Of a stretch of DNA of 64,000 nucleotides, positions 1-64,000 are shown in pieces. The notes under the pieces were generated by a model. It saw only the letters and a list, made by a program, of their open reading frames with translations. It did not search any database and was not told where the DNA came from. The stretch comes from Candidatus Hodarchaeota archaeon (lineage in GTDB: Archaea; Asgardarchaeota; Lokiarchaeia; Sigyniarchaeales; SOKP01). Both the position numbers and the translations under genes were made by a program. How positions within the stretch are numbered: position 1 is the first letter of the stretch; the number at the start of each line of letters is the position of its first letter. The stretch spans positions 170,958 through 234,957 of the forward strand of contig JBHLKM010000005.1 of NCBI GenBank assembly GCA_048886685.1. The letters are read 5' to 3'.

Positions 1-1
1 A

Positions 2-184
2 TTCAATTTTCCCATGGGCCCTTTAGAACTTTCTGATTTAGTTGGTAATGATATATATTTCCATATTGGAAAATATTTAGAAAAAGAACTAGGACAAAAG
101 TATCGACCAAGCCATCTTTTACAAGAAATGGTAAACAAGGGATTTTTAGGAAGAAAAACGAGAAAAGGATTCTATGAGTACTAA
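2..184 (+). CDS. 3-hydroxyacyl-CoA dehydrogenase, C-terminal fragment (5' end outside window)
   Basis: Manual translation [18 protein letters not shown]...[14 protein letters not shown] matches the PMGP..L.D..G.D and LG.K.G.GFY motifs of the HAD C-terminal domain. Confidence 0.9.
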
Positions 185-420
185 ACTACTACTTTAATTC
201 ATTGGAATAACAATTTTTTCTATTTTTTTTAATATTCTCTTATTATTAATTGCTTTTACTTTTAAAATATGTATTAATATAACGTATAAAATATACTTTG
301 ATTATTTTTTAATATAAAAAATCTTATTAGTTATTCATAATATAAAAAGCTAGGTTAGTATTTTTAGGGGTTTACAAATTCGAGAATCTCTTTCCTAAAA
401 CATGATGTATCTGATTTATT

Positions 421-894
421 ATGAGTAATTCGGGCTTAAGAAAAAAAAATCTTGAATTAGAAAAGCAAGTTGATAGAAAAGACAATAATAATTTAAATTT
501 AGTTGAGAAGTACAACCAACTAAAGGAAGAGAATCAAAATTTACTGGAGGAAAGGAAAATTTTAAAAGAATTACTCGTTGAAAATGTAAAAAAGGATCAT
601 CAGGTATCATTGTTAGAAGTTGATGATTTAAAAGATTGTCATAAGAATACATTCTATTTCCAAATAGTTTTAGGGATTCTTGTAATTGTTTTATCATTAG
701 GATTTCATATTTTATATTTATCAATTACTGATTGTTTATTATATTCTGGTGGAGATCAGGAGTGTTGGATTAAAAATTGGTTAGGCATTGATATTCATGG
801 TAGTTTTTTTCTTGATGTTATGTTATATTCCTTAATTGTGTTTCAAATTCTTCTTATAATTTTAATAATAAGAAATCAATTAGCAAAAGTCTGA
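421..894 (+). CDS. hypothetical membrane protein with N-terminal coiled coil
   Basis: 157 aa; charged heptad-like N-terminus, two hydrophobic segments separated by a Cys-flanked loop. Confidence 0.65.
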   Translation: MSNSGLRKKNLELEKQVDRKDNNNLNLVEKYNQLKEENQNLLEERKILKELLVENVKKDHQVSLLEVDDLKDCHKNTFYFQIVLGILVIVLSLGFHILYLSITDCLLYSGGDQECWIKNWLGIDIHGSFFLDVMLYSLIVFQILLIILIIRNQLAKV

Positions 895-932
895 TCAAAA
901 GTATAAAATTATGATAATGAACCGAGATTACA

Positions 933-2690
933 TCATTTCTTAACTAATATCAGTTTATTTTCTTCAAGAATTATTTTATCTTTATTTAAAGGACTAAAAT
1001 TGTATGTACTTCTCATTGCATTAACAATCAAATCTCCAAATATCTTCAGTCTTAACGTGTTAAATAGATCATTTATCATTTGGAGATCTTCAGGTATTGA
1101 TACCCCAAAGAAAGGATTTAGCAATAAATATATTATAGCTCCTAGGATTATACCAAAAACTAGACTAATTATACTATTAAAAGGGAAAAACCACAATATG
1201 AAAAATAGAATTAACAAATTCGGTAATAAGCGTTTCATTCTAATTTTATAATTTACTTCAAGCTTTCTTTTGAGTTGTAATATTGTATATGGCAATAAAA
1301 AGAAAGCTGATATTAACATAACAATCCCAATACCTAAAATCCCAAATAGAAAAATAAATATTGGAGATAATCCCGTTATGATTATGATTGTTATTAAAAA
1401 TCCCCTTGCTGCTGAATTAGCATTTCCAGACCCTATTAGTGCATTTCCAAACAAAGTGGAATATCCATAGATGAATTGGCCCAAAATTATAAGAATGAAT
1501 AAAGTTCGTGCCATTATAAAAATCTCGGTATTAAAAGATCCTTCATTGATAAACAGATCTTTATGTAAATAAAAAAGTAATTCACCTGAAAGTGAAACCA
1601 TAGCAGTGAGAAATCCAAGTGCTAAAATGCTAGAAATTCTTGTTGAATCATTAATAGAAGCCTCCACCGTTTCATAACTCTCTTTAGCGCATGCTTCTGC
1701 AATTTCAATATTTAATGGAGCAGAATAATACAATATCACTGTCTTAACAGCCCCGTAAGTCATTAAGACAGTTAACAAACTCAATCCAAATCCCTGATAT
1801 TCAGGATTTGAAAATATAGCTAAGTAAAATGCAGCAAAAAAAAATAAAATATCTTCGAAAAATTTTGAATTTTGAATATTTGTTAGCATTGAATAAACGG
1901 AATTTTTCATGTAGAGCAGTATTTGATGTTCTTCAATTAAATGGCTAATATCCGGAGACGACCTTTTTTTCATAGTTCTTGTTCTTAAACCTGATCTAAT
2001 TATTTCTTTTATTGAATAAGGAGCCTGCTTACTAAAGAAAAAAGCAAATAAAAACAATGTGGTGATATTGAATAAAGGGTGAAAAGCAAACCAAAAAGGG
2101 CTAATATTAAAAGAAATAAAAATATATCCCCATAATAATAGAAAAACTCCTGCGAATATTGATAAAAATGCAATTATATCATATCTATTCTTTATTTCTA
2201 GCCCGATTTGAAAAATATAGTTACTATATAAAAAAATGGTTGTAACTCCTGATGCAAAAATACATTCTCTTAATAATTGATTTATTTGAAGAAACCCAGA
2301 AATGAAAGATATCAAGATCATCCCCAGTGCTAATATCAACCCTATTAAAAACAGAATTTTCGAGTAAGTTGCTGCTTTTAACCGCCCTAATTCTTCATTA
2401 ACAATAAAAGCAGTTTTTATTTCTGCTATAAAGTACCTTGAAATTCCAATACCGATCAATCCTACAATACCGTTTATTGCGGTTGTTAATCCGAAATATT
2501 TTAATCCTTCCCAACCTGTACCTAATATTATAAAAACCCAAATGCATCCAGCATTAATTAAAGCGAAAAACATATAAAGAGATCCAGATGTAATCACTCG
2601 TGAACTTCCTTCTTGCTCAAAGAACCTTCGATCTCTCGAGAAATCAATCCTAAGTTCTGTTCTCTCTGAATTTTTTTCCATAAATAACAA
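933..2690 (-). CDS. MOP-superfamily (Wzx/MATE-like) polysaccharide flippase-like transporter
   Basis: 585 aa, about 14 hydrophobic segments; GLKYFGL...GIGISRYFIAE and LFGNALIGSG resemble flippase motifs. Confidence 0.65.
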   Translation of the reverse strand: MLFMEKNSERTELRIDFSRDRRFFEQEGSSRVITSGSLYMFFALINAGCIWVFIILGTGWEGLKYFGLTTAINGIVGLIGIGISRYFIAEIKTAFIVNEELGRLKAATYSKILFLIGLILALGMILISFISGFLQINQLLRECIFASGVTTIFLYSNYIFQIGLEIKNRYDIIAFLSIFAGVFLLLWGYIFISFNISPFWFAFHPLFNITTLFLFAFFFSKQAPYSIKEIIRSGLRTRTMKKRSSPDISHLIEEHQILLYMKNSVYSMLTNIQNSKFFEDILFFFAAFYLAIFSNPEYQGFGLSLLTVLMTYGAVKTVILYYSAPLNIEIAEACAKESYETVEASINDSTRISSILALGFLTAMVSLSGELLFYLHKDLFINEGSFNTEIFIMARTLFILIILGQFIYGYSTLFGNALIGSGNANSAARGFLITIIIITGLSPIFIFLFGILGIGIVMLISAFFLLPYTILQLKRKLEVNYKIRMKRLLPNLLILFFILWFFPFNSIISLVFGIILGAIIYLLLNPFFGVSIPEDLQMINDLFNTLRLKIFGDLIVNAMRSTYNFSPLNKDKIILEENKLILVKK

Positions 2691-2857
2691 GCTATCCTTA
2701 ACTAATTATTCATTATGAATTCTTTAGTCAAAAAAAAGTTTTAGAAAAAGTTTACAAATATATGAAAGAATTCAGGGTACTGTCTTATTTATCTGATAAT
2801 AAAAGATAAGTTTATTATTAACTGTTTTAACTGTATAATATTATCCAGCAATATCAG

Positions 2858-3040
2858 ATGAGTTATATGGTTGGTAAAGAAATTATATGTGAAAATTGCG
2901 GAGAAAATACGAGCACAGAAATATTTAATTGCGAAAAATGTGATAATATTCTTTGCGATACGTGCTCTAACATTTGCCAACGATGTGGAAACTATTTATG
3001 TGACAATTGTTATCATGATCATAAAAAAAGTTGTAAATAA
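2858..3040 (+). CDS. small multi-CxxC zinc-finger protein
   Basis: 60 aa with CENC, CEKC, CDTC, CQRC, CDNC and a final H..H...C; stop abuts the next ATG. Confidence 0.75.
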   Translation: MSYMVGKEIICENCGENTSTEIFNCEKCDNILCDTCSNICQRCGNYLCDNCYHDHKKSCK

Positions 3041-3436
3041 ATGAAAGGTTCTTATATTTTAGTCATTCAAATTCCTGAAACAACTGAGATAACTATTGGG
3101 GCCTTAGGTAACATATTATTTGAGAAAGGATCTTATTTATATATTGGATCTGCCATGGGTACTTATGGTTCAACTACCTTGGAAAACAGAATAAAAAGAC
3201 ATATTTCAACTTCAAATAAAAAAAAAATTCACTGGCATATTGATTATTTATTAAATTATGAGAGAGGTTTTATAACACAATTATACTTAATCCCTTCCCT
3301 ATATCGTATAGAATGTATAATCTCAAGAGAAATAAAGGATTTCTCAGATGATATTGTTGAGGATTTTGGATCAACTGATTGTATGTGCAAAAGTCATTTA
3401 TTCTATTTCCAGCAATTTAAAGAGTTTAAATATTAA
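3041..3436 (+). CDS. GIY-YIG nuclease family protein (DUF123 type)
   Basis: KGSYIL, YLYIGSA, RIKRH, HWHIDYLL, FGSTDCMCKSHL motifs. Confidence 0.9.
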   Translation: MKGSYILVIQIPETTEITIGALGNILFEKGSYLYIGSAMGTYGSTTLENRIKRHISTSNKKKIHWHIDYLLNYERGFITQLYLIPSLYRIECIISREIKDFSDDIVEDFGSTDCMCKSHLFYFQQFKEFKY

Positions 3437-3625
3437 AGCAAATAAGTTAAAACCTTAAACCTAAAATTTGATTAAGGATTGCGATTAGGTTGTGATTAAC
3501 TTTTTCTTATCATATCTCTTTTTGAACTTCATTCTGATATTTTTGAAAAATTGGGTAAAATCCTTAAAATTTTTTAAACTTGCAATTGAATTTATCATAT
3601 CAGAAATCAATTTTTAAAAAAAAAA

Positions 3626-4573
3626 GTGAGAAATATGGGAATGTTAGATGGTAAAGTTGCCATAATAACTGGCGCTGGTCGTGGCCTTGGTCGTGAGGAA
3701 GCATTATTATTTGCTAAGGAGGGATGTAATTTATTAGTAAACGATCTAGGCGGCAGTTTTGATGGTAGCGGTGCTGAAACCAAGGTTGCTGATGAAATTG
3801 CAGAAGAATGTAAAAAATTGGGAGTTAAAGCTATATCGAATTATGATTCTGTCACTGATTTTAATAAGGCAAAAGCAATGATTGATCAAGCAATTTCCGA
3901 ATATGGGAAATTAGACATCCTAGTGAATAATGCTGGGATATTGAGAGATAGGATGCTTTTTAATATGACAGAGAAAGAGTTTGATGATGTAATAGCTGTG
4001 CATTTAAAAGGTACATTTAACATGACTCGTCATGCTTCTGCATATTTTAGAGAACAAGGAAAAGCTAATCCTGATTTAGGTGTTTTCGGGAGAATAATAA
4101 ATACTGCTTCAGATGCTGGTTTATTAGGAAATATGGGGCAAAGTAACTATGGCGCTGCAAAAGCAGGTATTGCAGCATTTACCAATATTGCTTCTATGGA
4201 ATTAGGCAAATATGCCACCGTTAATTGTGTTGTACCTGTAGCTAGAACGAGACTCACAACTGATGCAACACCAACAATGGCGGGAACAATGAGTAGGAAA
4301 GATAAAAGAGGTTTTGATATCTTCAATCCTGCTAATGTTGCTCCTATGGTTGCGTTTCTAGCTTCAGACCAAGCATTTAAAATTACAGGAGAAGTGTTTA
4401 GGGTAGTAGGTGACAGGGTTTTCTCATTAATAGGATGGACTACTTATAAACAAATAGATAATAATGGAGAACCTTTCACTCCTCAAATTTTAGCTGAACG
4501 TGTTCAAGAAGAATTATTAAAAGGAAAACCTAAAAAAGAGACTTTAGCAAGTTCACTTGCGTCTTTAATGTAA
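3626..4573 (+). CDS. short-chain dehydrogenase/reductase (MFE-2-like)
   Basis: TGAGRGLG, VNDLGG, NNAGILRD, catalytic YGAAK. Confidence 0.93.
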   Translation: MRNMGMLDGKVAIITGAGRGLGREEALLFAKEGCNLLVNDLGGSFDGSGAETKVADEIAEECKKLGVKAISNYDSVTDFNKAKAMIDQAISEYGKLDILVNNAGILRDRMLFNMTEKEFDDVIAVHLKGTFNMTRHASAYFREQGKANPDLGVFGRIINTASDAGLLGNMGQSNYGAAKAGIAAFTNIASMELGKYATVNCVVPVARTRLTTDATPTMAGTMSRKDKRGFDIFNPANVAPMVAFLASDQAFKITGEVFRVVGDRVFSLIGWTTYKQIDNNGEPFTPQILAERVQEELLKGKPKKETLASSLASLM

Positions 4574-4578
4574 AATTA

Positions 4579-4599
4579 TTTTTTTTTTCTTTCTTTTTT
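4579..4599 (+). terminator. oligo-T archaeal terminator after SDR gene
   Basis: Long T-rich run immediately after the TAA at 4573. Confidence 0.5.
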
Positions 4600-4644
4600 A
4601 ACCACAAAAAGAACGTATTTTTCCAAAACTTCAAATAAAAAAGT

Positions 4645-5151
4645 TTACTTATCAATTAGATCCTTAAAGAATTCATCATCAAAGTGCTCTTTTCCTACCT
4701 TTTCTCCTTTCATCTCTTTATACACATAGTAGAATGCCATAAGAGCTCCTGCTAATAGACCAATAACCGCCCCAGAAAGAAGAGTATAGCCTAAATACAA
4801 AAAGAAAACAGTTGCAGATGTACCAGCAGCTATCATTGCTAATACCGTTTGATATATACTAATAAACATACAAGATAAAACACCACCAAAAATCCCTACA
4901 ATGATACCATACTTTAAGATTTCTTGATGTGGTTCTCGATTTTTAAAAAAATATAATAATCCAAAAATCGCTCCTAATAAAAATTCAAGATCAGCAAAAA
5001 GAAAAAAACCAGTATAAATCAAAAAATCTATTATTATAGATATGATAGAAATTGTAATATATGATGCGGTAGTGACTAGTGCTGAAATCAAAATACCCCA
5101 TTTTACATTTCTTTCTCTAATTATATTAGATAAATCACTCATTTTTCTCAT
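4645..5151 (-). CDS. hypothetical 4-TM membrane protein
   Basis: Four Gly-rich hydrophobic helices and a charged C-terminal tail. Confidence 0.7.
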   Translation of the reverse strand: MRKMSDLSNIIRERNVKWGILISALVTTASYITISIISIIIDFLIYTGFFLFADLEFLLGAIFGLLYFFKNREPHQEILKYGIIVGIFGGVLSCMFISIYQTVLAMIAAGTSATVFFLYLGYTLLSGAVIGLLAGALMAFYYVYKEMKGEKVGKEHFDDEFFKDLIDK

Positions 5152-5214
5152 TAAAAATAGGTTATATTAAGAAAATGAAAAAAGAATATGTTAAGTATGT
5201 TACTAATTTTTTGA

Positions 5215-6006
5215 TTATCTATCAGTACCTGGGAGATCTTTACCTTTCGTTATTGTCTTAGTAACTACTTTTTTTACTAATTTCGTTGGGTCCGCTAGGT
5301 TCTTAAGTCCTTGAGTTGCTGCGTCTGCTGCTTGCCCGATCACATCTCCTCCGATTGTGCCGCCCCCGACTAATTCCTCAGCTACAATGCCAACGGCAGG
5401 AGTTAATGCAGCGGAAACAATTGTGGTAACAGCCGCAACTGCTACAACTTTAGCAATCTTCATAGCAATTGGGCTACTGCCACCTTTCTTTGATATTTCA
5501 TCATCTTCAACCGCTTCTAAAGAACGTTTAAGTCCTTTTATTAATCTGTTTAGGGCTTCCTCTTTTTTCTCTTTTTTTCCCTTGTAATAAATTCCATCAT
5601 TGTAAGCAGTTTCTAGATACTTTGTTAAAGATTTATATTTTTGAATTTTTTTATAGCCATTCCAATCATTATCTTTGAAATTCATTAATATTGTATCACA
5701 AGGTCTTCCCTTGTTGACAGCATAAACAAAAATTTGAGGATCTTTTTTGTCACATAGATAAACTGTCTCGTAAATATAATCCCCAAGCTCTTTTTTCTGT
5801 CCAATTAATATTCTAAAACGTATCTGGTCTGTTTTACCAATTAAACTTTTTGAAAATTTGGCTAGCGCAACCTTACCCTTCTTAGCTTTCTTTTCTTTCT
5901 CAATAACGGTATCTGCTCTCTTTTCTTCAAAATAATCACTTAAAACTTCGAAAGCTTGCTTAAATATTTTTTTAGTTTTATCTATTTCTTTACCCAATAA
6001 CCCCAC
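5215..6006 (-). CDS. hypothetical protein
   Basis: 263 aa; Lys-rich N-terminal domain, Ala/Val/Gly-rich hydrophobic C-terminal segment. Confidence 0.65.
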   Translation of the reverse strand: MGLLGKEIDKTKKIFKQAFEVLSDYFEEKRADTVIEKEKKAKKGKVALAKFSKSLIGKTDQIRFRILIGQKKELGDYIYETVYLCDKKDPQIFVYAVNKGRPCDTILMNFKDNDWNGYKKIQKYKSLTKYLETAYNDGIYYKGKKEKKEEALNRLIKGLKRSLEAVEDDEISKKGGSSPIAMKIAKVVAVAAVTTIVSAALTPAVGIVAEELVGGGTIGGDVIGQAADAATQGLKNLADPTKLVKKVVTKTITKGKDLPGTDR

Positions 6007-6275
6007 TTCCCAATCGATATTATTCTTAAATAAAATCCAGTTACAATAAATATCTTAATTAGAATATTTATGTTTAAGTTTTTATAGAACTCTAACATAT
6101 CGTCAGTATCAATTACCAGTATGAAGAAGTTGAATTTTAAACAATTATTTAGAACAAGTCGAAAAATGATAAATAGCTTTTTTAATTAGGATTTGTATAC
6201 TTATATATAAAATTACACCTTACATAATAATTATAGAATTTATAATTTCACTATGTTAAAATTGGAATGAGTTAA

Positions 6276-6629
6276 ATGAGTGAAAGAATAACAGAAATAC
6301 TTAATTCTCTAAAGGCGATTAAAGGAGTTCATGGAGCGGCTCTTATTGAGAAATTTGGATTAATTAAAGGTAGCGCGTTACCAGGATGGGTTGATCCGGA
6401 GGCCGTTGCTGCTATGGTGACCTTAATTTTAAAAGCAAGTCAAAGAGCAACTAAAGAACTAGAACAAGGGCAATTTTTTAGTGCTATAATAGAATCAGAA
6501 AAGGGAAAAATACTTTTTAGCGAAATCGAGGGAAATATTCTTACAATAATAACCACAAAAGAAGCTAAACTTGGTATAATAAATCTAAAATTGGATGCTG
6601 CTAGTGCAGAACTCAGAAAAAGGTTATAA
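6276..6629 (+). CDS. Roadblock/LC7 (MglB-like) protein
   Basis: 117 aa; GVHGAALIEKFGLI, AVAAM, IIESEKGKIL, AKLGII pattern. Confidence 0.92.
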   Translation: MSERITEILNSLKAIKGVHGAALIEKFGLIKGSALPGWVDPEAVAAMVTLILKASQRATKELEQGQFFSAIIESEKGKILFSEIEGNILTIITTKEAKLGIINLKLDAASAELRKRL

Positions 6630-6751
6630 TTTTTTTCTCTTTTTTTTGAATAATTATATTTTGTTTTATCCAGATTTTTTCCTTAAAATAAAATCCTAAT
6701 TAAAATATATTTATATATTTTTTAAAATTAAACCTAAACAAAAATTAAAAG

Positions 6752-7667
6752 GTGATATATATAGTTATTATAAATTCTGAAGGCAAATTTGATGATCATC
6801 ATTATCTTTTAGATGGAATGACAATGGGATTGCCTAAATTTCTTTCAATTTATATTATTGAAAATAATGGTATGCGAATGATGATTGATGTTGGAGAAAC
6901 ATTAAAAGCCAGGACAATCATTAAAAAACTTAAAGATTTCGGTCTTTATCCTATTCATAAAATCGTATTAACTCATTCTCATTGGGATCATGCTCAAGGG
7001 CTCTCAAAATTAATTAAATTAATGAAAGATGAGGGTGTAGAAATTTTAGCTTCAGAAAACGCAGTTGAGAATTTGAGACTTCCGGAAAAAATGATTGAAG
7101 GATTTGAGGGAATTAATTTTGATCCTTTTGAAGGAGATATAACTCCTTTGAAAGAAGGTGATATCATTGATTTAAACGGACTAGAATTAGAGATCAAGAA
7201 TTTTTTTTGGGCATACTATGGATTCTATAGCTATTTTTGATAAAGCCAACAGGAACATATTCGCACAGGAGACGCATTCATTATGAGATTAGACCAAGAT
7301 GCCTTTTTTTATCCCTCTAATGCCCCCTGATTTTCATGAAAAAGAGCTACTTAAATCTTTTGTTAAATTACGAGATATGAAAAATGAGTTGAACTCCATC
7401 TCTTTAACTCATTTTGGAGTATGGATGGATAATCACTGTGAACAAATAATAAATGAGATGGAAGATCTCTACTTCAGTACAAAAAATTCACTTATAGAAT
7501 GGTATAATGAAGATCCATCAATTGAGGTTATAACTAGTAAATATTGTAAAGAATTTTTGTCTAACTCTAAATTTTGGAACGAAAAAGTATTTACATTTAT
7601 TATAGAGATGATGATAAACGGTTTAAAATTAAGCAGATTAATTGAAGGAGAAGAGATTGTCCATTAA
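6752..7667 (+). pseudogene. MBL-fold metallo-hydrolase interrupted by three frameshifts (7201-7310)
   Basis: THSHWDH in 6752..7240; GHTMDS in another frame from 7209; TGDAF from 7265; LTHFG in 7299..7667. Confidence 0.8.
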
Positions 7668-7705
7668 TTAACCATGTTAACTTTATTCCTAAAAAACAAT
7701 TATTC

Positions 7706-9175
7706 TTAATCAATTATCCCATTTTCTTTTAATAGTTTTAACATAATTTCTCTAGTTATTCTTGGATCAGCTTGACCTTTAGTTTTCCCCATGATCCTCC
7801 CTATTAACGCTTCAATTGCTTTTGGATTTTTATAACAATCCTCAACAATTTTAGGATTATCTAAAATTACCTCTTTGCAAAGATTTTCAATTGCTTCTTC
7901 ATCAGAAAGCCTTTTTTTGCCCTTCATTTCAATTATTTTAATGACTGATAAACCTTCTAACATCACAGCTATAAACGTTTTTGCAATTTTGGTGGTAATT
8001 TTCCCTTTTTTAATATAATTTATTAAATCAACTACTTGTTGAGGGTGAAGATTTGTTTCTTTAATCGATTTATTTAGATCATTTAAATGTCTGGATATAT
8101 CATTCATCAACCAATTACATATTTGCTTATATTCATTCGGACCAAATGATGGATCAGAATTTACCCCGTCTTCATAAAAATCAGCAATATCTTTATCTAA
8201 AACTAAATTCTCTGAATCAAATTCTGATAAATTATAATCTCTATGAAGTCTTACAGCTCTCTCGCGGGGCATTTCTGGTAATTCGTTTTTAACTTTTTGG
8301 ATGAAATCTTCCTCAATTGCTATCGGAACTAAATCCTGCTCAGGAAAGTAGCGATAATCTTCTTCAAATTCTTTTGTTCTTAGTGAAATAGTAATCCTTC
8401 GTTTATCATCCCAATGTCTCGTTTCCTGGGTTAATACTTTACCTCGTTTCAATAAATTTCTTTGTCGTTGAATTTCCCACTTTAAGGCACGTTCTACCTC
8501 CTTGAAACTACTTATATTTTTTACCTCACTTCGTTCATGGCCTTTAAGTGAGATATTCGCATCTACTCTGGCTGCTCCAGTTAAATCTAAATTCGATATA
8601 CCTGTATATTGAACAATTGATTTTAACTGTTTGAGAAATTCCCTTGCTTCTTCAGGAGAACTAATAACTGGATCGGATACTATTTCAATTAAGCAAACAC
8701 CAGATCGATTATAATCAACTAATGTGTATGGAGATGTAGCAATTGATCCCTTATGTACCAACCTTGCGGGATCCTCCTCCAAATGGATCCTATTAAGAAT
8801 TATATCCTTTTTTTTACCGTTAACTTTTACTGTTATTTTACCGCCATCTGCGAAAGCTTTACCCCCTGCTTTGTTATACTGGCTTATCTGAAAACCTTTT
8901 GGTAAATCTACGTAGAAATAATTTTTTCGAAAGAAAAACATTGAATCATTAATTTTACAATCTAAAGCTAATGCAAGTCTAGTAGCGAATTCTATTGCTT
9001 TTTTGTTTATTACAGGCAAAGATCCTGGTAAACCTAAACAAATAGGACAGTTATGAGTATTTGGTTCAGCTCCTCTATAATCTGCATTACAACTACAAAA
9101 TAATTTGGTTTTCAAATTGGTTACCTGAATATGAACTTCTAATCCGATTATTACATCTTCATAGTTAGAACTCAT
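7706..9175 (-). CDS. gatB: Asp/Glu-tRNA amidotransferase subunit B
   Basis: IGLEVHIQ, CLGLPGSLP, RKNYFYVDLPKGFQISQ, HLEED, DYRYFPE. Confidence 0.97.
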   Translation of the reverse strand: MSSNYEDVIIGLEVHIQVTNLKTKLFCSCNADYRGAEPNTHNCPICLGLPGSLPVINKKAIEFATRLALALDCKINDSMFFFRKNYFYVDLPKGFQISQYNKAGGKAFADGGKITVKVNGKKKDIILNRIHLEEDPARLVHKGSIATSPYTLVDYNRSGVCLIEIVSDPVISSPEEAREFLKQLKSIVQYTGISNLDLTGAARVDANISLKGHERSEVKNISSFKEVERALKWEIQRQRNLLKRGKVLTQETRHWDDKRRITISLRTKEFEEDYRYFPEQDLVPIAIEEDFIQKVKNELPEMPRERAVRLHRDYNLSEFDSENLVLDKDIADFYEDGVNSDPSFGPNEYKQICNWLMNDISRHLNDLNKSIKETNLHPQQVVDLINYIKKGKITTKIAKTFIAVMLEGLSVIKIIEMKGKKRLSDEEAIENLCKEVILDNPKIVEDCYKNPKAIEALIGRIMGKTKGQADPRITREIMLKLLKENGIID

Positions 9176-10657
9176 CTACTTCCCTCCATCTTTAATAGGT
9201 GCTATTTTCCTAAAAATATTTAATTCCTGTTCCAGTAAATATCCTATATTAAGGATCGTTTTTTCTCCGAAATAATTGCCTATAATTTGAAATCCTATTG
9301 GTAAGCCTTTTTCATCAAAACCACACGGTAGCGAAAGAGCAGGCAACCCCGCAAGATTCACAGGACAAGTTAAAATATCCATAAAATACATCTGTAACGG
9401 ATCATTTACCAATTCTCCAATTTTGAATGCTGTGGTGGGCATCGTTGGGCATACAATAGCATCGCACTGATTCAAAGCATTTTGAAAATCATCCTTTATC
9501 AGAGTCCTAACTTTCAACGCTTTAATATAGAACATATCATAATAACCCGCAGAAAGGGCATAACTTCCTAATATAATCCTTCTCCTTACCTCACTTCCAA
9601 ATTTTTCACTTCTAGTTTTACTAAAAATCTCATATAGATCCCCACTAAAATCTGCACTCATACCTCCATATCTTAATCCATCATATCTAGCTAGGTTTGA
9701 ACTTGCTTCGCTCATTGCTATTAAATAATAGGTAGGAATAACATATTCTAAATGTGGAAAAGAAACTTCAATAATTTCGGCTCCTATGTTATTTAATTTA
9801 TTAATAGCCCTATTCACCTTACTTTTTACTTCGGTCTCCAAGCCTTTACCAAAAAATTCTTTTGGAACCCCAAGTCTCATTTTTGAAATTGGTTTTTGAA
9901 GTTCTTTAGTATATTCATCTACCTTAATATCAACTGTAGTAGAGTCTAAAGGATCATAACCGGCTATGATTTCTAATAGAAGTGCTACATCATATACACA
10001 TCTAGATATAGGGCCTATTTGATCTAATGAATTTGCATATGACACCAATCCATATCTAGATACTCTCCCATATGTTGGTTTTAAGCCAACTACACCACAA
10101 TAAGAAGCGGGGCATCTTATACTCCCCCCTGTATCACTTCCCAAAGAAATTGGTGTTTGACCCGAAGCTACACATGAACCTGAACCTCCACTCGATCCTC
10201 CAGGAACTCTTTCTAGATCCCAAGGGTTATATGTTGGGCCATAACTACTATTTTCAGTAGAGGAACCCATAGCAAACTCATCCATATTTGTACGACCTAC
10301 ACATATTGCATCTTCCTTTTCGATTAGGCGATCAATAACAGTAGCATTATAAGGTGGATAATATCCTTCTAAAATCTTAGAACCACAAGTAGTAGGACTA
10401 TTCTTGATACATATTAAGTCTTTTATTCCTATAGGTACTCCATAAAGTCTCCCTACAGATTTTCCTTTATTTAATTTTTCATCTAATTCTTTTGCTTTGT
10501 TTAGTGCTTTTTCTTTAGATAAGTGAACAAACGAGTGTAGTTTATCTTCAGTGTTTTCTATTCTTTCATAAGTTTGATGAAGTAGTTCTTCAATAGTAAT
10601 CTCATTTGACTTAATTTTCTCAATTAGTTCATATGCCATGTATTCATAGAGTTTCAT
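9176..10657 (-). CDS. gatA: Asp/Glu-tRNA amidotransferase subunit A
   Basis: Amidase signature NMDEFAMGSS, PGGSSGGS, GSDTGGSIRCPA, SSNLARYDG. Confidence 0.97.
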   Translation of the reverse strand: MKLYEYMAYELIEKIKSNEITIEELLHQTYERIENTEDKLHSFVHLSKEKALNKAKELDEKLNKGKSVGRLYGVPIGIKDLICIKNSPTTCGSKILEGYYPPYNATVIDRLIEKEDAICVGRTNMDEFAMGSSTENSSYGPTYNPWDLERVPGGSSGGSGSCVASGQTPISLGSDTGGSIRCPASYCGVVGLKPTYGRVSRYGLVSYANSLDQIGPISRCVYDVALLLEIIAGYDPLDSTTVDIKVDEYTKELQKPISKMRLGVPKEFFGKGLETEVKSKVNRAINKLNNIGAEIIEVSFPHLEYVIPTYYLIAMSEASSNLARYDGLRYGGMSADFSGDLYEIFSKTRSEKFGSEVRRRIILGSYALSAGYYDMFYIKALKVRTLIKDDFQNALNQCDAIVCPTMPTTAFKIGELVNDPLQMYFMDILTCPVNLAGLPALSLPCGFDEKGLPIGFQIIGNYFGEKTILNIGYLLEQELNIFRKIAPIKDGGK

Positions 10658-10735
10658 TTACCGCAAACCACACTTTTAAATAATGTAGGAAAAGGATCTA
10701 TTTAATATCTCTTATTTACTTACACTATTTTATCT

Positions 10736-12037
10736 TTATGGAAATTTACGTAACATTGTTCTTGGAAAAGGGATTGCATCCTTAATATTGTCTATTCCAC
10801 ATAACCACATAATAACTCTCTCAACACCTACTCCATAACCAGAATGAGGTACACTGCCATAACGTCTCAATTCAAAATACCATTCATAATTATTAGGATC
10901 TTCCCCATCAGCTTCTAACCTTTTTATCATGTCATCAAGTAATAAAGAACGTTCTGAACCCCCGACAATTTCACAATATCCTTCTGGCGCTAACATGTCA
11001 AAACATAATGCTTCTTTAGGATCTTCTTCACTTGGTGGTTTATAGAACCCCATAATTTCTGTGGGATAATGTGTGACAACAACAGGAACCTTAAAATGAT
11101 CTGCAATTTTCGCTTCTTCAATAGTTCTTAAATCCTTACCCCAAGGAATATCCATTTTATATTTTGTATTAAGGATCTTCAGAGCTTCTGAATATTTTAT
11201 AGTTGGATAATCTGCTTCTGCATAATGTTCTAACAACTTAATATCTCTTTCTAGAATTTCTAGCTCTTTTTTATTATGCTTCAATACTTCTTTTACAACG
11301 AACCTGATTTCATCTTTAGCAACTTCTGTTATTTCATCTAGTTGCATCCACGCAGCTTCCATTTCAGCCATCCAGAATTCTGATAAATGTCTTGATGTTT
11401 TTGATTTTTCAGCTCTAAAAGTTGGACCCATATTGTAAATTTTACCTAATGAAAAGATGGCTGCTTCAGCATATAATTGCCATGTTTGACTAAGATATGT
11501 TATGTCGTCAAAATATTTAACCTCAAATAGGGTAGCTCCACCTTCGGATTGACTGGGTTGGAAAATAGGAGCATCAAATTCATAATACCCATGACTTCTA
11601 AAAAATTCATGAATTGCTCCTACGACTGTATGTCGAATTTTTAATATAGCATTTAATCTCCTTGATCTTAACCATAAATGCCTATTATCATATAAAAGCT
11701 CAGGTGATTGGTGTTCCGTGATTGGGAAAGGTTCAGCTATTTGAACGATTTGTAAATCTGAAACAGAAACTTCATAACCTGTTGGAGCTCTTTCGTCCTC
11801 TTTTAGATCCCCTGAAATTTTAACTGAAGATTCAATTGTTAACTTTTCTGCTTTCTCAAATATCTCTGGGTTCTTAGCTTTTGATACAACACATTGTATT
11901 ATGTCCGATTCATCCCTCAATACAATGAATACAAATTTGTTCGATTTTCTTTCTCGATATACCCAACCTCTCAAATTCACATAATGTTCTTCTTGTTTTA
12001 AAGCATCAGAAATGGTTATATAATTTGAATCCTTCAT
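10736..12037 (-). CDS. asnS: asparagine--tRNA ligase
   Basis: Class IIb OB fold; YLSQTWQLYAE (AsnRS-type, not AspRS QSPQLYKQ), FRAEKSKTSRHLSEFW, YGSVPHSGYGVGVER. Confidence 0.9.
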   Translation of the reverse strand: MKDSNYITISDALKQEEHYVNLRGWVYRERKSNKFVFIVLRDESDIIQCVVSKAKNPEIFEKAEKLTIESSVKISGDLKEDERAPTGYEVSVSDLQIVQIAEPFPITEHQSPELLYDNRHLWLRSRRLNAILKIRHTVVGAIHEFFRSHGYYEFDAPIFQPSQSEGGATLFEVKYFDDITYLSQTWQLYAEAAIFSLGKIYNMGPTFRAEKSKTSRHLSEFWMAEMEAAWMQLDEITEVAKDEIRFVVKEVLKHNKKELEILERDIKLLEHYAEADYPTIKYSEALKILNTKYKMDIPWGKDLRTIEEAKIADHFKVPVVVTHYPTEIMGFYKPPSEEDPKEALCFDMLAPEGYCEIVGGSERSLLLDDMIKRLEADGEDPNNYEWYFELRRYGSVPHSGYGVGVERVIMWLCGIDNIKDAIPFPRTMLRKFP

Positions 12038-12166
12038 CTTCGAATTATTTCAACTAGTAATATAACCATATATATTATGGATTTCAAAAAAATCTAACTG
12101 AAATATAAAGTTATATTTTTGTTAAAAAACAATTGCTCAATAAGATTGGAAATACTGAAACTCTCA

Positions 12167-12346
12167 TCAGAAATATCCACTAAAAATATAAATACCTAAC
12201 ACGAGAAGCACACATAAGCATAATAATATTATCACAATAAAAATTTTTTTGCGTTTAATATTAATAATTATCAAAATAATGAGAATTATAAGAACAATAA
12301 GAAAAAAGGTAAATGGCATAAAAGGATTTACAGCCACAAGAAACAT
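12167..12346 (-). CDS. unannotated 59-aa two-TM protein
   Basis: Manual translation MFLVAVNPFMPFTFFLIVLIILIILIIINIKRKKIFIVIILLCLCVLLVLGIYIFSGYF*; starts 21 nt after the cofE-like stop. Confidence 0.55.
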   Translation of the reverse strand: MFLVAVNPFMPFTFFLIVLIILIILIIINIKRKKIFIVIILLCLCVLLVLGIYIFSGYF

Positions 12347-12367
12347 AAAATAATATTACTTTGGAAA

Positions 12368-13153
12368 TTATTTATCGTTTTGCTTTTTCAAAAGATATTT
12401 AGAAAATATATTCATATAAAGACATTCCTCTGGCGCCATTTCAGTAGTTAATTGAGGATTTTTAGTGAACTCAACATTCACGCCCCGTATAATAACCACT
12501 GGGGTTTGTTGATCTGCCTCACTTAGAAGAAATTGAGCTGCACTAGTAAGATCATCTGCTATCGCTCTCATTGTAATTTCCATAGGTCTATTGAAGAGAT
12601 CTGGATGACCACGTAAATCTTCAACGGGTTCAAATCCAGCTGTAGCTATGGCAATTCCAATAGTTCCTTTTCTAAGAGGTTGTACTCTTGAATCTGAGAT
12701 AATTACTCCCAGTTTATTTAATTCAAACTCTATTCTTAATTTTTTCCAGTATTCCCAAACAATTTTTTTAAGATCCTTTGGGAGTAAAACAACTCTATCT
12801 GGACCGGCATTTGATTGATCGATTCCTGCATTAGCAATTAAAAAATCATTTACCTTAGCTAAGATAACATGTGTCATTCCTCCCAAAATCATTGATGCTT
12901 CTTGTATTATCAGTTCAACAAAACGTTCATCCATATCATACTCTTTTGCCATTTTTCTTGCTTTTTCTGAAATATTGGTTACATCAGACAGTTTTACTAT
13001 TCTTCCCTGTGAAGTAGCTATAACTTTTTCAGCAATTACGATAATATCTCCTTCTCTTAAAGACTCCCCTTTATTCTTTATATTTTCAATTATGATACTT
13101 AATAGATTATCATTTTCTTTAATAATGGGAAGTTTAATTGAAAATAGTTCCAT
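12368..13153 (-). CDS. cofE: CofE-family gamma-glutamyl ligase (F420-0:L-glutamate ligase-like)
   Basis: GDIIVIAEK, ANAGIDQSN, GVIISDS, DLRGHPDLFNR, AIADDL, TPVVIIRG. Confidence 0.88.
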   Translation of the reverse strand: MELFSIKLPIIKENDNLLSIIIENIKNKGESLREGDIIVIAEKVIATSQGRIVKLSDVTNISEKARKMAKEYDMDERFVELIIQEASMILGGMTHVILAKVNDFLIANAGIDQSNAGPDRVVLLPKDLKKIVWEYWKKLRIEFELNKLGVIISDSRVQPLRKGTIGIAIATAGFEPVEDLRGHPDLFNRPMEITMRAIADDLTSAAQFLLSEADQQTPVVIIRGVNVEFTKNPQLTTEMAPEECLYMNIFSKYLLKKQNDK

Positions 13154-13210
13154 TGTAGGTTAAAAAAATTAAACTTATTTGATATACTTTGTTCATTTTC
13201 GTGATAATAT

Positions 13211-14074
13211 ATGAAAAAAATATATATGAATTTATATGACACCTTAGAAATCGGAGATGACTTCCCAACTGTTATAATGGGTGTTTTGAATTTAAGTCCT
13301 GAGAGTTTTTACCAAGGATCTGTTTATTCCAATACTGAAGCTTTAGAGAATGCTACAGTGGAAATGATTAATAATGGTGCGAAAGTGCTAGATTTAGGAG
13401 CAAGATCTACCGCCCCTTGGTCTCAAAAAATTACAATTGAAGAAGAAATTGATCGCTTTAGATCAGCCATGAACCTCGTTTGTAAAATAATACCTAAAGA
13501 TATTATTATATCTGTGGATACTCAGTATAGGAGAGTTGCCGAAGTTGCATATAACTTTTCTCTTGAATATAAAAAAAAAATTATTATAAACGATGTTAGT
13601 TGTTTAAAAACAGATCCCACCTTACAAGATTTTATAATTAACCATGAACTTCCTGTTATTTTAATGGCATCTAAAGAAGTTCCAGGTGATTTGTATACAA
13701 TCAGAGAAATTATTCAAGAATTTGAGAAAACCATAAAACAACTCAAATCAAATGGCTATGATGAAAATAATATTATCATAGATCCCGGAATTGGCAAATG
13801 GATTGAAAAGAAAGTATATACTTATGATTTGAAAATAATCAGTAATTTACTAAAACTTAGAAAATTAAATAAACCAATTTTAGTCGCTATTTCAAGAAAA
13901 TCTTTTATCGGTACAACCTTAAACATTCCAAATCCAGAAGATAGATTAAATGGAACTCTCTCTTCTACGGCAATAGCAGTTTATAATGGTGCTCACATTG
14001 TAAGAACTCATGATGTAAATAAACAATTACTTGAAATAGTAAAAATGGCTGAAGAAATCCGTAGAAATCAGTAA
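13211..14074 (+). CDS. folP: dihydropteroate synthase
   Basis: IMGVLNLSPESF, DLGARSTAP, ISVDT, INDVS, IIDPGIG, SRKSFIG, IVRTHDV. Confidence 0.95.
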   Translation: MKKIYMNLYDTLEIGDDFPTVIMGVLNLSPESFYQGSVYSNTEALENATVEMINNGAKVLDLGARSTAPWSQKITIEEEIDRFRSAMNLVCKIIPKDIIISVDTQYRRVAEVAYNFSLEYKKKIIINDVSCLKTDPTLQDFIINHELPVILMASKEVPGDLYTIREIIQEFEKTIKQLKSNGYDENNIIIDPGIGKWIEKKVYTYDLKIISNLLKLRKLNKPILVAISRKSFIGTTLNIPNPEDRLNGTLSSTAIAVYNGAHIVRTHDVNKQLLEIVKMAEEIRRNQ

Positions 14075-14357
14075 ATCTCTATTTTTTGATAAAAAATCTA
14101 TTTTGAAAAATTGGGCATGTAGATTTAATGTTAATAAATTAATTTACTGAATTGAATAAATCATATAACTTAATTTTAGATACAGCAATATTGGCAAATA
14201 TTCATAGCTTATTAGTGTTATTGAGCGATGAAAAACTGTGCCTACATTTAAAAGTGATTATTACCATTATTAATATGTAAACCGTTAAATTATCACATAA
14301 GTTCATTTAAGAATGGATAAATTTAACCCTACAAAATATAAATAAGATCGAATTCTT

Positions 14358-16373
14358 ATGCCTAAACAAAAAAATAACTCTTATGACGCTGATGATATTA
14401 CTGTCTTGAGGGGTTTGGATGGCGTCAGGAAGAGACCCGCAATGTATATTGGAGATACGGCTAAAAAGGGTCTTCATCACCTAATCTTTGAAGTTCTTGA
14501 TAACTCTGTTGATGAAGCAATGGGGGATTTTGCTGATGAAATAAAGATAACCCTTTATAAAAATAATTCGGTGCAAGTATCTGATAATGGTCGTGGAATT
14601 CCTATTGATGAACACCCTGAATTTAAAAGACCCGCACTCGAAGTAATTATGGAATATTTACATGCTGGTGGTAAGTTTGATAGTAAAAGTTATAAAATTT
14701 CAGGCGGTTTACATGGCGTAGGACTCTCAGTTGTAAACGCTTTAACTGATTGGATGAATGTTGAAGTGTGTCGAGATGGACTCCTCTATAAACAAAAATT
14801 TTCAAAAGGAAAAAAAGCAACAGAAGCAGAAATTTCACCTGTAAACACTAAGAAATCTTATACAAAAATAACATTTTATCCGGATAATTCTATTTTTGAA
14901 TTTGATCCTAAAGAACCTATATTTAATGCTCATACTATAACAACCAGAATGCGAGAACTTGCATTTCTTACACCTCACACGAGATTTGAGCTTCATGATA
15001 GATTTAAAGATGAAATCGAGGAATTTCATTATGAAGGAGGCATTAAGGAGTTTATTTCATTTTTGAATAAAGATAAACAACCTTTACATAATGATATTAT
15101 ATTTATTAGCGATTCTTTTGAAGAGAGTGATGGTTCAGTAGTACTTTGCGATGTTGCAATGCAATATAATCAAGGATATCAGACAAACATTCTTTCATAC
15201 GCAAATACCATAAATACCATTGAAGGTGGAGTTCATTTAACTGGATTTAAATCAGCCTTAACAAGAGGTTTTAATTCTTATATTGAAAATTTCATGGAAA
15301 AGAAGTACAAGGATCATGTATTAAGCGGGACTGACACAAGAGAAGGATTATCTGCAGTAATTTCAGTTAAACTACCCGAACCTCAATTTGAAAGTCAAAC
15401 AAAAATAAAGTTAGGCAATCCAGAAATTCGTCAGATTGTAAGTCAGATGGTTACTGATAGATTAACTCAGTACTTAGAAGAACATCCAGAAACAGCTAAG
15501 AGAATCATTTTAAAGACAATTAATGCCAAAATAGCTCGTGAAGCAGCTCAAAAAGCAAGAATGTTAATCCGTAGAAAATCCGCATTAGATACTGCAAGAA
15601 TGCCTGGGAAACTTGCTGATTGTTCTTCGAATAATCCCGAAGAATCTGAAATCTTTATCGTTGAGGGTAATTCTGCTGGTGGTTCTGCTAAACAAGGAAG
15701 AGATAGGAACTATCAAGCTATTCTGCCTCTTAGAGGTAAGATTTTAAATGTAGAAAAAGCTCGTTTGGATAAAATATTACAAAATGAACAAATTCAATCT
15801 ATTATCAAGGTCTTAGGCGTAGGATTCCAGGAAGTCAATGAGACGAATGGAACAAATGGGGAAATAGAAGAAGGTGAAGATGTCGAAGAAAGCTTTGATT
15901 TAAGTAAATTAAGATACCACAAGGTTGTTATCATGTGCGACGCAGATGTAGATGGATTTCATATAGAAACTTTATTACTTACTTTCTTTTTTCGATATAT
16001 GCGTCCACTAATAGATGAGGGATATCTATATATTGCATGTCCTCCTCTCTATAAAGTTAGTTATAAGAAAGATCAAAAATATGTTTACACAGATAAAGAA
16101 AAAGATGATTTTATACAAGAGTTAAAAATAAAACATAAACTTAAAGACACAAGTTCAATTCGAACTCAACGTTACAAAGGTCTTGGGGAAATGAATGCAG
16201 AGGAACTTTATGCAACTACAATGAATAGAGACACGAGGAAATTAAAGAAAGTAACTTATGAAGATTATTTAGAAAATGATTTAATGTTTACGAAACTCAT
16301 GGGTAAGGAAGTTAAAGCTCGAAAGAAGTTTATTATTAGTAATTTTGATGAAGTTAATGTGTTAGATATCTAA
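14358..16373 (+). CDS. gyrB: DNA gyrase subunit B
   Basis: VRKRPAMYIG, EVLDNSVDE, DNGRGIP, GGLHGVG, PGKLADC, PLRGKILN, DADVDG, QRYKGLGEMN. Confidence 0.97.
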   Translation: MPKQKNNSYDADDITVLRGLDGVRKRPAMYIGDTAKKGLHHLIFEVLDNSVDEAMGDFADEIKITLYKNNSVQVSDNGRGIPIDEHPEFKRPALEVIMEYLHAGGKFDSKSYKISGGLHGVGLSVVNALTDWMNVEVCRDGLLYKQKFSKGKKATEAEISPVNTKKSYTKITFYPDNSIFEFDPKEPIFNAHTITTRMRELAFLTPHTRFELHDRFKDEIEEFHYEGGIKEFISFLNKDKQPLHNDIIFISDSFEESDGSVVLCDVAMQYNQGYQTNILSYANTINTIEGGVHLTGFKSALTRGFNSYIENFMEKKYKDHVLSGTDTREGLSAVISVKLPEPQFESQTKIKLGNPEIRQIVSQMVTDRLTQYLEEHPETAKRIILKTINAKIAREAAQKARMLIRRKSALDTARMPGKLADCSSNNPEESEIFIVEGNSAGGSAKQGRDRNYQAILPLRGKILNVEKARLDKILQNEQIQSIIKVLGVGFQEVNETNGTNGEIEEGEDVEESFDLSKLRYHKVVIMCDADVDGFHIETLLLTFFFRYMRPLIDEGYLYIACPPLYKVSYKKDQKYVYTDKEKDDFIQELKIKHKLKDTSSIRTQRYKGLGEMNAEELYATTMNRDTRKLKKVTYEDYLENDLMFTKLMGKEVKARKKFIISNFDEVNVLDI

Positions 16374-16420
16374 ATCACATTATTTTAAAATTATTCACAT
16401 TATAAAATTAGGTCATTATT

Positions 16421-18859
16421 TTGACTTCAGAACAAATTGAAGAGATTTTACTAAAAGATGAAATGACAAGTAGCTATATAGATTATAGCATGTCTGTTAT
16501 TATCGGAAGAGCAATTCCTGATGTAAGAGATGGACTCAAACCTGTTCAAAAAAGAATTATATATGCAATGGCTGAAAGTGGATGGGATTCACGTTCTTCT
16601 CATGTTAAATGTGCTAAAATTGTTGGAGAAGTTTTAGGGAATTATCATCCTCATGGTGATGCTGCTGTATATAGCGCTCTTGTAAGAATGGGACAGGACT
16701 TTTCTCTAAGGTATCCATTGATAGATCCTCAAGGAAATTTTGGTTCAGTCGATGGGGATCTCCCTGCAGCCTATAGGTATACAGAAGCTAGACTCTCTCG
16801 AATTTCGGATGAGTTGATTGAAGATATTAACAAAAATACTGTTGATTTTATACAAAATTTCGATGACAGTAAAGTTGAACCGGTTTATTTACCAGCAAAA
16901 TTACCAAATATTTTAATAAATGGAACAAAGGGTATCGCGGTAGGAATGGCGACATCAATGCCTCCTCATAATTTAAAGGAAATCTGTCAAGGTATTATTG
17001 CCACCATTGACGATCCTGAAATATCAATTCAAGAACTTATGGAATTTATTAAGGGTCCCGATTTTCCGACGGGAGGTATTATTTCAGATACAAACGGGAT
17101 ATATAATGCATACACTACCGGAATAGGTAATGTCAATATTAGTGGGAAAATCGAAACTGAAGTTAAAGGAGACAAAACTAGACTAGTTATTACAGAAATT
17201 CCCTATTTAGTAAATAAATCTCTATTGATAGAATCAATTGCTAAAATGATAAAGGATGGCGTTCTTAAAGACATTAAAGACTTAAGAGATGAATCTGATA
17301 GAAGTGGGATGCGTATAGTCATAGATTTAACTAAAAATGCTCAACCTGTTATCATTAAAAATATTTTATTCAAAAGGACTAAATTGTTTACAAGCTTTAA
17401 TATTATAAATTTAGTGTTGATCAATGGTGGAAAACAACCTAAAATTTTAACTTTAAAAGAAATAATTCAGGAATATATAGAGCACCGTCTACTCATTATT
17501 AAAAGACGAATTGAATTTGACCTGAAAAAAGCTGAAGAACGACTTCATAGAGTAGAGGGACTACTCATTGCCTTAAATGATATAGATAACGTTATAAAAA
17601 TTATTAAAAATGCAAAAGATACAAACGAAGCAAAAATTAAATTAATAGAGGCATATAGCTTAAGCGATATTCAGGTTCAAGCAATTTTAAGTATGCAATT
17701 ATCCCGATTAACTAGTTTAGAAAAACAGAAGCTAGAAGAAGAAGAAAAATCCCTGAATGAAAGCATTAGTGAATATAAAAAGATTTTGGCAAGTGAAAAA
17801 TTACAATTAGATATCATAAAGAGTGAATTAAAGGATTTGAGTAAGAAATACGGTGATGAAAGGAAATCGAAGATAGAAATTAGTGGTGAAGAGCCAATTA
17901 AAGAAATTGAAAAGAAAGATCTAATTAAAAAGGAACCTACAATTGTTATTTTTACAAAAAATCAATATATTAAACGAATTTCTGTGGAACAATATCGTAC
18001 TCAAGCACGAGGTGGTCGTGGTAAAAAAAGCATGACTGTGCGGGAAGAAGATTTCATAACTGATTTATTTGTATGTTCCACTCATGATACAATTTTAGTT
18101 TTTACCTCCAAAGGGAGAGTTTATTCAATAAAAAGTTTTGATATTCCCTTACAAAAACGTACTGCACGTGGAAAGCCAATAATTAACTTTATTCCATTAC
18201 AATCTGAAGAAAAGATTTCCTCCATGATACCTATTAATAACTTTAATACTAATGAAATGCTAATAATGACTACAAAAAATGGGATAATAAAGAAATGCCC
18301 ATTGCGATTATTTTCAAAGTTTAAAAGCACAGGTGTAAGAGCCCAAAGAATAAGACCGGATGATGAATTAGTAAGTGTGAAAAGATTATCAAATGAGTTA
18401 GAAGACATTTTTATTGCTACAAAACTAGGTTATGCTGTTCGGTTTGACGAATCTGAATTGAGAGAATTAGGAAGAAACTCAATGGGTGTGAAAGGAGCAG
18501 ATTTGAGAGAAAATGATGAAGTTATTGACTCTTTATTGGTTACTGATGATGACATCATATTAACTTTAACTGAAAATGGTTATGGTCAAAGAACTTTTGT
18601 AAAGGAATATAGAAAAACAGGTAGAGGTGCTAAAGGAGTTAAAAACATAACTTTAGATAAAACAAAAAATGACAAAGTCATTGCCATTAAAATTGCGAAA
18701 AATATGGATTTATTAATTGGGACAGAACAGGGGCAAATGATAAGAGTATCTGTAGATTCAATAAGAATAACTCATAGAACTGCTAAAGGTGTGAGAGTTA
18801 TTAAGTTGTATGAAAACGATTCAGTCACGGGAATCGGAAAGTGTGAAAAAGAAGATTAA
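16421..18859 (+). CDS. gyrA: DNA gyrase subunit A
   Basis: DGLKPVQKR, YHPHGD, AAYRYTE (catalytic Tyr), GyrA-box QARGGRG, C-terminal pinwheel repeats. Confidence 0.97.
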   Translation: MTSEQIEEILLKDEMTSSYIDYSMSVIIGRAIPDVRDGLKPVQKRIIYAMAESGWDSRSSHVKCAKIVGEVLGNYHPHGDAAVYSALVRMGQDFSLRYPLIDPQGNFGSVDGDLPAAYRYTEARLSRISDELIEDINKNTVDFIQNFDDSKVEPVYLPAKLPNILINGTKGIAVGMATSMPPHNLKEICQGIIATIDDPEISIQELMEFIKGPDFPTGGIISDTNGIYNAYTTGIGNVNISGKIETEVKGDKTRLVITEIPYLVNKSLLIESIAKMIKDGVLKDIKDLRDESDRSGMRIVIDLTKNAQPVIIKNILFKRTKLFTSFNIINLVLINGGKQPKILTLKEIIQEYIEHRLLIIKRRIEFDLKKAEERLHRVEGLLIALNDIDNVIKIIKNAKDTNEAKIKLIEAYSLSDIQVQAILSMQLSRLTSLEKQKLEEEEKSLNESISEYKKILASEKLQLDIIKSELKDLSKKYGDERKSKIEISGEEPIKEIEKKDLIKKEPTIVIFTKNQYIKRISVEQYRTQARGGRGKKSMTVREEDFITDLFVCSTHDTILVFTSKGRVYSIKSFDIPLQKRTARGKPIINFIPLQSEEKISSMIPINNFNTNEMLIMTTKNGIIKKCPLRLFSKFKSTGVRAQRIRPDDELVSVKRLSNELEDIFIATKLGYAVRFDESELRELGRNSMGVKGADLRENDEVIDSLLVTDDDIILTLTENGYGQRTFVKEYRKTGRGAKGVKNITLDKTKNDKVIAIKIAKNMDLLIGTEQGQMIRVSVDSIRITHRTAKGVRVIKLYENDSVTGIGKCEKED

Positions 18860-18864
18860 CTATC

Positions 18865-19227
18865 TTAAGTTTTATTTTTAAGATATGGTATAAGGCAAAT
18901 AAAAACAAGATTATCCTTACCTAAATTGTCTATACCATGTTTTTCATTTGGAGGGATGTAAACCACGTCTCCTTGCGAGACTTTATTCTCCTGTCCTTTA
19001 TCATTATAAAATCTGCCATTGCCAGATAATATGTATATTTCATGATCTTGATCATGCTTATGGAGTGGAACCTTTCCATCTACCTTTATTTCAAAACGCC
19101 TCATTGCAAAATTCTTAGCACCCATATTATCATCAATTAGCCATCTAACAGTAACATCCTTTACTTCCGTTCCATCACTTAAAGTGGCTTGTTTTTCTTC
19201 CACATCAGCATAATTTTTTTTTATCAT
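18865..19227 (-). CDS. cupin domain protein
   Basis: PLHKHDQDHEIYILSG and GDVVYIPPNEKHG. Confidence 0.92.
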   Translation of the reverse strand: MIKKNYADVEEKQATLSDGTEVKDVTVRWLIDDNMGAKNFAMRRFEIKVDGKVPLHKHDQDHEIYILSGNGRFYNDKGQENKVSQGDVVYIPPNEKHGIDNLGKDNLVFICLIPYLKNKT

Positions 19228-19301
19228 AATTTAAACAAAATTCTTAATCTATTAAAATGATATCAAATTACAATTAAATTAGATAAAAAAGGGTTAGAAA
19301 T

Positions 19302-20231
19302 ATGACAAAGAAAAAAGTAGCTTTTGACTATACTCATAATAATAAATTAACTATTGAGAATAATGCTTTTACTGACTTTATACAGTACTTATTTGATTCC
19401 GATTTTCAACTAGGAAAAATCGAGGCAGGAATAACTTCTGAAAAATTAGCTAACTATGACCTTTTCATAATAGGAGTCCCAAATTTAGGTCCTGATTTAA
19501 GTTTGGATGAAATAAACGATTTAGTCGATTATGTTAAGAACGGGGGAAGCCTTCTTATAATAAACGATGGTGGTGGAGATTACGAAAACAAAAATAATTT
19601 GTCTGAATTGACTAAAAACTTTGGAATAAGTTTTAATAATGATAAATTATCTGACAACAAATCCTTCTCCCAAGAAAATTCTCATCCTATTATTAAAGAT
19701 TTCAGCCCTCACTATATAACAAGAGATATAAACCAATTTATACACTCGAATGGCTGTACGTTAACAATAAATAAATCTATTGAAAATGAAAATATTGACA
19801 TTAATAGTATTGCATATTCCTCAGAAAGTACTTCATGGCATAGCTATTTAAATGAAGATGGTTGGCATGATGAATCTATACAGCATCTCCCTATTATAGG
19901 GGCAATACATTATAATTTAGGGAAAGTGGTTACTATTGGCAATCTCTCTATTTTTTCAAGCTTAAATAAACTATATGGTATCAAAGCGGCAGATAACTTT
20001 AAATTGATATCTAATGTTATTTCTTGGTTATTAAACAAAGCTGGTTCTGAAGAAGAAAGAGAGTCAAAACCAATATACTCAACTGTCGCAATAAGCCAAG
20101 ATCTTTTTTATTGGGCTAAAGATATGATAAATTTAGATAGATGGAAAAACCTGGAAGAACTAATTAATTTTGCTTTAAGAATCGTAAAAATAAGATTGAA
20201 GGAATTTGATAAAAATGATAAAGGCGAATAA
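19302..20231 (+). CDS. GIFT (GldG/IFT52-like) domain protein with probable C-terminal ribbon-helix-helix
   Basis: VAFDYTH, YDLFIIGVP, EINDLVDYVKNGGSLLI, HPI, GKVVTIG, DNFKLISNVISWL; tail TVAISQDL...NLEELINFALR. Confidence 0.65.
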   Translation: MTKKKVAFDYTHNNKLTIENNAFTDFIQYLFDSDFQLGKIEAGITSEKLANYDLFIIGVPNLGPDLSLDEINDLVDYVKNGGSLLIINDGGGDYENKNNLSELTKNFGISFNNDKLSDNKSFSQENSHPIIKDFSPHYITRDINQFIHSNGCTLTINKSIENENIDINSIAYSSESTSWHSYLNEDGWHDESIQHLPIIGAIHYNLGKVVTIGNLSIFSSLNKLYGIKAADNFKLISNVISWLLNKAGSEEERESKPIYSTVAISQDLFYWAKDMINLDRWKNLEELINFALRIVKIRLKEFDKNDKGE

Positions 20232-20745
20232 AGAGAAATTATTAATTGGTTTGATTGGCGATACACATGTTCCTTCAAGAGTACCAGAAATCCCTCTGCA
20301 TATATTAAATGATTTTAAGGAAAAAAAAATTGACTATTTAATCCACCTTGGAGATTTCACTGATTTAAAATCATATAATAACCTTCAAGAGACATTTGGA
20401 AAAGATAAAGTAGTTGGGATTTTAGGAAATATGGATAATCATCAATTGAGGAAAATTTTACCTGAAAAAGTGGATTTAGATTTATATGGACATAAAATTT
20501 TCATAACACACGGTACGGGAGGATCAAATAATATAATTAAAAGGTTGAATAAATTATTTGATTTGACTGATTATGATATCATAATTTTTGGTCACGTTCA
20601 CCGTCCTTATAACGAAAGATGGAGAGATGGAAAGCTTTATATAAGTCCAGGAACCCCTACTGACAAGGTTTTTACTGATATTAACTCATATGGTTTCCTT
20701 CGAATATCTAAGGATAAGATTGAACCTGAAATTGTATATTTATAA
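20206..20745 (+). CDS. YfcE/Vps29-family metallophosphoesterase
   Basis: GDTH, HLGD, GNMD, THG, FGHVH, SPGTP; likely start ATG at 20215. Confidence 0.9.
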   Translation: MIKMIKANKEKLLIGLIGDTHVPSRVPEIPLHILNDFKEKKIDYLIHLGDFTDLKSYNNLQETFGKDKVVGILGNMDNHQLRKILPEKVDLDLYGHKIFITHGTGGSNNIIKRLNKLFDLTDYDIIIFGHVHRPYNERWRDGKLYISPGTPTDKVFTDINSYGFLRISKDKIEPEIVYL

Positions 20746-20912
20746 AATTCATGTGCTTTTATCCTTCTTTATATTATTAACCAATGTTATTATATCTCTA
20801 TTCTTACTGAAAAAGGATTCGTTAAAATTATAAATCATTAAAAAAAATAATTATATTAATTATAAAAATTCCAGAAAAATATATCTAGAAATATTAAAAA
20901 GGTATTAAAAAG

Positions 20913-21626
20913 GTGAATTCAATTAGAGAACCTAGGGACTATATTTGGGTTCTTCCTCTTATTGGTGGTGTATTAATCCTTATCTCTTTTTTTACCCCGG
21001 CCTTATATGCTGATCAAATGGGAATTGAAGAATACTATTGGATGTGGGGATTGTGGTATGGATCCGCTGCTGGTTATGGTTCTGATACTCTTTTTATCGC
21101 TACAGAAGAACCTTCTAAGTATATGATGCCTATATTTTACTCAGGACTGATTCCTGCGGTATTAATATTAATAGGATCAATAATACTTATTGCTTCTTCC
21201 AACGCTGTTAGAACAGGTAGAAGAGACATTAAAAACGCTGAAAACGGATGGATAGGGATGGGAATTATGATGATCGTAGCCTCAATAATCTATATTATTG
21301 CAATAGATATTACTGTGATGAACTATGTAGAATATGCATATGGAACTTTACCACCAGGTCTCGACCTTTGGGACGTATATGAACCTGGATTTGCGGTTAT
21401 CGCCCCATTTATTGGAGCTGTATTGTCTATTAGTGGAAGTATTGCTAGCAAAACTATCAAACCCAGAAGAGAACCTATCTTTGTCGGAGAAAAAAAGGAG
21501 ATCATTACTAAAAAGCCAATAGGCGAAGTTTCTCATGAAATTAACTTCTGTTCTGAATGTGGTCATCAACTTTTGTATAAAGGAAGTAAATTTTGCTCAA
21601 ATTGTGGAAGTGAAATAAAATATTAA
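20913..21626 (+). CDS. membrane protein with C-terminal zinc ribbon
   Basis: Four hydrophobic segments; FCSECG...FCSNCG. Confidence 0.8.
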   Translation: MNSIREPRDYIWVLPLIGGVLILISFFTPALYADQMGIEEYYWMWGLWYGSAAGYGSDTLFIATEEPSKYMMPIFYSGLIPAVLILIGSIILIASSNAVRTGRRDIKNAENGWIGMGIMMIVASIIYIIAIDITVMNYVEYAYGTLPPGLDLWDVYEPGFAVIAPFIGAVLSISGSIASKTIKPRREPIFVGEKKEIITKKPIGEVSHEINFCSECGHQLLYKGSKFCSNCGSEIKY

Positions 21627-21740
21627 TGAATCCTCAATAACGTGTTAAAATTTACATTTATTTTTTTTTGATAGTTGATTTGAAGAAAGCAGATACTTGA
21701 ACGCATCAATTCTAATTAAAAACAGTAGAAAAAAATTGAT

Positions 21741-22355
21741 TTATGCTGCTTCCATTGACTTTCCTGAAAGCTTTTTATAGTGATTTAGGACTGCTTGACG
21801 AGCCGCATAAACAAAAGCTCTTTTTACATTAATTCCTTGAATAGCAATTGTTTCATAAATTAAAGTATGGTCCAAATGAGCTGTATCAAGGGCTTTCCGG
21901 ATTTTGGCTATTTCTACGATATCTTCTAAATCTCGTTTATTAGCTAAAACTACCATTGGTACCTCAGGAGGATCAAATGGTTTTGTTGGTATTAGCTTAT
22001 CTCCATAAAATCGAAGTAATTCCTTTAAGCTCCAAATGTTCTCCGACCATTGGTCTATTAAGCTGTCCCAGGTAAATATACACGCATCTGTACCTTTAAG
22101 AACTGTTTGACGTTGAAATTTATGGCGACGTTGACCTGCAACGGTATATACTTGGAATACAACGTTGGAAACACGTGCTACGACACGATCAAAAAATAAT
22201 GTTCGTCCTGTGGGATCTTGTATCTGTTGCATATCTCCAGAGGCTAATCCTTCACGGCGATATACCCAATCCAATGCTGTTGTCTTTCCCCCTAAAGAAG
22301 GTCCGTAGAAACAAATTTTGAATACAAGTGTTCCATCTCCACGACGACTAGGCAA
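21741..22355 (-). CDS. MglA-family small GTPase
   Basis: GPSLGGKTT, GRTLFFD, YTVAGQ, NKRD: MglA-type G2/G3 motifs. Confidence 0.9.
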   Translation of the reverse strand: MPSRRGDGTLVFKICFYGPSLGGKTTALDWVYRREGLASGDMQQIQDPTGRTLFFDRVVARVSNVVFQVYTVAGQRRHKFQRQTVLKGTDACIFTWDSLIDQWSENIWSLKELLRFYGDKLIPTKPFDPPEVPMVVLANKRDLEDIVEIAKIRKALDTAHLDHTLIYETIAIQGINVKRAFVYAARQAVLNHYKKLSGKSMEAA

Positions 22356-22574
22356 AATTATCGAACCTTGATTTTTAAATTACTAGTAAATTAAAATTAA
22401 ATCTTATAAAATCTATAAAACTCTTTTAATATAAAAATTTGCAAAAGAAAAGTTTTGCGATTTTTAAGTAAAAAAAACCTTGTTCTTATTTGTATTTACT
22501 TCTAATATCCAAATATTATTAATAGAATGTAAATTTTTCAAATCAAGTATTAAAATGTATGAGATGAAAAATAC

Positions 22575-23291
22575 ATGTTCTGTAAAATCAATGGGGTAAA
22601 TATTCCTCTCGTATCAACAGGAACATCCCCTTTTTTTGGACCTCCTACTTTCGGAAACAGAGCTCAGGCTTACCGAGATAAGTTTATGACTAATGCTGAT
22701 GCAATGCTTGAAATCATGGAAGCATGTTATGAAGCTGGAGGGCGAGGTATTGAAGCAGTGCCTGGTGGTGCGGTTTGTAAAGCTGCTAAAATAATGAAAG
22801 AAACTCACAGTGATTACGTGGTGACCGGTTCTACTTTGCCAGGACCTAATCCCAATATTGAGGACTTAATTGATATTGATGCTAAAGTAATTTTTGTGCA
22901 TGGTGCTAATTCAGATCGAAAAAATGAAACGCTTCTCAAGTTATTAGATGATATTTCCTCTCGAGGAGTCATCCCCGGAGTGGCTACTCATAATCCACTG
23001 TCTACTATAAATTACATTTTTGAAAACGCACCTGAAGTAAAAGTATTTTTAATCCCATTCAATGCAAATGGATTTATGATGGGAGATAAAATCGCTTTAG
23101 AAGAATTGGTTGATACAAATACGAATTGTTATTTTATAGCTATGAAATCTTTAGACACAGGACGTTTAAAACCACAAAAAGCATATGATTATATTTCTCA
23201 ACATAATATCTGTGCTGTAGCAATTGGAATGGTGAAAGCTGATGAGGCACAAATTTCGACTAAGATTGCTTTAAACGCCCTACAAAAGTAA
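22575..23291 (+). CDS. hypothetical TIM-barrel (aldo/keto reductase-like) protein
   Basis: GTSPF, PGVATH, IPFNANG.MM, IAMKSL..GRL.P. Confidence 0.55.
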   Translation: MFCKINGVNIPLVSTGTSPFFGPPTFGNRAQAYRDKFMTNADAMLEIMEACYEAGGRGIEAVPGGAVCKAAKIMKETHSDYVVTGSTLPGPNPNIEDLIDIDAKVIFVHGANSDRKNETLLKLLDDISSRGVIPGVATHNPLSTINYIFENAPEVKVFLIPFNANGFMMGDKIALEELVDTNTNCYFIAMKSLDTGRLKPQKAYDYISQHNICAVAIGMVKADEAQISTKIALNALQK

Positions 23292-23292
23292 T

Positions 23293-24447
23293 TCAATAAA
23301 AAGGATTATGATATCTTCCTTCTTCTTGTCGAGGTTGATATAAGGACTTCTGTTTAATTTCTTTATCAATTAATCCTTCTATATGGCATAAATATTCATA
23401 CTCATCTTTTAAACAGAGTGTAATCGCAACTCCATGTTTACTCATTCTAGATGTTCTCCCTATTCGGTGGACATACACATCTGGAAATTTTGGAACATCG
23501 TAATTTATCACATGGCTTATATTTTCAATATCTAAACCTCTAGCGGCGACATCAGTAGCAATAAGCATATTAATTTTATGATCTCTAAAAGCTCCCAAAA
23601 TCTTCTCTCGTTGAGCTTGTGATAAATTACCAGAAATTACATTCACCCAATAATTAAATTTTCGATCAGATTTTAATTTGTTAAAAAGCCAAGCCGCTGT
23701 CTTTTTCGTATTTACGAATACTAGTGTATGTTTAGGTTTTTCTCTCTTAATGACCTTCAGAAAAGTCTCAAATTTCTCTTGGTAGTTGTCAATCATATAA
23801 TAGAATTGCTTAGTACTTCCAACGGTTATATTATCTCTACTTAAATTCAGAAAATCAAACTTGTTTCTTGAAAATTTTTTAACCAATTCTCTAATTTCTG
23901 AATAGAGTGTCGCTGAAAATAACAGAAACTGATAATTAGTTTTTATTTGGTTTAAAATATACTTCACGTCAGGAGCGAAACCCATATCCCATAATCTGTC
24001 AGCTTCGTCAAGAACGACGAACCGAATATTATCAAACCTCAGCTCTCTTCTCTTAAAAAGATCAATAATTCTACCAGGTGTCCCTACAATTATATTTACA
24101 CCGTGATGGAGTTTTCTTATTTGGTTATTAATAGAAACGCCACCATATATAGTCATTGATTTAACTCTGGGATTTTTTAGATCTCTTATAACTTCTTCAA
24201 CTTGTATAGCAAGTTCCCTAGTGGGCACTAAAATAAGAGCTTCATTGGTAACGTAGTTCAGGTTTTCAATTATAGGTAAGACAAATGCAAAAGTCTTTCC
24301 GCTTCCTGTTTTTGCCTGAGCCATAATATTTTGACCCTTTAAAATTAAAGGAATGGCTTGTTTTTGAACAGGTGTGGGTTTAATTATATTCAAATTCCGT
24401 AAAGCGTTAACATTTTTATTGTTAATGCCTAATTCTTCAAAATTCAG
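23293..24447 (-). CDS. DEAD-box RNA helicase (start extended to CTG at 24447)
   Basis: AKTGSGKT, PTRELA, TPGR, DEAD, SAT, ARGLD, HRIGRT; Q-motif NFEELG lies upstream of the track start 24393. Confidence 0.93.
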   Translation of the reverse strand: MNFEELGINNKNVNALRNLNIIKPTPVQKQAIPLILKGQNIMAQAKTGSGKTFAFVLPIIENLNYVTNEALILVPTRELAIQVEEVIRDLKNPRVKSMTIYGGVSINNQIRKLHHGVNIIVGTPGRIIDLFKRRELRFDNIRFVVLDEADRLWDMGFAPDVKYILNQIKTNYQFLLFSATLYSEIRELVKKFSRNKFDFLNLSRDNITVGSTKQFYYMIDNYQEKFETFLKVIKREKPKHTLVFVNTKKTAAWLFNKLKSDRKFNYWVNVISGNLSQAQREKILGAFRDHKINMLIATDVAARGLDIENISHVINYDVPKFPDVYVHRIGRTSRMSKHGVAITLCLKDEYEYLCHIEGLIDKEIKQKSLYQPRQEEGRYHNPFY

Positions 24448-24536
24448 TTTATTTCACAAAAAATTTTATCGTTTTTTCTCACAATTTCAATAAAGAAAAT
24501 GAACCTTTAAAGAAAAAGCTTTCTATAGTATTTTTT

Positions 24537-26891
24537 TTATTTAGTTTGCAATTTTTGATTAGCTTGGGGAATCAAGACGATGAAATTACTACCTTTTGTA
24601 TAATCATTTTCAACTTTATCTTCTATCCAGATTTTACCATTATATCCTTTTATAATTTTTTTTACTAATGATAATCCAATTCCCATCCCTGTTGTTCCTT
24701 TTAATTCTCTATTCCCTCGTTTGAAAATCATTTCCTTTCTATCATCAGGAATACCTATCCCATTATCCATGAATTCGATTTTAACAAATTTATTTTGCTC
24801 TACTTTTACTACAGAAGCTTCAATGATAAATTCTACTGAATGATTTTCATTATATTTTATACCATTAATAAGAATATTATCAAATACTTCACGTAGAAGT
24901 TGATTCGCATAAACCACTAATTTTTCTCCATTTGACTTATATTGGATTTTTACATTTCTCTCTTTAAAGGAATTTCTAATAAATGCAATAGAATTTTCTA
25001 ATAGAACGTTGATTTCAATATGTTCAAAAGGCTTTTGTTGTTCTTCTAGTTCAGAAAGAATATTTACATTTGAAACTAATTTTGCTCCTCTCTCAACTTG
25101 GTTCCTAATTATTTCTGTAATACTTATAATATTTTTCGATTGTTCACTCTCACCGCAATAATAAGGAATTAGCTCTGCTGAGGAGTTAATGACCGCCAAA
25201 ATATTACTCATATCATGCACAAATAAATCCTTATAGAATTGTGCACGATTATATGCCTCACGGTATTTCTCTTCAGACTCTTTTAAGGCATTTGCAGCTT
25301 TCTTTCGTTCTGTAATATCCCTTGAAATAACTAAAGCCTTTATTTCACCATCAACGTCAAAATAAGTTTTACCCTTTGACTCAATCCATACCCAATGCCC
25401 TTCCTTATGCCTAAAACGTAACTCTCCCTCACCTTCTCCTTGTTTAAACCCTTCAAATAACGCTTTTGTTATTTTTGATAAATCATCTGGATGGATAAAT
25501 TTTAATGCCGATTTTCCAAGAATATCTTCCCGGGAATAGCCTAATATTTGCCGAAAAGCAGTTTCATTTATATATTCATGTTTGAATTTCTTGTTTAGCA
25601 CTCCTATCAAATCATATGCAGTTTCTGAGATCAATCGATATTTTTCTTCGGATTCTTTTAATTTCTGTTCCGCTTGTTTACGCTTGGTAATATTTCTTGA
25701 TAATCCTAAAATCCCTGTTGCTTTTCCATCCTTATCCCGTAAAAAAGTAAATTTTGTCTCGACATTGACGATAGAACCATCTTTATGGATTTGTTCAACT
25801 TCAAATGTGCGGATACGATTTGGATCCTTGAGTTTCTTTCTTTCATTCCTTAATTCCTCTTTATATGCGTTTAACGCAATTTTCAATGAGGATGGCACAT
25901 TATAGTCCATTAAGCTTAGGTCCTTCATTTCTTCATAAGTATAACCGAGTATATTAGGAACATTTGTATCATTGTAGATTAAATTCAGATTCATATCAAA
26001 AATAAAGAGATTTTCATCTGAATTTTGAGAAATTAAACGATATCTTTCTTCTGATTGCCTTAATTTTTCTTCTGCTAATTTGCGCTGATTAATATCCCTT
26101 GAAATTATTATAGCTTTTAATTCTCCGTCTTTGTCGACAAACGTCTTTCCTTTTCCTTCAAACCATACCCAATGTCCTTCAATATGTTTAAGTCTATATT
26201 CCATTTCACCTCTTCCTTGCTTGAATCCTTCCATTAATGTTTTAACTGTTCTTGAGAGATCATCTGGGTGAACAAATTTTAATGCCGATTTCCCAATAAT
26301 ATCTACACTCGAATAGCCTAGTACTTGCATAAAAGCATTTTCATTTATGTATTCATATTTAAATTTCTTATTTAACACTGTAATTAAATCATAGGCTGTT
26401 TCAGAGATTAAGCGGTATTTTTCTTCCGATTCTTTTAACTTTCTCTCTATTTCCTTTCTCTCTGTAATATCTCGCGAAATTATAAGAGTCTTTAATTTGT
26501 TATTAACATCAACAAATCTTTTTCCTTTGACTTCCACCCATATGTAATACCCATCCTTATGTCTTACTCTTAATTCTATTTTTCCTTCTCCCTTTCTAAT
26601 TGCTTTCTTATAATATTTAAGTACACGCTGAATATCCTCCGGGTGAATTAAATTAATGGACATTGAACCTACCAGATTCTTTTTTGAATAACCTAAATGT
26701 TTTCTATGAAATACTTCATTAATATATTCAAAATTAAGGTCTTTATCTAGTATTCCGATAAAATCGTTAACATTCTCGGTAATTAATGCATATCTTTCGT
26801 TAAATTCTTGAATTTTTTTTTTCAACTTCTTTTGTTCTACGAAAAGCTTCCGAAATCTCTCTTCTACTTCAAAATTAGTACTTTTTGCCAT
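24537..26891 (-). CDS. four-PAS sensor histidine kinase
   Basis: Four PAS/PAC units, H-box FVHDMSN, N-box NILINGIKY, DNGIGI, GMGIGL. Confidence 0.95.
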   Translation of the reverse strand: MAKSTNFEVEERFRKLFVEQKKLKKKIQEFNERYALITENVNDFIGILDKDLNFEYINEVFHRKHLGYSKKNLVGSMSINLIHPEDIQRVLKYYKKAIRKGEGKIELRVRHKDGYYIWVEVKGKRFVDVNNKLKTLIISRDITERKEIERKLKESEEKYRLISETAYDLITVLNKKFKYEYINENAFMQVLGYSSVDIIGKSALKFVHPDDLSRTVKTLMEGFKQGRGEMEYRLKHIEGHWVWFEGKGKTFVDKDGELKAIIISRDINQRKLAEEKLRQSEERYRLISQNSDENLFIFDMNLNLIYNDTNVPNILGYTYEEMKDLSLMDYNVPSSLKIALNAYKEELRNERKKLKDPNRIRTFEVEQIHKDGSIVNVETKFTFLRDKDGKATGILGLSRNITKRKQAEQKLKESEEKYRLISETAYDLIGVLNKKFKHEYINETAFRQILGYSREDILGKSALKFIHPDDLSKITKALFEGFKQGEGEGELRFRHKEGHWVWIESKGKTYFDVDGEIKALVISRDITERKKAANALKESEEKYREAYNRAQFYKDLFVHDMSNILAVINSSAELIPYYCGESEQSKNIISITEIIRNQVERGAKLVSNVNILSELEEQQKPFEHIEINVLLENSIAFIRNSFKERNVKIQYKSNGEKLVVYANQLLREVFDNILINGIKYNENHSVEFIIEASVVKVEQNKFVKIEFMDNGIGIPDDRKEMIFKRGNRELKGTTGMGIGLSLVKKIIKGYNGKIWIEDKVENDYTKGSNFIVLIPQANQKLQTK

Positions 26892-27229
26892 CCTAATCTC
26901 TCATAAAATTACATTTTTAAATTTTTATTAAAGAAGATATATTCTTAATAACTTTTTCTTTAATTAAATTAAGGTACAGGGATTTTTTTTTGAATAATAT
27001 GTGCAAAGCTTTACAAAAATGTGCTTTTTTATAAAATAATATGTTAATCACTTTTAAACATATACATTCAATAATAATTTAAAGAAACTTATTTTGAAAA
27101 TTTGGGAAAAAAATATTGTAAAAGAATTTTATATGACTATTCCTCTATTTTTCTTTTGCAGAATATTAAAAAATAAGTTCTTTCATGTTAAAATAAGAAA
27201 ATTATATTCAATATTTTAAATAGAAATTA

Positions 27230-30200
27230 TTGGTTTTGAAATTGAAAGATCTATTAAAATCCTTTAATCTCTCTGATGATGCGATAAAAATTTATCTTAA
27301 AGGAATAGGCAAATTTCCAATTACATTATCAGAAATACATAAGTTTGTACCAAAATCATCGATTGATGATGCTAAAGAAACTATGGATGAATTAATTAAT
27401 AAAAAATTAGTTATTGTTTTAAAAACTAAATTTTCCAACATTTTTCCTCATTATCTTTTTCTTCCTCCATTCGCAGCAGTAATTAATGCTTTCTCCAAAT
27501 TAGATGAAGATCCTGTTGAGAATATCCCTCAAGTTAAAGGAAACAACTCTGTGATTGAAAAATTTCAGAATAATTTATTATATGATATTGAATTGATTGG
27601 TCAAGATTTAATAGAAATAATTTCAGCTCAATCTGAAAGTCATCAGACTACAGAGATTTTATCTGAAGTTGAGAAAAATGTCAAGAAATTCTCTCAAGTC
27701 TTATTAACTGAAGTTAATGAATTGATTGCTAAATTAAAATCCAGATCTATTGTAAATGAAATCGATATTGAGCGTGTATTGAGAGCTGTTAACCAGAAAA
27801 TTGAAGAATCTGAAGAAATAATTTCTAACATGTTTACTCAATTTAGAGAAATCATTAGTGAGATGGATTCGGCTAACATACCTACTCAGATTGAATCATT
27901 TAAAACATTTATAAGAAAATTAGGTGAATCTATTGATAAAAGAAGTAATGAAATTTTTCAGAATTCAATTTTTTCATCTTTAAATAACCTTCAAATGGTT
28001 GAACAATCATTATTTAATGTATTAGTAGATTATATTAGCAAAGATCAGATTTCTGTTGATAAACTACTTCCCCTGTACAGTATTGAAAAAATAAAAGAAA
28101 TAATTGTCTTTTTATTAGAAAAATGTAAAGAAAAATTAACCATAATCGTTCCAAATATAGAAGATTTTATACCCTTAGAGGAATTTGATTTAGAATATTC
28201 TGAAGACGCAGATTCTGAACTTTCAACAAGAGAAATAGTGCCAACTCAAAAGAAACCAATTGTTCCTTCAAAAGGTAAGCCTTCTATTAGTAAACAACAG
28301 AAAAAAGAATTATTAGACAAAATCGACTTTACAGCAAAACGAGTACCTGATTTAAAAGGATATGAGTTGAGTCATGATGTCGCTGATATTCTGGCAATGA
28401 TTTCAGAGATTAATCCTGAATCTTCGATCATTGAGAATGTCCAAGGCTGGCTAAATAGATTATTAGTCATAAGGAAATATCTTGATCAAAACACACAATA
28501 TTTAATATTAGAGGATATTGAGAAATGGAAGAAAAATTATTTAAAAATTAAGAAAGAAGAAGAACCAGAACAAGTTGAACAGGAAGATACTGAGAGTGGA
28601 ATAAATAATGGAAGAAAAGTTGAAATAGGAATGAGTTCTAATGGATTGAAAATGAAAATAGTCTCTTCGGAATCTCATGACAATAAGCATGTTAAGGCCT
28701 TGAAAAAGAAATATATTGAATATCTATGGCTTAAAAATAATAATATAGTTGCAATTGTTGGGGATGATTTATACTTAGCATTGGGCATTTATCAAAAAAT
28801 TAAAAACGATTTTAAATATGAAATTATTGGTTTTACTACATCTTTTAAACCATTCATAGAGTTGGTACAACCAAATATCTTAAAAATTATCAATGATGCT
28901 AAACCAACTAGGGAAATTCAGATAAATAAAGGATTTAATGAAATTATAGAGCATATAAATGATTATAGTGGAAAAAAAATATCAACAAAATTAAAGAATC
29001 TACTTAATGTAGCTTTTGAAAATGATGGAATCTCCCTTAATATTTTAGAATTTAAGTTATTGGTTGGTAAGCTAGAAAAGTTTTATTATCCCTTAGAGGA
29101 TGATATGAAAGTATACATAATTGAACAATTAAATAAATTAAACAAAGAATTTTCTTCATTAGAATTAATATATCCACCAGAATTTAAACCTCCAATTATT
29201 GAAGATATAACAAGCATAGAATTAGAAAAAGACGTTGTTTTAGAGGAGAAAGAAATAGAACCGCTGGATACTGAGAAAGTTAATAACCTTTTTGATCTAT
29301 TTTTAGAAAAAATTGATGAATTTAAAGGGATAGAGCTAAGGGATCAAATTGATAAATTCATAGAGGTTATTTTAAAATTGCAAGGTTATTCAAAAATTGT
29401 TGACTGGAAGAATAATTTATCTAACATAGAAGAAGCATTAGATGAACCACTTAAAGAAAAAATAAAACTAGATTTTCTTACTTGGAAAAAAGGGATTTTA
29501 AATCCGACCCTAATCAAGGAAAAAATAAAAACAGAAGAATTAGTTAATCAACCATCAACTCAAAAAGATTATATGTCTGAAAGTGAAGAAGAATATATAA
29601 GTCCTGGATTATCACAATCACAGTTTCAATCAGATGACTTAATTTCTTCAGAAACTACTAATCATAGCGTTGCACAAAAAATTGATCCATCTGAAAAAAT
29701 GAAAAAGGAATTTGATGAAATAGAGAATAATTTCACAGAATTAAATGGTGTTGATATTAGTAAAAAAATGCAAAACCTCGTTGATATAATTTTAGAAACT
29801 GAAGGGTATTCAATGGATCTTAAAGATATCAAGGATTGGATAAATAAACTTAAAAGAATCAGAAAACCACTTGAAGATGAGATTAAAGAAGATTTTGTAT
29901 TATCCTTTTTCAAATGGAAAGAAAAATATGTAAAAGTAGACGCAAACAACCAGGTAATAGATTTTGAACCTTCTTTTGATAGTTCAGAAGATACACAAGA
30001 TGAGTTTGGTAGTATAAGCGGAAGTGGTCTAAGTGGTAAAATTGAGAGTCTAATTCAAACCACTAGCAATTCTACAGGGATTAAATTAAGTAGTGAATTA
30101 CAGGATATATCAGATATTGTTTTACGGTCTCATGGTGCTGTAGCTGCCAACGTGATTAGACAATGGATTAGTAAATTAAGATCTATTAGAGATCTCTTAG

Positions 30201-30262
30201 AAGATGAAATCAGAGAAGAGTTTCTCGAAGAATTAGAAAAGTGGAAAGAGAAATTCACATAA
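27230..30262 (+). CDS. 1010-aa protein: TrmB-like wHTH, coiled coil, PLD-like domain and five ~65-aa helical repeats
   Basis: LLKSFNLSDDAIKIYL...ELINKKLV; KEKLTIIVP; recurring G..(I/L)S...W...L....L(E/D)...KW unit. Confidence 0.6.
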   Translation: MVLKLKDLLKSFNLSDDAIKIYLKGIGKFPITLSEIHKFVPKSSIDDAKETMDELINKKLVIVLKTKFSNIFPHYLFLPPFAAVINAFSKLDEDPVENIPQVKGNNSVIEKFQNNLLYDIELIGQDLIEIISAQSESHQTTEILSEVEKNVKKFSQVLLTEVNELIAKLKSRSIVNEIDIERVLRAVNQKIEESEEIISNMFTQFREIISEMDSANIPTQIESFKTFIRKLGESIDKRSNEIFQNSIFSSLNNLQMVEQSLFNVLVDYISKDQISVDKLLPLYSIEKIKEIIVFLLEKCKEKLTIIVPNIEDFIPLEEFDLEYSEDADSELSTREIVPTQKKPIVPSKGKPSISKQQKKELLDKIDFTAKRVPDLKGYELSHDVADILAMISEINPESSIIENVQGWLNRLLVIRKYLDQNTQYLILEDIEKWKKNYLKIKKEEEPEQVEQEDTESGINNGRKVEIGMSSNGLKMKIVSSESHDNKHVKALKKKYIEYLWLKNNNIVAIVGDDLYLALGIYQKIKNDFKYEIIGFTTSFKPFIELVQPNILKIINDAKPTREIQINKGFNEIIEHINDYSGKKISTKLKNLLNVAFENDGISLNILEFKLLVGKLEKFYYPLEDDMKVYIIEQLNKLNKEFSSLELIYPPEFKPPIIEDITSIELEKDVVLEEKEIEPLDTEKVNNLFDLFLEKIDEFKGIELRDQIDKFIEVILKLQGYSKIVDWKNNLSNIEEALDEPLKEKIKLDFLTWKKGILNPTLIKEKIKTEELVNQPSTQKDYMSESEEEYISPGLSQSQFQSDDLISSETTNHSVAQKIDPSEKMKKEFDEIENNFTELNGVDISKKMQNLVDIILETEGYSMDLKDIKDWINKLKRIRKPLEDEIKEDFVLSFFKWKEKYVKVDANNQVIDFEPSFDSSEDTQDEFGSISGSGLSGKIESLIQTTSNSTGIKLSSELQDISDIVLRSHGAVAANVIRQWISKLRSIRDLLEDEIREEFLEELEKWKEKFT

Positions 30263-30272
30263 TAAAACTAAA

Positions 30273-30680
30273 CTATTTTAATTCTATTACATAACCATTC
30301 GAATCAGTCTTAAAAATTCCTTTAGATGAATCGAGTAAAACAAATTTATTACCCCAAGGATCCTTCACAATTACACATTTACCTATTGGAATATCGAAAG
30401 GCTCTTCTATTATAGATCCTCCCGCTTCAATAAAACGTTTTGCTGCAATTTCAACAGATTTAACCATTATGTCCGTTTCAGGCTCATAATGCTCAGTGTG
30501 AATAACTAATTCAGCTTCACTTTCGGGGATTTTTAACCCTATACTTGATTCTTTTCTCCATATCAATTTATGATCAAGTTTATCTCTATAAAATTTCAAC
30601 CCATCCTCTAAATTAGAAACAGGAATTCTGATACAATCCACTTTACGAAATAATGCATCTTTATCTGATTTATTTACCAT
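30273..30680 (-). CDS. VOC/glyoxalase family protein
   Basis: IPVSNLEDGLKFYRDKL, EPFDIPIG, VKDPWGN. Confidence 0.9.
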   Translation of the reverse strand: MVNKSDKDALFRKVDCIRIPVSNLEDGLKFYRDKLDHKLIWRKESSIGLKIPESEAELVIHTEHYEPETDIMVKSVEIAAKRFIEAGGSIIEEPFDIPIGKCVIVKDPWGNKFVLLDSSKGIFKTDSNGYVIELK

Positions 30681-30714
30681 AAGTTTGTATTAACATCTAT
30701 GATTTTAAATTTTC

Positions 30715-32922
30715 TTATATTTCTTTAGGAAAAATGACCAGTTCAGTAAGTTCATTTACTTTCATTAATTTCCTATTAATGAAAATCCTGACTTTCTCAG
30801 AAGTAATTTTAGGATTATTCATGAATAACTCTTGTACAATAATATGGCATTTTTTTCCTTTTTTTGCCAATTTTTCATGAATAGGATTATTTTCATTATA
30901 AATGGGAATTGGAAACATAAATGGTCTTTTATGAATATGTCTTGAACTTTTTATTTGCTTTATCTTTTTCGATAAATTAGGGGTGTTTAAAATCGCCGAT
31001 AAATAATAAGCTTCTTCTTCTGATTCAGTAGAATAATAATAATTTTCAGATCCGACAATAATAGTTTGATCTTCATTATTAATGACTGCTGCTTTTAAAT
31101 TAGAGCCACTTGCATTGTATACTGTAAGAAAGGATTTGTTATTAACTTGTTTATGCAATTTATTCCAATAATTCAAATTATCATAGAGAGTATCAATTTT
31201 ACTTGTCACTTTCTTATTTGCTTGGTAAATAGTGTTCATTTCATTATAAAAACTCTGAGCTTTTGGATATTGTTGAAGATAGTCAAGATCAAAATTAAAT
31301 CGAGTATTGATAGGTAAGAATACATCTTTTAATTGTTTTAAGTGAAAGGGGATAAGGTCTATGTTTAAAAATGTTTTAAAGTGAAACTTATCTTCAATTT
31401 CTTTATTTTTGAAAGGATGTAACCATTTTTCTTTAGCTCTGGATAATATATCAGGATCAGAATCGATTGTGAGATACCCATTTTTCTTATTTTTAATTTG
31501 AAAAAATATAAGTGTTCTCGGAACCAATGTGGCTCCCTGATAGAATTTCTTTTTATATGGGCTGTTCTGTAAATTATTTAACATCTTTAATTCATGAATA
31601 GGCATAATTAATTTCGCACCATTACCGTTATCATCGATTTTTAAACTTGAATATGATGTTTCCTTGATTAGCTCTGATTTATTATTAAAGATTTTTGTTT
31701 TAATGGGATATCTTTTTGTGATCGGTATGTAATTGTCTTTACCAATATATTCTGCTTTCAAACAAATATGTTCTACATTGAAAAAATAACTATCCGGAAA
31801 GTCCCAAATTTCTAAATTTGCATTAAATGAATAAAATGCTCGAAATTTGTAGCAATGATCCCCGTTTAATACGCTTTTAGGCATAACAAAAAATATCTTA
31901 CCCCCATTCTTTAAAAAATAAAAGGGAATTGCATAGAAGAAAATTCCTGCCAATTCTATATGCGTTATGTATTGACTTAATGGTTTAATCCTTAATAGAT
32001 TTGATAATTCACGAATTTTAATTTGGTATGCTTTATCGAATAAATCCTTATATGTTAACCATGGGGGATTACCTATAACCAAATCAAATGAATTAAATAT
32101 GTTATTCAATTGTAGATCTATTTTATTCTTACAATCATCTGGAAATAAAGAATCACAGAGGAAGACATTAATCTCTGGGAATTCCCCTCTTTTGAATTTA
32201 AAAAACTCAAGATAGATTAAAAGCATATTAACCTTTGTGGTAATAATTGCTAATGGATTAACATCAAATCCAAAGACGTTATTAATTGCCTTAATCTTAT
32301 TGGAAAGAGAATTTTTTGAATCAAGAATTTTAATAATGGTATTAATTAAAAAATTTCCCGAACCGCAAGATGGATCCAAAATTTTTAACCCAAATTCATA
32401 AAAATCCTCTAGCATTTTAGATACAAGGTGTGAAGGAGTAAAGAATTCCCCTCTTTTATGTCTTATGTTAGAAATAAATATATGTTGATAAAATTGACTG
32501 AAAATGTCTTGTTTTTCGGTTATAGGGTTTTCAATTTCATTATTTATTTTGTTAAGTATTTCTTCTTTAACTGATGTCCAAAAAAAGTATTTATATTCGA
32601 ATATTTTAAGTTTTTCAATTTCATTTTCTATAGGATTATTGAATATTTCTTTAAAATTGAGACCCTCGATAAAGCTTATTTTGGACATCACTAATATCTT
32701 CAATAAATGAACAAAATAGGTATGTTTTAAAAAAAGTTCAGAAGAAATTTCTTTACCATAAATATTAATAAATATTTTCTTCCATTTTTTAAAGTTAGGT
32801 TCGAAATTTACCTCAGAGATAGATCTCTCCTTAAGGAATTTCATAAATTCAGTATAAATCTCTGAATGTACGCCAAATTTTTTATCAATAATTTCGGAAT
32901 TTATTAAATTTTTGATTCCCAT
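30715..32922 (-). CDS. N-6 adenine DNA methyltransferase with C-terminal target-recognition region
   Basis: GEFFTP, LDPSCGSGNF, GFDVNP, FDLVIGNPPW. Confidence 0.9.
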   Translation of the reverse strand: MGIKNLINSEIIDKKFGVHSEIYTEFMKFLKERSISEVNFEPNFKKWKKIFINIYGKEISSELFLKHTYFVHLLKILVMSKISFIEGLNFKEIFNNPIENEIEKLKIFEYKYFFWTSVKEEILNKINNEIENPITEKQDIFSQFYQHIFISNIRHKRGEFFTPSHLVSKMLEDFYEFGLKILDPSCGSGNFLINTIIKILDSKNSLSNKIKAINNVFGFDVNPLAIITTKVNMLLIYLEFFKFKRGEFPEINVFLCDSLFPDDCKNKIDLQLNNIFNSFDLVIGNPPWLTYKDLFDKAYQIKIRELSNLLRIKPLSQYITHIELAGIFFYAIPFYFLKNGGKIFFVMPKSVLNGDHCYKFRAFYSFNANLEIWDFPDSYFFNVEHICLKAEYIGKDNYIPITKRYPIKTKIFNNKSELIKETSYSSLKIDDNGNGAKLIMPIHELKMLNNLQNSPYKKKFYQGATLVPRTLIFFQIKNKKNGYLTIDSDPDILSRAKEKWLHPFKNKEIEDKFHFKTFLNIDLIPFHLKQLKDVFLPINTRFNFDLDYLQQYPKAQSFYNEMNTIYQANKKVTSKIDTLYDNLNYWNKLHKQVNNKSFLTVYNASGSNLKAAVINNEDQTIIVGSENYYYSTESEEEAYYLSAILNTPNLSKKIKQIKSSRHIHKRPFMFPIPIYNENNPIHEKLAKKGKKCHIIVQELFMNNPKITSEKVRIFINRKLMKVNELTELVIFPKEI

Positions 32923-32980
32923 TGTAAAATGTATAAAATTATAATCTAAAAAAGGAATTGAAAATAAAAAAAAGATTATC

Positions 32981-33526
32981 TTACTTTCTCATAAATGTTG
33001 GAAGCATGAAAGAAAAAATCTCTGCAATCTTCCTCAATTTTGCTTTCTCTTGTATAGTTGTGATAATTAATACTGATCTTGATAGCTCTTCTCTATCCAA
33101 AGAACCTCCAGAATAAATTGCTTGATTAGTATTGAACACTAATAAAAATCTCACATTGGGATTATTAATTATACTTATCCCTTCGGTAACCTTCAAATCA
33201 TCATAAATAGGTCGAAGGTTTTTTGGTAAATTTCCTCTATCATTTGTGATTAAAAGTACTGGAATCCCCTTTTGAGAAACTTTTTTTAATTCTTTAGAAT
33301 AGAACTCATCTATTTTCGGTGTAACAATGTTTAACTGCTCTTTAGTTGACGCAATCAAATTTAACAGTTGATCATTGAGCACATTTCTTTTCTCTAACCC
33401 ACCAGAAGATTCTATGTTAAACATACCTACTAATGTCATTATTTTATTTTCTAATGAAGCTATTTCCTGCTTCAAACGCTTATTTTCTACGCGTAACTCG
33501 AGTAATCGATCGGAAATCTCACCCAC
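32981..33526 (-). CDS. coiled-coil + PLD-fold protein lacking the HKD motif
   Basis: LIASTKEQLNIVTP, KGIPVLLIT, VRFLLVFNTNQAIYSGGSL in place of HxKxxxxD...GSxN. Confidence 0.65.
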   Translation of the reverse strand: MGEISDRLLELRVENKRLKQEIASLENKIMTLVGMFNIESSGGLEKRNVLNDQLLNLIASTKEQLNIVTPKIDEFYSKELKKVSQKGIPVLLITNDRGNLPKNLRPIYDDLKVTEGISIINNPNVRFLLVFNTNQAIYSGGSLDREELSRSVLIITTIQEKAKLRKIAEIFSFMLPTFMRK

Positions 33527-33713
33527 CCACCGTTTATGTTAACTTATTCAACTCAAAACATGTTTCCATTCATTATATTTATTTTTCTTAATTTCTTTTT
33601 AAATAATGAATTTTACAAGTTTGATATTTTAAATTTAATTCTTGTATTAATTAATTAAAATTTACTTTATAAATATTTTTTATTCCATATTTTTTTATAT
33701 TAAAGTTTTAAAT

Positions 33714-36305
33714 TCAGGAAATTAATTTTTTCCAGGGTTGTCCAAAGAGTAAAAAACTTGATACTGCTAAACTGCTTCTTAAGTCAATTCTTGCTACACC
33801 CTCTTTCTCTAATGAGTCTTTAAATTCTTGTTGCACAATTTCTTCCATCTTCTTTGCTATGCATTGTTGTCGAGCCTTAAGAAGTGATACTCCTTGACTA
33901 TTATTATTAAATAGATTAATAAAAAAGAATGAAGTAATATCTTTAGTTTCTTCGTTGAAAAGAGGGTATGTTCTTGAAATAATTCCAGTAAATTTGGTTT
34001 GATCGAATTGAGCAACGATCTCCCCAAATGTTTTGAGACCATTCTTTAGTTTTTGACCTTCTATATCAAAAATCTGGGCGTTAAAAAATAACAGAGGATT
34101 TAAATTCGAGTTATTTTGACTTAAAGTATTATTTATTTCTCTGAATGTAATGATTTCACTATCATTAACTAGCAAGTAGCTATCATTTGGGCTCCATTTA
34201 GAATAAAATATATTTCCTACAAATATAATAATATGATAAAAATCTTTTAACAGATGGTCAAAAAAATTATCTCGTGTCGATTTTGAGCCAATAAGCGTAG
34301 TAATTTGATTAACTTTGTCGGCATTATTAAAGAAATTGATAATATAGTTTACTTCATTCGCACCGGCAGTAAAAGGGTATATTAGTTCTTTTCTTTTCAA
34401 TTCATTATTCCATTTTAAAGGACTTGTAGAATTTATAGATTCAATTATTAAAACATTGAATTTTCCATTATCTTGCTCAACTACAGATTTAATTAAAGAT
34501 GCCTCTTCAAAAGAAATACCTCCAAGTGGTATTTCACCAATTTTATATCCAATAGAATATTTTAACAAGAAAAAATTATTATCGTATATCAAATCAAAAG
34601 GAATCGTCATATTATCTATAACAAAATAAATCTGAGGTATAGTTTTTAGACTTTCAATTTTAAAAGATTTAAAAAAATTTCTTATTAATTTTGGTAAAAA
34701 AATATATAATAATTCCCCAAATTCGTTAAGGTTAATTGTAAACTTTCTCTTTTCAGTCTCATAGAAAAGCTCATTATATATCTCTAATATTTGAGTATCA
34801 TTCCAATATTCATTAGTGATAATACCCTCTAAAATTTGATAATCTGTTGAAAAAATACGATACGATATCATCCCTTTAGAATTTATTCTTAGAATCATAT
34901 TATTAATAGAAAAACCTTCATTGTCTAATCTAAGAGAATTTATGCCGTCTTCAAATGAATAAATCTGACTTTTTAAAGGTTCTACTTCATTATATAAGGA
35001 TACAACATCTTTTATCAATTTGTTAAAATCCTTTTCAAGATAAAATATTATTTTTTGCGCTATTTTAAAATTCTTTTCTTCAAAAAGAGCACGATAGAAC
35101 ATCATTCTCCAAAAATCTCTTTGCTCTAAAGAGAAGAACATAGACTTGAATTGCCAGAGTAAATTACAGGTATAAAAATAATGAAAGATTTGAGCGCTCG
35201 TTTGAGGTATTTTTAAATGGTTATCTAGTTTTTCTAACGACTGTAATAAATACTTTTTCTCTTTCATTTCAACAAATTTTTTGCAGGCTTCAACCCATAG
35301 TTCAATTAAGATGTTGTCGTAGGAAAGATCTGTTTTATACATGAATAAATCTTCTAAGAAATCATAGATTTCAAAGGCTATTTCAAAGCGATTTCTATTA
35401 ATTGAAAAATCAATGAATTTCCGTATATAGGTAATTGCATCCCCATAAGATTGAAATTCTTGCATTTTTGAGAAAATATTCCTAATAATAATGATAATCC
35501 AGGAATATTCTCCTATGTCATTCAAATAATTTATCAGTTCCTCAAGATCAACCAAAATGGTACTAAAACTTCTTTCGTTGATCGCGATTCTACTAATACT
35601 ACTAAATTCGTTTTTTAAATACTGTGGAAGTCGATTGATCAGAATTTTATTTATAAATCTCACAAATTCTGAGGAATCTTCCATAAGATTATATTTAATA
35701 CAAACGTCCTCTAAAATCATATAAATGAATAACGTTCTCTTACTTGGTTCTAATTTTAACACAGTTTTACCTAACTTTTCCATACTTAAATGAAAAAATT
35801 CTGAAGGCGCTACAGATTTCCTTAGAAACATCAGTAAAATTTGTAATTCTATTAGCTTCTGGAATTCTTCTTTTTCATGTAATTTTACAGAAAAGGAATT
35901 AATGAATTTTGTTATTCCTTTCTGAGATAAATCTTCAATTTTTATAAATTGCTTAAGAAGGTTTATCCCAAAATTATTAAATAAATAAAAATCATCTAAG
36001 TTTGCTAAAAATGAAAAGAATCTTTTATACGCATCAATATATCTGATTAAATCAATTTTAACTTCTCCTTCTTCTCGTTTAACAAGCGAATTTAAATATA
36101 TCCACCAAGAGTTCGAGATTATCATTAATAATTGATGCTTTTTTTGGATGTCTAACCATTCATTTTTTTCTATATCCATTCTTAAATTTTCAAGTAAATT
36201 TGAAGCCCATTTATGATTAGCACCAAATAATAATTTCCGTGCTATTATTATTTTTTTTTGAAAGTCTGTTAAAAATTCCTGTTTTATATCTAAACTTACT
36301 GTCAT
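33714..36305 (-). CDS. helical-solenoid protein with C-terminal CHAT (caspase-like) domain, catalytic residues substituted
   Basis: FGELLY..LP, IPFDLIYD..FFLLKYSIG, GANEV, HIIIFVGN (vs HFAGH), LFFNAQ (vs FLNAC), SLLKAR, FLLFGQP. Confidence 0.8.
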   Translation of the reverse strand: MTVSLDIKQEFLTDFQKKIIIARKLLFGANHKWASNLLENLRMDIEKNEWLDIQKKHQLLMIISNSWWIYLNSLVKREEGEVKIDLIRYIDAYKRFFSFLANLDDFYLFNNFGINLLKQFIKIEDLSQKGITKFINSFSVKLHEKEEFQKLIELQILLMFLRKSVAPSEFFHLSMEKLGKTVLKLEPSKRTLFIYMILEDVCIKYNLMEDSSEFVRFINKILINRLPQYLKNEFSSISRIAINERSFSTILVDLEELINYLNDIGEYSWIIIIIRNIFSKMQEFQSYGDAITYIRKFIDFSINRNRFEIAFEIYDFLEDLFMYKTDLSYDNILIELWVEACKKFVEMKEKKYLLQSLEKLDNHLKIPQTSAQIFHYFYTCNLLWQFKSMFFSLEQRDFWRMMFYRALFEEKNFKIAQKIIFYLEKDFNKLIKDVVSLYNEVEPLKSQIYSFEDGINSLRLDNEGFSINNMILRINSKGMISYRIFSTDYQILEGIITNEYWNDTQILEIYNELFYETEKRKFTINLNEFGELLYIFLPKLIRNFFKSFKIESLKTIPQIYFVIDNMTIPFDLIYDNNFFLLKYSIGYKIGEIPLGGISFEEASLIKSVVEQDNGKFNVLIIESINSTSPLKWNNELKRKELIYPFTAGANEVNYIINFFNNADKVNQITTLIGSKSTRDNFFDHLLKDFYHIIIFVGNIFYSKWSPNDSYLLVNDSEIITFREINNTLSQNNSNLNPLLFFNAQIFDIEGQKLKNGLKTFGEIVAQFDQTKFTGIISRTYPLFNEETKDITSFFFINLFNNNSQGVSLLKARQQCIAKKMEEIVQQEFKDSLEKEGVARIDLRSSLAVSSFLLFGQPWKKLIS

Positions 36306-36326
36306 TAAATTGTTATTTCCTTATTT

Positions 36327-37514
36327 TTAATCATTATTTTGAATGGTGTTCCTTATTTCTTCTCCTGCGGAGAGTTTAGGGTTTTGTTCCCATCCTTTAC
36401 TTAATTTGCCTTGTGCCCATAAAACACTCGCTCCAACCCAGCTAATATTCTCTCTGCCTGAAACTGCCATTACATTAATTTTTTCTTTAATTCTTTCTGA
36501 GAAGAACTTTGAAATCTCAATTTTTAATCTCTTTTCAAATCCAGGGATCAAACTCCCGCCACCTGCGAGAATAATATTCGATAATAATTCTTCCCAATTT
36601 TCTCGATCCCATGTACGGATGACCTTAGCAATTGCTTCGGGTAAGCCAATATAATCAATATGAATTATTAATGGATTGAATAGAGGCTCTGAAATAAGAA
36701 ATCTTTCTGAATTAATTTCTAAACTAGACCCATCAGGTAGATCGATATTACTTGTGTACTTTGTAAAACCATCCTTTATTCGCCTGATTTCCTCCTCTGG
36801 ATCTAAAACACATAACGATAATTTATCTTTTATTTCCTTTGCAATGATATGATCAAGATAAATTGATTTTCCAGATCTAATTTTGGTTAAAAGTAAGTTG
36901 AGCAGATAATTGGTTATATCTTTACCCGCAACTGGATAAGTATCTCTTGCTATAACATTAGAAAAACCATGTAAAAATGATGTAATGTATGTATTTTCCT
37001 CGCCTATACTTACGATTACTCCACTTGTTTTCCGGAATGTAGATATTATTCCTTGACTTTCAGATATAAATAGAATACTTGGAAAATCAAACACATTAAA
37101 AAAAATATCTCTCAATTTAGTTTTCTCTAATTCAGGCATGAAGAAGGGTGTTATTATGATAATTGGTTGTTTAAATTGATTATTTTCCGATATTTCTAAC
37201 TCTTTATAATGATGATAGAAGAATTTCATCAAAATTGTAAAATTGTTTTCTTTTTTAAACTCATGTACTGTAAGTATATTGGAATATTTTAGCGCTTCAT
37301 GACCAAATAACTGACCCTCTACATTTTTTTCCTCCATAAATATATCTTCAAGACCATCAATTACATCTGAAGTAAAGAGATAATCGGTATTATCAACGTA
37401 GACACTAGGAGCAATAATATCTGGATAATCATTTCCTGCCCATCCCAATCGAAAAAAATTATTCCCTATATCGAGAATTAATGGACGTAATTGATTATTT
37501 TTTTCAGATGACAT
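36327..37514 (-). CDS. Asgard actin-related protein (divergent)
   Basis: LILDIG...LGWAG.DYP...PSV, AGKDITNYL, AKEIKDKL, LPDG...I.SERF..SEPLFNP, NIILAGGGS, SWVGAS. Confidence 0.92.
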   Translation of the reverse strand: MSSEKNNQLRPLILDIGNNFFRLGWAGNDYPDIIAPSVYVDNTDYLFTSDVIDGLEDIFMEEKNVEGQLFGHEALKYSNILTVHEFKKENNFTILMKFFYHHYKELEISENNQFKQPIIIITPFFMPELEKTKLRDIFFNVFDFPSILFISESQGIISTFRKTSGVIVSIGEENTYITSFLHGFSNVIARDTYPVAGKDITNYLLNLLLTKIRSGKSIYLDHIIAKEIKDKLSLCVLDPEEEIRRIKDGFTKYTSNIDLPDGSSLEINSERFLISEPLFNPLIIHIDYIGLPEAIAKVIRTWDRENWEELLSNIILAGGGSLIPGFEKRLKIEISKFFSERIKEKINVMAVSGRENISWVGASVLWAQGKLSKGWEQNPKLSAGEEIRNTIQNND

Positions 37515-37564
37515 ATTTTTCTGATTGATTTTAATTAATTAGAACTTATAGAAAAAAGCGCTAT

Positions 37565-38413
37565 TTAATACTTCATTTCATGAATTAAATCGTCTGTAAC
37601 TCTTTTTAATTGATACTCCTTAATTTGCAATTCTAATAAACCTAAAACTCTTTTAAATTTTCCAGACATAGATTCTATGTCAACTTCTGCCACTTTTTCA
37701 ACTTCATCGCGTTTAACTTTGAATAGCTCTAACTGCGATTGGATCTTTTTATATTGATTATTAATAGATACAACTAAATCTTCTGTATTTTTCTTGGTTA
37801 TTTTACGCATTTTTCTTAAAATAGCTAATATATTAGAAATAGAATTTTCCCATCTCTCATATCTCTCATTATAACTCTTTAACAATTCCTCAAAAAATAT
37901 CGTTAATTTGGCATAAATGTTATCTTTTTTAATAGAGGATTTTGTTTTTTTCTCTGGAGGTGTTGGAGCTATTTCTTCTTTAACTCCTATGACATCTTTT
38001 TCAACGGGAGGTACTGTTGAAGCTTCTATTTGAATCTTCGGAGGAAATGCAGTTTTAGGTTTTTCCTCGGTCATTAATGGTTTCGATTTTTCTTTGGATT
38101 CTGGGGCGACAATTTTCTCTCGTTTCTGGGATGGTTTTCTTTGTGCTAAAGGGACATCCTCTAAAGCATAAGCTTCTGCTATTTCACTTCTACTTTCGTG
38201 AGATAAGTGAGGTGTAATTTTTTCCTCTCCTTCTTTCTTAGGAAGCACAAATCCCTTTCCTTCGGTAGCCTCCTCCATTAAGCTCTGCAATGTTGTTTTT
38301 GTAGTTTTTGTTGAACTCAAGGCGTCATTTAAGGAATACCCTTGAATATCCCCTATCTCTTCAACTTCTTCAACAACTTTTTTTTTCTTTTCTTTTTTCT
38401 TCTTCTTCCCCAT
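37565..38413 (-). CDS. hypothetical protein: disordered Lys/Glu/Pro N-terminus, coiled-coil C-terminus
   Basis: Poly-Lys start, PPK/PPV/PTPP motifs, about 120-aa heptad-rich end. Confidence 0.75.
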   Translation of the reverse strand: MGKKKKKEKKKKVVEEVEEIGDIQGYSLNDALSSTKTTKTTLQSLMEEATEGKGFVLPKKEGEEKITPHLSHESRSEIAEAYALEDVPLAQRKPSQKREKIVAPESKEKSKPLMTEEKPKTAFPPKIQIEASTVPPVEKDVIGVKEEIAPTPPEKKTKSSIKKDNIYAKLTIFFEELLKSYNERYERWENSISNILAILRKMRKITKKNTEDLVVSINNQYKKIQSQLELFKVKRDEVEKVAEVDIESMSGKFKRVLGLLELQIKEYQLKRVTDDLIHEMKY

Positions 38414-38454
38414 AAAATATACCTATATACTAAATAAAATTCTAATTTATGAAT

Positions 38455-38862
38455 TTATTCGAAAGGTAAGATATCAACATTAAGTGCCTTTCCGTTTTTT
38501 ATCAAACCTTCTCTTAATTCTTCCATTGTAATATTTTTAGGAGTTGGACTAAGTACCGTCCAAATTGCTGTTTTCGATTTTTCTAAAATGATACTCTCTC
38601 CCCACATTAAAGAAATACCAAATTCTCCAAAAACTGTTGCTATTTTTGCTAAAGATCCAGGCTCATCGACCATTGTTATCCTAAATTTAATAGGTTTATC
38701 TGCCTTCGAAATTCCTACTGGTGTTATTCGTATTTCCTTTGTTTCTGAATCGCTTACAAGCATTAGTTGGGAATCCGTTGTAATACCAAGATGTTTCCTA
38801 GTTACTAATGGAAGTACAATTCTCCCTCGATTATCTATGGATATAATTTTTACATCCTTCAT
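38455..38862 (-). CDS. AbrB/MazE-type DNA-binding domain fused to ACT domain
   Basis: IDNRGRIVLP..RKHLGI; DEPGSLAKIATVFGEFGIS. Confidence 0.88.
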   Translation of the reverse strand: MKDVKIISIDNRGRIVLPLVTRKHLGITTDSQLMLVSDSETKEIRITPVGISKADKPIKFRITMVDEPGSLAKIATVFGEFGISLMWGESIILEKSKTAIWTVLSPTPKNITMEELREGLIKNGKALNVDILPFE

Positions 38863-39014
38863 AGTTCTTAATATATTACTATTTCTTTTAATAATTACAA
38901 TATGGAAATAATTTTCTTATAAATATTAACGAAATTATTATTAATAATTTTAATGAAAACTTTCCAGAAAAGAAGTGTAAAACAGAAATAATATAAAAAA
39001 TTAAAATATAATAG

Positions 39015-41114
39015 TTATTCTTTATGAGCTTTTAACTTTACAGTAAGATCTCGAGCTCTTTTTGAATACCATATCAATAATTCTCCTGCATCTTCAGGCT
39101 CAAAATATTCTCCACCGCACAAAGACGCTGCTCGTATCATTAATTCACGATCTGGATTTCCAAGACCAACGATGTAGGTAACAACATTGGGATTATCAGA
39201 TAATTTTTTAATTTCACTTAAAAATAGCTCAGGATCCGTTGGAATTCCATCTGTCAAAAGTACTACCATATTTGGACTATCTGGACTGATCTGCTGGAAG
39301 TTTGCTAACACATTATTAGCTTGTACCATTGCAGCACCCATATTTGTGGCCTGTCCATATGCATTTCCAATTCTGTCAACAATCATACGTGCAGCATCCT
39401 CAAGAACGCCTTTTTTACCACTAGCGGAATCCATATAATAACTATTACCAAATGGCAAAATTTGTGCCTCGTCAGCAAATCGTATTACTGCTACTTTTTC
39501 TCCGAAACCTCTTCCAACCTTTTCGCTTAAAAATAAAACTGCAGCAAAAGCAGCAGATATCCGTCGGGGTATATTAATGCCATCCTTGAAATGTTTTAAG
39601 AACTCTTGAATTTCTCGAGATTCCATAGCCGCTTTTATTCCTTCAATAGCAGGAGCTATGTTTGTTACAAACACATCTCTTGCCATCATACTCCGGCTAA
39701 TATCTATTATTAAAATAGCGTTAAAGGGAACTAATCCTACTGGACTTAAAGTTAACGTAGTATTTTCAGTGACACTTGCAAAAATATCTCCAGTAAGATC
39801 AGGAACAGTCTCCAAAACCGAGCAAGCAATGTTTACAGCATTCCATCTTAACTTTATTCCCTTAAAGATAACGTAATTTGATATCCAGCTTTTCATAGAT
39901 GATACATTTTCTCGTGCAGTGCTAATAGTTTCCCAAATTGCTTCTCCCGATATTGGTGAAACACCCAAAGAAATATTCTGTAAAGGAATAATCGTTCTTT
40001 GATTCTTAGAAACTTTTACTTCAAAGCTTCCTATCCCAGAAGCTTCTAATATTTCACTATCAATGATAATTACATCATCTGGAGTTGATTCTAAAACATC
40101 TACTTTTCCAGCACCCATAGCTCCAGTTAATTCATCCTCGAACGCCAGAATATCATTTTGCTGAATTGAGAGAGAAAGCTGAGTTCTTGGGCTCACCAAT
40201 GCATATCCCATTAAATTAGGTTGGGATTCAACCTGTAACATTAATTCAGATACTTTTTCTATGGGGGGTTCTGTTGAATACACGACTACTTGGTCAGATT
40301 GAATATTGGTATCTTCATAAGTATCAAAACTCATCTTTATATCAGTCATAGCGATATTTGTTTCATCAATCCGAGCCGATCCCATAGACCTTGTTAAAGG
40401 ATCTTCCCAAGCTATTAACATTCCTCGACCAAGACCTAATTTTTGTATAATATTAGGACTTAATTGAACTCTTCCTCCTTCAATATTGTTATCCAATACA
40501 GGTTTAAGAATTATACCACGTTTTTGACTCACTAACGTATTGATATCGATTTTATTAGGGTAAGGTTCAACGGGAGCTGCTGGCTCAATCGAAGGTTGTG
40601 CTGAAGGTAATGGAGATAAGGAAGGCGGTGGTGCAGGAGCAGGTGGTGTTGGCGTGATTTGAGGTGTTGGTGTAAGCTGTCTGATTGGTTGAGGTATTGT
40701 AGTAGGTTGAGGAACTGGGGCTGGCTGAATCTGTGGAGGTGGTGCAGGTTGTGGAGTTGGTTGTTGTGCGGCTGTAGGTTGAGGAGGGAATGATTCAGGA
40801 GCGAACTGTTGTGTAGGAACTTTAGGAACTTGTTGTTCAAGTGAAAGGGAGGCAGCAGCACTAGCAAGACGCACAGTTAGCTCTACTCCTGAAAATTGTA
40901 AATCTTCAAGAATATTCTTTGCGAATTGACCCGCAAAATCTAACATGTCATTTGATATTTCTACGACAGCGACTTTTTTTAAGTTATTATCTAAATTAAT
41001 AATCTCTACTGAATCTCCATTTTTAACGCCGAGTTCATCTGCATTAGATTGACAAATTACGACTTTATTAGATATTTCATCACTAGCATCTACAAAAAGT
41101 TTAAGTTCTGCCAT
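39015..41114 (-). CDS. Cdc48-N-like double-psi barrels, proline-rich linker and vWA domain
   Basis: ADELGVKNGDSVEI, IQKLGLGRGMLI, LSLSIQQNDIL; P/Q-rich linker; MIDAS DISRS, ATNMG, LTDG. Confidence 0.78.
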   Translation of the reverse strand: MAELKLFVDASDEISNKVVICQSNADELGVKNGDSVEIINLDNNLKKVAVVEISNDMLDFAGQFAKNILEDLQFSGVELTVRLASAAASLSLEQQVPKVPTQQFAPESFPPQPTAAQQPTPQPAPPPQIQPAPVPQPTTIPQPIRQLTPTPQITPTPPAPAPPPSLSPLPSAQPSIEPAAPVEPYPNKIDINTLVSQKRGIILKPVLDNNIEGGRVQLSPNIIQKLGLGRGMLIAWEDPLTRSMGSARIDETNIAMTDIKMSFDTYEDTNIQSDQVVVYSTEPPIEKVSELMLQVESQPNLMGYALVSPRTQLSLSIQQNDILAFEDELTGAMGAGKVDVLESTPDDVIIIDSEILEASGIGSFEVKVSKNQRTIIPLQNISLGVSPISGEAIWETISTARENVSSMKSWISNYVIFKGIKLRWNAVNIACSVLETVPDLTGDIFASVTENTTLTLSPVGLVPFNAILIIDISRSMMARDVFVTNIAPAIEGIKAAMESREIQEFLKHFKDGINIPRRISAAFAAVLFLSEKVGRGFGEKVAVIRFADEAQILPFGNSYYMDSASGKKGVLEDAARMIVDRIGNAYGQATNMGAAMVQANNVLANFQQISPDSPNMVVLLTDGIPTDPELFLSEIKKLSDNPNVVTYIVGLGNPDRELMIRAASLCGGEYFEPEDAGELLIWYSKRARDLTVKLKAHKE

Positions 41115-41343
41115 ATTTATTCATTAATTTTACTCTATTTTTTAATTTAATATAAGTGATGTAGATTAAAATTTCTATCAATTAATCTTTAACAGTCTTT
41201 ATTAATAATAAACTAATATCAGTATAAGATATTTATCAAGAATTGATAAACTTATCCATATAAATAAATTTGTGCGAAAAATAATTAAAGAAAAAAAAAA
41301 AGAATTATGATTTAAGTAAAATTTGTTTTCAGATTTAACCTTA

Positions 41344-41469
41344 TTATTGTTGTACTGCTAGTATTTCTGCCTCAGAAACCATAAGATCATACTTATAAAT
41401 GTATCCCTCAATTACATGAAATCCTGCCAAAAATCGGGTGATATATGTTAATGCTTCCTCTAAAGACAT
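41344..41469 (-). CDS. unannotated 41-aa protein
   Basis: Manual translation MSLEEALTYITRFLAGFHVIEGYIYKYDLMVSEAEILAVQQ** with double TAA; coding-like composition within AT-rich flanks. Confidence 0.55.
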   Translation of the reverse strand: MSLEEALTYITRFLAGFHVIEGYIYKYDLMVSEAEILAVQQ

Positions 41470-41579
41470 ACATTTATGTTAAAAAAACATGATTTCTTTA
41501 CTAAAATTTACACACAGAAATAGAATGTAAAGTAAAGATTAAGTGAGAGAAAATGATGAAAAAATGAAATTTTTTAACT

Positions 41580-41966
41580 CTATTTGGGATATCTTTTACT
41601 TATTTCACCTGCATAATATCTGAACACCTTTACAACTTTTCCGAGTTCAGGCATTTGTCTGGATGCGCCCATTAAGAAAAATCTGCCAGCAGCACTGAGT
41701 ATAATAAAACCATTATCGCCACGTAAAATTACCTCCATCATATTATTATAACCGAGAGAATTTATCGCATCATCTCCAGATTGGACAACCACTGCGCTCA
41801 AACTTGAGAATAAATCAGGATCAATAGCATATCCTGGAATTGCGCTAAACGCAAGACGGAGCCCTTCCCGTGTGATTAAAGCTAAGGCTTCTAAATCGGA
41901 ATATTCAGTTATACTAGATAAAAATGTCGAAAGAGAATGCGCTTCTTCTGGAGTTAATTCAGCCAT
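41580..41966 (-). CDS. Roadblock/LC7 (MglB-like) protein
   Basis: LEALALITREGL, FSSLSA, EVILRGDNGFIIL, PELGKV. Confidence 0.88.
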   Translation of the reverse strand: MAELTPEEAHSLSTFLSSITEYSDLEALALITREGLRLAFSAIPGYAIDPDLFSSLSAVVVQSGDDAINSLGYNNMMEVILRGDNGFIILSAAGRFFLMGASRQMPELGKVVKVFRYYAGEISKRYPK

Positions 41967-42098
41967 AATGAATTAAATTTTTTTTTATTCAATTAATAAT
42001 AAGTAAAAAATTTAGACTTAAAAAATTATATTTTGCGAATATTTGAAATTTTAAACTTCTTTAAATAAAATAAGAGAAATTAAATTGAAAAAATTTAC

Positions 42099-42938
42099 TT
42101 AACTACCTTCTAATTGTTGTTTAATTTGATCTTTTAATAACTCTCGTTTTGATTTTCCTTCTACTGGAGTAGATGGTCGGCCAGTACGTTTAAGAAACTC
42201 TATTGCTAATATCTTTCCCTGTTCTGACAAAATTCGAGGGCTGTAATTCTCAGCGAAGAAGATTCCCTCAGGGATCGAACCTACTTTCGAGATTTCTTTA
42301 GTAACCTGCTTTTCCCCTAAGAATTGTTGTACTTTTTCAACGACAGAATAAGCTTGGTTTCCAATTATTATTAATTCTCTTTCAAAACCAGTAGGTATCT
42401 TAATTTCTTCTAATTTCGCCATAATCTCTTGAAAATCGATTTGAGTCTCCTCTTGCATATATGCTGCCATCGAATCGTCTCCTCTATATAAAGGACCTGC
42501 ATTTTGTGCTGCTAGTGTTTTACTCCCTGCAATATTCATTCCGTTAGCGGGTTCTGGAGCTCCAAAAATATTCCTTTCCCTCAATGGATGAACGCTTGGT
42601 GGAGCCATTGGTTCACCTTTTATTTCTTTAGCAATTCCCGCTTTTGTTCTTCCACCAATAAGATTTATAAATTCAGCATCCTCATCACCCTCGTCAAGAG
42701 GTATTACACTATAATGCATTCCCACTTGACCACGAATTTCTTGAGATCTTTTCGCACCAATAAACTTGGATCTAACACTACTTTTAACACCCTTCCAAAG
42801 ATAAACCTTTCTAGCATCATCAGCAACAAGGACATAACACTCGTCAGTTTTTAACATATCCTTAATTGAACCTTCAGTTGTCAGTTCGGTTGTTGTTCCA
42901 TCTGGATTAATAAGAAACAATTGCGTTATTTTAATCAA
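42099..42938 (-). CDS. single gelsolin-domain protein with C-terminal extra domain (1DGelX-like)
   Basis: LKTDECYVL, KVYLWKG..SS..SKFIGA, LDEGDEDAEF. Confidence 0.85.
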   Translation of the reverse strand: MIKITQLFLINPDGTTTELTTEGSIKDMLKTDECYVLVADDARKVYLWKGVKSSVRSKFIGAKRSQEIRGQVGMHYSVIPLDEGDEDAEFINLIGGRTKAGIAKEIKGEPMAPPSVHPLRERNIFGAPEPANGMNIAGSKTLAAQNAGPLYRGDDSMAAYMQEETQIDFQEIMAKLEEIKIPTGFERELIIIGNQAYSVVEKVQQFLGEKQVTKEISKVGSIPEGIFFAENYSPRILSEQGKILAIEFLKRTGRPSTPVEGKSKRELLKDQIKQQLEGS

Positions 42939-43155
42939 TCTCCTCTATTCTGTTATGAAAACTAACTTATAGTTAAATAAAATATGTTAATTTGAAATTG
43001 TTACTCAAAATATTAATTGTAAAACTCAATTTAGTTATCATAATAACTAGTTTAATAATATAATAAATTAGAAATTAATAAATTTTTATCAAAAAATAAA
43101 AACACGTTCTGACATCTCTTAATTTGTTATCAAATATTTTCAATATTTTGGTATA

Positions 43156-44721
43156 TTAAAGATTAAATATTTCTTTTATAGCCTTATTAATATTGTTAAT
43201 CATATCGACTGCAGTAAAACGCGTTCCAATGTTCTCTTTACAATATTCACCAATAATACCATTAAGGAATGCACCAGAACATGCTGATTTAAATAGATTA
43301 TTATCTGTAGCTAAGAAAGCAGCACATAATCCAGCTAAGACGTCACCTGTACCACCTATTGACATTTCTGGACAACCTGTGCGATTAATTTTTAGTTCTT
43401 TCCCATTGCTTATATAATCATAGGGGCCTTTTACAAGGAGAGTAAAATCATATATTTTCGCTAACTTTAATACTGCTTTGCTCCTTTCTTCAATCTGGTC
43501 ATAGGGAGGTAATTCAATACCAGTCATTATTTCTAATTCCCCTTCATGTGGTGTTAAAATAACTTGCTGACCTTTCAATATTTCAAGATGATTTTTAACT
43601 AATTTTAAAGAATCAGCATCAAGTAAATATGGCTTCTTTTCTTGATTGAGTTTTTTCAATAGATTTACTAATAATTCTTCAGTTTCCTTTTGCAATCCTA
43701 ACCCAGGTCCTATGACTACAGCGTTCGACCATTCAATCAATTCTGAGATTTCATTAAAGGAATTCATATTTAACCATTTACCTGGGCTTGTTCTAACAAT
43801 CATGTTTGGGGAAAAATTTCTTATAACATCTCCAATAACCTCTGGAACATAGGTAATAACCAAATCAATTCCAAAATTAATTCCTGCTAGCGAAGAATAT
43901 GCAGGAGCACCAGAATAATTTTTGGAACCTCCAATAACAAGTATTCTTCCAAATTGTCCCTTATGATTATCAATATTTCTAGTTTTTAGGGTTGGAAATA
44001 AATCACCTCTTCCTACGAATATCGACGCCTCAAAGGGGACTCCGATGGATCTAATTATGATTTTTTTTATATAATCGCTTTTAATATCTAATCCTTTTTT
44101 AATTCGATGGAGTGCTACAACTAAATCTGCTCTCACAGCCTTATGAACCACTTCTCCGGTATCTGGATTCATACCAGAAGGTAAATCTATTGATACGACA
44201 TTTATTTCGCTTTCCTCTCTCAATTTATTTATAACGTCGATAGCTGTAGAAATAGGTTCTCGGATTTTTCCAGATATTCCTGTGCCTAATAATGCATCGA
44301 CAATTAAACTTAGATTCTTCTTATCTTCTCTCAATAATCTTATTTTTTCAATTTCTGTTGAATCACGTATTATTATCGTTTTAACCAAATAATTAATTTT
44401 GTTCTTAATTGCATCCCAATTGAATCGTGAAGCCATAGTTCTTATTTTTTCTGGAGTCCCAACCAGGATTACTAAAGATTTGATATTAAATGCACTTAAA
44501 TGTCTTGCAACTACAAAACCATCTCCCCCGTTATTTCCAGTACCACAAAAAATCGCAACAGTTGACTTATTACTAAGATTGTATCTTCGTACAATTTCAT
44601 CCGCAATAGCGTATCCAGCACACTCCATTAAATGAATTAAGGGAATTCCCAACCATTGAGCATTATTATCGGCTATAGTAACATCTTCAGCCAAAATTTT
44701 TTCAGAATTAAATCTCTCCAT
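43156..44721 (-). CDS. nnr: bifunctional NAD(P)H-hydrate epimerase/dehydratase
   Basis: LMECAG, CGTGNNGGDG, DALLGTG, DLPSG, HKGQFG, GPGLG, LTPHEGE, GGTGDVLAG. Confidence 0.95.
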   Translation of the reverse strand: MERFNSEKILAEDVTIADNNAQWLGIPLIHLMECAGYAIADEIVRRYNLSNKSTVAIFCGTGNNGGDGFVVARHLSAFNIKSLVILVGTPEKIRTMASRFNWDAIKNKINYLVKTIIIRDSTEIEKIRLLREDKKNLSLIVDALLGTGISGKIREPISTAIDVINKLREESEINVVSIDLPSGMNPDTGEVVHKAVRADLVVALHRIKKGLDIKSDYIKKIIIRSIGVPFEASIFVGRGDLFPTLKTRNIDNHKGQFGRILVIGGSKNYSGAPAYSSLAGINFGIDLVITYVPEVIGDVIRNFSPNMIVRTSPGKWLNMNSFNEISELIEWSNAVVIGPGLGLQKETEELLVNLLKKLNQEKKPYLLDADSLKLVKNHLEILKGQQVILTPHEGELEIMTGIELPPYDQIEERSKAVLKLAKIYDFTLLVKGPYDYISNGKELKINRTGCPEMSIGGTGDVLAGLCAAFLATDNNLFKSACSGAFLNGIIGEYCKENIGTRFTAVDMINNINKAIKEIFNL

Positions 44722-44818
44722 AACAATTAATCTTAAGATTCTGAACTAAAAAAGATTATTTTATTAAAAGGATTATATAACAAATCAAGGTTGATGAATC
44801 TTATTTTGTAGTATACAT

Positions 44819-46078
44819 ATGAATGCATTTAAAGAAGATATTAGTGAAGCAAAAGAAAGATTAAAAGCATGGTGGGATCATGAAATTATCGATCGTCCCG
44901 CTATCTCATATTATTACCCCCGCGAAGGTGCCTCATTTACTGGGCTTCTCGATATTTTTGGGTTAGGGTGGGATTTAGCTAAATATCCTGATAGCATTGA
45001 ACAAGTACTTAAAAATTTTGAGGATAGAATATCAGGTTTATACTTTGGAGGGGAAAACATTCCTTCTTTTTTTCCAAACTATGGTGCGGGAATTATGGCT
45101 GCAGTTTTTGGAGTTATACCAAAGTATCAGACTCGAACTGTCTGGTTCAGTCGTCCTACTCCTGTTGATGAGATTGTTTCCCTCCTTGAAAGCGTTAAAT
45201 TAAACAATGATAATCCTTGGTATTCAAGATTATTACGTATAACAGAATATGCCGCTAAAAAGTCTCAAGGAAAATATCAAGTCTCAATGACAGATTTAGG
45301 AGGGATTTTAGATATTCTATCCTCTTTTTTAGGTCCTAAAAATATTATTCTTACTATGAAAAGACGTCCTGATATTATAGATACGTGCCGGGCTGTAATC
45401 TTAGAAAAGACTCTGAAAGTTTATGACGATCTTCAAAATATAATTGAAAAATATAATGACGGATGTAATGCGTGGCTTAATGTGTGGAATGCAAAGCGAT
45501 GGTATCCTATTCAATGTGATTTTAGTGCAATGCTTAATCCTAAATGGTTCAAAAGATTTGCACTACCTGACATTAAAGCTCAGGCAGCTCATATGGACTA
45601 TTCAATATATCATTTAGATGGTCCATTAGCTATCACTCATCTAGATGACTTATTATCAATTCCAGAACTTACAGGAATTCAATGGGTGCCAGGCGATGGT
45701 CGAGAACCAATGGGACATGAGAAATGGTATCCAATTTATAAAAAAATTCAAGCTACAGGCAAAAATATTGTCAATACAGTAACCCCTAGTCGACTTTCTA
45801 CTATGTATCGAAATTTTGATCCAAAAGGATTATATCTTCGAACTGTATTTTTTAGTTACCATCTTGCAGGGTTTTATTTACCAAAATTTATTGGAGGAGA
45901 TGAAGGTGAAATCATCGAAAGGAGCATTGAATGGGCAGAATTGAGAAATTTGGATCATCTGAGTAATACAAATTTCGAATTATTTCTAGAAGAAAATAAA
46001 ATAAGACTTGAAAATAGAGATCCTATAAAAGTACAACAGGAAATAAATAGAAAATTAAAACGTAGGAAAAGAACCTAG
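44819..46078 (+). CDS. UroD/MtaA-like TIM-barrel protein
   Basis: IIDRP, MTDLGG..DIL, QCDFSAM, YHLDGP, IQWVPG. Confidence 0.75.
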   Translation: MNAFKEDISEAKERLKAWWDHEIIDRPAISYYYPREGASFTGLLDIFGLGWDLAKYPDSIEQVLKNFEDRISGLYFGGENIPSFFPNYGAGIMAAVFGVIPKYQTRTVWFSRPTPVDEIVSLLESVKLNNDNPWYSRLLRITEYAAKKSQGKYQVSMTDLGGILDILSSFLGPKNIILTMKRRPDIIDTCRAVILEKTLKVYDDLQNIIEKYNDGCNAWLNVWNAKRWYPIQCDFSAMLNPKWFKRFALPDIKAQAAHMDYSIYHLDGPLAITHLDDLLSIPELTGIQWVPGDGREPMGHEKWYPIYKKIQATGKNIVNTVTPSRLSTMYRNFDPKGLYLRTVFFSYHLAGFYLPKFIGGDEGEIIERSIEWAELRNLDHLSNTNFELFLEENKIRLENRDPIKVQQEINRKLKRRKRT

Positions 46079-46085
46079 TTTTTTG

Positions 46086-46865
46086 CTATTTTCTTTCCAT
46101 ATAATAATAATCATATATTTTTTTCATCCCAAATTTCTGATACAAGTTTAGAGCTTTAAAATTATCTTTTTCTACTTGTAGCCAAATATATTTTACCTCA
46201 TTTGGTATAGCCCATTTCTCGAGTAATTTAATTAACATAGATGTCGCTATATTTTGTCTTCTATAATCTGGATGGACGAAAACATCTCCGACATACAAAT
46301 ACCCTTGGGGAACTAATACTGCCAAGAGAGTTCCAATAATCTCATTCGTATTTTTGGTGAGCATATAACATTTTTTCGGAATAATTATTCTTTGATTGAT
46401 TTTTTGAATGATATTTTGGTCTTTTTCATCCCATTTCGAGAATTTAGCTAAAAAATCGGAGATTTCCTTAATTCGGAAATTAAAAATATGATATTCAAAT
46501 TCTTTATTTACTTCTTTAGATTGAATATCTTTAATCTTTATTCCTAATGCACTTGTATGATTATATGGTTGATAGCCCCTTTTCAGTAACTTTTCCACAA
46601 GGTTTTTAGGCTCATGAAAATCAGGGATGGTAAAAACCGCTTTTAAATTATGAGCTTTATATGTCTTTTCAACTAACTTTATATCGTTAACAAGAGTTTT
46701 TTGGTTACCGGTATATTGTATAGGGAAAACAGAATTAGCTCGAGATGTAACGCCTTCAGTAAAACGTATTATCCACCCGTTTAAAAAAAAATAATGCTTT
46801 GCTGGCCATGAATTCATCAAAAATTCTTGAAATTGACGTATTTCTTTTTTTGATTTCATTCTCAT
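46086..46865 (-). CDS. GNAT N-acetyltransferase
   Basis: GVTSRANSV, VHPDYRRQNIA, WLQVEKDN..ALNLY; start moved to ATG 46865 (or 46859) because the track start lies inside the tRNA. Confidence 0.88.
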   Translation of the reverse strand: MRMKSKKEIRQFQEFLMNSWPAKHYFFLNGWIIRFTEGVTSRANSVFPIQYTGNQKTLVNDIKLVEKTYKAHNLKAVFTIPDFHEPKNLVEKLLKRGYQPYNHTSALGIKIKDIQSKEVNKEFEYHIFNFRIKEISDFLAKFSKWDEKDQNIIQKINQRIIIPKKCYMLTKNTNEIIGTLLAVLVPQGYLYVGDVFVHPDYRRQNIATSMLIKLLEKWAIPNEVKYIWLQVEKDNFKALNLYQKFGMKKIYDYYYMERK

Positions 46866-46921
46866 CAAATATATGAAAGATGTATACAATTTTAAACTTC
46901 TTTGGATTAAATTAAAAGGAG

Positions 46922-47029
46922 TGCCGGTGGAGGGGTTTGAGCCCTCGACCTCCAGAATACATCCGGTCTGACCCAATCTTTCAGAAGGATTATGAGTCTG
47001 GCGCTATGACCAAGCTAAGCCACACCGGC
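46922..47029 (-). tRNA. tRNA-Met(CAU), probably elongator, with 33-nt intron (about 46958..46990)
   Basis: Acceptor GCCGGTG/CACCGGC, anticodon stem CCAGA/TCTGG, CT-CAT-A followed by the insertion, T stem GAGGG/CCCTC; tRNA-Ile2 not formally excluded. Confidence 0.88.
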
Positions 47030-47046
47030 ATACTAAATTTATATAC

Positions 47047-47119
47047 AGCCCTCGGCGGGATTTGAACCCGCGACCTTTGCCTTACCAAGGCAACGCTCTA
47101 CCACCTAAGCAACGAAGGC
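47047..47119 (-). tRNA. tRNA-Thr(GGU)
   Basis: Acceptor GCCTTCG/CGAGGGC, anticodon arm TTGCC-TTGGTAA-GGCAA, T arm GCGGG-TTCAAAT-CCCGC; no encoded CCA. Confidence 0.96.
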
Positions 47120-47250
47120 GTTTGATAAACTTCTAACAAACTAAGTAATTATTGCTAAATTAAAAATTTTTTTACCAAATATTATATTTTTACGCTTATA
47201 AAAAAGTAGCAACTCACAAAACCGGAGTATTCTAGAATTTGTCCCTTTAT

Positions 47251-48075
47251 CTATAATTTTGAAGCTTTTAATGTGAAAAGAAGAGGTATCTCAACTTTTT
47301 GATTTTTCAATCTATAATATCCATTAGAATCTTTCTCTGAAAATGCAAATACCTTGTATGAATTAAAAGGATATTCATTAAAGAATTCAATTTTTAACCC
47401 TGCTTGTATTAATGAATTTATAATATCCGAAATGCTGTGATCCCACTCATATTCTTTATGCGGTGGCATATGAGGAGTATCTGATGCATAAGATCCGCTA
47501 GCAATAAGCTCTAATGGTTCTGAACTATGGAAATAGTTGTATTTTAGTTGTAATTCCTTTTGATGATCATTATCAAACATCTTTGAGACAGGATGACCTT
47601 CTGCAATATAGAAGAAACCTCCTGATTTTAAGAAATGAGCTATAATTTCTGCCCACTTTATGAGATCATTAAGCCAGCACAAAACTCCTATAGAGCTATA
47701 TACTATATCGAATTTTTCAGAAAGAACTTTCGGTAAATCATAGAGGTTTGTTTGGATAAAATTCACTGCAAGATTAGCTTTGCTAGCTAATATTTTTGCT
47801 AATCTTATAGCCTCACCTGAAAAATCAATACCAGTCACAATTGCCCCCTCTCGGGCCCAAGAAAGAGTATCTAGTCCAAAATGACATTGAAGATGTAATA
47901 ACTTTTTTCCCCTAACGTTACCCATTTCTTTTAGTTCAAATTGTCTTAGTGAAGTTTTTCCTTCAAGAAATGCTTTCACACTATAAAACTCATTTTCAAT
48001 TTGAAAGTGTTCTTTAGCAAATTCATCCCACATTTTCCGATTTGCTTTAAAATATTTCTCATCCACTTTTTCCAC
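47251..48075 (-). CDS. class I SAM-dependent methyltransferase
   Basis: LLHLQCHFGLDT, VTGIDFS, FDIVY, LKSGG. Confidence 0.92.
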   Translation of the reverse strand: MEKVDEKYFKANRKMWDEFAKEHFQIENEFYSVKAFLEGKTSLRQFELKEMGNVRGKKLLHLQCHFGLDTLSWAREGAIVTGIDFSGEAIRLAKILASKANLAVNFIQTNLYDLPKVLSEKFDIVYSSIGVLCWLNDLIKWAEIIAHFLKSGGFFYIAEGHPVSKMFDNDHQKELQLKYNYFHSSEPLELIASGSYASDTPHMPPHKEYEWDHSISDIINSLIQAGLKIEFFNEYPFNSYKVFAFSEKDSNGYYRLKNQKVEIPLLFTLKASKL

Positions 48076-48305
48076 TTAAGATAAAGAATAACGGTCCAAT
48101 ATGATAAATCTGGAGATATTTAACTTATTATCCTATTTATTTACTTAAAACATGTGAAAAATTAAAAACTTAATTTACGATCATTTTAATCGATAAAATT
48201 AAAAATATAATTGACTATTTAGTATATGGTTTATAATTGAGGACAAATTTAGGTAAAGAAAATAAATTAATTGCCTATCTAAAAAAAAAATAAGGTAGAA
48301 CAAAA

Positions 48306-48863
48306 TTGGGAGAATCTGAGCAGGATGAAATAGAATTGGCTTTTAAGATATGTGTTTTTGGCGATACCGCGGTCGGAAAAACGTCCTTAGTTGATCGTTA
48401 TCTTACAAATGAATTCCATGAAAATATTCAAGCAACTCTCGGTGCATCAATTCACATTAAATTCATGCCAGTGAAGAATGGAAAAATAACGCTTCAAATC
48501 TGGGATTTTGGAGGTCATCAAAATTTTATGTTCCTTGTTTCCTCCTATGCGAAAGGTTCTTCAGGAGCAATTTTTATGTTTGACCTTACAAGTTTTAAAA
48601 GCTTAAAAAATTTAAATAATTGGTTAACAGAATTTAAGAAAATATCAGGAGTCATTCCTCTTATTTTGGTGGGAAATAAATTAGATCTTGAACAAGAAAG
48701 GGTTTGTAAAAAGGAAGAAGCTTTTGATTTAATGAAATCATATAAATTCTTTAATTATGTTGAGTGCTCTGCTAAAACTGGAGAGAATATACAATCTGTA
48801 TTTAAATTGTTATTACTAGAAATTTTATACAAAACTGGACGTAAGCACGTAATATTGCTTTAA
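48306..48863 (+). CDS. Rab-like small GTPase
   Basis: GDTAVGKTS, ATLG, LQIWDFGG, GNKLD, ECSAK. Confidence 0.93.
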   Translation: MGESEQDEIELAFKICVFGDTAVGKTSLVDRYLTNEFHENIQATLGASIHIKFMPVKNGKITLQIWDFGGHQNFMFLVSSYAKGSSGAIFMFDLTSFKSLKNLNNWLTEFKKISGVIPLILVGNKLDLEQERVCKKEEAFDLMKSYKFFNYVECSAKTGENIQSVFKLLLLEILYKTGRKHVILL

Positions 48864-48940
48864 ATAGAGACAAATCTAAAAATATTGCTTAATACTCAAT
48901 TGTCAAAAAAAAAAAATGATAAATTTATAAGTTTTTTTAA

Positions 48941-49618
48941 TTATAGATTTACAGAAAGTAATAATCCTAATACAATAGAGAATTGGGCGAAGATATATGT
49001 ACTCATAATAATAAGCCTTGCATTAGTAAACTCTCCGCTCCACTTATTCACAGCAATACAGGCGTCAGAGAAAATAAAAGAAATTGAACCAACATAAACG
49101 AAAGTAAATGGTAGTCCTTGAAACTCTGTAAATCTAAAGATTGCTGCTATATGCATTAATAAGATCGCTACTAAATAGACTAAAACAGGAATCTTCATAT
49201 CTTCGGTTTTGTTAATAAATCTTGGTACCGTAAATAAAATTACTAAGATTGCTGGTCCTAGTAAAAAGTATCCCCACGCATCAAAATTTGTAATATCAGC
49301 TATAGATAAGAAGAATGATATTATATAGAAAATCTGGTTAATCAAGAAAGCCCCCATCCCAAATATAAACCATTTATCCTGGTTTTCAAGCATCAAAAAA
49401 ATATCTCCAGCACATCCACCAAGTAAGGCAATAATAATTAACCAGTTAACATCTGTTATTGAGCTTGCTTCAACTATTCCGAAAATATAAAATAAAATCA
49501 GTAAAGGCATCAAAAGTGGCTTAGTACAATATTCGAGTTTTTTATTTTCTTTATATTCACCAAACACTTCTACTAAGGCAAAAATAAAGAATAGAATCAA
49601 AAAGATGTATTCAATCAT
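48941..49618 (-). CDS. YhhN/TMEM86 lysoplasmalogenase family protein
   Basis: TKPLLMP, AGDIFL, FIFSD, IMSTY..AQ. Confidence 0.88.
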   Translation of the reverse strand: MIEYIFLILFFIFALVEVFGEYKENKKLEYCTKPLLMPLLILFYIFGIVEASSITDVNWLIIIALLGGCAGDIFLMLENQDKWFIFGMGAFLINQIFYIISFFLSIADITNFDAWGYFLLGPAILVILFTVPRFINKTEDMKIPVLVYLVAILLMHIAAIFRFTEFQGLPFTFVYVGSISFIFSDACIAVNKWSGEFTNARLIIMSTYIFAQFSIVLGLLLSVNL

Positions 49619-49825
49619 AATTTTTCATTCTTGAATTATATGATGTAATGATAACCTATTAATTAATAAAGAATTAAATAATTTTAGTATAGTGATTTAC
49701 AGATTTGTGAGTCTAATCTCCCGTTCATGGTAAAATTTCCAATAAGAAATTTTAAAAATTTTTTTTCCTTTAAACATATAATTTAACCTTAATCTGTTAG
49801 TTATAGTGTAAAAAGTTGAAAATCT

Positions 49826-50740
49826 ATGCAATTTGGGATGCAAGTATCCAATTACTTTACCACATGGGAAAGCATACTCTCAACGATTAAAGAAATCGAA
49901 GCGGGTCGTTGGCACAGTCTTTGGTTCTCAGATCATTTTCTAGTCCCTATTCCAGGATCAGGTTTGGAGTCTAGAGAAGCCCTAGAAGGTTGGTCATTAA
50001 TTACAGCTACCGCTGCTGTTACTAAACGTCTTCGACTAGGTATACTCGTCACAGGCAATATTTTCAGAAATCCAGCATTACTTGCCAAGATGTCAGCCAC
50101 AGTGGACCATATCTCTAATGGACGTTTTATCCTTGGTATTGGTGCAGGTTGGTTTAAGCAAGAGCATGAAACCTTCGGTTGGGAGTTTCCAAGTGTTAAG
50201 GAGAGATGTGATCGTTTAGAGGAAGCTGTTGAGTTGATCAAAAAGCTGTTCACAACTGAAGGACCAATTGATTATAACGGTCGTTATTACAAGCTTAATA
50301 AGGCATATTTTTCACCTACTTGTATCCAGAAGCCGCATGTTCCTATTTTGGTCGGTGGAAATGGTGAGAAAAGGACGCTTCGTACTCTCGCTCGATTCGG
50401 TGACATTTGTAATATTGATTTTAATCCACCTGGATCTCCTGAAATATTTAAACATAAATTAGAAGTGTTAGAACATCATTGCAGAGAAATAGGTCGTGAT
50501 CCAGCTGAGATCAAGAAATCAATGTTGATTCCCCTTCGTCTTGAAAATGACGAGAAAAAAGCGGCTCAACTTCGAAAACAACGAGGAGAATGGGTTTTAT
50601 TCGGCACAAAGTCGTTTATAATTGACCGTATTCAACAATATATAGACGCAGGTGCCGAAGAGATCATGTTTGGCGGATTACCAACCAATCCACAACTATT
50701 TAAGATAATTAATGACGAGATTCTGTCTGCATTCGATTAA
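49826..50740 (+). CDS. LLM-class F420-dependent oxidoreductase
   Basis: WFSDHF, RNPALLAKMSATVDHISNGR, GIGAGW, VGGNGEK. Confidence 0.92.
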   Translation: MQFGMQVSNYFTTWESILSTIKEIEAGRWHSLWFSDHFLVPIPGSGLESREALEGWSLITATAAVTKRLRLGILVTGNIFRNPALLAKMSATVDHISNGRFILGIGAGWFKQEHETFGWEFPSVKERCDRLEEAVELIKKLFTTEGPIDYNGRYYKLNKAYFSPTCIQKPHVPILVGGNGEKRTLRTLARFGDICNIDFNPPGSPEIFKHKLEVLEHHCREIGRDPAEIKKSMLIPLRLENDEKKAAQLRKQRGEWVLFGTKSFIIDRIQQYIDAGAEEIMFGGLPTNPQLFKIINDEILSAFD

Positions 50741-50872
50741 TTAATTATTTACATTCCTCTATGTTTGAGATCTAAATTAGTTTATAAATAAAATCCTTTT
50801 TTTTTAATTTCTTTAAAACTTAAGTTATTGAAACAGCTTCTTTTTAGTTCTCATAAAGAATTGAAGGTTCGA

Positions 50873-52246
50873 TTATTGTATTTGATTTATTGCATCTTGA
50901 AATATTTCTAACCCCCGATCTACATCATCTTTAGAAGTTATTAATGGTGGGCTAAAGAGTAATATTGAACTATTTCGTGTTCTCATCATTGATGTGCCAA
51001 TAATTAATCCATTGGATACTGACATAGCTTGAATTCTATTGCATTTACTTATATCAGGCTCTTTAGTCTCTTTATCTTTCACTACTTCTAAACCAATAAG
51101 AAGCCCTTTACCCCGAATTTCCCCAAAAAAATCATAGTCCTTAGCAATATCTCCTAGGTTCTTCAAAAAATATTCCCCTACAACCTTTGAGTTTTCCGGG
51201 AGATTTTTTTCTAATATCACCTTTATATTTGCTAAAGCTGCTGCACAAGCAGCCGGATGATTCATGCTTGTTATTCCCATTACTCCTCGTCTCCAATATT
51301 TCTCAGTAAATGTGCCAGCTGCGCCCAAGGATTTAGCAATCTTTTCTTGTATCAATACTGCCGAACATGGAATATAAAATGATGTAAGCCCTTTAGCTAT
51401 CGTCATAATGTCTGGGATTAAGTCCCAATGTTCACAAGCAAACAATTTCCCAGTTCGGCCAAAACCAGTAAGAACTTCGTCTATGATTAATAATATATTA
51501 TACTTATCACAAATTTGTCTTATCATTGGAAAATATTCTTTTGGTGGTATAACAACTCCTCCCCACCCGATTATTGGTTCTGCTATAACTGCAGCAACTT
51601 GTTGGGAATCTTCATAATGAATCATATGTTCGATAAATTTAGCACACATTACTCCACATTTAGGATATTTTAATCCAAAATCACATCGGTAACAATATGG
51701 TGGTGGTACATGAATAAAACCTGGCATATTAGGATCAAAATCCATTTTATAGTTTAGAACTCCGCTAGCACTTAAAGTTGCTGCAGTATTGCCATGATAT
51801 CCTCCCCAAAGCGAAATTATTTTCGATCTTTTTGTATACCGTCGTGCTATCTTAATGGCTTGCTCATTCGCTTCAGAACCACCACAAATCGTAAACGATC
51901 TAGTTAAACCTCGAGGGGCCATTTCTGCTAAGAGTTTTATAAGTTTAATAGATGGGACATTCATTGGTATTCCCATCAGACCAGCTGTTGATTCTAATTG
52001 TTTTATTATAGAATTAATAACATCTCGATTACCATAACCAATATTAGTACAAGTTGCACCAGCTAAGAAATCTAAATATTCATTTTCACTTGTATCGATA
52101 AGTCTAATGCCATCAACTCTTTTAACAACTATAGGAAGATGAGCATGAGGTACAAAAGCAAAATTTTTATCCCATTCTATTAGTTTTTCGGTGTCATCTG
52201 TTCTTAAAATTTGATTTATTGTATTGATAAGCTCATTATCTTTCAA
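50873..52246 (-). CDS. class III PLP-dependent aminotransferase
   Basis: YLDF.AG, GSEANE, YHG, AEPI.G.GG, DEVLTGFGRTG, DIMTIAKG. Confidence 0.95.
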   Translation of the reverse strand: MKDNELINTINQILRTDDTEKLIEWDKNFAFVPHAHLPIVVKRVDGIRLIDTSENEYLDFLAGATCTNIGYGNRDVINSIIKQLESTAGLMGIPMNVPSIKLIKLLAEMAPRGLTRSFTICGGSEANEQAIKIARRYTKRSKIISLWGGYHGNTAATLSASGVLNYKMDFDPNMPGFIHVPPPYCYRCDFGLKYPKCGVMCAKFIEHMIHYEDSQQVAAVIAEPIIGWGGVVIPPKEYFPMIRQICDKYNILLIIDEVLTGFGRTGKLFACEHWDLIPDIMTIAKGLTSFYIPCSAVLIQEKIAKSLGAAGTFTEKYWRRGVMGITSMNHPAACAAALANIKVILEKNLPENSKVVGEYFLKNLGDIAKDYDFFGEIRGKGLLIGLEVVKDKETKEPDISKCNRIQAMSVSNGLIIGTSMMRTRNSSILLFSPPLITSKDDVDRGLEIFQDAINQIQ

Positions 52247-52392
52247 GATTATCTTCTCAACTATTTTTTATTAATACTAACTTTGACTCCCATAAAAAAT
52301 TTAGGGATTTTTTATAAACCAGAAAAATGGGATTCATAGTATAATTGTTGAGATATATGAAAATATGAATAGATTTATTATCTCACTATGCA

Positions 52393-52516
52393 CCAAAAGA
52401 TTTATATAGGAAAAAAGATATTTGTTCTATGACGAACATTCGATTTCGAACATTCGATTTCGAATCATTAAAAATTGAGGAATTAAGTATGGATACAATG
52501 CCATTCTATTTCGAAA
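52393..52516 (+). promoter_or_regulatory. promoter (BRE/TATA TTTATATA 52401-52408) followed by four 14-bp palindromic operator-like sites
   Basis: GTTCTATGACGAAC 52424-52437, ATTCGATTTCGAAC 52438-52451, ATTCGATTTCGAAT 52452-52465, ATTCTATTTCGAAA 52503-52516. Confidence 0.7.
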
Positions 52517-52609
52517 TTTATAATTATCAATGTAGAAAACATTCAACTTCTGAAAAAAAGGAAGATTATAAAGAAAAAAGGATTATTGAAATAATTAATT
52601 CTAATTTCT

Positions 52610-53197
52610 ATGAGGAAGGTAAGAAAAGTGAATAAAGTTAAAACTGGTTGGAAGTTGCCGTTATTGCCTTTACCAGTATGTCTTTTAGGTGTACATGTTA
52701 ATGGTAAACCAAATTTCAATACTATTGTGTGGTTTAACATGCTACATGACAATCCACCTTTAATTGGTATTGCAATGGCTAAGAGGCATTATACTAATCG
52801 AGGTGTTAAGCAAAATAGATCATTTAGTGTCAATATACCCACAAGTGATATGGTCGTTGTAACGGATTATTGTGGGCTATATTCTGGCTCAAAAATTGAT
52901 AAATCAAAGGAATTTGAAATCTTTTATGGAGAACTTAAAACAGCACCAATGATTAAGGAATGTAGTATAAACATTGAGTGTAAGTTAGTTAATATTAAAG
53001 AGTTCAAGAATACAGATCTATTTATTGGAGAAATTGTTGAAATATATTCAGATGAGAAGTATATTAAAGAGAAAAAACCAGACGTAAAGAAATTTGACTC
53101 ATTTATTTTTTTAATGCCCAACGGCCCATACTGGAAAATAGGGGATTATTTAGCTGAAGCATATGAAGTGGGTAAAAATTATAAACCAAAACAATAA
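52610..53197 (+). CDS. flavin reductase family protein
   Basis: PLPVCLLG, GKPN, FSVNIP, DYCGLYSG, APMIKEC, LFIGEI. Confidence 0.92.
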   Translation: MRKVRKVNKVKTGWKLPLLPLPVCLLGVHVNGKPNFNTIVWFNMLHDNPPLIGIAMAKRHYTNRGVKQNRSFSVNIPTSDMVVVTDYCGLYSGSKIDKSKEFEIFYGELKTAPMIKECSINIECKLVNIKEFKNTDLFIGEIVEIYSDEKYIKEKKPDVKKFDSFIFLMPNGPYWKIGDYLAEAYEVGKNYKPKQ

Positions 53198-53215
53198 TAA
53201 ATTTTAATAGTAGAG

Positions 53216-53695
53216 TTGAGAGATATGGAACTAGAAGAAGCAAAACAATTAAGTTTGAAGTTAATAGAAACCTCTAAAGCCGTTTATTTAACGACTATTG
53301 ACTCTTTGGGATACCCAATAACTAGAGCAATGTTTAATTTAAGAAATAAAGATCAATTTCCTGAATTTACAGACTTTTTCGCTGAGCAAGACTATGAATT
53401 TGTAATATATATCTCGACAAATACTTCATCATCGAAAATTGATCATATAAAGAAGAATCCTAAAATTTCTGTTTACTTCTGCGATCCCGATGATTTTAAA
53501 GGAGTTATGCTTGGGGGTGAGGTAGAAATTGTTGATGATATAAAAATAAAACAAAAAATTTGGTTAGATTGGTGGACAAGGTATTATTCAGAAGGATTAG
53601 AAGATCCTGATTATACCTTGCTACGATTGAATCCTAATAATGCAAGATTTTATTTTAGACTAAATCAAGTTAATTTTAATCCAGGAGAAAAATAA
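53216..53695 (+). CDS. pyridoxamine 5'-phosphate oxidase family protein
   Basis: LTTID..GYP.TRAM, STNTSSSK, NPKISVYF, DPDYTLL. Confidence 0.88.
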   Translation: MRDMELEEAKQLSLKLIETSKAVYLTTIDSLGYPITRAMFNLRNKDQFPEFTDFFAEQDYEFVIYISTNTSSSKIDHIKKNPKISVYFCDPDDFKGVMLGGEVEIVDDIKIKQKIWLDWWTRYYSEGLEDPDYTLLRLNPNNARFYFRLNQVNFNPGEK

Positions 53696-54147
53696 TGGAA
53701 AAGCTAAGAGAAGGAGGATTTTTGATCTCCAAGATTCAAAAGTTATCTAGTCGGATTTTTGCTAAATTACTTCGTGAATTTAAAGCTATTGAAATTAATC
53801 CTGCTCAGGGTAGAGTAATGTTTCCACTCTGGAAATCGACTAAAGATAAAATTTCCTTCCATGAATTATTACAAATGACATCATTAAGTAAAGCAACATT
53901 ATCTCATATGTTAGATAATCTAGAAAAGGTGGGACATATAAGGCGAATACGTCCAAAAGAAGATGAAGATAAACGATCTGTATATATCAAATTAACAGAA
54001 AAAGATAAAAAATTGCAGGATAAATACATCGAAGTTTCCAATCGAATGAAAGATATATATTATAACGATTTTACCGAAGAAGATATAGATAAGTTTGAAA
54101 GCTATTTAAGAAGAATTTTAGATAATTTAACAGATTTTAGTGAATGA
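53695..54147 (+). CDS. MarR family transcriptional regulator
   Basis: INPAQGRV, LSKATLS.MLDNLEK.G.I.R, DKRSVYIKLT; TAATG stop-start overlap. Confidence 0.93.
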   Translation: MEKLREGGFLISKIQKLSSRIFAKLLREFKAIEINPAQGRVMFPLWKSTKDKISFHELLQMTSLSKATLSHMLDNLEKVGHIRRIRPKEDEDKRSVYIKLTEKDKKLQDKYIEVSNRMKDIYYNDFTEEDIDKFESYLRRILDNLTDFSE

Positions 54148-54171
54148 ACTAAGTTATAATTTGATAATTAT

Positions 54172-54402
54172 TTAACCATCCGGTCTTTTTATTCTTTTTA
54201 TTTCTCTAATAATTTTTAATAAATAACAATAAGAACAGTAAAAGGTTATTTCTGGATTTTGCCATAATTTTATGATTTTATCATGATGTGGTTCAGGATA
54301 TTTCTGTATGAAATTACTGAATTTATATTCTTTTGTGCAATTTCCACAATATCTGATTGAACTATGCCCAATGGAAGTGGAAAATTCTTTTGATTTCACC
54401 AT
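54172..54402 (-). CDS. small zinc-binding protein
   Basis: 76 aa, CGNC...LW......FYCSYC. Confidence 0.65.
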   Translation of the reverse strand: MVKSKEFSTSIGHSSIRYCGNCTKEYKFSNFIQKYPEPHHDKIIKLWQNPEITFYCSYCYLLKIIREIKRIKRPDG

Positions 54403-54435
54403 CCTTTTCTCTTCTCTTAAGTATCAGTTAATCAT

Positions 54436-55371
54436 CTAACTTACATCTTTCTTTCTAGATATTTTAGGTATATATATTTTAACTCCTGGAAAATGAATTT
54501 TAGGAACTTGAATTTTTTGTATAATCTTTCGTGTGTTAAAATCTTTATCTAATTCGATTTTCTGATCCTGAAATTTAACAGAAGTTATATCAATTTCACG
54601 ATTTACAGTATAAACAGGAGATTCTTTCTCTTTCTTATCCAATTTACGTAATTCACCTTCCATTTTCTCTTGTACGTCTTTTTCTAATACATTTTCCTTA
54701 AATTTATCATTTTTAATAATTTCCTCTTCAATTGATTCTATGAAATCTATAAACTGGTATTTTTTCTCTCTTAGTATTGTCTCATAATGTTTTCTAAAAT
54801 TCTCAATAATCTCAAATTCCTTAAATTTATCATACTCAAACACCCATCCTGTATCTACATCATATAACATCCCTGTAATTTTCACTTCTGGAAAATATTT
54901 CTGTATTCTTTGCAAAGATTTTACTTGTTGTTTTATATTTCTCAATTCATCAATGAATGGTTTAAAGAAATCTCTCACTTTAGAAAAGAGATCTAATTTT
55001 TCCCTTGACTCATAAGAAAGAAATTCAAATGGTATTTTCTGTTTTAATTCTACCAATTGAATTTTTGTCATACCGCAGTCCAAATGACCTAAAATTATAA
55101 TATATTCAATATTATATTGATAAACAGTAAGTAAAATTGATCTTAACGCATCTTGAGTGAAAATATTTCCTGCATTTCTTAAAACAAATACATCTCCAGG
55201 ATTTAGTTGAAAAATTCGATGAACATCTATTCGTGGGTCTATGCAAGTAAGAATTAGTACAGGATATTTCGGTATCTTTCCTTCTGGTTCAATTTTTTCT
55301 AATTCTTTTAAAATTTTTAAACGGAACTGATAATTTCCATTTAGAAACATATCAATAATATTTTCTATCAT
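54436..55371 (-). CDS. beta-class carbonic anhydrase with charged C-terminal extension
   Basis: LTCIDPR, RNAGN, GHLDCG, YDVDTG. Confidence 0.9.
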   Translation of the reverse strand: MIENIIDMFLNGNYQFRLKILKELEKIEPEGKIPKYPVLILTCIDPRIDVHRIFQLNPGDVFVLRNAGNIFTQDALRSILLTVYQYNIEYIIILGHLDCGMTKIQLVELKQKIPFEFLSYESREKLDLFSKVRDFFKPFIDELRNIKQQVKSLQRIQKYFPEVKITGMLYDVDTGWVFEYDKFKEFEIIENFRKHYETILREKKYQFIDFIESIEEEIIKNDKFKENVLEKDVQEKMEGELRKLDKKEKESPVYTVNREIDITSVKFQDQKIELDKDFNTRKIIQKIQVPKIHFPGVKIYIPKISRKKDVS

Positions 55372-55383
55372 GATTTTTCTATT

Positions 55384-56205
55384 TTAATTTATTGAATTTG
55401 AATATATTACTAAACCATCTTCTTTTATCATGCTTCTCATATGACTTATATTTTTCTTATGTTCAGGTAAAAAGATTAAAGTGATTCCCCTAAATAAAAT
55501 AAAAATACTAGCAGCATAAAAACAACAGCCTATAATTCCCTTAATTAAGTCTTTACTCCCTACTTTAAGATTAAGATCTAAACTAACGTTAAAGAATTCG
55601 TCATTACTATGATCAAAAAGTATTATGATTACAGAAATAATTAAACAAATATAGAAAGGTTCAAATAAAATCTGAAAATTTCCTATAACTAATTGATTAA
55701 ATACATTTAATATGACCGAAATCCCTAAATAATAAAACACAAACAAAATAATCACCAACCCCGCTAACGAAGATATAGAATTTAATGAATTATAAAGCTT
55801 TAAACTAAAATTTATACGATTTTCCTTTTTTTTATCTGTAGTATTAAGAAAGTCTTCATCAATTTTACAAATTAAAATTAAAAATCCCTTGATTAGAATA
55901 AATATCCCTGTTCCATGAAATATGCATCCAATTATCCCCCAACACATAGCATCGAGAATGATGTGGTCAAACTCTTCATTGTATATCCTTGGGGAAATAT
56001 AATTTTTATCATAATTATAGAGCAAAAATCCTATAATGGAACCCAATAGGTATGTTGAGAATAAATGAATCCGATCAAAAGGATTTACTAAAATCTCAAG
56101 AAAAAATATAAAAAATATAATGGATACACATAAAGGAGGAATATATGAAATTTTATCGAAAAAATGTATGAATTTTTTAACATATTCTACTGATTTATTA
56201 TCCAT
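55384..56205 (-). CDS. hypothetical membrane protein with internal duplication
   Basis: WGIIGCIFHGTGIFILIKG and KGIIGCCFYAASIFILFRG. Confidence 0.7.
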   Translation of the reverse strand: MDNKSVEYVKKFIHFFDKISYIPPLCVSIIFFIFFLEILVNPFDRIHLFSTYLLGSIIGFLLYNYDKNYISPRIYNEEFDHIILDAMCWGIIGCIFHGTGIFILIKGFLILICKIDEDFLNTTDKKKENRINFSLKLYNSLNSISSLAGLVIILFVFYYLGISVILNVFNQLVIGNFQILFEPFYICLIISVIIILFDHSNDEFFNVSLDLNLKVGSKDLIKGIIGCCFYAASIFILFRGITLIFLPEHKKNISHMRSMIKEDGLVIYSNSIN

Positions 56206-56267
56206 TTCTTAAAATCCTCTTTTATTAATTATCGATTTAAAAAAAAATATTGGAAAAATTTGAATAA

Positions 56268-57437
56268 CTATTTTTTAACTAATATTTCCTTAATTTTCTC
56301 AGATCCACCATTACCAAAAAATTCCTTAATTTTATCAGAATACTCAGGTAAAAGCTGTAAGAACGGCATAATTGCTTTTGAAAGTGACGAAAACGCTTCA
56401 TTGCCATCACCCATGATAAACATTTTATCAGGATTTATATGTTTAAATATTTCAGGTAAAATATTAGTCAATTGAACCGCTAAGAACCTTTCGTCTGCGC
56501 TTCCCATAGCTTCTACTTGTTTCTTAAAACCCTCTGCTTGAGCCAACATTTGTCGCTTTATATTCTCAGATTCACCTTCAGCTTGGGCTATTAACTTCCT
56601 TTTTATTTGTTGAGCGTCCGCATCAGCTTCAATAATTTTTTTCTGTCTTTCACCATCAGCTTCAATCCTTTTACGTTCTCTTTCTTGTTCTGCGATTGCT
56701 ATTTCTTTATCTTTTCGCCGTAATTCAATTTCTCTCTCAACAGATTGTTCTTGAATTCCTACCTCATTTTTAACTTCTAATTCTCTTAATTTTGACACTC
56801 TTTCGGCTTCAGCTTTAGCAATTCTAGCTTTTCTAAGTTCTTCGGCCTGTTTAGTAGCCTCCATATTCCTTTTTAAATCAGGTTCTACTATAATTACCTC
56901 TAAAATTTCTAAGGATTCAATGACGATACCCCAATCAGCTGTCAGTTCATGTAAATCTTTCTCAACATGATCGATTATTTCCCTTCTTTCTCTAATGATC
57001 TTTTCCAATGGCATGTTAGCACAAGTGGTACGAATAATTGCTTCTGCTGCACCCTTTAGTATTTTTTCAACATAGTTATCATCTCTTATATTCCATGATA
57101 CAGCACTAAACGCTTTTTCCGGATCAATGACTTTCCAAATCAACAAACCTTCAATTTCAATATTTTGATACTCATTTGAAACTACTTGTTCATGTGCTTC
57201 AACTACAGTTTGAATACTTGTGGTTGGAATTACGATATATTCATCTATTAATGGGAGTAAAAATAAACTACCTCCCAACCCTGCGTGTTTGACTTTACCA
57301 TTACGTAAATGAATAACAAACTGGTTTGTTTTGAATTTTCTATATCTCGCAGCTAAAAATATTACGAATAGAAATACTACAATCCCTACTGTGACTCCAA
57401 TCCCTACGAAAACAGGATTTAATTCTTGAAATATCAA
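56268..57437 (-). CDS. SPFH/flotillin family protein
   Basis: N-terminal TM, SPFH core (WGIVIESLEI), EA-rich coiled coil. Confidence 0.9.
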   Translation of the reverse strand: MIFQELNPVFVGIGVTVGIVVFLFVIFLAARYRKFKTNQFVIHLRNGKVKHAGLGGSLFLLPLIDEYIVIPTTSIQTVVEAHEQVVSNEYQNIEIEGLLIWKVIDPEKAFSAVSWNIRDDNYVEKILKGAAEAIIRTTCANMPLEKIIRERREIIDHVEKDLHELTADWGIVIESLEILEVIIVEPDLKRNMEATKQAEELRKARIAKAEAERVSKLRELEVKNEVGIQEQSVEREIELRRKDKEIAIAEQERERKRIEADGERQKKIIEADADAQQIKRKLIAQAEGESENIKRQMLAQAEGFKKQVEAMGSADERFLAVQLTNILPEIFKHINPDKMFIMGDGNEAFSSLSKAIMPFLQLLPEYSDKIKEFFGNGGSEKIKEILVKK

Positions 57438-57553
57438 CTTTTTTTTAAAAACCTCCTTCTTTTTTTAATTTTAATTATAGAGCTTTAATTTTTTAGTTAA
57501 ATCTCGAAAATTCTTTACTAATTCTTTTGAAAAAATAAATTTAATTAGCATTT

Positions 57554-58498
57554 TTATCTCCTTTTTTTATTAATTGACTTTCTATTATTGTCCACTAATA
57601 AATAACCATTTTTCACATCACATATGTATACCCGATCACCCCTTTCAAAAGTCGAATCTGCTATTATTGGTTTAACATGCAATCGTTCAAATTTTAATGG
57701 CGTTTTTGAAGGTACTTTAATTATTCCCCCTCTCTCATCAACTTTTAACATTACTTCCCCTTGTTTCCCAATTAAATTCATTGTAGATGATATTCGATAA
57801 TAACGTGATTTTGCCAGAATTTTCCAAAATGAATTTATTAATTTTACAGATAAAAATGAAATTATAGGAGTTAAAAAGAATATTAAATACCTGAAATTTG
57901 CTCCTACAAGATAATATAAAGATAAACCTGAAATTCCATAAACAAGAAATGCAGTTGAAAATAGAAGCATGATGGGAGCAGGAGTAATAGTGGATATTAA
58001 ACCTGAATCAAATTCGCCCTCCATTTCGACATCTAAATCAGAATCCACATCTACTCCTGCTTCAACATCTAGATCCGCTTCCACTTCAACAGCATCAACA
58101 TCGATTTCTGCCTCTATATCATAATCAACATCTACATCTGCGTCGAGATCGATATCGCTATCTATATCAATGTCTACTTCAGCATCAACATCTACATCAA
58201 CTTCAGCATCAACATCTACATCAACTTCAGCATCAACATCTACATCAACTTCAGCATCTATTTCACCAGCTCCCGTTATGTTTGACTCCATTTGAGCTAA
58301 AAATGTGGAAATAATCGATAATATAAATCCTCCTATAAAAAATCCCAAACATAGGCTCAGAAAAATGCCATAAAAATTATTATAGAAAAAACCAATGGAT
58401 GTCATTAATAAACCAATGGCTATGATTAAAAATACAGCAATGTTATCCTTCCTTTTCCAACGAAGGTACATAAATCCTTTATAAAAATTTTTTCGCAT
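57554..58498 (-). CDS. NfeD-like (YuaF/YqiJ) membrane protein with long acidic repeat
   Basis: TM segments, D/E-alternating tract, C-terminal OB fold LIGKQGEV...GDRVYI; directly upstream of flotillin. Confidence 0.8.
   Translation of the reverse strand: MRKNFYKGFMYLRWKRKDNIAVFLIIAIGLLMTSIGFFYNNFYGIFLSLCLGFFIGGFILSIISTFLAQMESNITGAGEIDAEVDVDVDAEVDVDVDAEVDVDVDAEVDIDIDSDIDLDADVDVDYDIEAEIDVDAVEVEADLDVEAGVDVDSDLDVEMEGEFDSGLISTITPAPIMLLFSTAFLVYGISGLSLYYLVGANFRYLIFFLTPIISFLSVKLINSFWKILAKSRYYRISSTMNLIGKQGEVMLKVDERGGIIKVPSKTPLKFERLHVKPIIADSTFERGDRVYICDVKNGYLLVDNNRKSINKKRR
58176..58258. repeat. 24-bp tandem repeat ACTTCAGCATCAACATCTACATCA x3.5 (encodes DAEVDVDV)
   Basis: Exact copies at 58176, 58200 and 58224, partial copy at 58248. 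Confidence 0.92.
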
Positions 58499-58539
58499 TG
58501 AGGGCCTAATTTATTAAAATATAATTTTTTTGATGTAAA

Positions 58540-59031
58540 TTATAATTTTGTTCCACACATATGGCAAAATATTGCATCTCTATCTTGTTTTGCACCACAA
58601 TATCGGCAATAATTGATTTCCTCCACAACTGGAATACTTTTTTCTTGGGGTTTATCGAATAGTTCTGTATTTTGTTCTTCAGTAGATCTTGGTACTTTAT
58701 ATGGATTTAATACTGTATATGGATTTAATACAGTAATTTCTTTTTGATGAATTCTATTATGCTCATATATTGTTCTTTTTTTAGGAGGGCTATATGTCTT
58801 ACTCGTTGCTGCAGTAGCACAACAGACTAACATAATAATCATAAAAAAAACTGAAAATCCCCCGATCGTGTATATAATACCAGAATGAAATTCGGTTATT
58901 CTTGAACGATTGAAAAATAAGAAAAAGATAATTCCGAAAATTAAAAAAATAAGTAAGCCTACTACGGCTGCACCACTACTAGATCTACTATTTCTTCTTC
59001 TATCGGTTATAAATGGAGCTACAAATGCCAT
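58540..59031 (-). CDS. 2-TM protein with C-terminal zinc ribbon
   Basis: YCRYCG...FCHMCG; small TVLNPY x2 duplication. Confidence 0.8.
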   Translation of the reverse strand: MAFVAPFITDRRRNSRSSSGAAVVGLLIFLIFGIIFFLFFNRSRITEFHSGIIYTIGGFSVFFMIIMLVCCATAATSKTYSPPKKRTIYEHNRIHQKEITVLNPYTVLNPYKVPRSTEEQNTELFDKPQEKSIPVVEEINYCRYCGAKQDRDAIFCHMCGTKL

Positions 59032-59366
59032 TTTTCTTTATCCAAATTATATATAAATATATTTTTTTATATTTTTTATTAATCTTAATATATAGACATA
59101 TACTTATATATTTAAATGTTTTGATCTATGGGAGAATTCCGACAATACCGCGAAAAGCTTTTTTAATAAAAGTATTGAGATATATATATGTATATATAGA
59201 ACGAGATGAAAGACTTAAAAATATGGGGAAGATTTAGTATATATCCTTATATATGAATAGAAACATTTTTTAATGCCATTTACTCCTTTAATAAATAAGA
59301 TTAAAGTTTATTAATATAAAGATATATATTCAAATTGAGACATTAGTAAAAATCATAATTTCGGAG

Positions 59367-60113
59367 ATGATTCTTATCGCAAAGGAAAACGGCAAACTTG
59401 ATGACAAAATCGAGATTAAAGAGGCTGAACCTAAAGATAAACCTATATATGTCAAGGTAAGTGATGAAACTCGGGGTTTAATTGATAAATATAAAATTCA
59501 AGGAACTACTATTTCTGATCTCATAAGAAATGCGGTAAAATGTTATGATGATTTCAACTCCATCTCACCTGAAATTCATGCTACTATTGAGAAATATAGA
59601 GAAGAGGGAGAATCTGATATAGATTTTATCGAACGTGCGATTAAATATTTTGGTGATCAAAAAAATCTAGGTAGAGATCTCTGGGTGCGAGCGAGGGATG
59701 AAATGAAAATGATGTTGATTGGAAAAACTACTTTCAATCAACTAATTGCCGCCGCAGAAGCACCTGAAGAAAGCTTAGAAAAACCATGGCGCAAAAATGT
59801 AGCTATTGATATTATACTTTGGTATAATGAAGCAAAACCACTTAAAAATCTTTCAATAGAAGAAATAATTAAGACTATACAAAAAATGTGGGTAGTTGCG
59901 AATTATTTCCATACAATTGATGTCGTCAAAGAGAGTGAAGATGAATTTCATATCCTCTTCAGACATAGACAAAATAAGCGTTATAGCTCTTACTGGTTAG
60001 GGTATTTCACAGAATTATTTACTTCAGAGGAAATGCCATTTAAATGTCAAGTTGAAGGGCATGTCTTTGATGAGTCTTTATCAATGATAGTAAAAGTTGG
60101 ATACCAAAAATAA
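59367..60113 (+). CDS. putative regulator: tandem RHH-like units plus a V4R-like domain
   Basis: PIYVKVSDET...ISDLIRNAV and ISPEI...DFIERAI; C-terminal alpha/beta domain. Confidence 0.5.
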   Translation: MILIAKENGKLDDKIEIKEAEPKDKPIYVKVSDETRGLIDKYKIQGTTISDLIRNAVKCYDDFNSISPEIHATIEKYREEGESDIDFIERAIKYFGDQKNLGRDLWVRARDEMKMMLIGKTTFNQLIAAAEAPEESLEKPWRKNVAIDIILWYNEAKPLKNLSIEEIIKTIQKMWVVANYFHTIDVVKESEDEFHILFRHRQNKRYSSYWLGYFTELFTSEEMPFKCQVEGHVFDESLSMIVKVGYQK

Positions 60114-60421
60114 GTCATATAAAAAAGCAATTCTGTATTGTTTAAGTTTCTTTATCCAAATCCGTTAATTTCATTCTTTCTTATGTTTGATATGTTTTTT
60201 ATTTTATGGGTTATTAAACTCTCTTAAATCTGCGTTTAAGCATATTAGAATAGTCAAAACCACATGGAGTAAATCGATAGTTCTCAACCTTTTGTATAAT
60301 ATCACTTTCTCTCTTGATATTTTCTGCTTTTACAGCCCTTTTAAGCTTTTCTTTTTTACTTTTCCTAAAAAAATGAAACATATTTTAACAATTCCTTTTT
60401 TTATAATAAATCTTCTTTTGA

Positions 60422-62974
60422 TTATTCTTTATCTAAATCTGCCAACTTCTTCGTATGGTATTCAATATCTTCAATCCATTCTTTCTTATGTTTAATATGA
60501 CAAAAGCAATAACGTACTATTTTCCTTGCTTCTTGAAAGTGGGTTTTTGCCTTATCATACCTTCCAAGTTGTTCATAGCATTTTCCTAAACCAACATGAG
60601 ATGCCGGTATGAACCAGCCAGTAGGTTCAGTTTCTATTGCTTTTTTATATAATTTTATTGAGTTTTCATAATCCCCAATCGTCATTAAGATCTCGCCGTA
60701 AGAATCAAAATAATTTCCTTCATAGGGGGCTCTTTCAGTGAGAGCTTTAATAGTGTCAATCGCTGCCTTCTTATTCTCCTCATCATCAATACCTTTATCT
60801 CTTTTTTGGTCGTAAATATAAATATGCCAGTATGCTTTGCTATTATAAAGATCAAGTTCTTCAGGATTTTGCTTTATAATGTCATCAATTATTTGTAATC
60901 CTATCTCGTAATTTCCTAACATCTTAAAAACATATGCTTTTTGCATTAAAAATTGTTTTTCATTATCTGGGAATCGTTTCATATTCTCTTCTAATATTGA
61001 TAATGCTTCATCATATTTTTCTAACTCCGTAAGTATTTTAGACTTACTGTAATATAAATCTACAATCTCATCTGTTAAGCCTAGAGCAATATCAATTTCC
61101 TCAAGCGCTTCTTCCTCTTTATCCATTTGTTCCAAAATTGAACTTTTAAATTGATAATACCTAGCTTTATTCAAAACTTTAGAATCAACCTTAATTACTT
61201 CATCGATTAAATCCAATACATAATCCTCATTAACATCATCAACATCAAAATCATAAATAACACTATACCCATAAACTAATGCTCTTGCAGCAAGTACTAT
61301 TGGATGATCTGGATAAATTTCGAGTGTGTTGTTGATAATATCTAATGCTTCCTTTGGAGTACCTAAAGAAGTGTATGAATAAACAAGAATAAATGAAGAT
61401 GCTATATATATTCCCTCATCATCCCTAAAATGCTCAAAATCGATTTCCTCTTCAATTAAATTTATAGCTTCAACAAATTTGTTTACATGACAAAGAACCC
61501 TTGCTTTAAATAATTTAAATTCAATATCATCTAAACCTTTTTCAATCCTGGCATTTACAATTTCTAATGCTTTTTTATATTTGTGCTTATCTTTTAGTAT
61601 TTCTTTTACTTCCTCAACTATTGATGAAATACTGGGAACCACATAATAATCATCTATTATATCAAAAATATTTGGAATAAGGTAATAATTCTCTTGACTT
61701 TCATCAAATTCTTTAGGAGCTTCAGCAGCAGCACTATAGTATTGAAATTCCTGCCAAATTGTTCCCTCCAATTTATCTGTAATTTCCTCTAATTTTTTCT
61801 TCGTCTCCATTTTGTATGCCAGATAATTTATATATCCTGGTAAAAATACTCGCAATGATTCCTTTAAACCAACATTAAATAGACTATCACAAATTTCATC
61901 TAATATTGCGTTGACTGTGGATTCTATTGTTAATGAGGGCGTACCTTTTGAAGTCTTCTCATATAACTTATTTAAATATGTAAATTTCGTAATGTAGTCC
62001 TCTGTAATCGCACTTAAAACCTTCTCAATCTTTTCATTTGCTTGAAAAAAATACAATCTATCTCCATCAGGCTCTAACTTGAAAAATTTCGTAGCGTATA
62101 TGTCCTTTTCAATGATTTTTCGAATATTAAATTCAAGATCCAATTCATCGATATCATACCGCTTTGAGAAGTCTTCTGTCGAAATATAGGCAGGATATTG
62201 ATTTGGATGATTCATAGAAAGGTATAAAAGTATTTTGTTAAAATCCTCTTCGGTATCAATTGAACCCTTCAATTTTTCAAATGGTAATGTCAGTACATTA
62301 TTCAAAAATCGAAATTTAATATCAGAATTTACAATGTCGTACTTTTCGAAAAACCGGATCGTTTTCCTTGTAATCTCCTCAATCCTCTTACTCTCTTCAT
62401 TTAAAATCGATTGCCTGTCTAAATCATATGACCTTAACATTCGCGCATATTCCGCCTTACCTAATCGAGTAATCCGATACTCCTTAGCCTCATTTTTCCT
62501 AATAAATTCACCCTCCATCAACAAATTTAAATTCTTAGATAAAGATGATTGATTGATTCTTACCGGTGAATCTTCTTCTATAAAATCTGACCATTTTAAA
62601 TAATTATTATTATAGGCCATCCAAAGTATTATATGATCATAATTTCTTGAATCCTTTATTACCTTAGGAGGCCTATTCAATTTTCTCTTTGCTTCCTTTA
62701 CTTTTGATAATTCGTTATATCTTTCCTCTCCTCTAAATGTAATAATATATTTACCCCTCTCTATTTTCTCGACATACCCTTTCCTTTTTAACATCGTCAT
62801 ATAATTTGATAACGTTGATTGAGCGATATCGATAGGTTCACTTTTAAAATCTGACCACTCCACTTTCTCATTATTCTTCAACATCCAAAGGATAATATGT
62901 TCAAAATTCTTCCTTTCCGAAATCTGTGGATTTAAGATTTCCTCAGGTGGATAATTATTTGCTGTTCCACTCAT
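60422..62974 (-). CDS. tandem winged-helix + TPR repeat protein
   Basis: Duplicated HIILWM.NN...WSDF...QS(T/S)LS..L..G unit; multiple TPRs in the C-terminal half. Confidence 0.85.
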   Translation of the reverse strand: MSGTANNYPPEEILNPQISERKNFEHIILWMLKNNEKVEWSDFKSEPIDIAQSTLSNYMTMLKRKGYVEKIERGKYIITFRGEERYNELSKVKEAKRKLNRPPKVIKDSRNYDHIILWMAYNNNYLKWSDFIEEDSPVRINQSSLSKNLNLLMEGEFIRKNEAKEYRITRLGKAEYARMLRSYDLDRQSILNEESKRIEEITRKTIRFFEKYDIVNSDIKFRFLNNVLTLPFEKLKGSIDTEEDFNKILLYLSMNHPNQYPAYISTEDFSKRYDIDELDLEFNIRKIIEKDIYATKFFKLEPDGDRLYFFQANEKIEKVLSAITEDYITKFTYLNKLYEKTSKGTPSLTIESTVNAILDEICDSLFNVGLKESLRVFLPGYINYLAYKMETKKKLEEITDKLEGTIWQEFQYYSAAAEAPKEFDESQENYYLIPNIFDIIDDYYVVPSISSIVEEVKEILKDKHKYKKALEIVNARIEKGLDDIEFKLFKARVLCHVNKFVEAINLIEEEIDFEHFRDDEGIYIASSFILVYSYTSLGTPKEALDIINNTLEIYPDHPIVLAARALVYGYSVIYDFDVDDVNEDYVLDLIDEVIKVDSKVLNKARYYQFKSSILEQMDKEEEALEEIDIALGLTDEIVDLYYSKSKILTELEKYDEALSILEENMKRFPDNEKQFLMQKAYVFKMLGNYEIGLQIIDDIIKQNPEELDLYNSKAYWHIYIYDQKRDKGIDDEENKKAAIDTIKALTERAPYEGNYFDSYGEILMTIGDYENSIKLYKKAIETEPTGWFIPASHVGLGKCYEQLGRYDKAKTHFQEARKIVRYCFCHIKHKKEWIEDIEYHTKKLADLDKE

Positions 62975-63202
62975 GATATTTTCACTAATAAGTTCATTTA
63001 AAGTACTAATATTTTGTGAATAATTCTACAAATAATGTATAATTCAACTCATATTTAAGGTTTCTTGTTCATAATGTAGCTTGAACTACACTTGAAGTAC
63101 AGACTACCACTGAAGTATTGCACTAGAAACTATATATTGGTGCAATTCTTCATATTAATTAAGAAAAAAAAGAAAAAAAAAGTAAAAAGAGTTAGAAAAA
63201 AA

Positions 63203-63466
63203 ATGGAAAAATTAGAGCAAGTGGATATAGATTGTGTAAGTGCGCTGGAGTGCGCGAAAATTGAAGTCTGTATAGAAATACCAGATGAGAAAATTAAACC
63301 AATCGAAAAGACCAAGGTTCATGAAAAGCCAGTCAAATCTCGGTTATCAAAGTTATTTAAGAAGTCAAGGTTAAATGCAAAGTACGTAGAAGAGTTAATT
63401 CCCGTTGAAAGTTTAAAATACAGACACGATTTAAGGATTTATGAAAAAAGTCATTTAATCTTTTAA
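63203..63466 (+). CDS. hypothetical 87-aa protein
   Basis: ATG 63203 (MEKLEQVDIDC...) is more plausible than the track start, whose extension translates an A-rich leader. Confidence 0.5.
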   Translation: MEKLEQVDIDCVSALECAKIEVCIEIPDEKIKPIEKTKVHEKPVKSRLSKLFKKSRLNAKYVEELIPVESLKYRHDLRIYEKSHLIF

Positions 63467-63583
63467 AATAATAAACAAAGAAGAAAAAAGGATGAGAAGT
63501 ATGAAGAAAGGACCTGTGTGTTATCTTTATTACACCATAAAAAGTAAGAGAGACAAAAAAAATCAAAAAGGAGGTAAATAAAA

Positions 63584-63652
63584 ATGAGCAAAAGAATGTT
63601 AGAGAGAAGAGAGTTAATAATCATAACTAATTTAATTTACCGAATGAGGTAA
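63584..63652 (+). CDS. putative 22-aa peptide
   Basis: GGAGGT at 63570-63575, ATG 63584, MSKRMLERRELIIITNLIYRMR*, followed by T-rich tract. Confidence 0.45.
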   Translation: MSKRMLERRELIIITNLIYRMR

Positions 63653-63701
63653 ATAATTTTTTTTCTATTTTTAATTTTTTATGACACTCATATTTTTATC
63701 A

Positions 63702-63795
63702 ACTCATCGAAGCCAAAGAAGCGGTATCTTTTCCATTTCCATCGTGGCTTCACATCAGGAGCAGGGGCGGGGCTCTGATCCGCCCAAATTCCCAC
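63702..63795. ncRNA. candidate structured RNA (two hairpins), strand uncertain
   Basis: GC-rich island; stems GAAGCCA/TGGCTTC and GGGCGG/CCGCCC. Confidence 0.4.
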
Positions 63796-64000
63796 TTTTA
63801 CAAACCTAAAAACCCAAACCAGTGAAAGAATATTTTCTATACATGATTCTAACTCATCAAAAACATAAAGAAGAAGCTGTTGGACATTTTTTTGATAAGA
63901 ATGTAAAAATTTAAATAAAATTGAAAAAAATTACTATTACCACGAAATCTAATTCAAATAAAACAAATAGTAAAAGGAGAAAATTAAATTATGCCTTATA

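Follow-up and report, generated by a model that had tools for sequence, protein, structure and literature searches.

The Arp4, Arp5, Arp6 and Arp8 modules of INO80 and SWR1, and dynactin Arp11, each combine a divergent actin fold and a degenerate hydrolysis site with a dedicated partner. Among the archaea, an actin gene beside the genes of its partners has been described in the crenactin-arcadin cluster of Thermoproteales, where crenactin is the filament-forming main actin (PMC5173319, cited in PMC7613921). Candidatus Lokiarchaeum ossiferum has four actin homologues, one of which, UYP47647.1, has transcripts lower than those of Lokiactin; its function, partners and gene context are not given in the consulted text of that paper (PMC9834061). 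In the consulted text on Lokiactin co-immunoprecipitation, which gives an incomplete list, profilin, an ARF and five gelsolins appear but no actin-related protein does (PMC13716822). The locus described here carries an orthologue of UYP47647.1 in the same gene order as in L. ossiferum. In contrast to the crenactin cluster, Lokiactin, the main actin, has its gene elsewhere and the partner genes encode pseudo-enzymes, and the Pfam search of the cluster gave no arcadin matches. Subunit homology to the eukaryotic ARP complexes was not found and the likeness is one of analogy only. One of the partner proteins, as modelled, resembles Csx29/TPR-CHAT (Craspase), separase and DdvA in its helical solenoid, pseudo-protease domain and caspase fold, but differs from them in lacking the His-Cys dyad and a CRISPR or cohesin context and in having an actin relative as its partner gene.

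The window is the whole stretch of DNA that was analysed (64,000 nucleotides). Nine consecutive ORFs, all on the minus strand, occupy positions 32981-42938, and the gaps between them (132, 110, 229, 152, 41, 50, 21 and 187 nt from the gelsolin side to the PLD side) match those of the original prediction, whose domain calls were likewise borne out by Pfam and structure matches, some of the Pfam scores being below cut-off. The features, with the gene upstream of the block, are as follows.

43156..44721, minus strand, Nnr (NAD(P)HX epimerase/dehydratase), a housekeeping gene which travels with module A and serves as internal control for passive synteny
42099..42938, minus strand, gelsolin protein of 279 aa, a single gelsolin domain (1-96) and an uncharacterised C-terminal domain
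41580..41966, minus strand, roadblock/LC7 protein of 128 aa, Robl_LC7 PF03259 at 28.3 bits against a cut-off of 23
41344..41469, minus strand, 41-aa ORF, left over from the 3' end of a gene whose small family has longer copies at other places in the genome, in neither module
39015..41114, minus strand, Cdc48N-vWA protein of 699 aa, three double-psi barrels, Pro-rich linker (88-185), Cdc48-N second lobe and vWA domain (Pfam CDC48_N and VWA)
38455..38862, minus strand, AbrB/MazE-fold and ACT protein of 135 aa, with weak Pfam matches to MazE/AbrB and ACT
37565..38413, minus strand, coiled-coil protein (CC) of 282 aa, a Lys-rich variable N-terminal half and a conserved C-terminal helical/coiled-coil domain (about 165-282)
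36327..37514, minus strand, divergent actin-related protein (ARP) of 395 aa, PF00022 Actin at 154 bits, orthologue of L. ossiferum UYP47647.1
33714..36305, minus strand, solenoid-CHAT protein of 863 aa, solenoid (5-447), pseudo-protease domain (465-600) and caspase fold (614-863) as seen in an AF2 model
32981..33526, minus strand, pseudo-PLD of 181 aa, an N-terminal coiled coil and a single putative PLD-fold domain (PLDc_2 E 8.5e-4, below cut-off)

The co-oriented run extends past both ends of the block, with Nnr upstream and a DNA methylase and a glyoxalase downstream, so that the borders of the nine genes are arbitrary. The outer gaps are long and contain T-runs, and a promoter and terminator scan of the locus, in which a bacterial model was applied to an archaeal host, gave counts at chance level. 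RNA-library contigs from four runs of one L. ossiferum study span the module B core and three of them end near the same upstream place, although contigs of this kind do not demonstrate transcripts and may include DNA.

The original prediction had treated the nine genes as one system, but across approximately 120 loci the block splits into two sets. We are confident that it is a family-specific side-by-side placing of two older gene sets of Loki-type Asgard archaea, each inherited on its own. Module A (gelsolin, roadblock and Cdc48N-vWA) is found throughout the order, and module B consists of CC, ARP, solenoid-CHAT and pseudo-PLD. The CC-ARP-CHAT-PLD order is kept in three families of this order, the source genome's family (f1), its sister family (f2) and f3, L. 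ossiferum included, at 22-46% identity while the flanking genes differ. In the closed genomes of three sister-family members (G049, G054 and G043) module A is contiguous yet lies 315, 306 and 127 kb from the module B core, with AbrB-ACT 224-499 kb away. Scattering of orthologues had been named beforehand as the outcome that speaks against a single system, and it was found for gelsolin, roadblock, vWA and AbrB-ACT. The junction between the vWA and AbrB genes is broken even within f1, at 18 of 49 loci. A conserved unit does exist, in which the gene for a non-canonical actin is accompanied by those for a scaffold with a dead caspase fold and for a dead PLD; that gelsolin, roadblock, AbrB-ACT or the vWA protein are parts of it is not supported. 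Nnr lies directly upstream of gelsolin in 32 of 34 f1 loci and in G049, G054, G043 and G037, and because the same families also keep it beside module A, conserved order alone is weak evidence. Since such order can be passive, the case for module B rests on co-loss.

The ARP falls within the actin family (154 bits against a curated cut-off of 27) and its best structure matches are actins. It is 25% identical to the Lokiactin of the same genome, which has four actin homologues, as does L. ossiferum. The qPCR primer for UYP47647.1 matches the syntenic gene of G054, which together with synteny marks the two as orthologues, and the profile of the orthologue group scores 383 compared with at most 190 for other actins. 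Among 61 orthologues the nucleotide-pocket residues D15, G17, K229 and G318 are kept while the hydrolysis residues are not: the Gln137 site is E, D or H (E in 43/61), the Asp154 site is N in 43, S in 8 and D in 7, and the Gly158 and His161 sites are variable. The second Gly of P1 varies, unlike the GxG-K of Lokiactin, the actin C-terminal helices are replaced by a variable tail, and the gelsolin-binding cleft is altered (S/A/T at the Tyr143 site, Q/R/K at the Gly146 site). The protein therefore departs from Lokiactin in identity, P1 GxG-K, Gln137, DxGDG, His161 and the C-terminal helices. A slow ATPase activity is possible, as D15, G17, K229 and G318 are kept and the Gln137 site carries E as in MreB-type ATPases.

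No Pfam match was obtained for the solenoid-CHAT protein. Its AF2 model (pLDDT 81) aligned with Csx29 (7y9x, Z 18.2) and separase (5fc2, Z 16.1, rmsd 4.2 over 283 residues), and the modelled architecture, a caspase-haemoglobinase fold following a pseudo-protease domain and helical repeats, is that of clan CD. The catalytic His-Cys dyad is absent, with Asn698 and Gln744 in its place; across the alignment the His site is N in 58/61 and the Cys site is Q in 51/61 and never Cys, and the lone row with His at the His site comes from a distant paralogue of CHAT that lies outside the module. Complex prediction for ARP (9-374) with CHAT 1-232 and CHAT 464-863 scored 0.66 and a control with the C-terminal piece swapped scored 0.69, which is evidence neither way. 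A PLD fold of the 181-aa protein is suggested by PLDc_2 below cut-off, NucT (E 0.003) and Atlas features (0.89), and the HxKxxxxD (HKD) motif is absent in every aligned orthologue. The catalytic residues of all three enzyme folds (ARP, CHAT and PLD) are replaced, and the replacements are themselves conserved. The pseudo-PLD was found in 128 of 398 Asgard genomes, all within the source genome's class, and is single copy inside the order. PLD-family genes of other orders adjoin longin, coiled-coil and small-GTPase fusion genes, and one genome of genus g5 has a further gelsolin gene after PLD. The CC protein matches no known family, with no useful Pfam, PDB or Atlas match, and among the genomes searched is confined to f1-f3.

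ARP and CHAT genes are adjacent in 61 of 63 informative loci with a median gap of 23 nt, and in several loci their reading frames overlap or nearly touch. In the rearranged genome G052, where CC and PLD have moved, ARP still precedes a CHAT N-terminus. Both genes are missing together from genus g2 (including a closed genome), genus g5 and G184, which retains a CHAT stub, and no orthologue of either was found genome-wide in the genomes of these lineages. Following the loss, CC adjoins PLD at 12-117 nt in g2 and g5, where the module A trio is still present. The losses form three separate events on the CC+PLD tree (200/200 bootstrap trees), and none of the genomes compared has one of ARP and CHAT intact and the other gone. 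Five further genomes (G007, G011, G016, G027 and G240), in which ARP, CHAT, PLD and the vWA gene were all missing with the queries used, were not counted as co-loss because the whole block is probably unassembled or deleted. This gene behaviour makes it likely that ARP and CHAT work together as a single functional unit, and suggests, with less assurance, that the two proteins bind directly.

The source genome carries at least five gelsolin-like genes, including the one in module A. For the protein of that gene the Pfam match (Gelsolin, E 0.0025) is below cut-off and Asgard gelsolin structures match at E 6e-10. The protein can be likened by its gelsolin domain alone to the thorarchaeal 1DGelX, in which domain X is a predicted coiled coil (PMC7444086). 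Roadblock adjoins gelsolin in each of the f1 loci (35/35) and of the five f2/f3 genomes tested, and no GTPase gene lies beside it in f1, f2 or f3 loci, unlike pairs of the MglAB or Rag-Ragulator type.

Relatives of the Cdc48N-vWA protein occur in 247 of 398 Asgard genomes, and the MIDAS of its vWA domain is intact (D471, S473, S475, T590 and D622). Its top Foldseek matches are DEPDC5/Iml1 (E 1.3e-11, 421 columns, rmsd 6.8), with which it shares the layout of a Cdc48-N-like NTD followed by a vWA-like SABA at 11% identity to the N-terminal half of these GATOR1/SEACIT proteins. By Z, DEPDC5 is not among the top 50, a list filled by matches to the vWA domain alone, and that domain is nearer to TFIIH p44, ITIH and Rpn10 (Z 20-23) than to DEPDC5. 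Profile searches did not raise the homology to sequence level: the IML1_N profile reached E 0.2 in 1/34 family members and PF12257 had no match to the gene. The SHEN, DEP and C-terminal domains are absent, the protein stopping with the vWA domain at residue 699; its intact MIDAS is a further difference from DEPDC5/Iml1, and unlike the GATOR1/SEACIT context the module A cluster has no NPRL2/3 or Rag gene. In other orders and Asgard classes the family adjoins a GCS2 ligase and/or an amidohydrolase, and the best explanation is a metal-site adaptor with these two as its oldest partners. The only hint of the predicted nutrient response is this DEPDC5-like protein beside a roadblock gene, which concerns module A and not the actin. 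The region called polyproline is indeed Pro-rich (34% Pro), but contains no Pro run longer than 3; runs in the family are 2-5 long and absent outside the source genome's class. A polyproline/profilin link was dropped, since the runs are short and variable.

AbrB-ACT adjoins the CC gene in 45/51 f1 loci, the single f3 locus (1/1) and 2/10 f2 loci, and in some lineages is probably a regulator that heads the module B transcript, rather than a constant part of the module. The 41-aa ORF shares 54% identity with the terminal part of a longer ORF on C2 of the same genome, and matching sequence at the same place was absent from every relative's locus compared.

The explanation we prefer, with moderate confidence, is that module B encodes a non-enzymatic ARP-scaffold complex and that module A is independent of this ARP. 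It draws on gene content, synteny, co-loss, lost catalytic residues and folds; beyond these we infer physical binding, the absence of ATPase activity and of filament formation, and a platform role. To judge from its residues, the ARP would bind nucleotide, hydrolyse it poorly or not at all and build no Lokiactin-type filaments. The solenoid-CHAT protein would hold the ARP, its dead caspase fold serving as a binding surface, and CC and pseudo-PLD would be a helical adaptor pair from the same transcript which can persist without ARP and CHAT. By analogy with eukaryotic nuclear ARPs and dynactin Arp11, the likeliest job of module B would be that of a docking or capping platform. The gelsolin of module A would more likely act on Lokiactin than on the ARP. 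The published Lokiactin co-immunoprecipitation cited above, with gelsolins and no actin-related protein in its text, also speaks for this explanation. What can count against this explanation is that adjacent genes may be deleted together for physical reasons, and that there were only three events, one of them (G184) with a CHAT stub. A role of module B at the Lokiactin cytoskeleton is a tentative suggestion. We think it unlikely that module B is an ARP complex made of three pseudo-enzymes, with the ARP held by a separase/Csx29-like scaffold as cap, anchor or nucleator of Lokiactin filaments and the whole a functional forerunner of the eukaryotic ARP machines, and that, separately, DEPDC5, the GATOR1 scaffold, has its archaeal root in the Cdc48N-vWA protein.

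Equally doubtful is a switch of the TPR-CHAT type (Csx29, DdvA), in which the ARP would sense nucleotide state and reshape the solenoid while a peptide, such as the disordered half of CC, would be held securin-like in the dead groove without being cut. The nearest folds are indeed Csx29, separase and DdvA, the substitutes N698 and Q744 and an inserted hairpin (N625, P629, W632 and F645) are strongly conserved, and the neighbours of PLD-family genes in other orders include a small-GTPase fusion; however, module B has no output domain, CC stays intact after CHAT loss and the switch residues of the ARP are not conserved. It is improbable that the genes share no function at all and form an old operon of unrelated, dispensable genes under slow rearrangement, ARP and CHAT being lost merely as neighbours. 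Contiguous deletions do take out neighbours, and Nnr, gelsolin, roadblock and vWA are unrelated genes linked over the same distance, but each of the three losses removes ARP together with CHAT and leaves CC and PLD in place, no genome with one intact and the other gone was seen among those compared, and the very short ARP-CHAT junction outlived the G052 rearrangement. Least probable is a single nutrient-responsive complex made by the eight real genes, in which the divergent actin would be linked with an ACT sensor, a Pro-rich vWA scaffold, roadblock and gelsolin: the eight genes stand in source order in most f1 genomes, both modules are present in most of the order, and the DEPDC5-like protein beside roadblock and the gelsolin gene after PLD in one g5 genome also fit, but against it stand the distances between modules, the broken vWA-AbrB junction, the persistence of module A without ARP and CHAT, the remoteness of AbrB-ACT in most f2 genomes, the long outer gaps with T-runs, the altered gelsolin-binding cleft and the short, class-restricted Pro runs.

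Searches that left most subscription papers outside found no literature on Asgard archaea with a CHAT domain and caspase, or with GCS2, amidohydrolase and vWA, and the single Asgard and DEPDC5 paper found reports, in its consulted part, NPRL2-like proteins only; module B is apparently undescribed. Asgard archaea have several ARPs besides Lokiactin, to which the parts of the literature consulted assign neither function nor partner. Module B gives the ARP one specific co-lost partner in cultured L. ossiferum, for which a proteome (PXD074767) and Lokiactin co-immunoprecipitation data (PXD068820) are deposited, and the role of an archaeal ARP therefore becomes directly testable. Taking gelsolin, roadblock, vWA and ACT out of the ARP complex spares wasted experiments, and a second question is raised, namely whether the Cdc48N-vWA family is related to DEPDC5. 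Going by its replaced residues, a separase-like architecture would be used without protease activity in an archaeon.

Checking of ORF coordinates in the window reproduced all nine ORFs on the minus strand, with the intergenic distances originally described, and the domain assignments of the original prediction were upheld by Pfam, structure comparison and a CHAT model. The co-oriented run was longer than nine genes: it takes in an NAD(P)HX epimerase/dehydratase gene (Nnr) on the upstream side and a DNA methylase gene on the downstream side, both used as passive-synteny controls.

Features of the cluster and its surroundings (window coordinates)
32981-42938, minus strand: nine ORFs (gelsolin, roadblock, 41-aa ORF, Cdc48N-vWA, AbrB-ACT, coiled-coil (CC), actin-related protein (ARP), CHAT, pseudo-PLD)
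30715-32922, minus strand: N6-adenine methylase (Eco57I/MmeI-like), directly after PLD in 41/51 family loci, unusually stable linkage for a restriction-modification-type gene
27230-30262, plus strand: 1010-aa protein with no Pfam match, N-terminus resembling a TrmB-type winged helix by eye; gene retained downstream of the methylase within the genus
48306-48863, plus strand: Ras-family small GTPase, 5 kb off the cluster, not kept beside it in relatives

The source genome is Lokiarchaeia-like. A closed genome of the same order (6,035,313 bp) has a syntenic actin gene containing the exact published qPCR primer of L. ossiferum UYP47647.1, under which accession the ARP was already published, with no function stated in the part of the source consulted (PMC9834061). 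There are four actin-family genes in the source genome, with that for Lokiactin, the main actin, on a different contig. A 507-aa actin-related protein lies at 47630-48574 of contig C5, outside the window; the other three actin homologues are shorter, and orthologues in relatives have 500-550 aa.

The comparison covered approximately 120 loci, drawn from three families of the order as well as from further orders and classes. Adjacency was counted over informative loci and, as kin are non-independent, the counts are descriptive and carry no test.

Adjacent gene pairs in the source family (f1), sister family (f2) and third family (f3)
Gelsolin-roadblock: f1 35/35
Roadblock-vWA: f1 33/36
vWA-AbrB: f1 31/49, f2 0/2, f3 0/1
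AbrB-CC: f1 45/51, f2 2/10, f3 1/1
CC-ARP: f1 54/55, f2 5/10, f3 1/1
ARP-CHAT: f1 54/56, f2 6/6, f3 1/1
CHAT-PLD: f1 53/54, f2 6/13, f3 1/1
PLD-methylase: f1 41/51, f2 0/9, f3 0/1

The weakest junction was exactly that between vWA and AbrB-ACT. In three closed sister-family genomes the gelsolin-roadblock-vWA trio was contiguous yet 315, 306 and 127 kb off the core genes that run from CC to PLD, and AbrB-ACT was 224-499 kb distant, indicating that the window holds two modules, each found order-wide, that adjoin one another only in this family. Both the gelsolin-domain gene and the roadblock gene encode typical Asgard signature proteins, and the trio was kept in two genera without ARP (g2 and g5) and is therefore independent of it. 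A nine-gene nutrient-sensing system, as first proposed, is thus unsupported, since the trio lies 127-315 kb from the core in those three closed genomes and survives ARP loss. Linkage within the trio may be partly passive because Nnr accompanies it in all three families; however, g5 retains the trio without Nnr.

AbrB-ACT heads the core genes in f1, f3 and g5 and may regulate their transcript, but as g5 has no ARP it is not coupled to the actin. The 41-aa ORF is the terminal part of a longer gene present elsewhere in the source genome and was missing from the relatives' loci compared.

The vWA protein contains three double-psi barrels, a Pro-rich linker that is disordered, a second lobe of Cdc48-N type and, with its MIDAS intact, a vWA domain. 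Foldseek ranked DEPDC5/Iml1 first (E 1.3e-11, 421 columns, rmsd 6.8, 11% identity), a likeness of architecture, whereas the vWA domain alone was nearer TFIIH p44, ITIH and Rpn10; sequence profiles did not confirm DEPDC5. Genera g8 and g9 have a longin-like gene immediately after the vWA gene and on the other strand (L109:12802-13446, L110, L132); this lineage-specific neighbour bears on the GATOR1 comparison, NPRL2/3 being longins. The g2 orthologue (genome G043, L111:7403-9712) is strongly diverged (23% identity vs 53-58% in sister genera); g2 is also a lineage in which ARP and CHAT were lost. Shorter forms, with a single Cdc48-N domain and vWA and no Pro-rich part, were found across the phylum and repeatedly lie beside a gene for a GCS2-fold ligase, its motifs intact, and one for an amidohydrolase, so that an adaptor role in a ligase/amidohydrolase module suits the vWA protein better than one as an actin scaffold. 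Such a set, a possible write/erase amide-modification module, was seen with the carboxylate-amine ligase in several Asgard classes (L109, L110, L112, L124-L127, L131, L132, L138, L139); the source genome has its own on contig C20 (18784-23877), outside the window. No paper on it was found in a literature search.

The CC-ARP-CHAT-PLD order was retained at 22-46% identity. PLD was present in 128/398 Asgard genomes, every one in Lokiarchaeia, and full-length CHAT orthologues were restricted to the order. ARP and CHAT were absent from g2 (three genomes, one closed), g5 (two) and genome G184, where CC adjoins PLD or a CHAT stub, and profile searches found no orthologues elsewhere in these genomes. 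Every bootstrap tree of CC and PLD required three changes, with carriers interleaved, and we therefore conclude that ARP and CHAT were lost three separate times. G184 (L067:13169-13786) shows a late-stage deletion, ARP being gone and a C-terminal CHAT stub with stops lying between CC and PLD. In G052 CC and PLD are relocated, yet a CHAT N-terminus still follows ARP at a contig end. This arrangement and the joint losses sparing CC and PLD indicate that ARP and CHAT behave as a single unit, with CC and PLD forming another that can stand alone. The only intact case of a separated ARP-CHAT pair, in one genome, has six ORFs (3.8 kb) in between (L032:8200-12034).

In other orders of the class the neighbours of PLD homologues are longin-like, coiled-coil (350-410 aa) and small-GTPase fusion (525-690 aa) genes (L057, L059, L061, L062, L064), a hint of a GTPase/trafficking context for the family. 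PLD paralogues also follow a giant protein (up to 2,400 aa), with a set of vWA and MPN-like genes close by (L058, L060, L062, L063).

In the predicted CHAT model (pLDDT 81) a solenoid precedes a pseudo-protease domain, which is followed by a caspase fold; the model matched Csx29 (Z 18.2), separase (Z 16.1, rmsd 4.2 over 283 residues) and DdvA. In the alignment the catalytic His site is Asn in 58/61 rows and the Cys site Gln in 51/61 and Cys in none; the HKD motif was absent throughout the aligned PLD orthologues. ARP orthologues retain D15, G17, G171, K229, G318, W359 and S363, while the second P1 glycine, Asp154, Gly158, Gln137 and His161 of actin are substituted or variable, the D-loop has an insertion, the cleft that gelsolin uses is altered and a variable tail replaces the C-terminal helices. 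Judged against established actin biochemistry, these residues would fit a nucleotide-binding, hydrolysis-poor, non-filament ARP.

A literature search found no paper describing either module. Gene content and order, the joint losses, the folds and the absence of catalytic residues are direct observations. As to binding and function, we infer that the four proteins probably form a non-enzymatic complex, separate from the trio, in which the dead-protease solenoid would keep the divergent ARP in place to serve as a platform for docking or capping, CC and pseudo-PLD acting as putative helical adaptors. This smaller four-gene core is real and is testable in a cultured species.

Follow-up and report, generated by a model that had tools for sequence, protein, structure and literature searches.

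Prokaryotic CHAT proteins (PF12770) such as TPR-CHAT/Csx29 (Craspase), SAVED-CHAT, DdvA and HetF share an architecture in which a helical-repeat N-terminus is followed by a two-lobed CHAT domain. A solenoid joined to a C-terminal caspase-like domain is likewise found in separase (Esp1/ESPL1), which has kept its dyad and its protease activity and along whose solenoid and active site securin is bound as a pseudo-substrate that is not cut. Pseudo-caspases, represented by cFLIP and by the pseudo-protease domain inside separase, are dyad-less versions of the fold that are maintained under selection, pair with an active caspase-fold domain, and bind rather than cleave. Asgard archaea possess several actin-related proteins (ARPs) in addition to Lokiactin, and no assigned function or partner was found for any of them in the literature searched.

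The window, i.e. the whole 64,000-nt stretch of DNA that was analysed, carries one such ARP gene immediately followed by a gene, here called pCHAT, for a solenoid protein with a CHAT/caspase fold. The features of the locus, in the order of transcription and with parts listed after the gene to which they belong, are as follows.

38455..38862, minus strand: small AbrB/MazE-like protein with an ACT domain, 135 aa, first gene of the run
37565..38413, minus strand: cc282, with a Lys/Glu/Pro-rich N-terminus and a conserved helical C-terminal domain (about residues 166-278)
36327..37514, minus strand: divergent ARP, 395 aa, orthologue of L. ossiferum UYP47647.1
36306..36326, minus strand: 21-nt spacer from the ARP stop codon to the pCHAT start codon, in frame, with a second TAA inside
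33714..36305 (stop codon included), minus strand: pCHAT, 863 aa, solenoid plus catalytically dead CHAT/caspase fold
34965..36305, minus strand: N-terminal helical solenoid of pCHAT, residues 1-447, about 24 helices (AF2 secondary structure, conservation)
34737..34907, minus strand: small beta/alpha middle domain, residues 467-523 (AF2; outside the hhalign CHAT match)
34467..34736, minus strand: CHAT N-terminal lobe, residues 524-613
33717..34466, minus strand: caspase-hemoglobinase fold lobe, residues 614-863 (SAVED-CHAT match, VIA)
34212..34214, minus strand: Asn698 codon at the catalytic His position, FVGN opposite AGH (hhalign, alignment)
34074..34076, minus strand: Gln744 codon at the catalytic Cys position, FNAQ opposite NAC/NSC (hhalign, alignment)
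32981..33526, minus strand: PLD181, with a leucine-zipper-like N-terminus and a PLD-like domain

Architecture and CHAT homology of pCHAT

Which of the described systems does pCHAT resemble most? Its AF2 model (pLDDT 77) has helices over residues 5-447 and a caspase fold over 614-863, the two-lobed CHAT/caspase domain as a whole spanning 524-863. The best matches in both Foldseek and VIA are prokaryotic CHATs, with which pCHAT shares profile homology over about 340 residues and the same order of motifs (EIPWE-like, H..GH strand, P..S, NAC strand, GxAL..AR, LxGdP), the conserved IPFDLIYD of its N-terminal lobe aligning with EIPWELM of true CHATs. In contrast to them, it contains a conserved family-specific insertion after the first strand of the caspase lobe (SPLKWN..., 624-646), and they keep the His-Cys dyad where pCHAT has Asn and Gln.

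Taken singly, the window protein falls below every Pfam threshold and has no match in NCBIfam or PADLOC, so that the CHAT homology, although real, is weak for this one sequence. It becomes apparent at the level of the family: PF12770 is matched by 22 of 39 close homologues (best E 1.3e-6), and hhalign places the family profile on three true CHAT proteins with a probability of 98.8% (E 5e-17, residues 527-865) and on the true CHAT P0179 with 97.2%. For the caspase lobe (614-863), VIA returned SAVED-CHAT (8tl0_C) as the top structural match (Z 16.7, rmsd 3.2, 187 aa), followed by metacaspase (Z 13.8) and caspases (about Z 12), and Foldseek with the full-length protein found Csx29 (4.9e-8), DdvA (4.6e-7) and separase (2.2e-5). 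The initial annotation had proposed a helical solenoid plus CHAT layout as in TPR-CHAT proteases and separase, with a C-terminal caspase fold to be checked by comparison with PF12770, separase and Csx29; layout and fold are both upheld by these results.

The likeness has its limits at either end of the comparison. At the sequence level, the N-terminus showed no homology to TPR-CHAT, nor did the solenoid to true CHAT proteins in general, and because the hhalign matches begin at about residue 527, none is claimed between the solenoids of pCHAT and P0179-type proteins; the pCHAT solenoid has family-wide motifs, HxWA (31-34) and FWxxxxxRAxFEE (398-410). Human, yeast and worm separase match the full-length protein with E values from 2e-5 to 3e-3, i.e. 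more poorly than the prokaryotic CHATs. A PDB sequence search with the family profile yielded no separase, its sole return being a chance match to eS24, and no kinship with separase beyond the general CHAT/caspase fold was found by sequence, nor any evidence for pCHAT as the ancestor of separase. As for genomic setting, the type III-E partners of Csx29, Cas7-11/gRAMP and Csx30/31, do not lie beside pCHAT, which is without CRISPR or CBASS neighbours; adjoining it are instead the genes for the AbrB-ACT protein, cc282, the ARP, the PLD-like protein and a methyltransferase, the conserved partner being the ARP.

Loss of the catalytic dyad under continued constraint

From the letters alone, the catalytic His position had been read as FVGN (coding letters 34212-34223) and the Cys position as FNAQ (34074-34085), and hhalign as well as the family alignment bear this out, GN being set against GH and NAQ against NAC of true CHATs. 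The dyad is absent in 18 of 18 aligned members of this family of ~850-aa proteins, while the three true CHATs aligned alongside keep both H and C. With His replaced by Asn and Cys by Gln, the protein should therefore be unable to cut peptides in the manner of clan CD, which distinguishes it from separase.

Could it still be a protease that employs non-canonical catalytic residues? The scaffold motifs flanking the site are indeed well conserved, but a search of residues 455-863 across the family found no conserved His or Cys, which disposes of an alternative active site as the finding that might have overturned the initial annotation. The domain of the window protein has only H684, H691 and C815 as candidates, none of them conserved, and in the AF2 model they occupy a helix, the point just ahead of the strand with the His position, and the long helix at the C-terminus, respectively. 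Moreover, the dyad positions themselves vary across the family (N/Y/V/S/T for His, Q/R/K/L for Cys), and a surviving peptidase activity is thus hard to credit. Since the residues differ between families, any use that is made of the site would not go through those two side chains. Because the dyad is replaced and no substitute is conserved, pCHAT is best classified, on its sequence, as a homologue of the CHAT family (PF12770, clan CD) that is not an active member.

The gene is nevertheless still functional and under strong purifying selection (dN/dS 0.06-0.08), and the segments most conserved family-wide include the surroundings of the dead site (699-713, 619-633 and 690-712). The earlier designation as a pseudo-protease therefore holds, given a dyad lost throughout the family, no substitute His or Cys, and strong constraint.

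Linkage to a divergent actin-related protein

The gene upstream matches Pfam Actin (E 5.8e-45), and its TAA stop codon lies 21 nt ahead of the pCHAT ATG, which confirms the spacing given in the initial annotation. It is the weakest and most divergent match among the four actin-family genes of the window genome, with 27% identity to that genome's own Lokiactin, and its phosphate-loop and Q137/H161-equivalent positions are altered; by sequence, it is a member of the actin-fold family other than the Lokiactin that forms filaments. Published primers, matched exactly, identify the counterpart in 'Ca. Lokiarchaeum ossiferum' as UYP47647.1, which clusters with ARPs, and in RT-qPCR of all four actin homologues of that organism Lokiactin was several-fold the highest (PMC9834061).

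The two genes are part of a tight co-oriented run that starts at the AbrB/MazE-ACT gene, with gaps of 41, 50 and 21 nt. Its second gene, cc282, whose N-terminus is probably disordered, is a conserved upstream neighbour that is retained also in genomes without ARP and pCHAT. The conserved neighbour downstream of pCHAT is PLD181, the PLD-like domain of which contains no His at all and hence no HxK motif, and also downstream is a 735-aa gene with matches to type IIG RM and MADS methyltransferase models.

How general is this arrangement? Full-length pCHAT proteins turned up in a single order, the one within Lokiarchaeia to which the window belongs. Of the 132 genomes examined from the window's family, 116 yielded the gene, and in three families it occupies one and the same locus as a single copy, its identity declining in step with that of the neighbours. 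This distribution rests on genome-based placement and excludes NCBI organism labels, which on near-identical homologues (Thor-, Hod-, Hermod-, Heimdall- and Odinarchaeota) contradict it. The ARP lies immediately upstream of pCHAT in 43 of 44 testable loci (28/29 testable loci plus 15/15 among the retrieved loci that have a family member and could be tested, namely L032, L034-L043 and L047-L050), and this extends to pCHAT proteins with no more than 21-27% identity; in the single exception the two genes share a strand but the ARP is 3.9 kb upstream, a 3.9-kb insertion having occurred inside the pair in one genome. Consecutive NCBI locus tags supply 19 further pairs. Spacers range from -31 to 87 nt, several being 1-3 nt or overlaps of 4 nt. 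Absence is shared as well: nine genomes without pCHAT also lack that ARP, comprising four of the sister family, in which cc282 directly adjoins PLD181, and five, all near-complete, from the family of the window itself. The partnership with the actin-related protein that the initial annotation had considered possible is thus strongly supported as far as genome context goes, by adjacency, locus-tag pairs and joint absences, while the physical complex is what we infer from it.

Divergence from the window sequences runs near 1:1 for the two proteins (r 0.98, mean difference 1.7 points). The identity correlation with PLD181 (r 0.97) shows no meaningful gap from this value, and the measure was rejected as evidence of linkage, as it contains nothing beyond shared descent.

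Consecutive orthogroups annotated as Hef helicase, PHP, uncharacterised protein, Actin, CHAT and PLD are common to L. ossiferum and P. syntrophicum (PMC9834061, Supplementary Table 2), and because their order matches the gene order here, the CHAT orthogroup is almost certainly the pCHAT family. The pair is present in L. ossiferum, as locus and primer matches show, and, to go by the consecutive orthogroups, seems to be present in 'Ca. P. syntrophicum' too. In the asCOG/arCOG catalogue, what is apparently the same family bears the name "caspase family peptidase", with no mention of the dead dyad or of the obligatory ARP linkage, and our search of the Asgard literature found nothing on the pair, its dead dyad or its linkage.

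A probable non-cutting partner and the alternatives

What might a dead protease do next to an actin-related protein? Its constant position directly after one particular ARP suggests that pCHAT is probably the non-cutting binding partner of that ARP, and we lean towards the view that it is a pseudo-protease of the CHAT branch that works as the ARP's non-catalytic partner. The gene order predicts that the two are co-transcribed, sharing one transcript, and their translation is probably coupled. The solenoid and/or the conserved dead-site groove would then hold the ARP, an extended segment of it, or a segment of the Lys-rich cc282, much as separase keeps securin as a pseudo-substrate; by analogy with the pseudo-caspases, pCHAT would bind rather than cleave, and Lokiarchaeales would thereby possess an ARP complex specific to their lineage, with pCHAT as the scaffold. 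A more specific and clearly more tentative version is an obligate ARP-pCHAT heterodimer, possibly including cc282 and the dead PLD protein, in which the inactivated groove of what was once a separase-like protease might clamp a loop or tail of the ARP or a disordered cc282 segment, and which might position or regulate Lokiactin filaments.

The most serious competitor, to which we assign a smaller though real share of probability, holds that the two proteins serve the same pathway and are co-regulated without binding each other, pCHAT serving as a scaffold for something else, such as cc282, PLD181 or a regulator of Lokiactin. Gene adjacency and co-occurrence indicate a functional link, not necessarily contact; all evidence for the link is genomic, cc282 and PLD181 are likewise conserved neighbours of the pair, and an AF2 fusion of ARP and solenoid gave no confident docked model. 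That fusion, a read-through of ARP, 8 aa and pCHAT 1-455 with TAA read as Gly and a partly paired alignment, had a disordered linker and reached a pTM of 0.57, compared with our own expectation of about 0.5 for undocked domains and 0.7 or more for docked ones. The full read-through pair would measure 1266 aa. What speaks for a joint product is that ARP and pCHAT are present or missing together as a two-gene unit between cc282 and PLD181, and that spacers of 1-3 nt and overlaps of 4 nt are typical for co-made subunits; the parallel divergence of the two points the same way, though shared phylogeny alone yields as much.

Type III-E CRISPR and CBASS both employ CHAT domains as effectors, which raises the question of whether pCHAT belongs to a mobile or anti-virus defence module. 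Its top structural matches, Csx29 and SAVED-CHAT, are defence proteins, its neighbourhood includes a methyltransferase of type IIG-like character as well as a PLD-like gene, and the cluster is absent from some genomes and interrupted by an insertion in one. Such a role is nonetheless improbable: pCHAT, ARP, cc282 and PLD181 are all without a PADLOC match, both supposed effector domains lack catalytic residues, neighbours in the window's family include roadblock and gelsolin-like genes, most genomes of that family have pCHAT, and its occurrence as a single copy at a constant locus, with an identity in step with its neighbours, fits vertical descent. No more promising is the idea that pCHAT acts on an active caspase-fold protease as an inactive decoy or allosteric regulator, in the way that cFLIP acts on caspase-8, even though this is the commonest established role of pseudo-caspases and some related genomes have a second, true CHAT gene. 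The window genome, 100% complete, has no match to PF12770 or PF00656, so that no active CHAT or C14 paralogue was found there for pCHAT to regulate, and the true-CHAT relative in G124 has no adjoining ARP.

Returning to the non-catalytic partnership, one Asgard ARP thereby gains a strictly co-inherited partner of recognisable architecture, a solenoid with a dead domain of separase/CHAT type. Were the heterodimer to exist, it would constitute an ARP complex not known before, and an Asgard ARP would for the first time have a partner assigned to it. The catalogue annotation is corrected in that the protein cannot be a clan CD peptidase, and pCHAT would add an archaeal case of a protease fold recruited for scaffolding. 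As the pair is apparently present in L. ossiferum and P. syntrophicum, the proposed association is directly testable.

A CHAT-like fold on a helical solenoid

In the AT-rich window (GC ~30%), the stop codon (TAA) of an actin-family gene and the start codon (ATG) of the ORF for the protein here called pCHAT are separated by 21 nt, as the initial annotation had it, and the two motifs that it quoted, FVGN and FNAQ, are indeed found within this ORF. The features are as follows:

27230-30262 (+): ORF of 1010 aa, no significant Pfam match
30715-32922 (-): N6-adenine methyltransferase of 735 aa, type IIG/MADS-like, downstream neighbour
32981-33526 (-): PLD-like protein of 181 aa, downstream of pCHAT; leucine-zipper-like N-terminus and weak PLD-like domain
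33714-36305 (-): pCHAT, 863 codons
34074-34085 (-): FNAQ motif of pCHAT
34212-34223 (-): FVGN motif of pCHAT
36327-37514 (-): actin-related protein (ARP), 395 codons; Pfam Actin, E 5.8e-45
37565-38413 (-): cc282, Lys-rich coiled-coil protein; Lys/Glu/Pro-rich N-terminus of 165 aa, conserved helical C-terminal domain
38455-42938 (-): upstream genes, co-oriented and syntenic in the window's family

Used as a single query, the window pCHAT stays below every Pfam, NCBIfam and PADLOC threshold; its close homologues number in the hundreds (60-90% identity, length always ~860 aa), and 22 of 39 of them match PF12770. When the family profile was compared with three true CHAT proteins by hhalign, the match over residues 527-865 had a probability of 98.8% (E 5e-17), and a 1012-aa Lokiarchaeial CHAT protein was matched at 97.2%. 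The AF2 model (pLDDT 77, pTM 0.65) places ~24 helices in residues 5-447, followed by a small beta/alpha unit (467-523) and an alpha/beta domain reaching the C-terminus. With the full-length model, Foldseek ranked Csx29/TPR-CHAT at the top (4.9e-8), then the TPR-CHAT anti-sigma factor DdvA; the separases of human, yeast and worm were matched too, more weakly than Csx29 (2e-5 to 3e-3). With residues 614-863, VIA-align found the CHAT domain of SAVED-CHAT (Z 16.7, rmsd 3.2, 187 residues), with metacaspases (Z 13.8) and caspases (~Z 12) behind it, and the language-model neighbours are likewise CHAT clusters. On these combined grounds, the proposed architecture of a CHAT/caspase-like domain on a helical solenoid stands.

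Loss of the catalytic dyad

A MAFFT alignment combined the window pCHAT, 17 full-length relatives with identities as low as 16-25% and three true CHAT proteins. In it, VGN of pCHAT faces AGH of the true CHAT proteins and NAQ faces their NAC/NSC, which places N698 at the catalytic His position and Q744 at that of the catalytic Cys; both hhalign runs gave the same pairing. All 18 family members lack the two catalytic residues, having N/Y/V/S/T in place of His and Q/R/K/L in place of Cys, and no conserved substitute His or Cys was found across the family in residues 455-863. Neither of the observations that would speak against a dead CHAT domain, an alternative His/Cys or a non-caspase fold, holds. 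The gene is nevertheless still under strong purifying selection (dN/dS 0.06-0.08 against four relatives), and two segments beside the dead site, 690-713 and the family-specific insertion 619-646, rank among the best conserved family-wide. Together, these features form the signature of a pseudo-enzyme retained for a non-catalytic role, and pCHAT is thus very probably a pseudo-protease. The PLD-like protein, which has no histidines at all and therefore no HxK motif, is a second pseudo-enzyme of the cluster.

Linkage to the ARP, distribution and proposed roles

The order AbrB-ACT, cc282, ARP, pCHAT, PLD-like is retained in 15 loci with long flanks and persists even at loci whose pCHAT shares just 21-27% identity with that of the window. 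Among 30 further loci, ARP lies directly upstream of pCHAT in 28 of the 29 with sufficient flank; in the sole exception (L014, G224:C35, 1-1488), a stretch of about 3.9 kb, carrying small ORFs on the opposite strand, separates pCHAT from the co-oriented ARP upstream and may be an insertion. Another 19 pairs appear as consecutive NCBI locus tags in two homologue lists. Spacer lengths lie between -31 and 87 nt; many genomes have 21 nt, several have 1-3 nt, and in two the genes overlap by 4 nt.

The two genes are also absent together. Four genomes of the sister family without pCHAT keep cc282 and the PLD-like gene, there directly adjoining, and genome-wide contain no ARP orthologue; their only actin-family genes are Lokiactin plus two or three further paralogues. 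Nor was an ARP orthologue found in five genomes of the window's own family without pCHAT (94-99% complete), where the PLD-like gene is also missing in four and at a contig edge in the fifth, so that these absences may be deletions or assembly gaps. The PLD-like gene thus keeps adjoining cc282 even without ARP and pCHAT, and the latter two, by order, adjacency and joint absence, behave as a two-gene unit.

Only 62 pCHAT relatives emerged when 1.8 billion representative proteins were scanned. Across the 398 genomes compared within the phylum, full-length pCHAT is confined to one order, that of the window: 116 of 132 genomes in its family have a match, as do the single genome of a second family and 7 of 14 in a third. 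Outside this order, only generic C-terminal CHAT matches occur; the 1012-aa CHAT protein, from another order (G124), retains both catalytic residues, His and Cys, and lacks an adjoining actin gene. The dead CHAT protein tied to ARP is confined to Lokiarchaeales, where it is found in cultured strains. NCBI organism labels (Thor-, Hod-, Hermod-, Heimdall- and Odinarchaeota) of homologues 70-86% identical to one another conflict with their genome-based placement in one family and are unreliable for taxonomy here.

What might such a pair do? pCHAT has a CHAT fold to which the clan CD mechanism is not available; it is under selection and, by genome context, is made together with one ARP, so that a dead CHAT protease is linked to an actin-related protein. 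Of the partnership initially proposed, the genomic linkage is borne out, and physical binding, which we infer from it, seems slightly the better bet. For a natural in-frame read-through of ARP and the pCHAT solenoid, AF2 gave pTM 0.57, between the values expected of docked and of undocked domains. pCHAT could be a scaffold binding ARP. Alternatively, just as separase holds securin, its conserved dead groove might clamp an extended segment of ARP or of the cc282 N-terminus, which is probably disordered; cc282, without Pfam or PDB relatives, is a candidate extended ligand for solenoid or groove.

That pCHAT is a decoy for an active paralogue was rejected, since no PF12770 or Peptidase_C14 gene was found in the window's genome. 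A defence role for the cluster is unlikely, given that PADLOC matches are absent, neither enzyme-like domain retains its catalytic residues, the locus is inherited vertically at a fixed position, and roadblock and gelsolin-like genes are among its neighbours in the window's family. The upstream stretch encodes a gelsolin-like protein, whose Pfam match (E 0.0025) misses the cut-off, a Roadblock/LC7 protein, a 699-aa CDC48_N-like and vWA protein and the AbrB-ACT protein (NF006352, E 6.5e-22). In the window's family, the methyltransferase, with no nuclease domain detected, is conserved as a neighbour on the downstream side; loci fetched from the other two families gave no match to it.

The ARP and a cultured host

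ARP is the most divergent of the four actin-family genes of its genome. It is 27% identical to the Lokiactin encoded there, and eukaryotic actins lie at a similar distance. It has an acidic insertion in subdomain 2, and the whole orthologue set shows altered phosphate-binding loops and altered residues at the equivalents of actin Q137 and H161.

One pair-bearing genome is closed (6,035,313 bp), and within its ARP, the one adjoining pCHAT, lie exact matches to published RT-qPCR primers for the 'Ca. Lokiarchaeum ossiferum' actin homologue UYP47647.1. UYP47647.1 was grouped among ARPs, and of all four L. ossiferum actin homologues assayed by RT-qPCR, Lokiactin was transcribed several-fold the highest (PMC9834061). 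Supplementary Table 2 of the same study lists consecutive orthogroups common to L. ossiferum and 'Ca. P. syntrophicum' in the gene order of the loci compared here, which implies that the pCHAT family has already been catalogued, as a peptidase; our literature search found no paper remarking on its dead dyad or ARP linkage. At the L. ossiferum locus (L034, 10700-11800 (-)), the ARP frame is open for ~363 codons with the first ATG/GTG/TTG ~56 codons in, and the annotated start that the primer numbering implies would require a non-canonical start codon.
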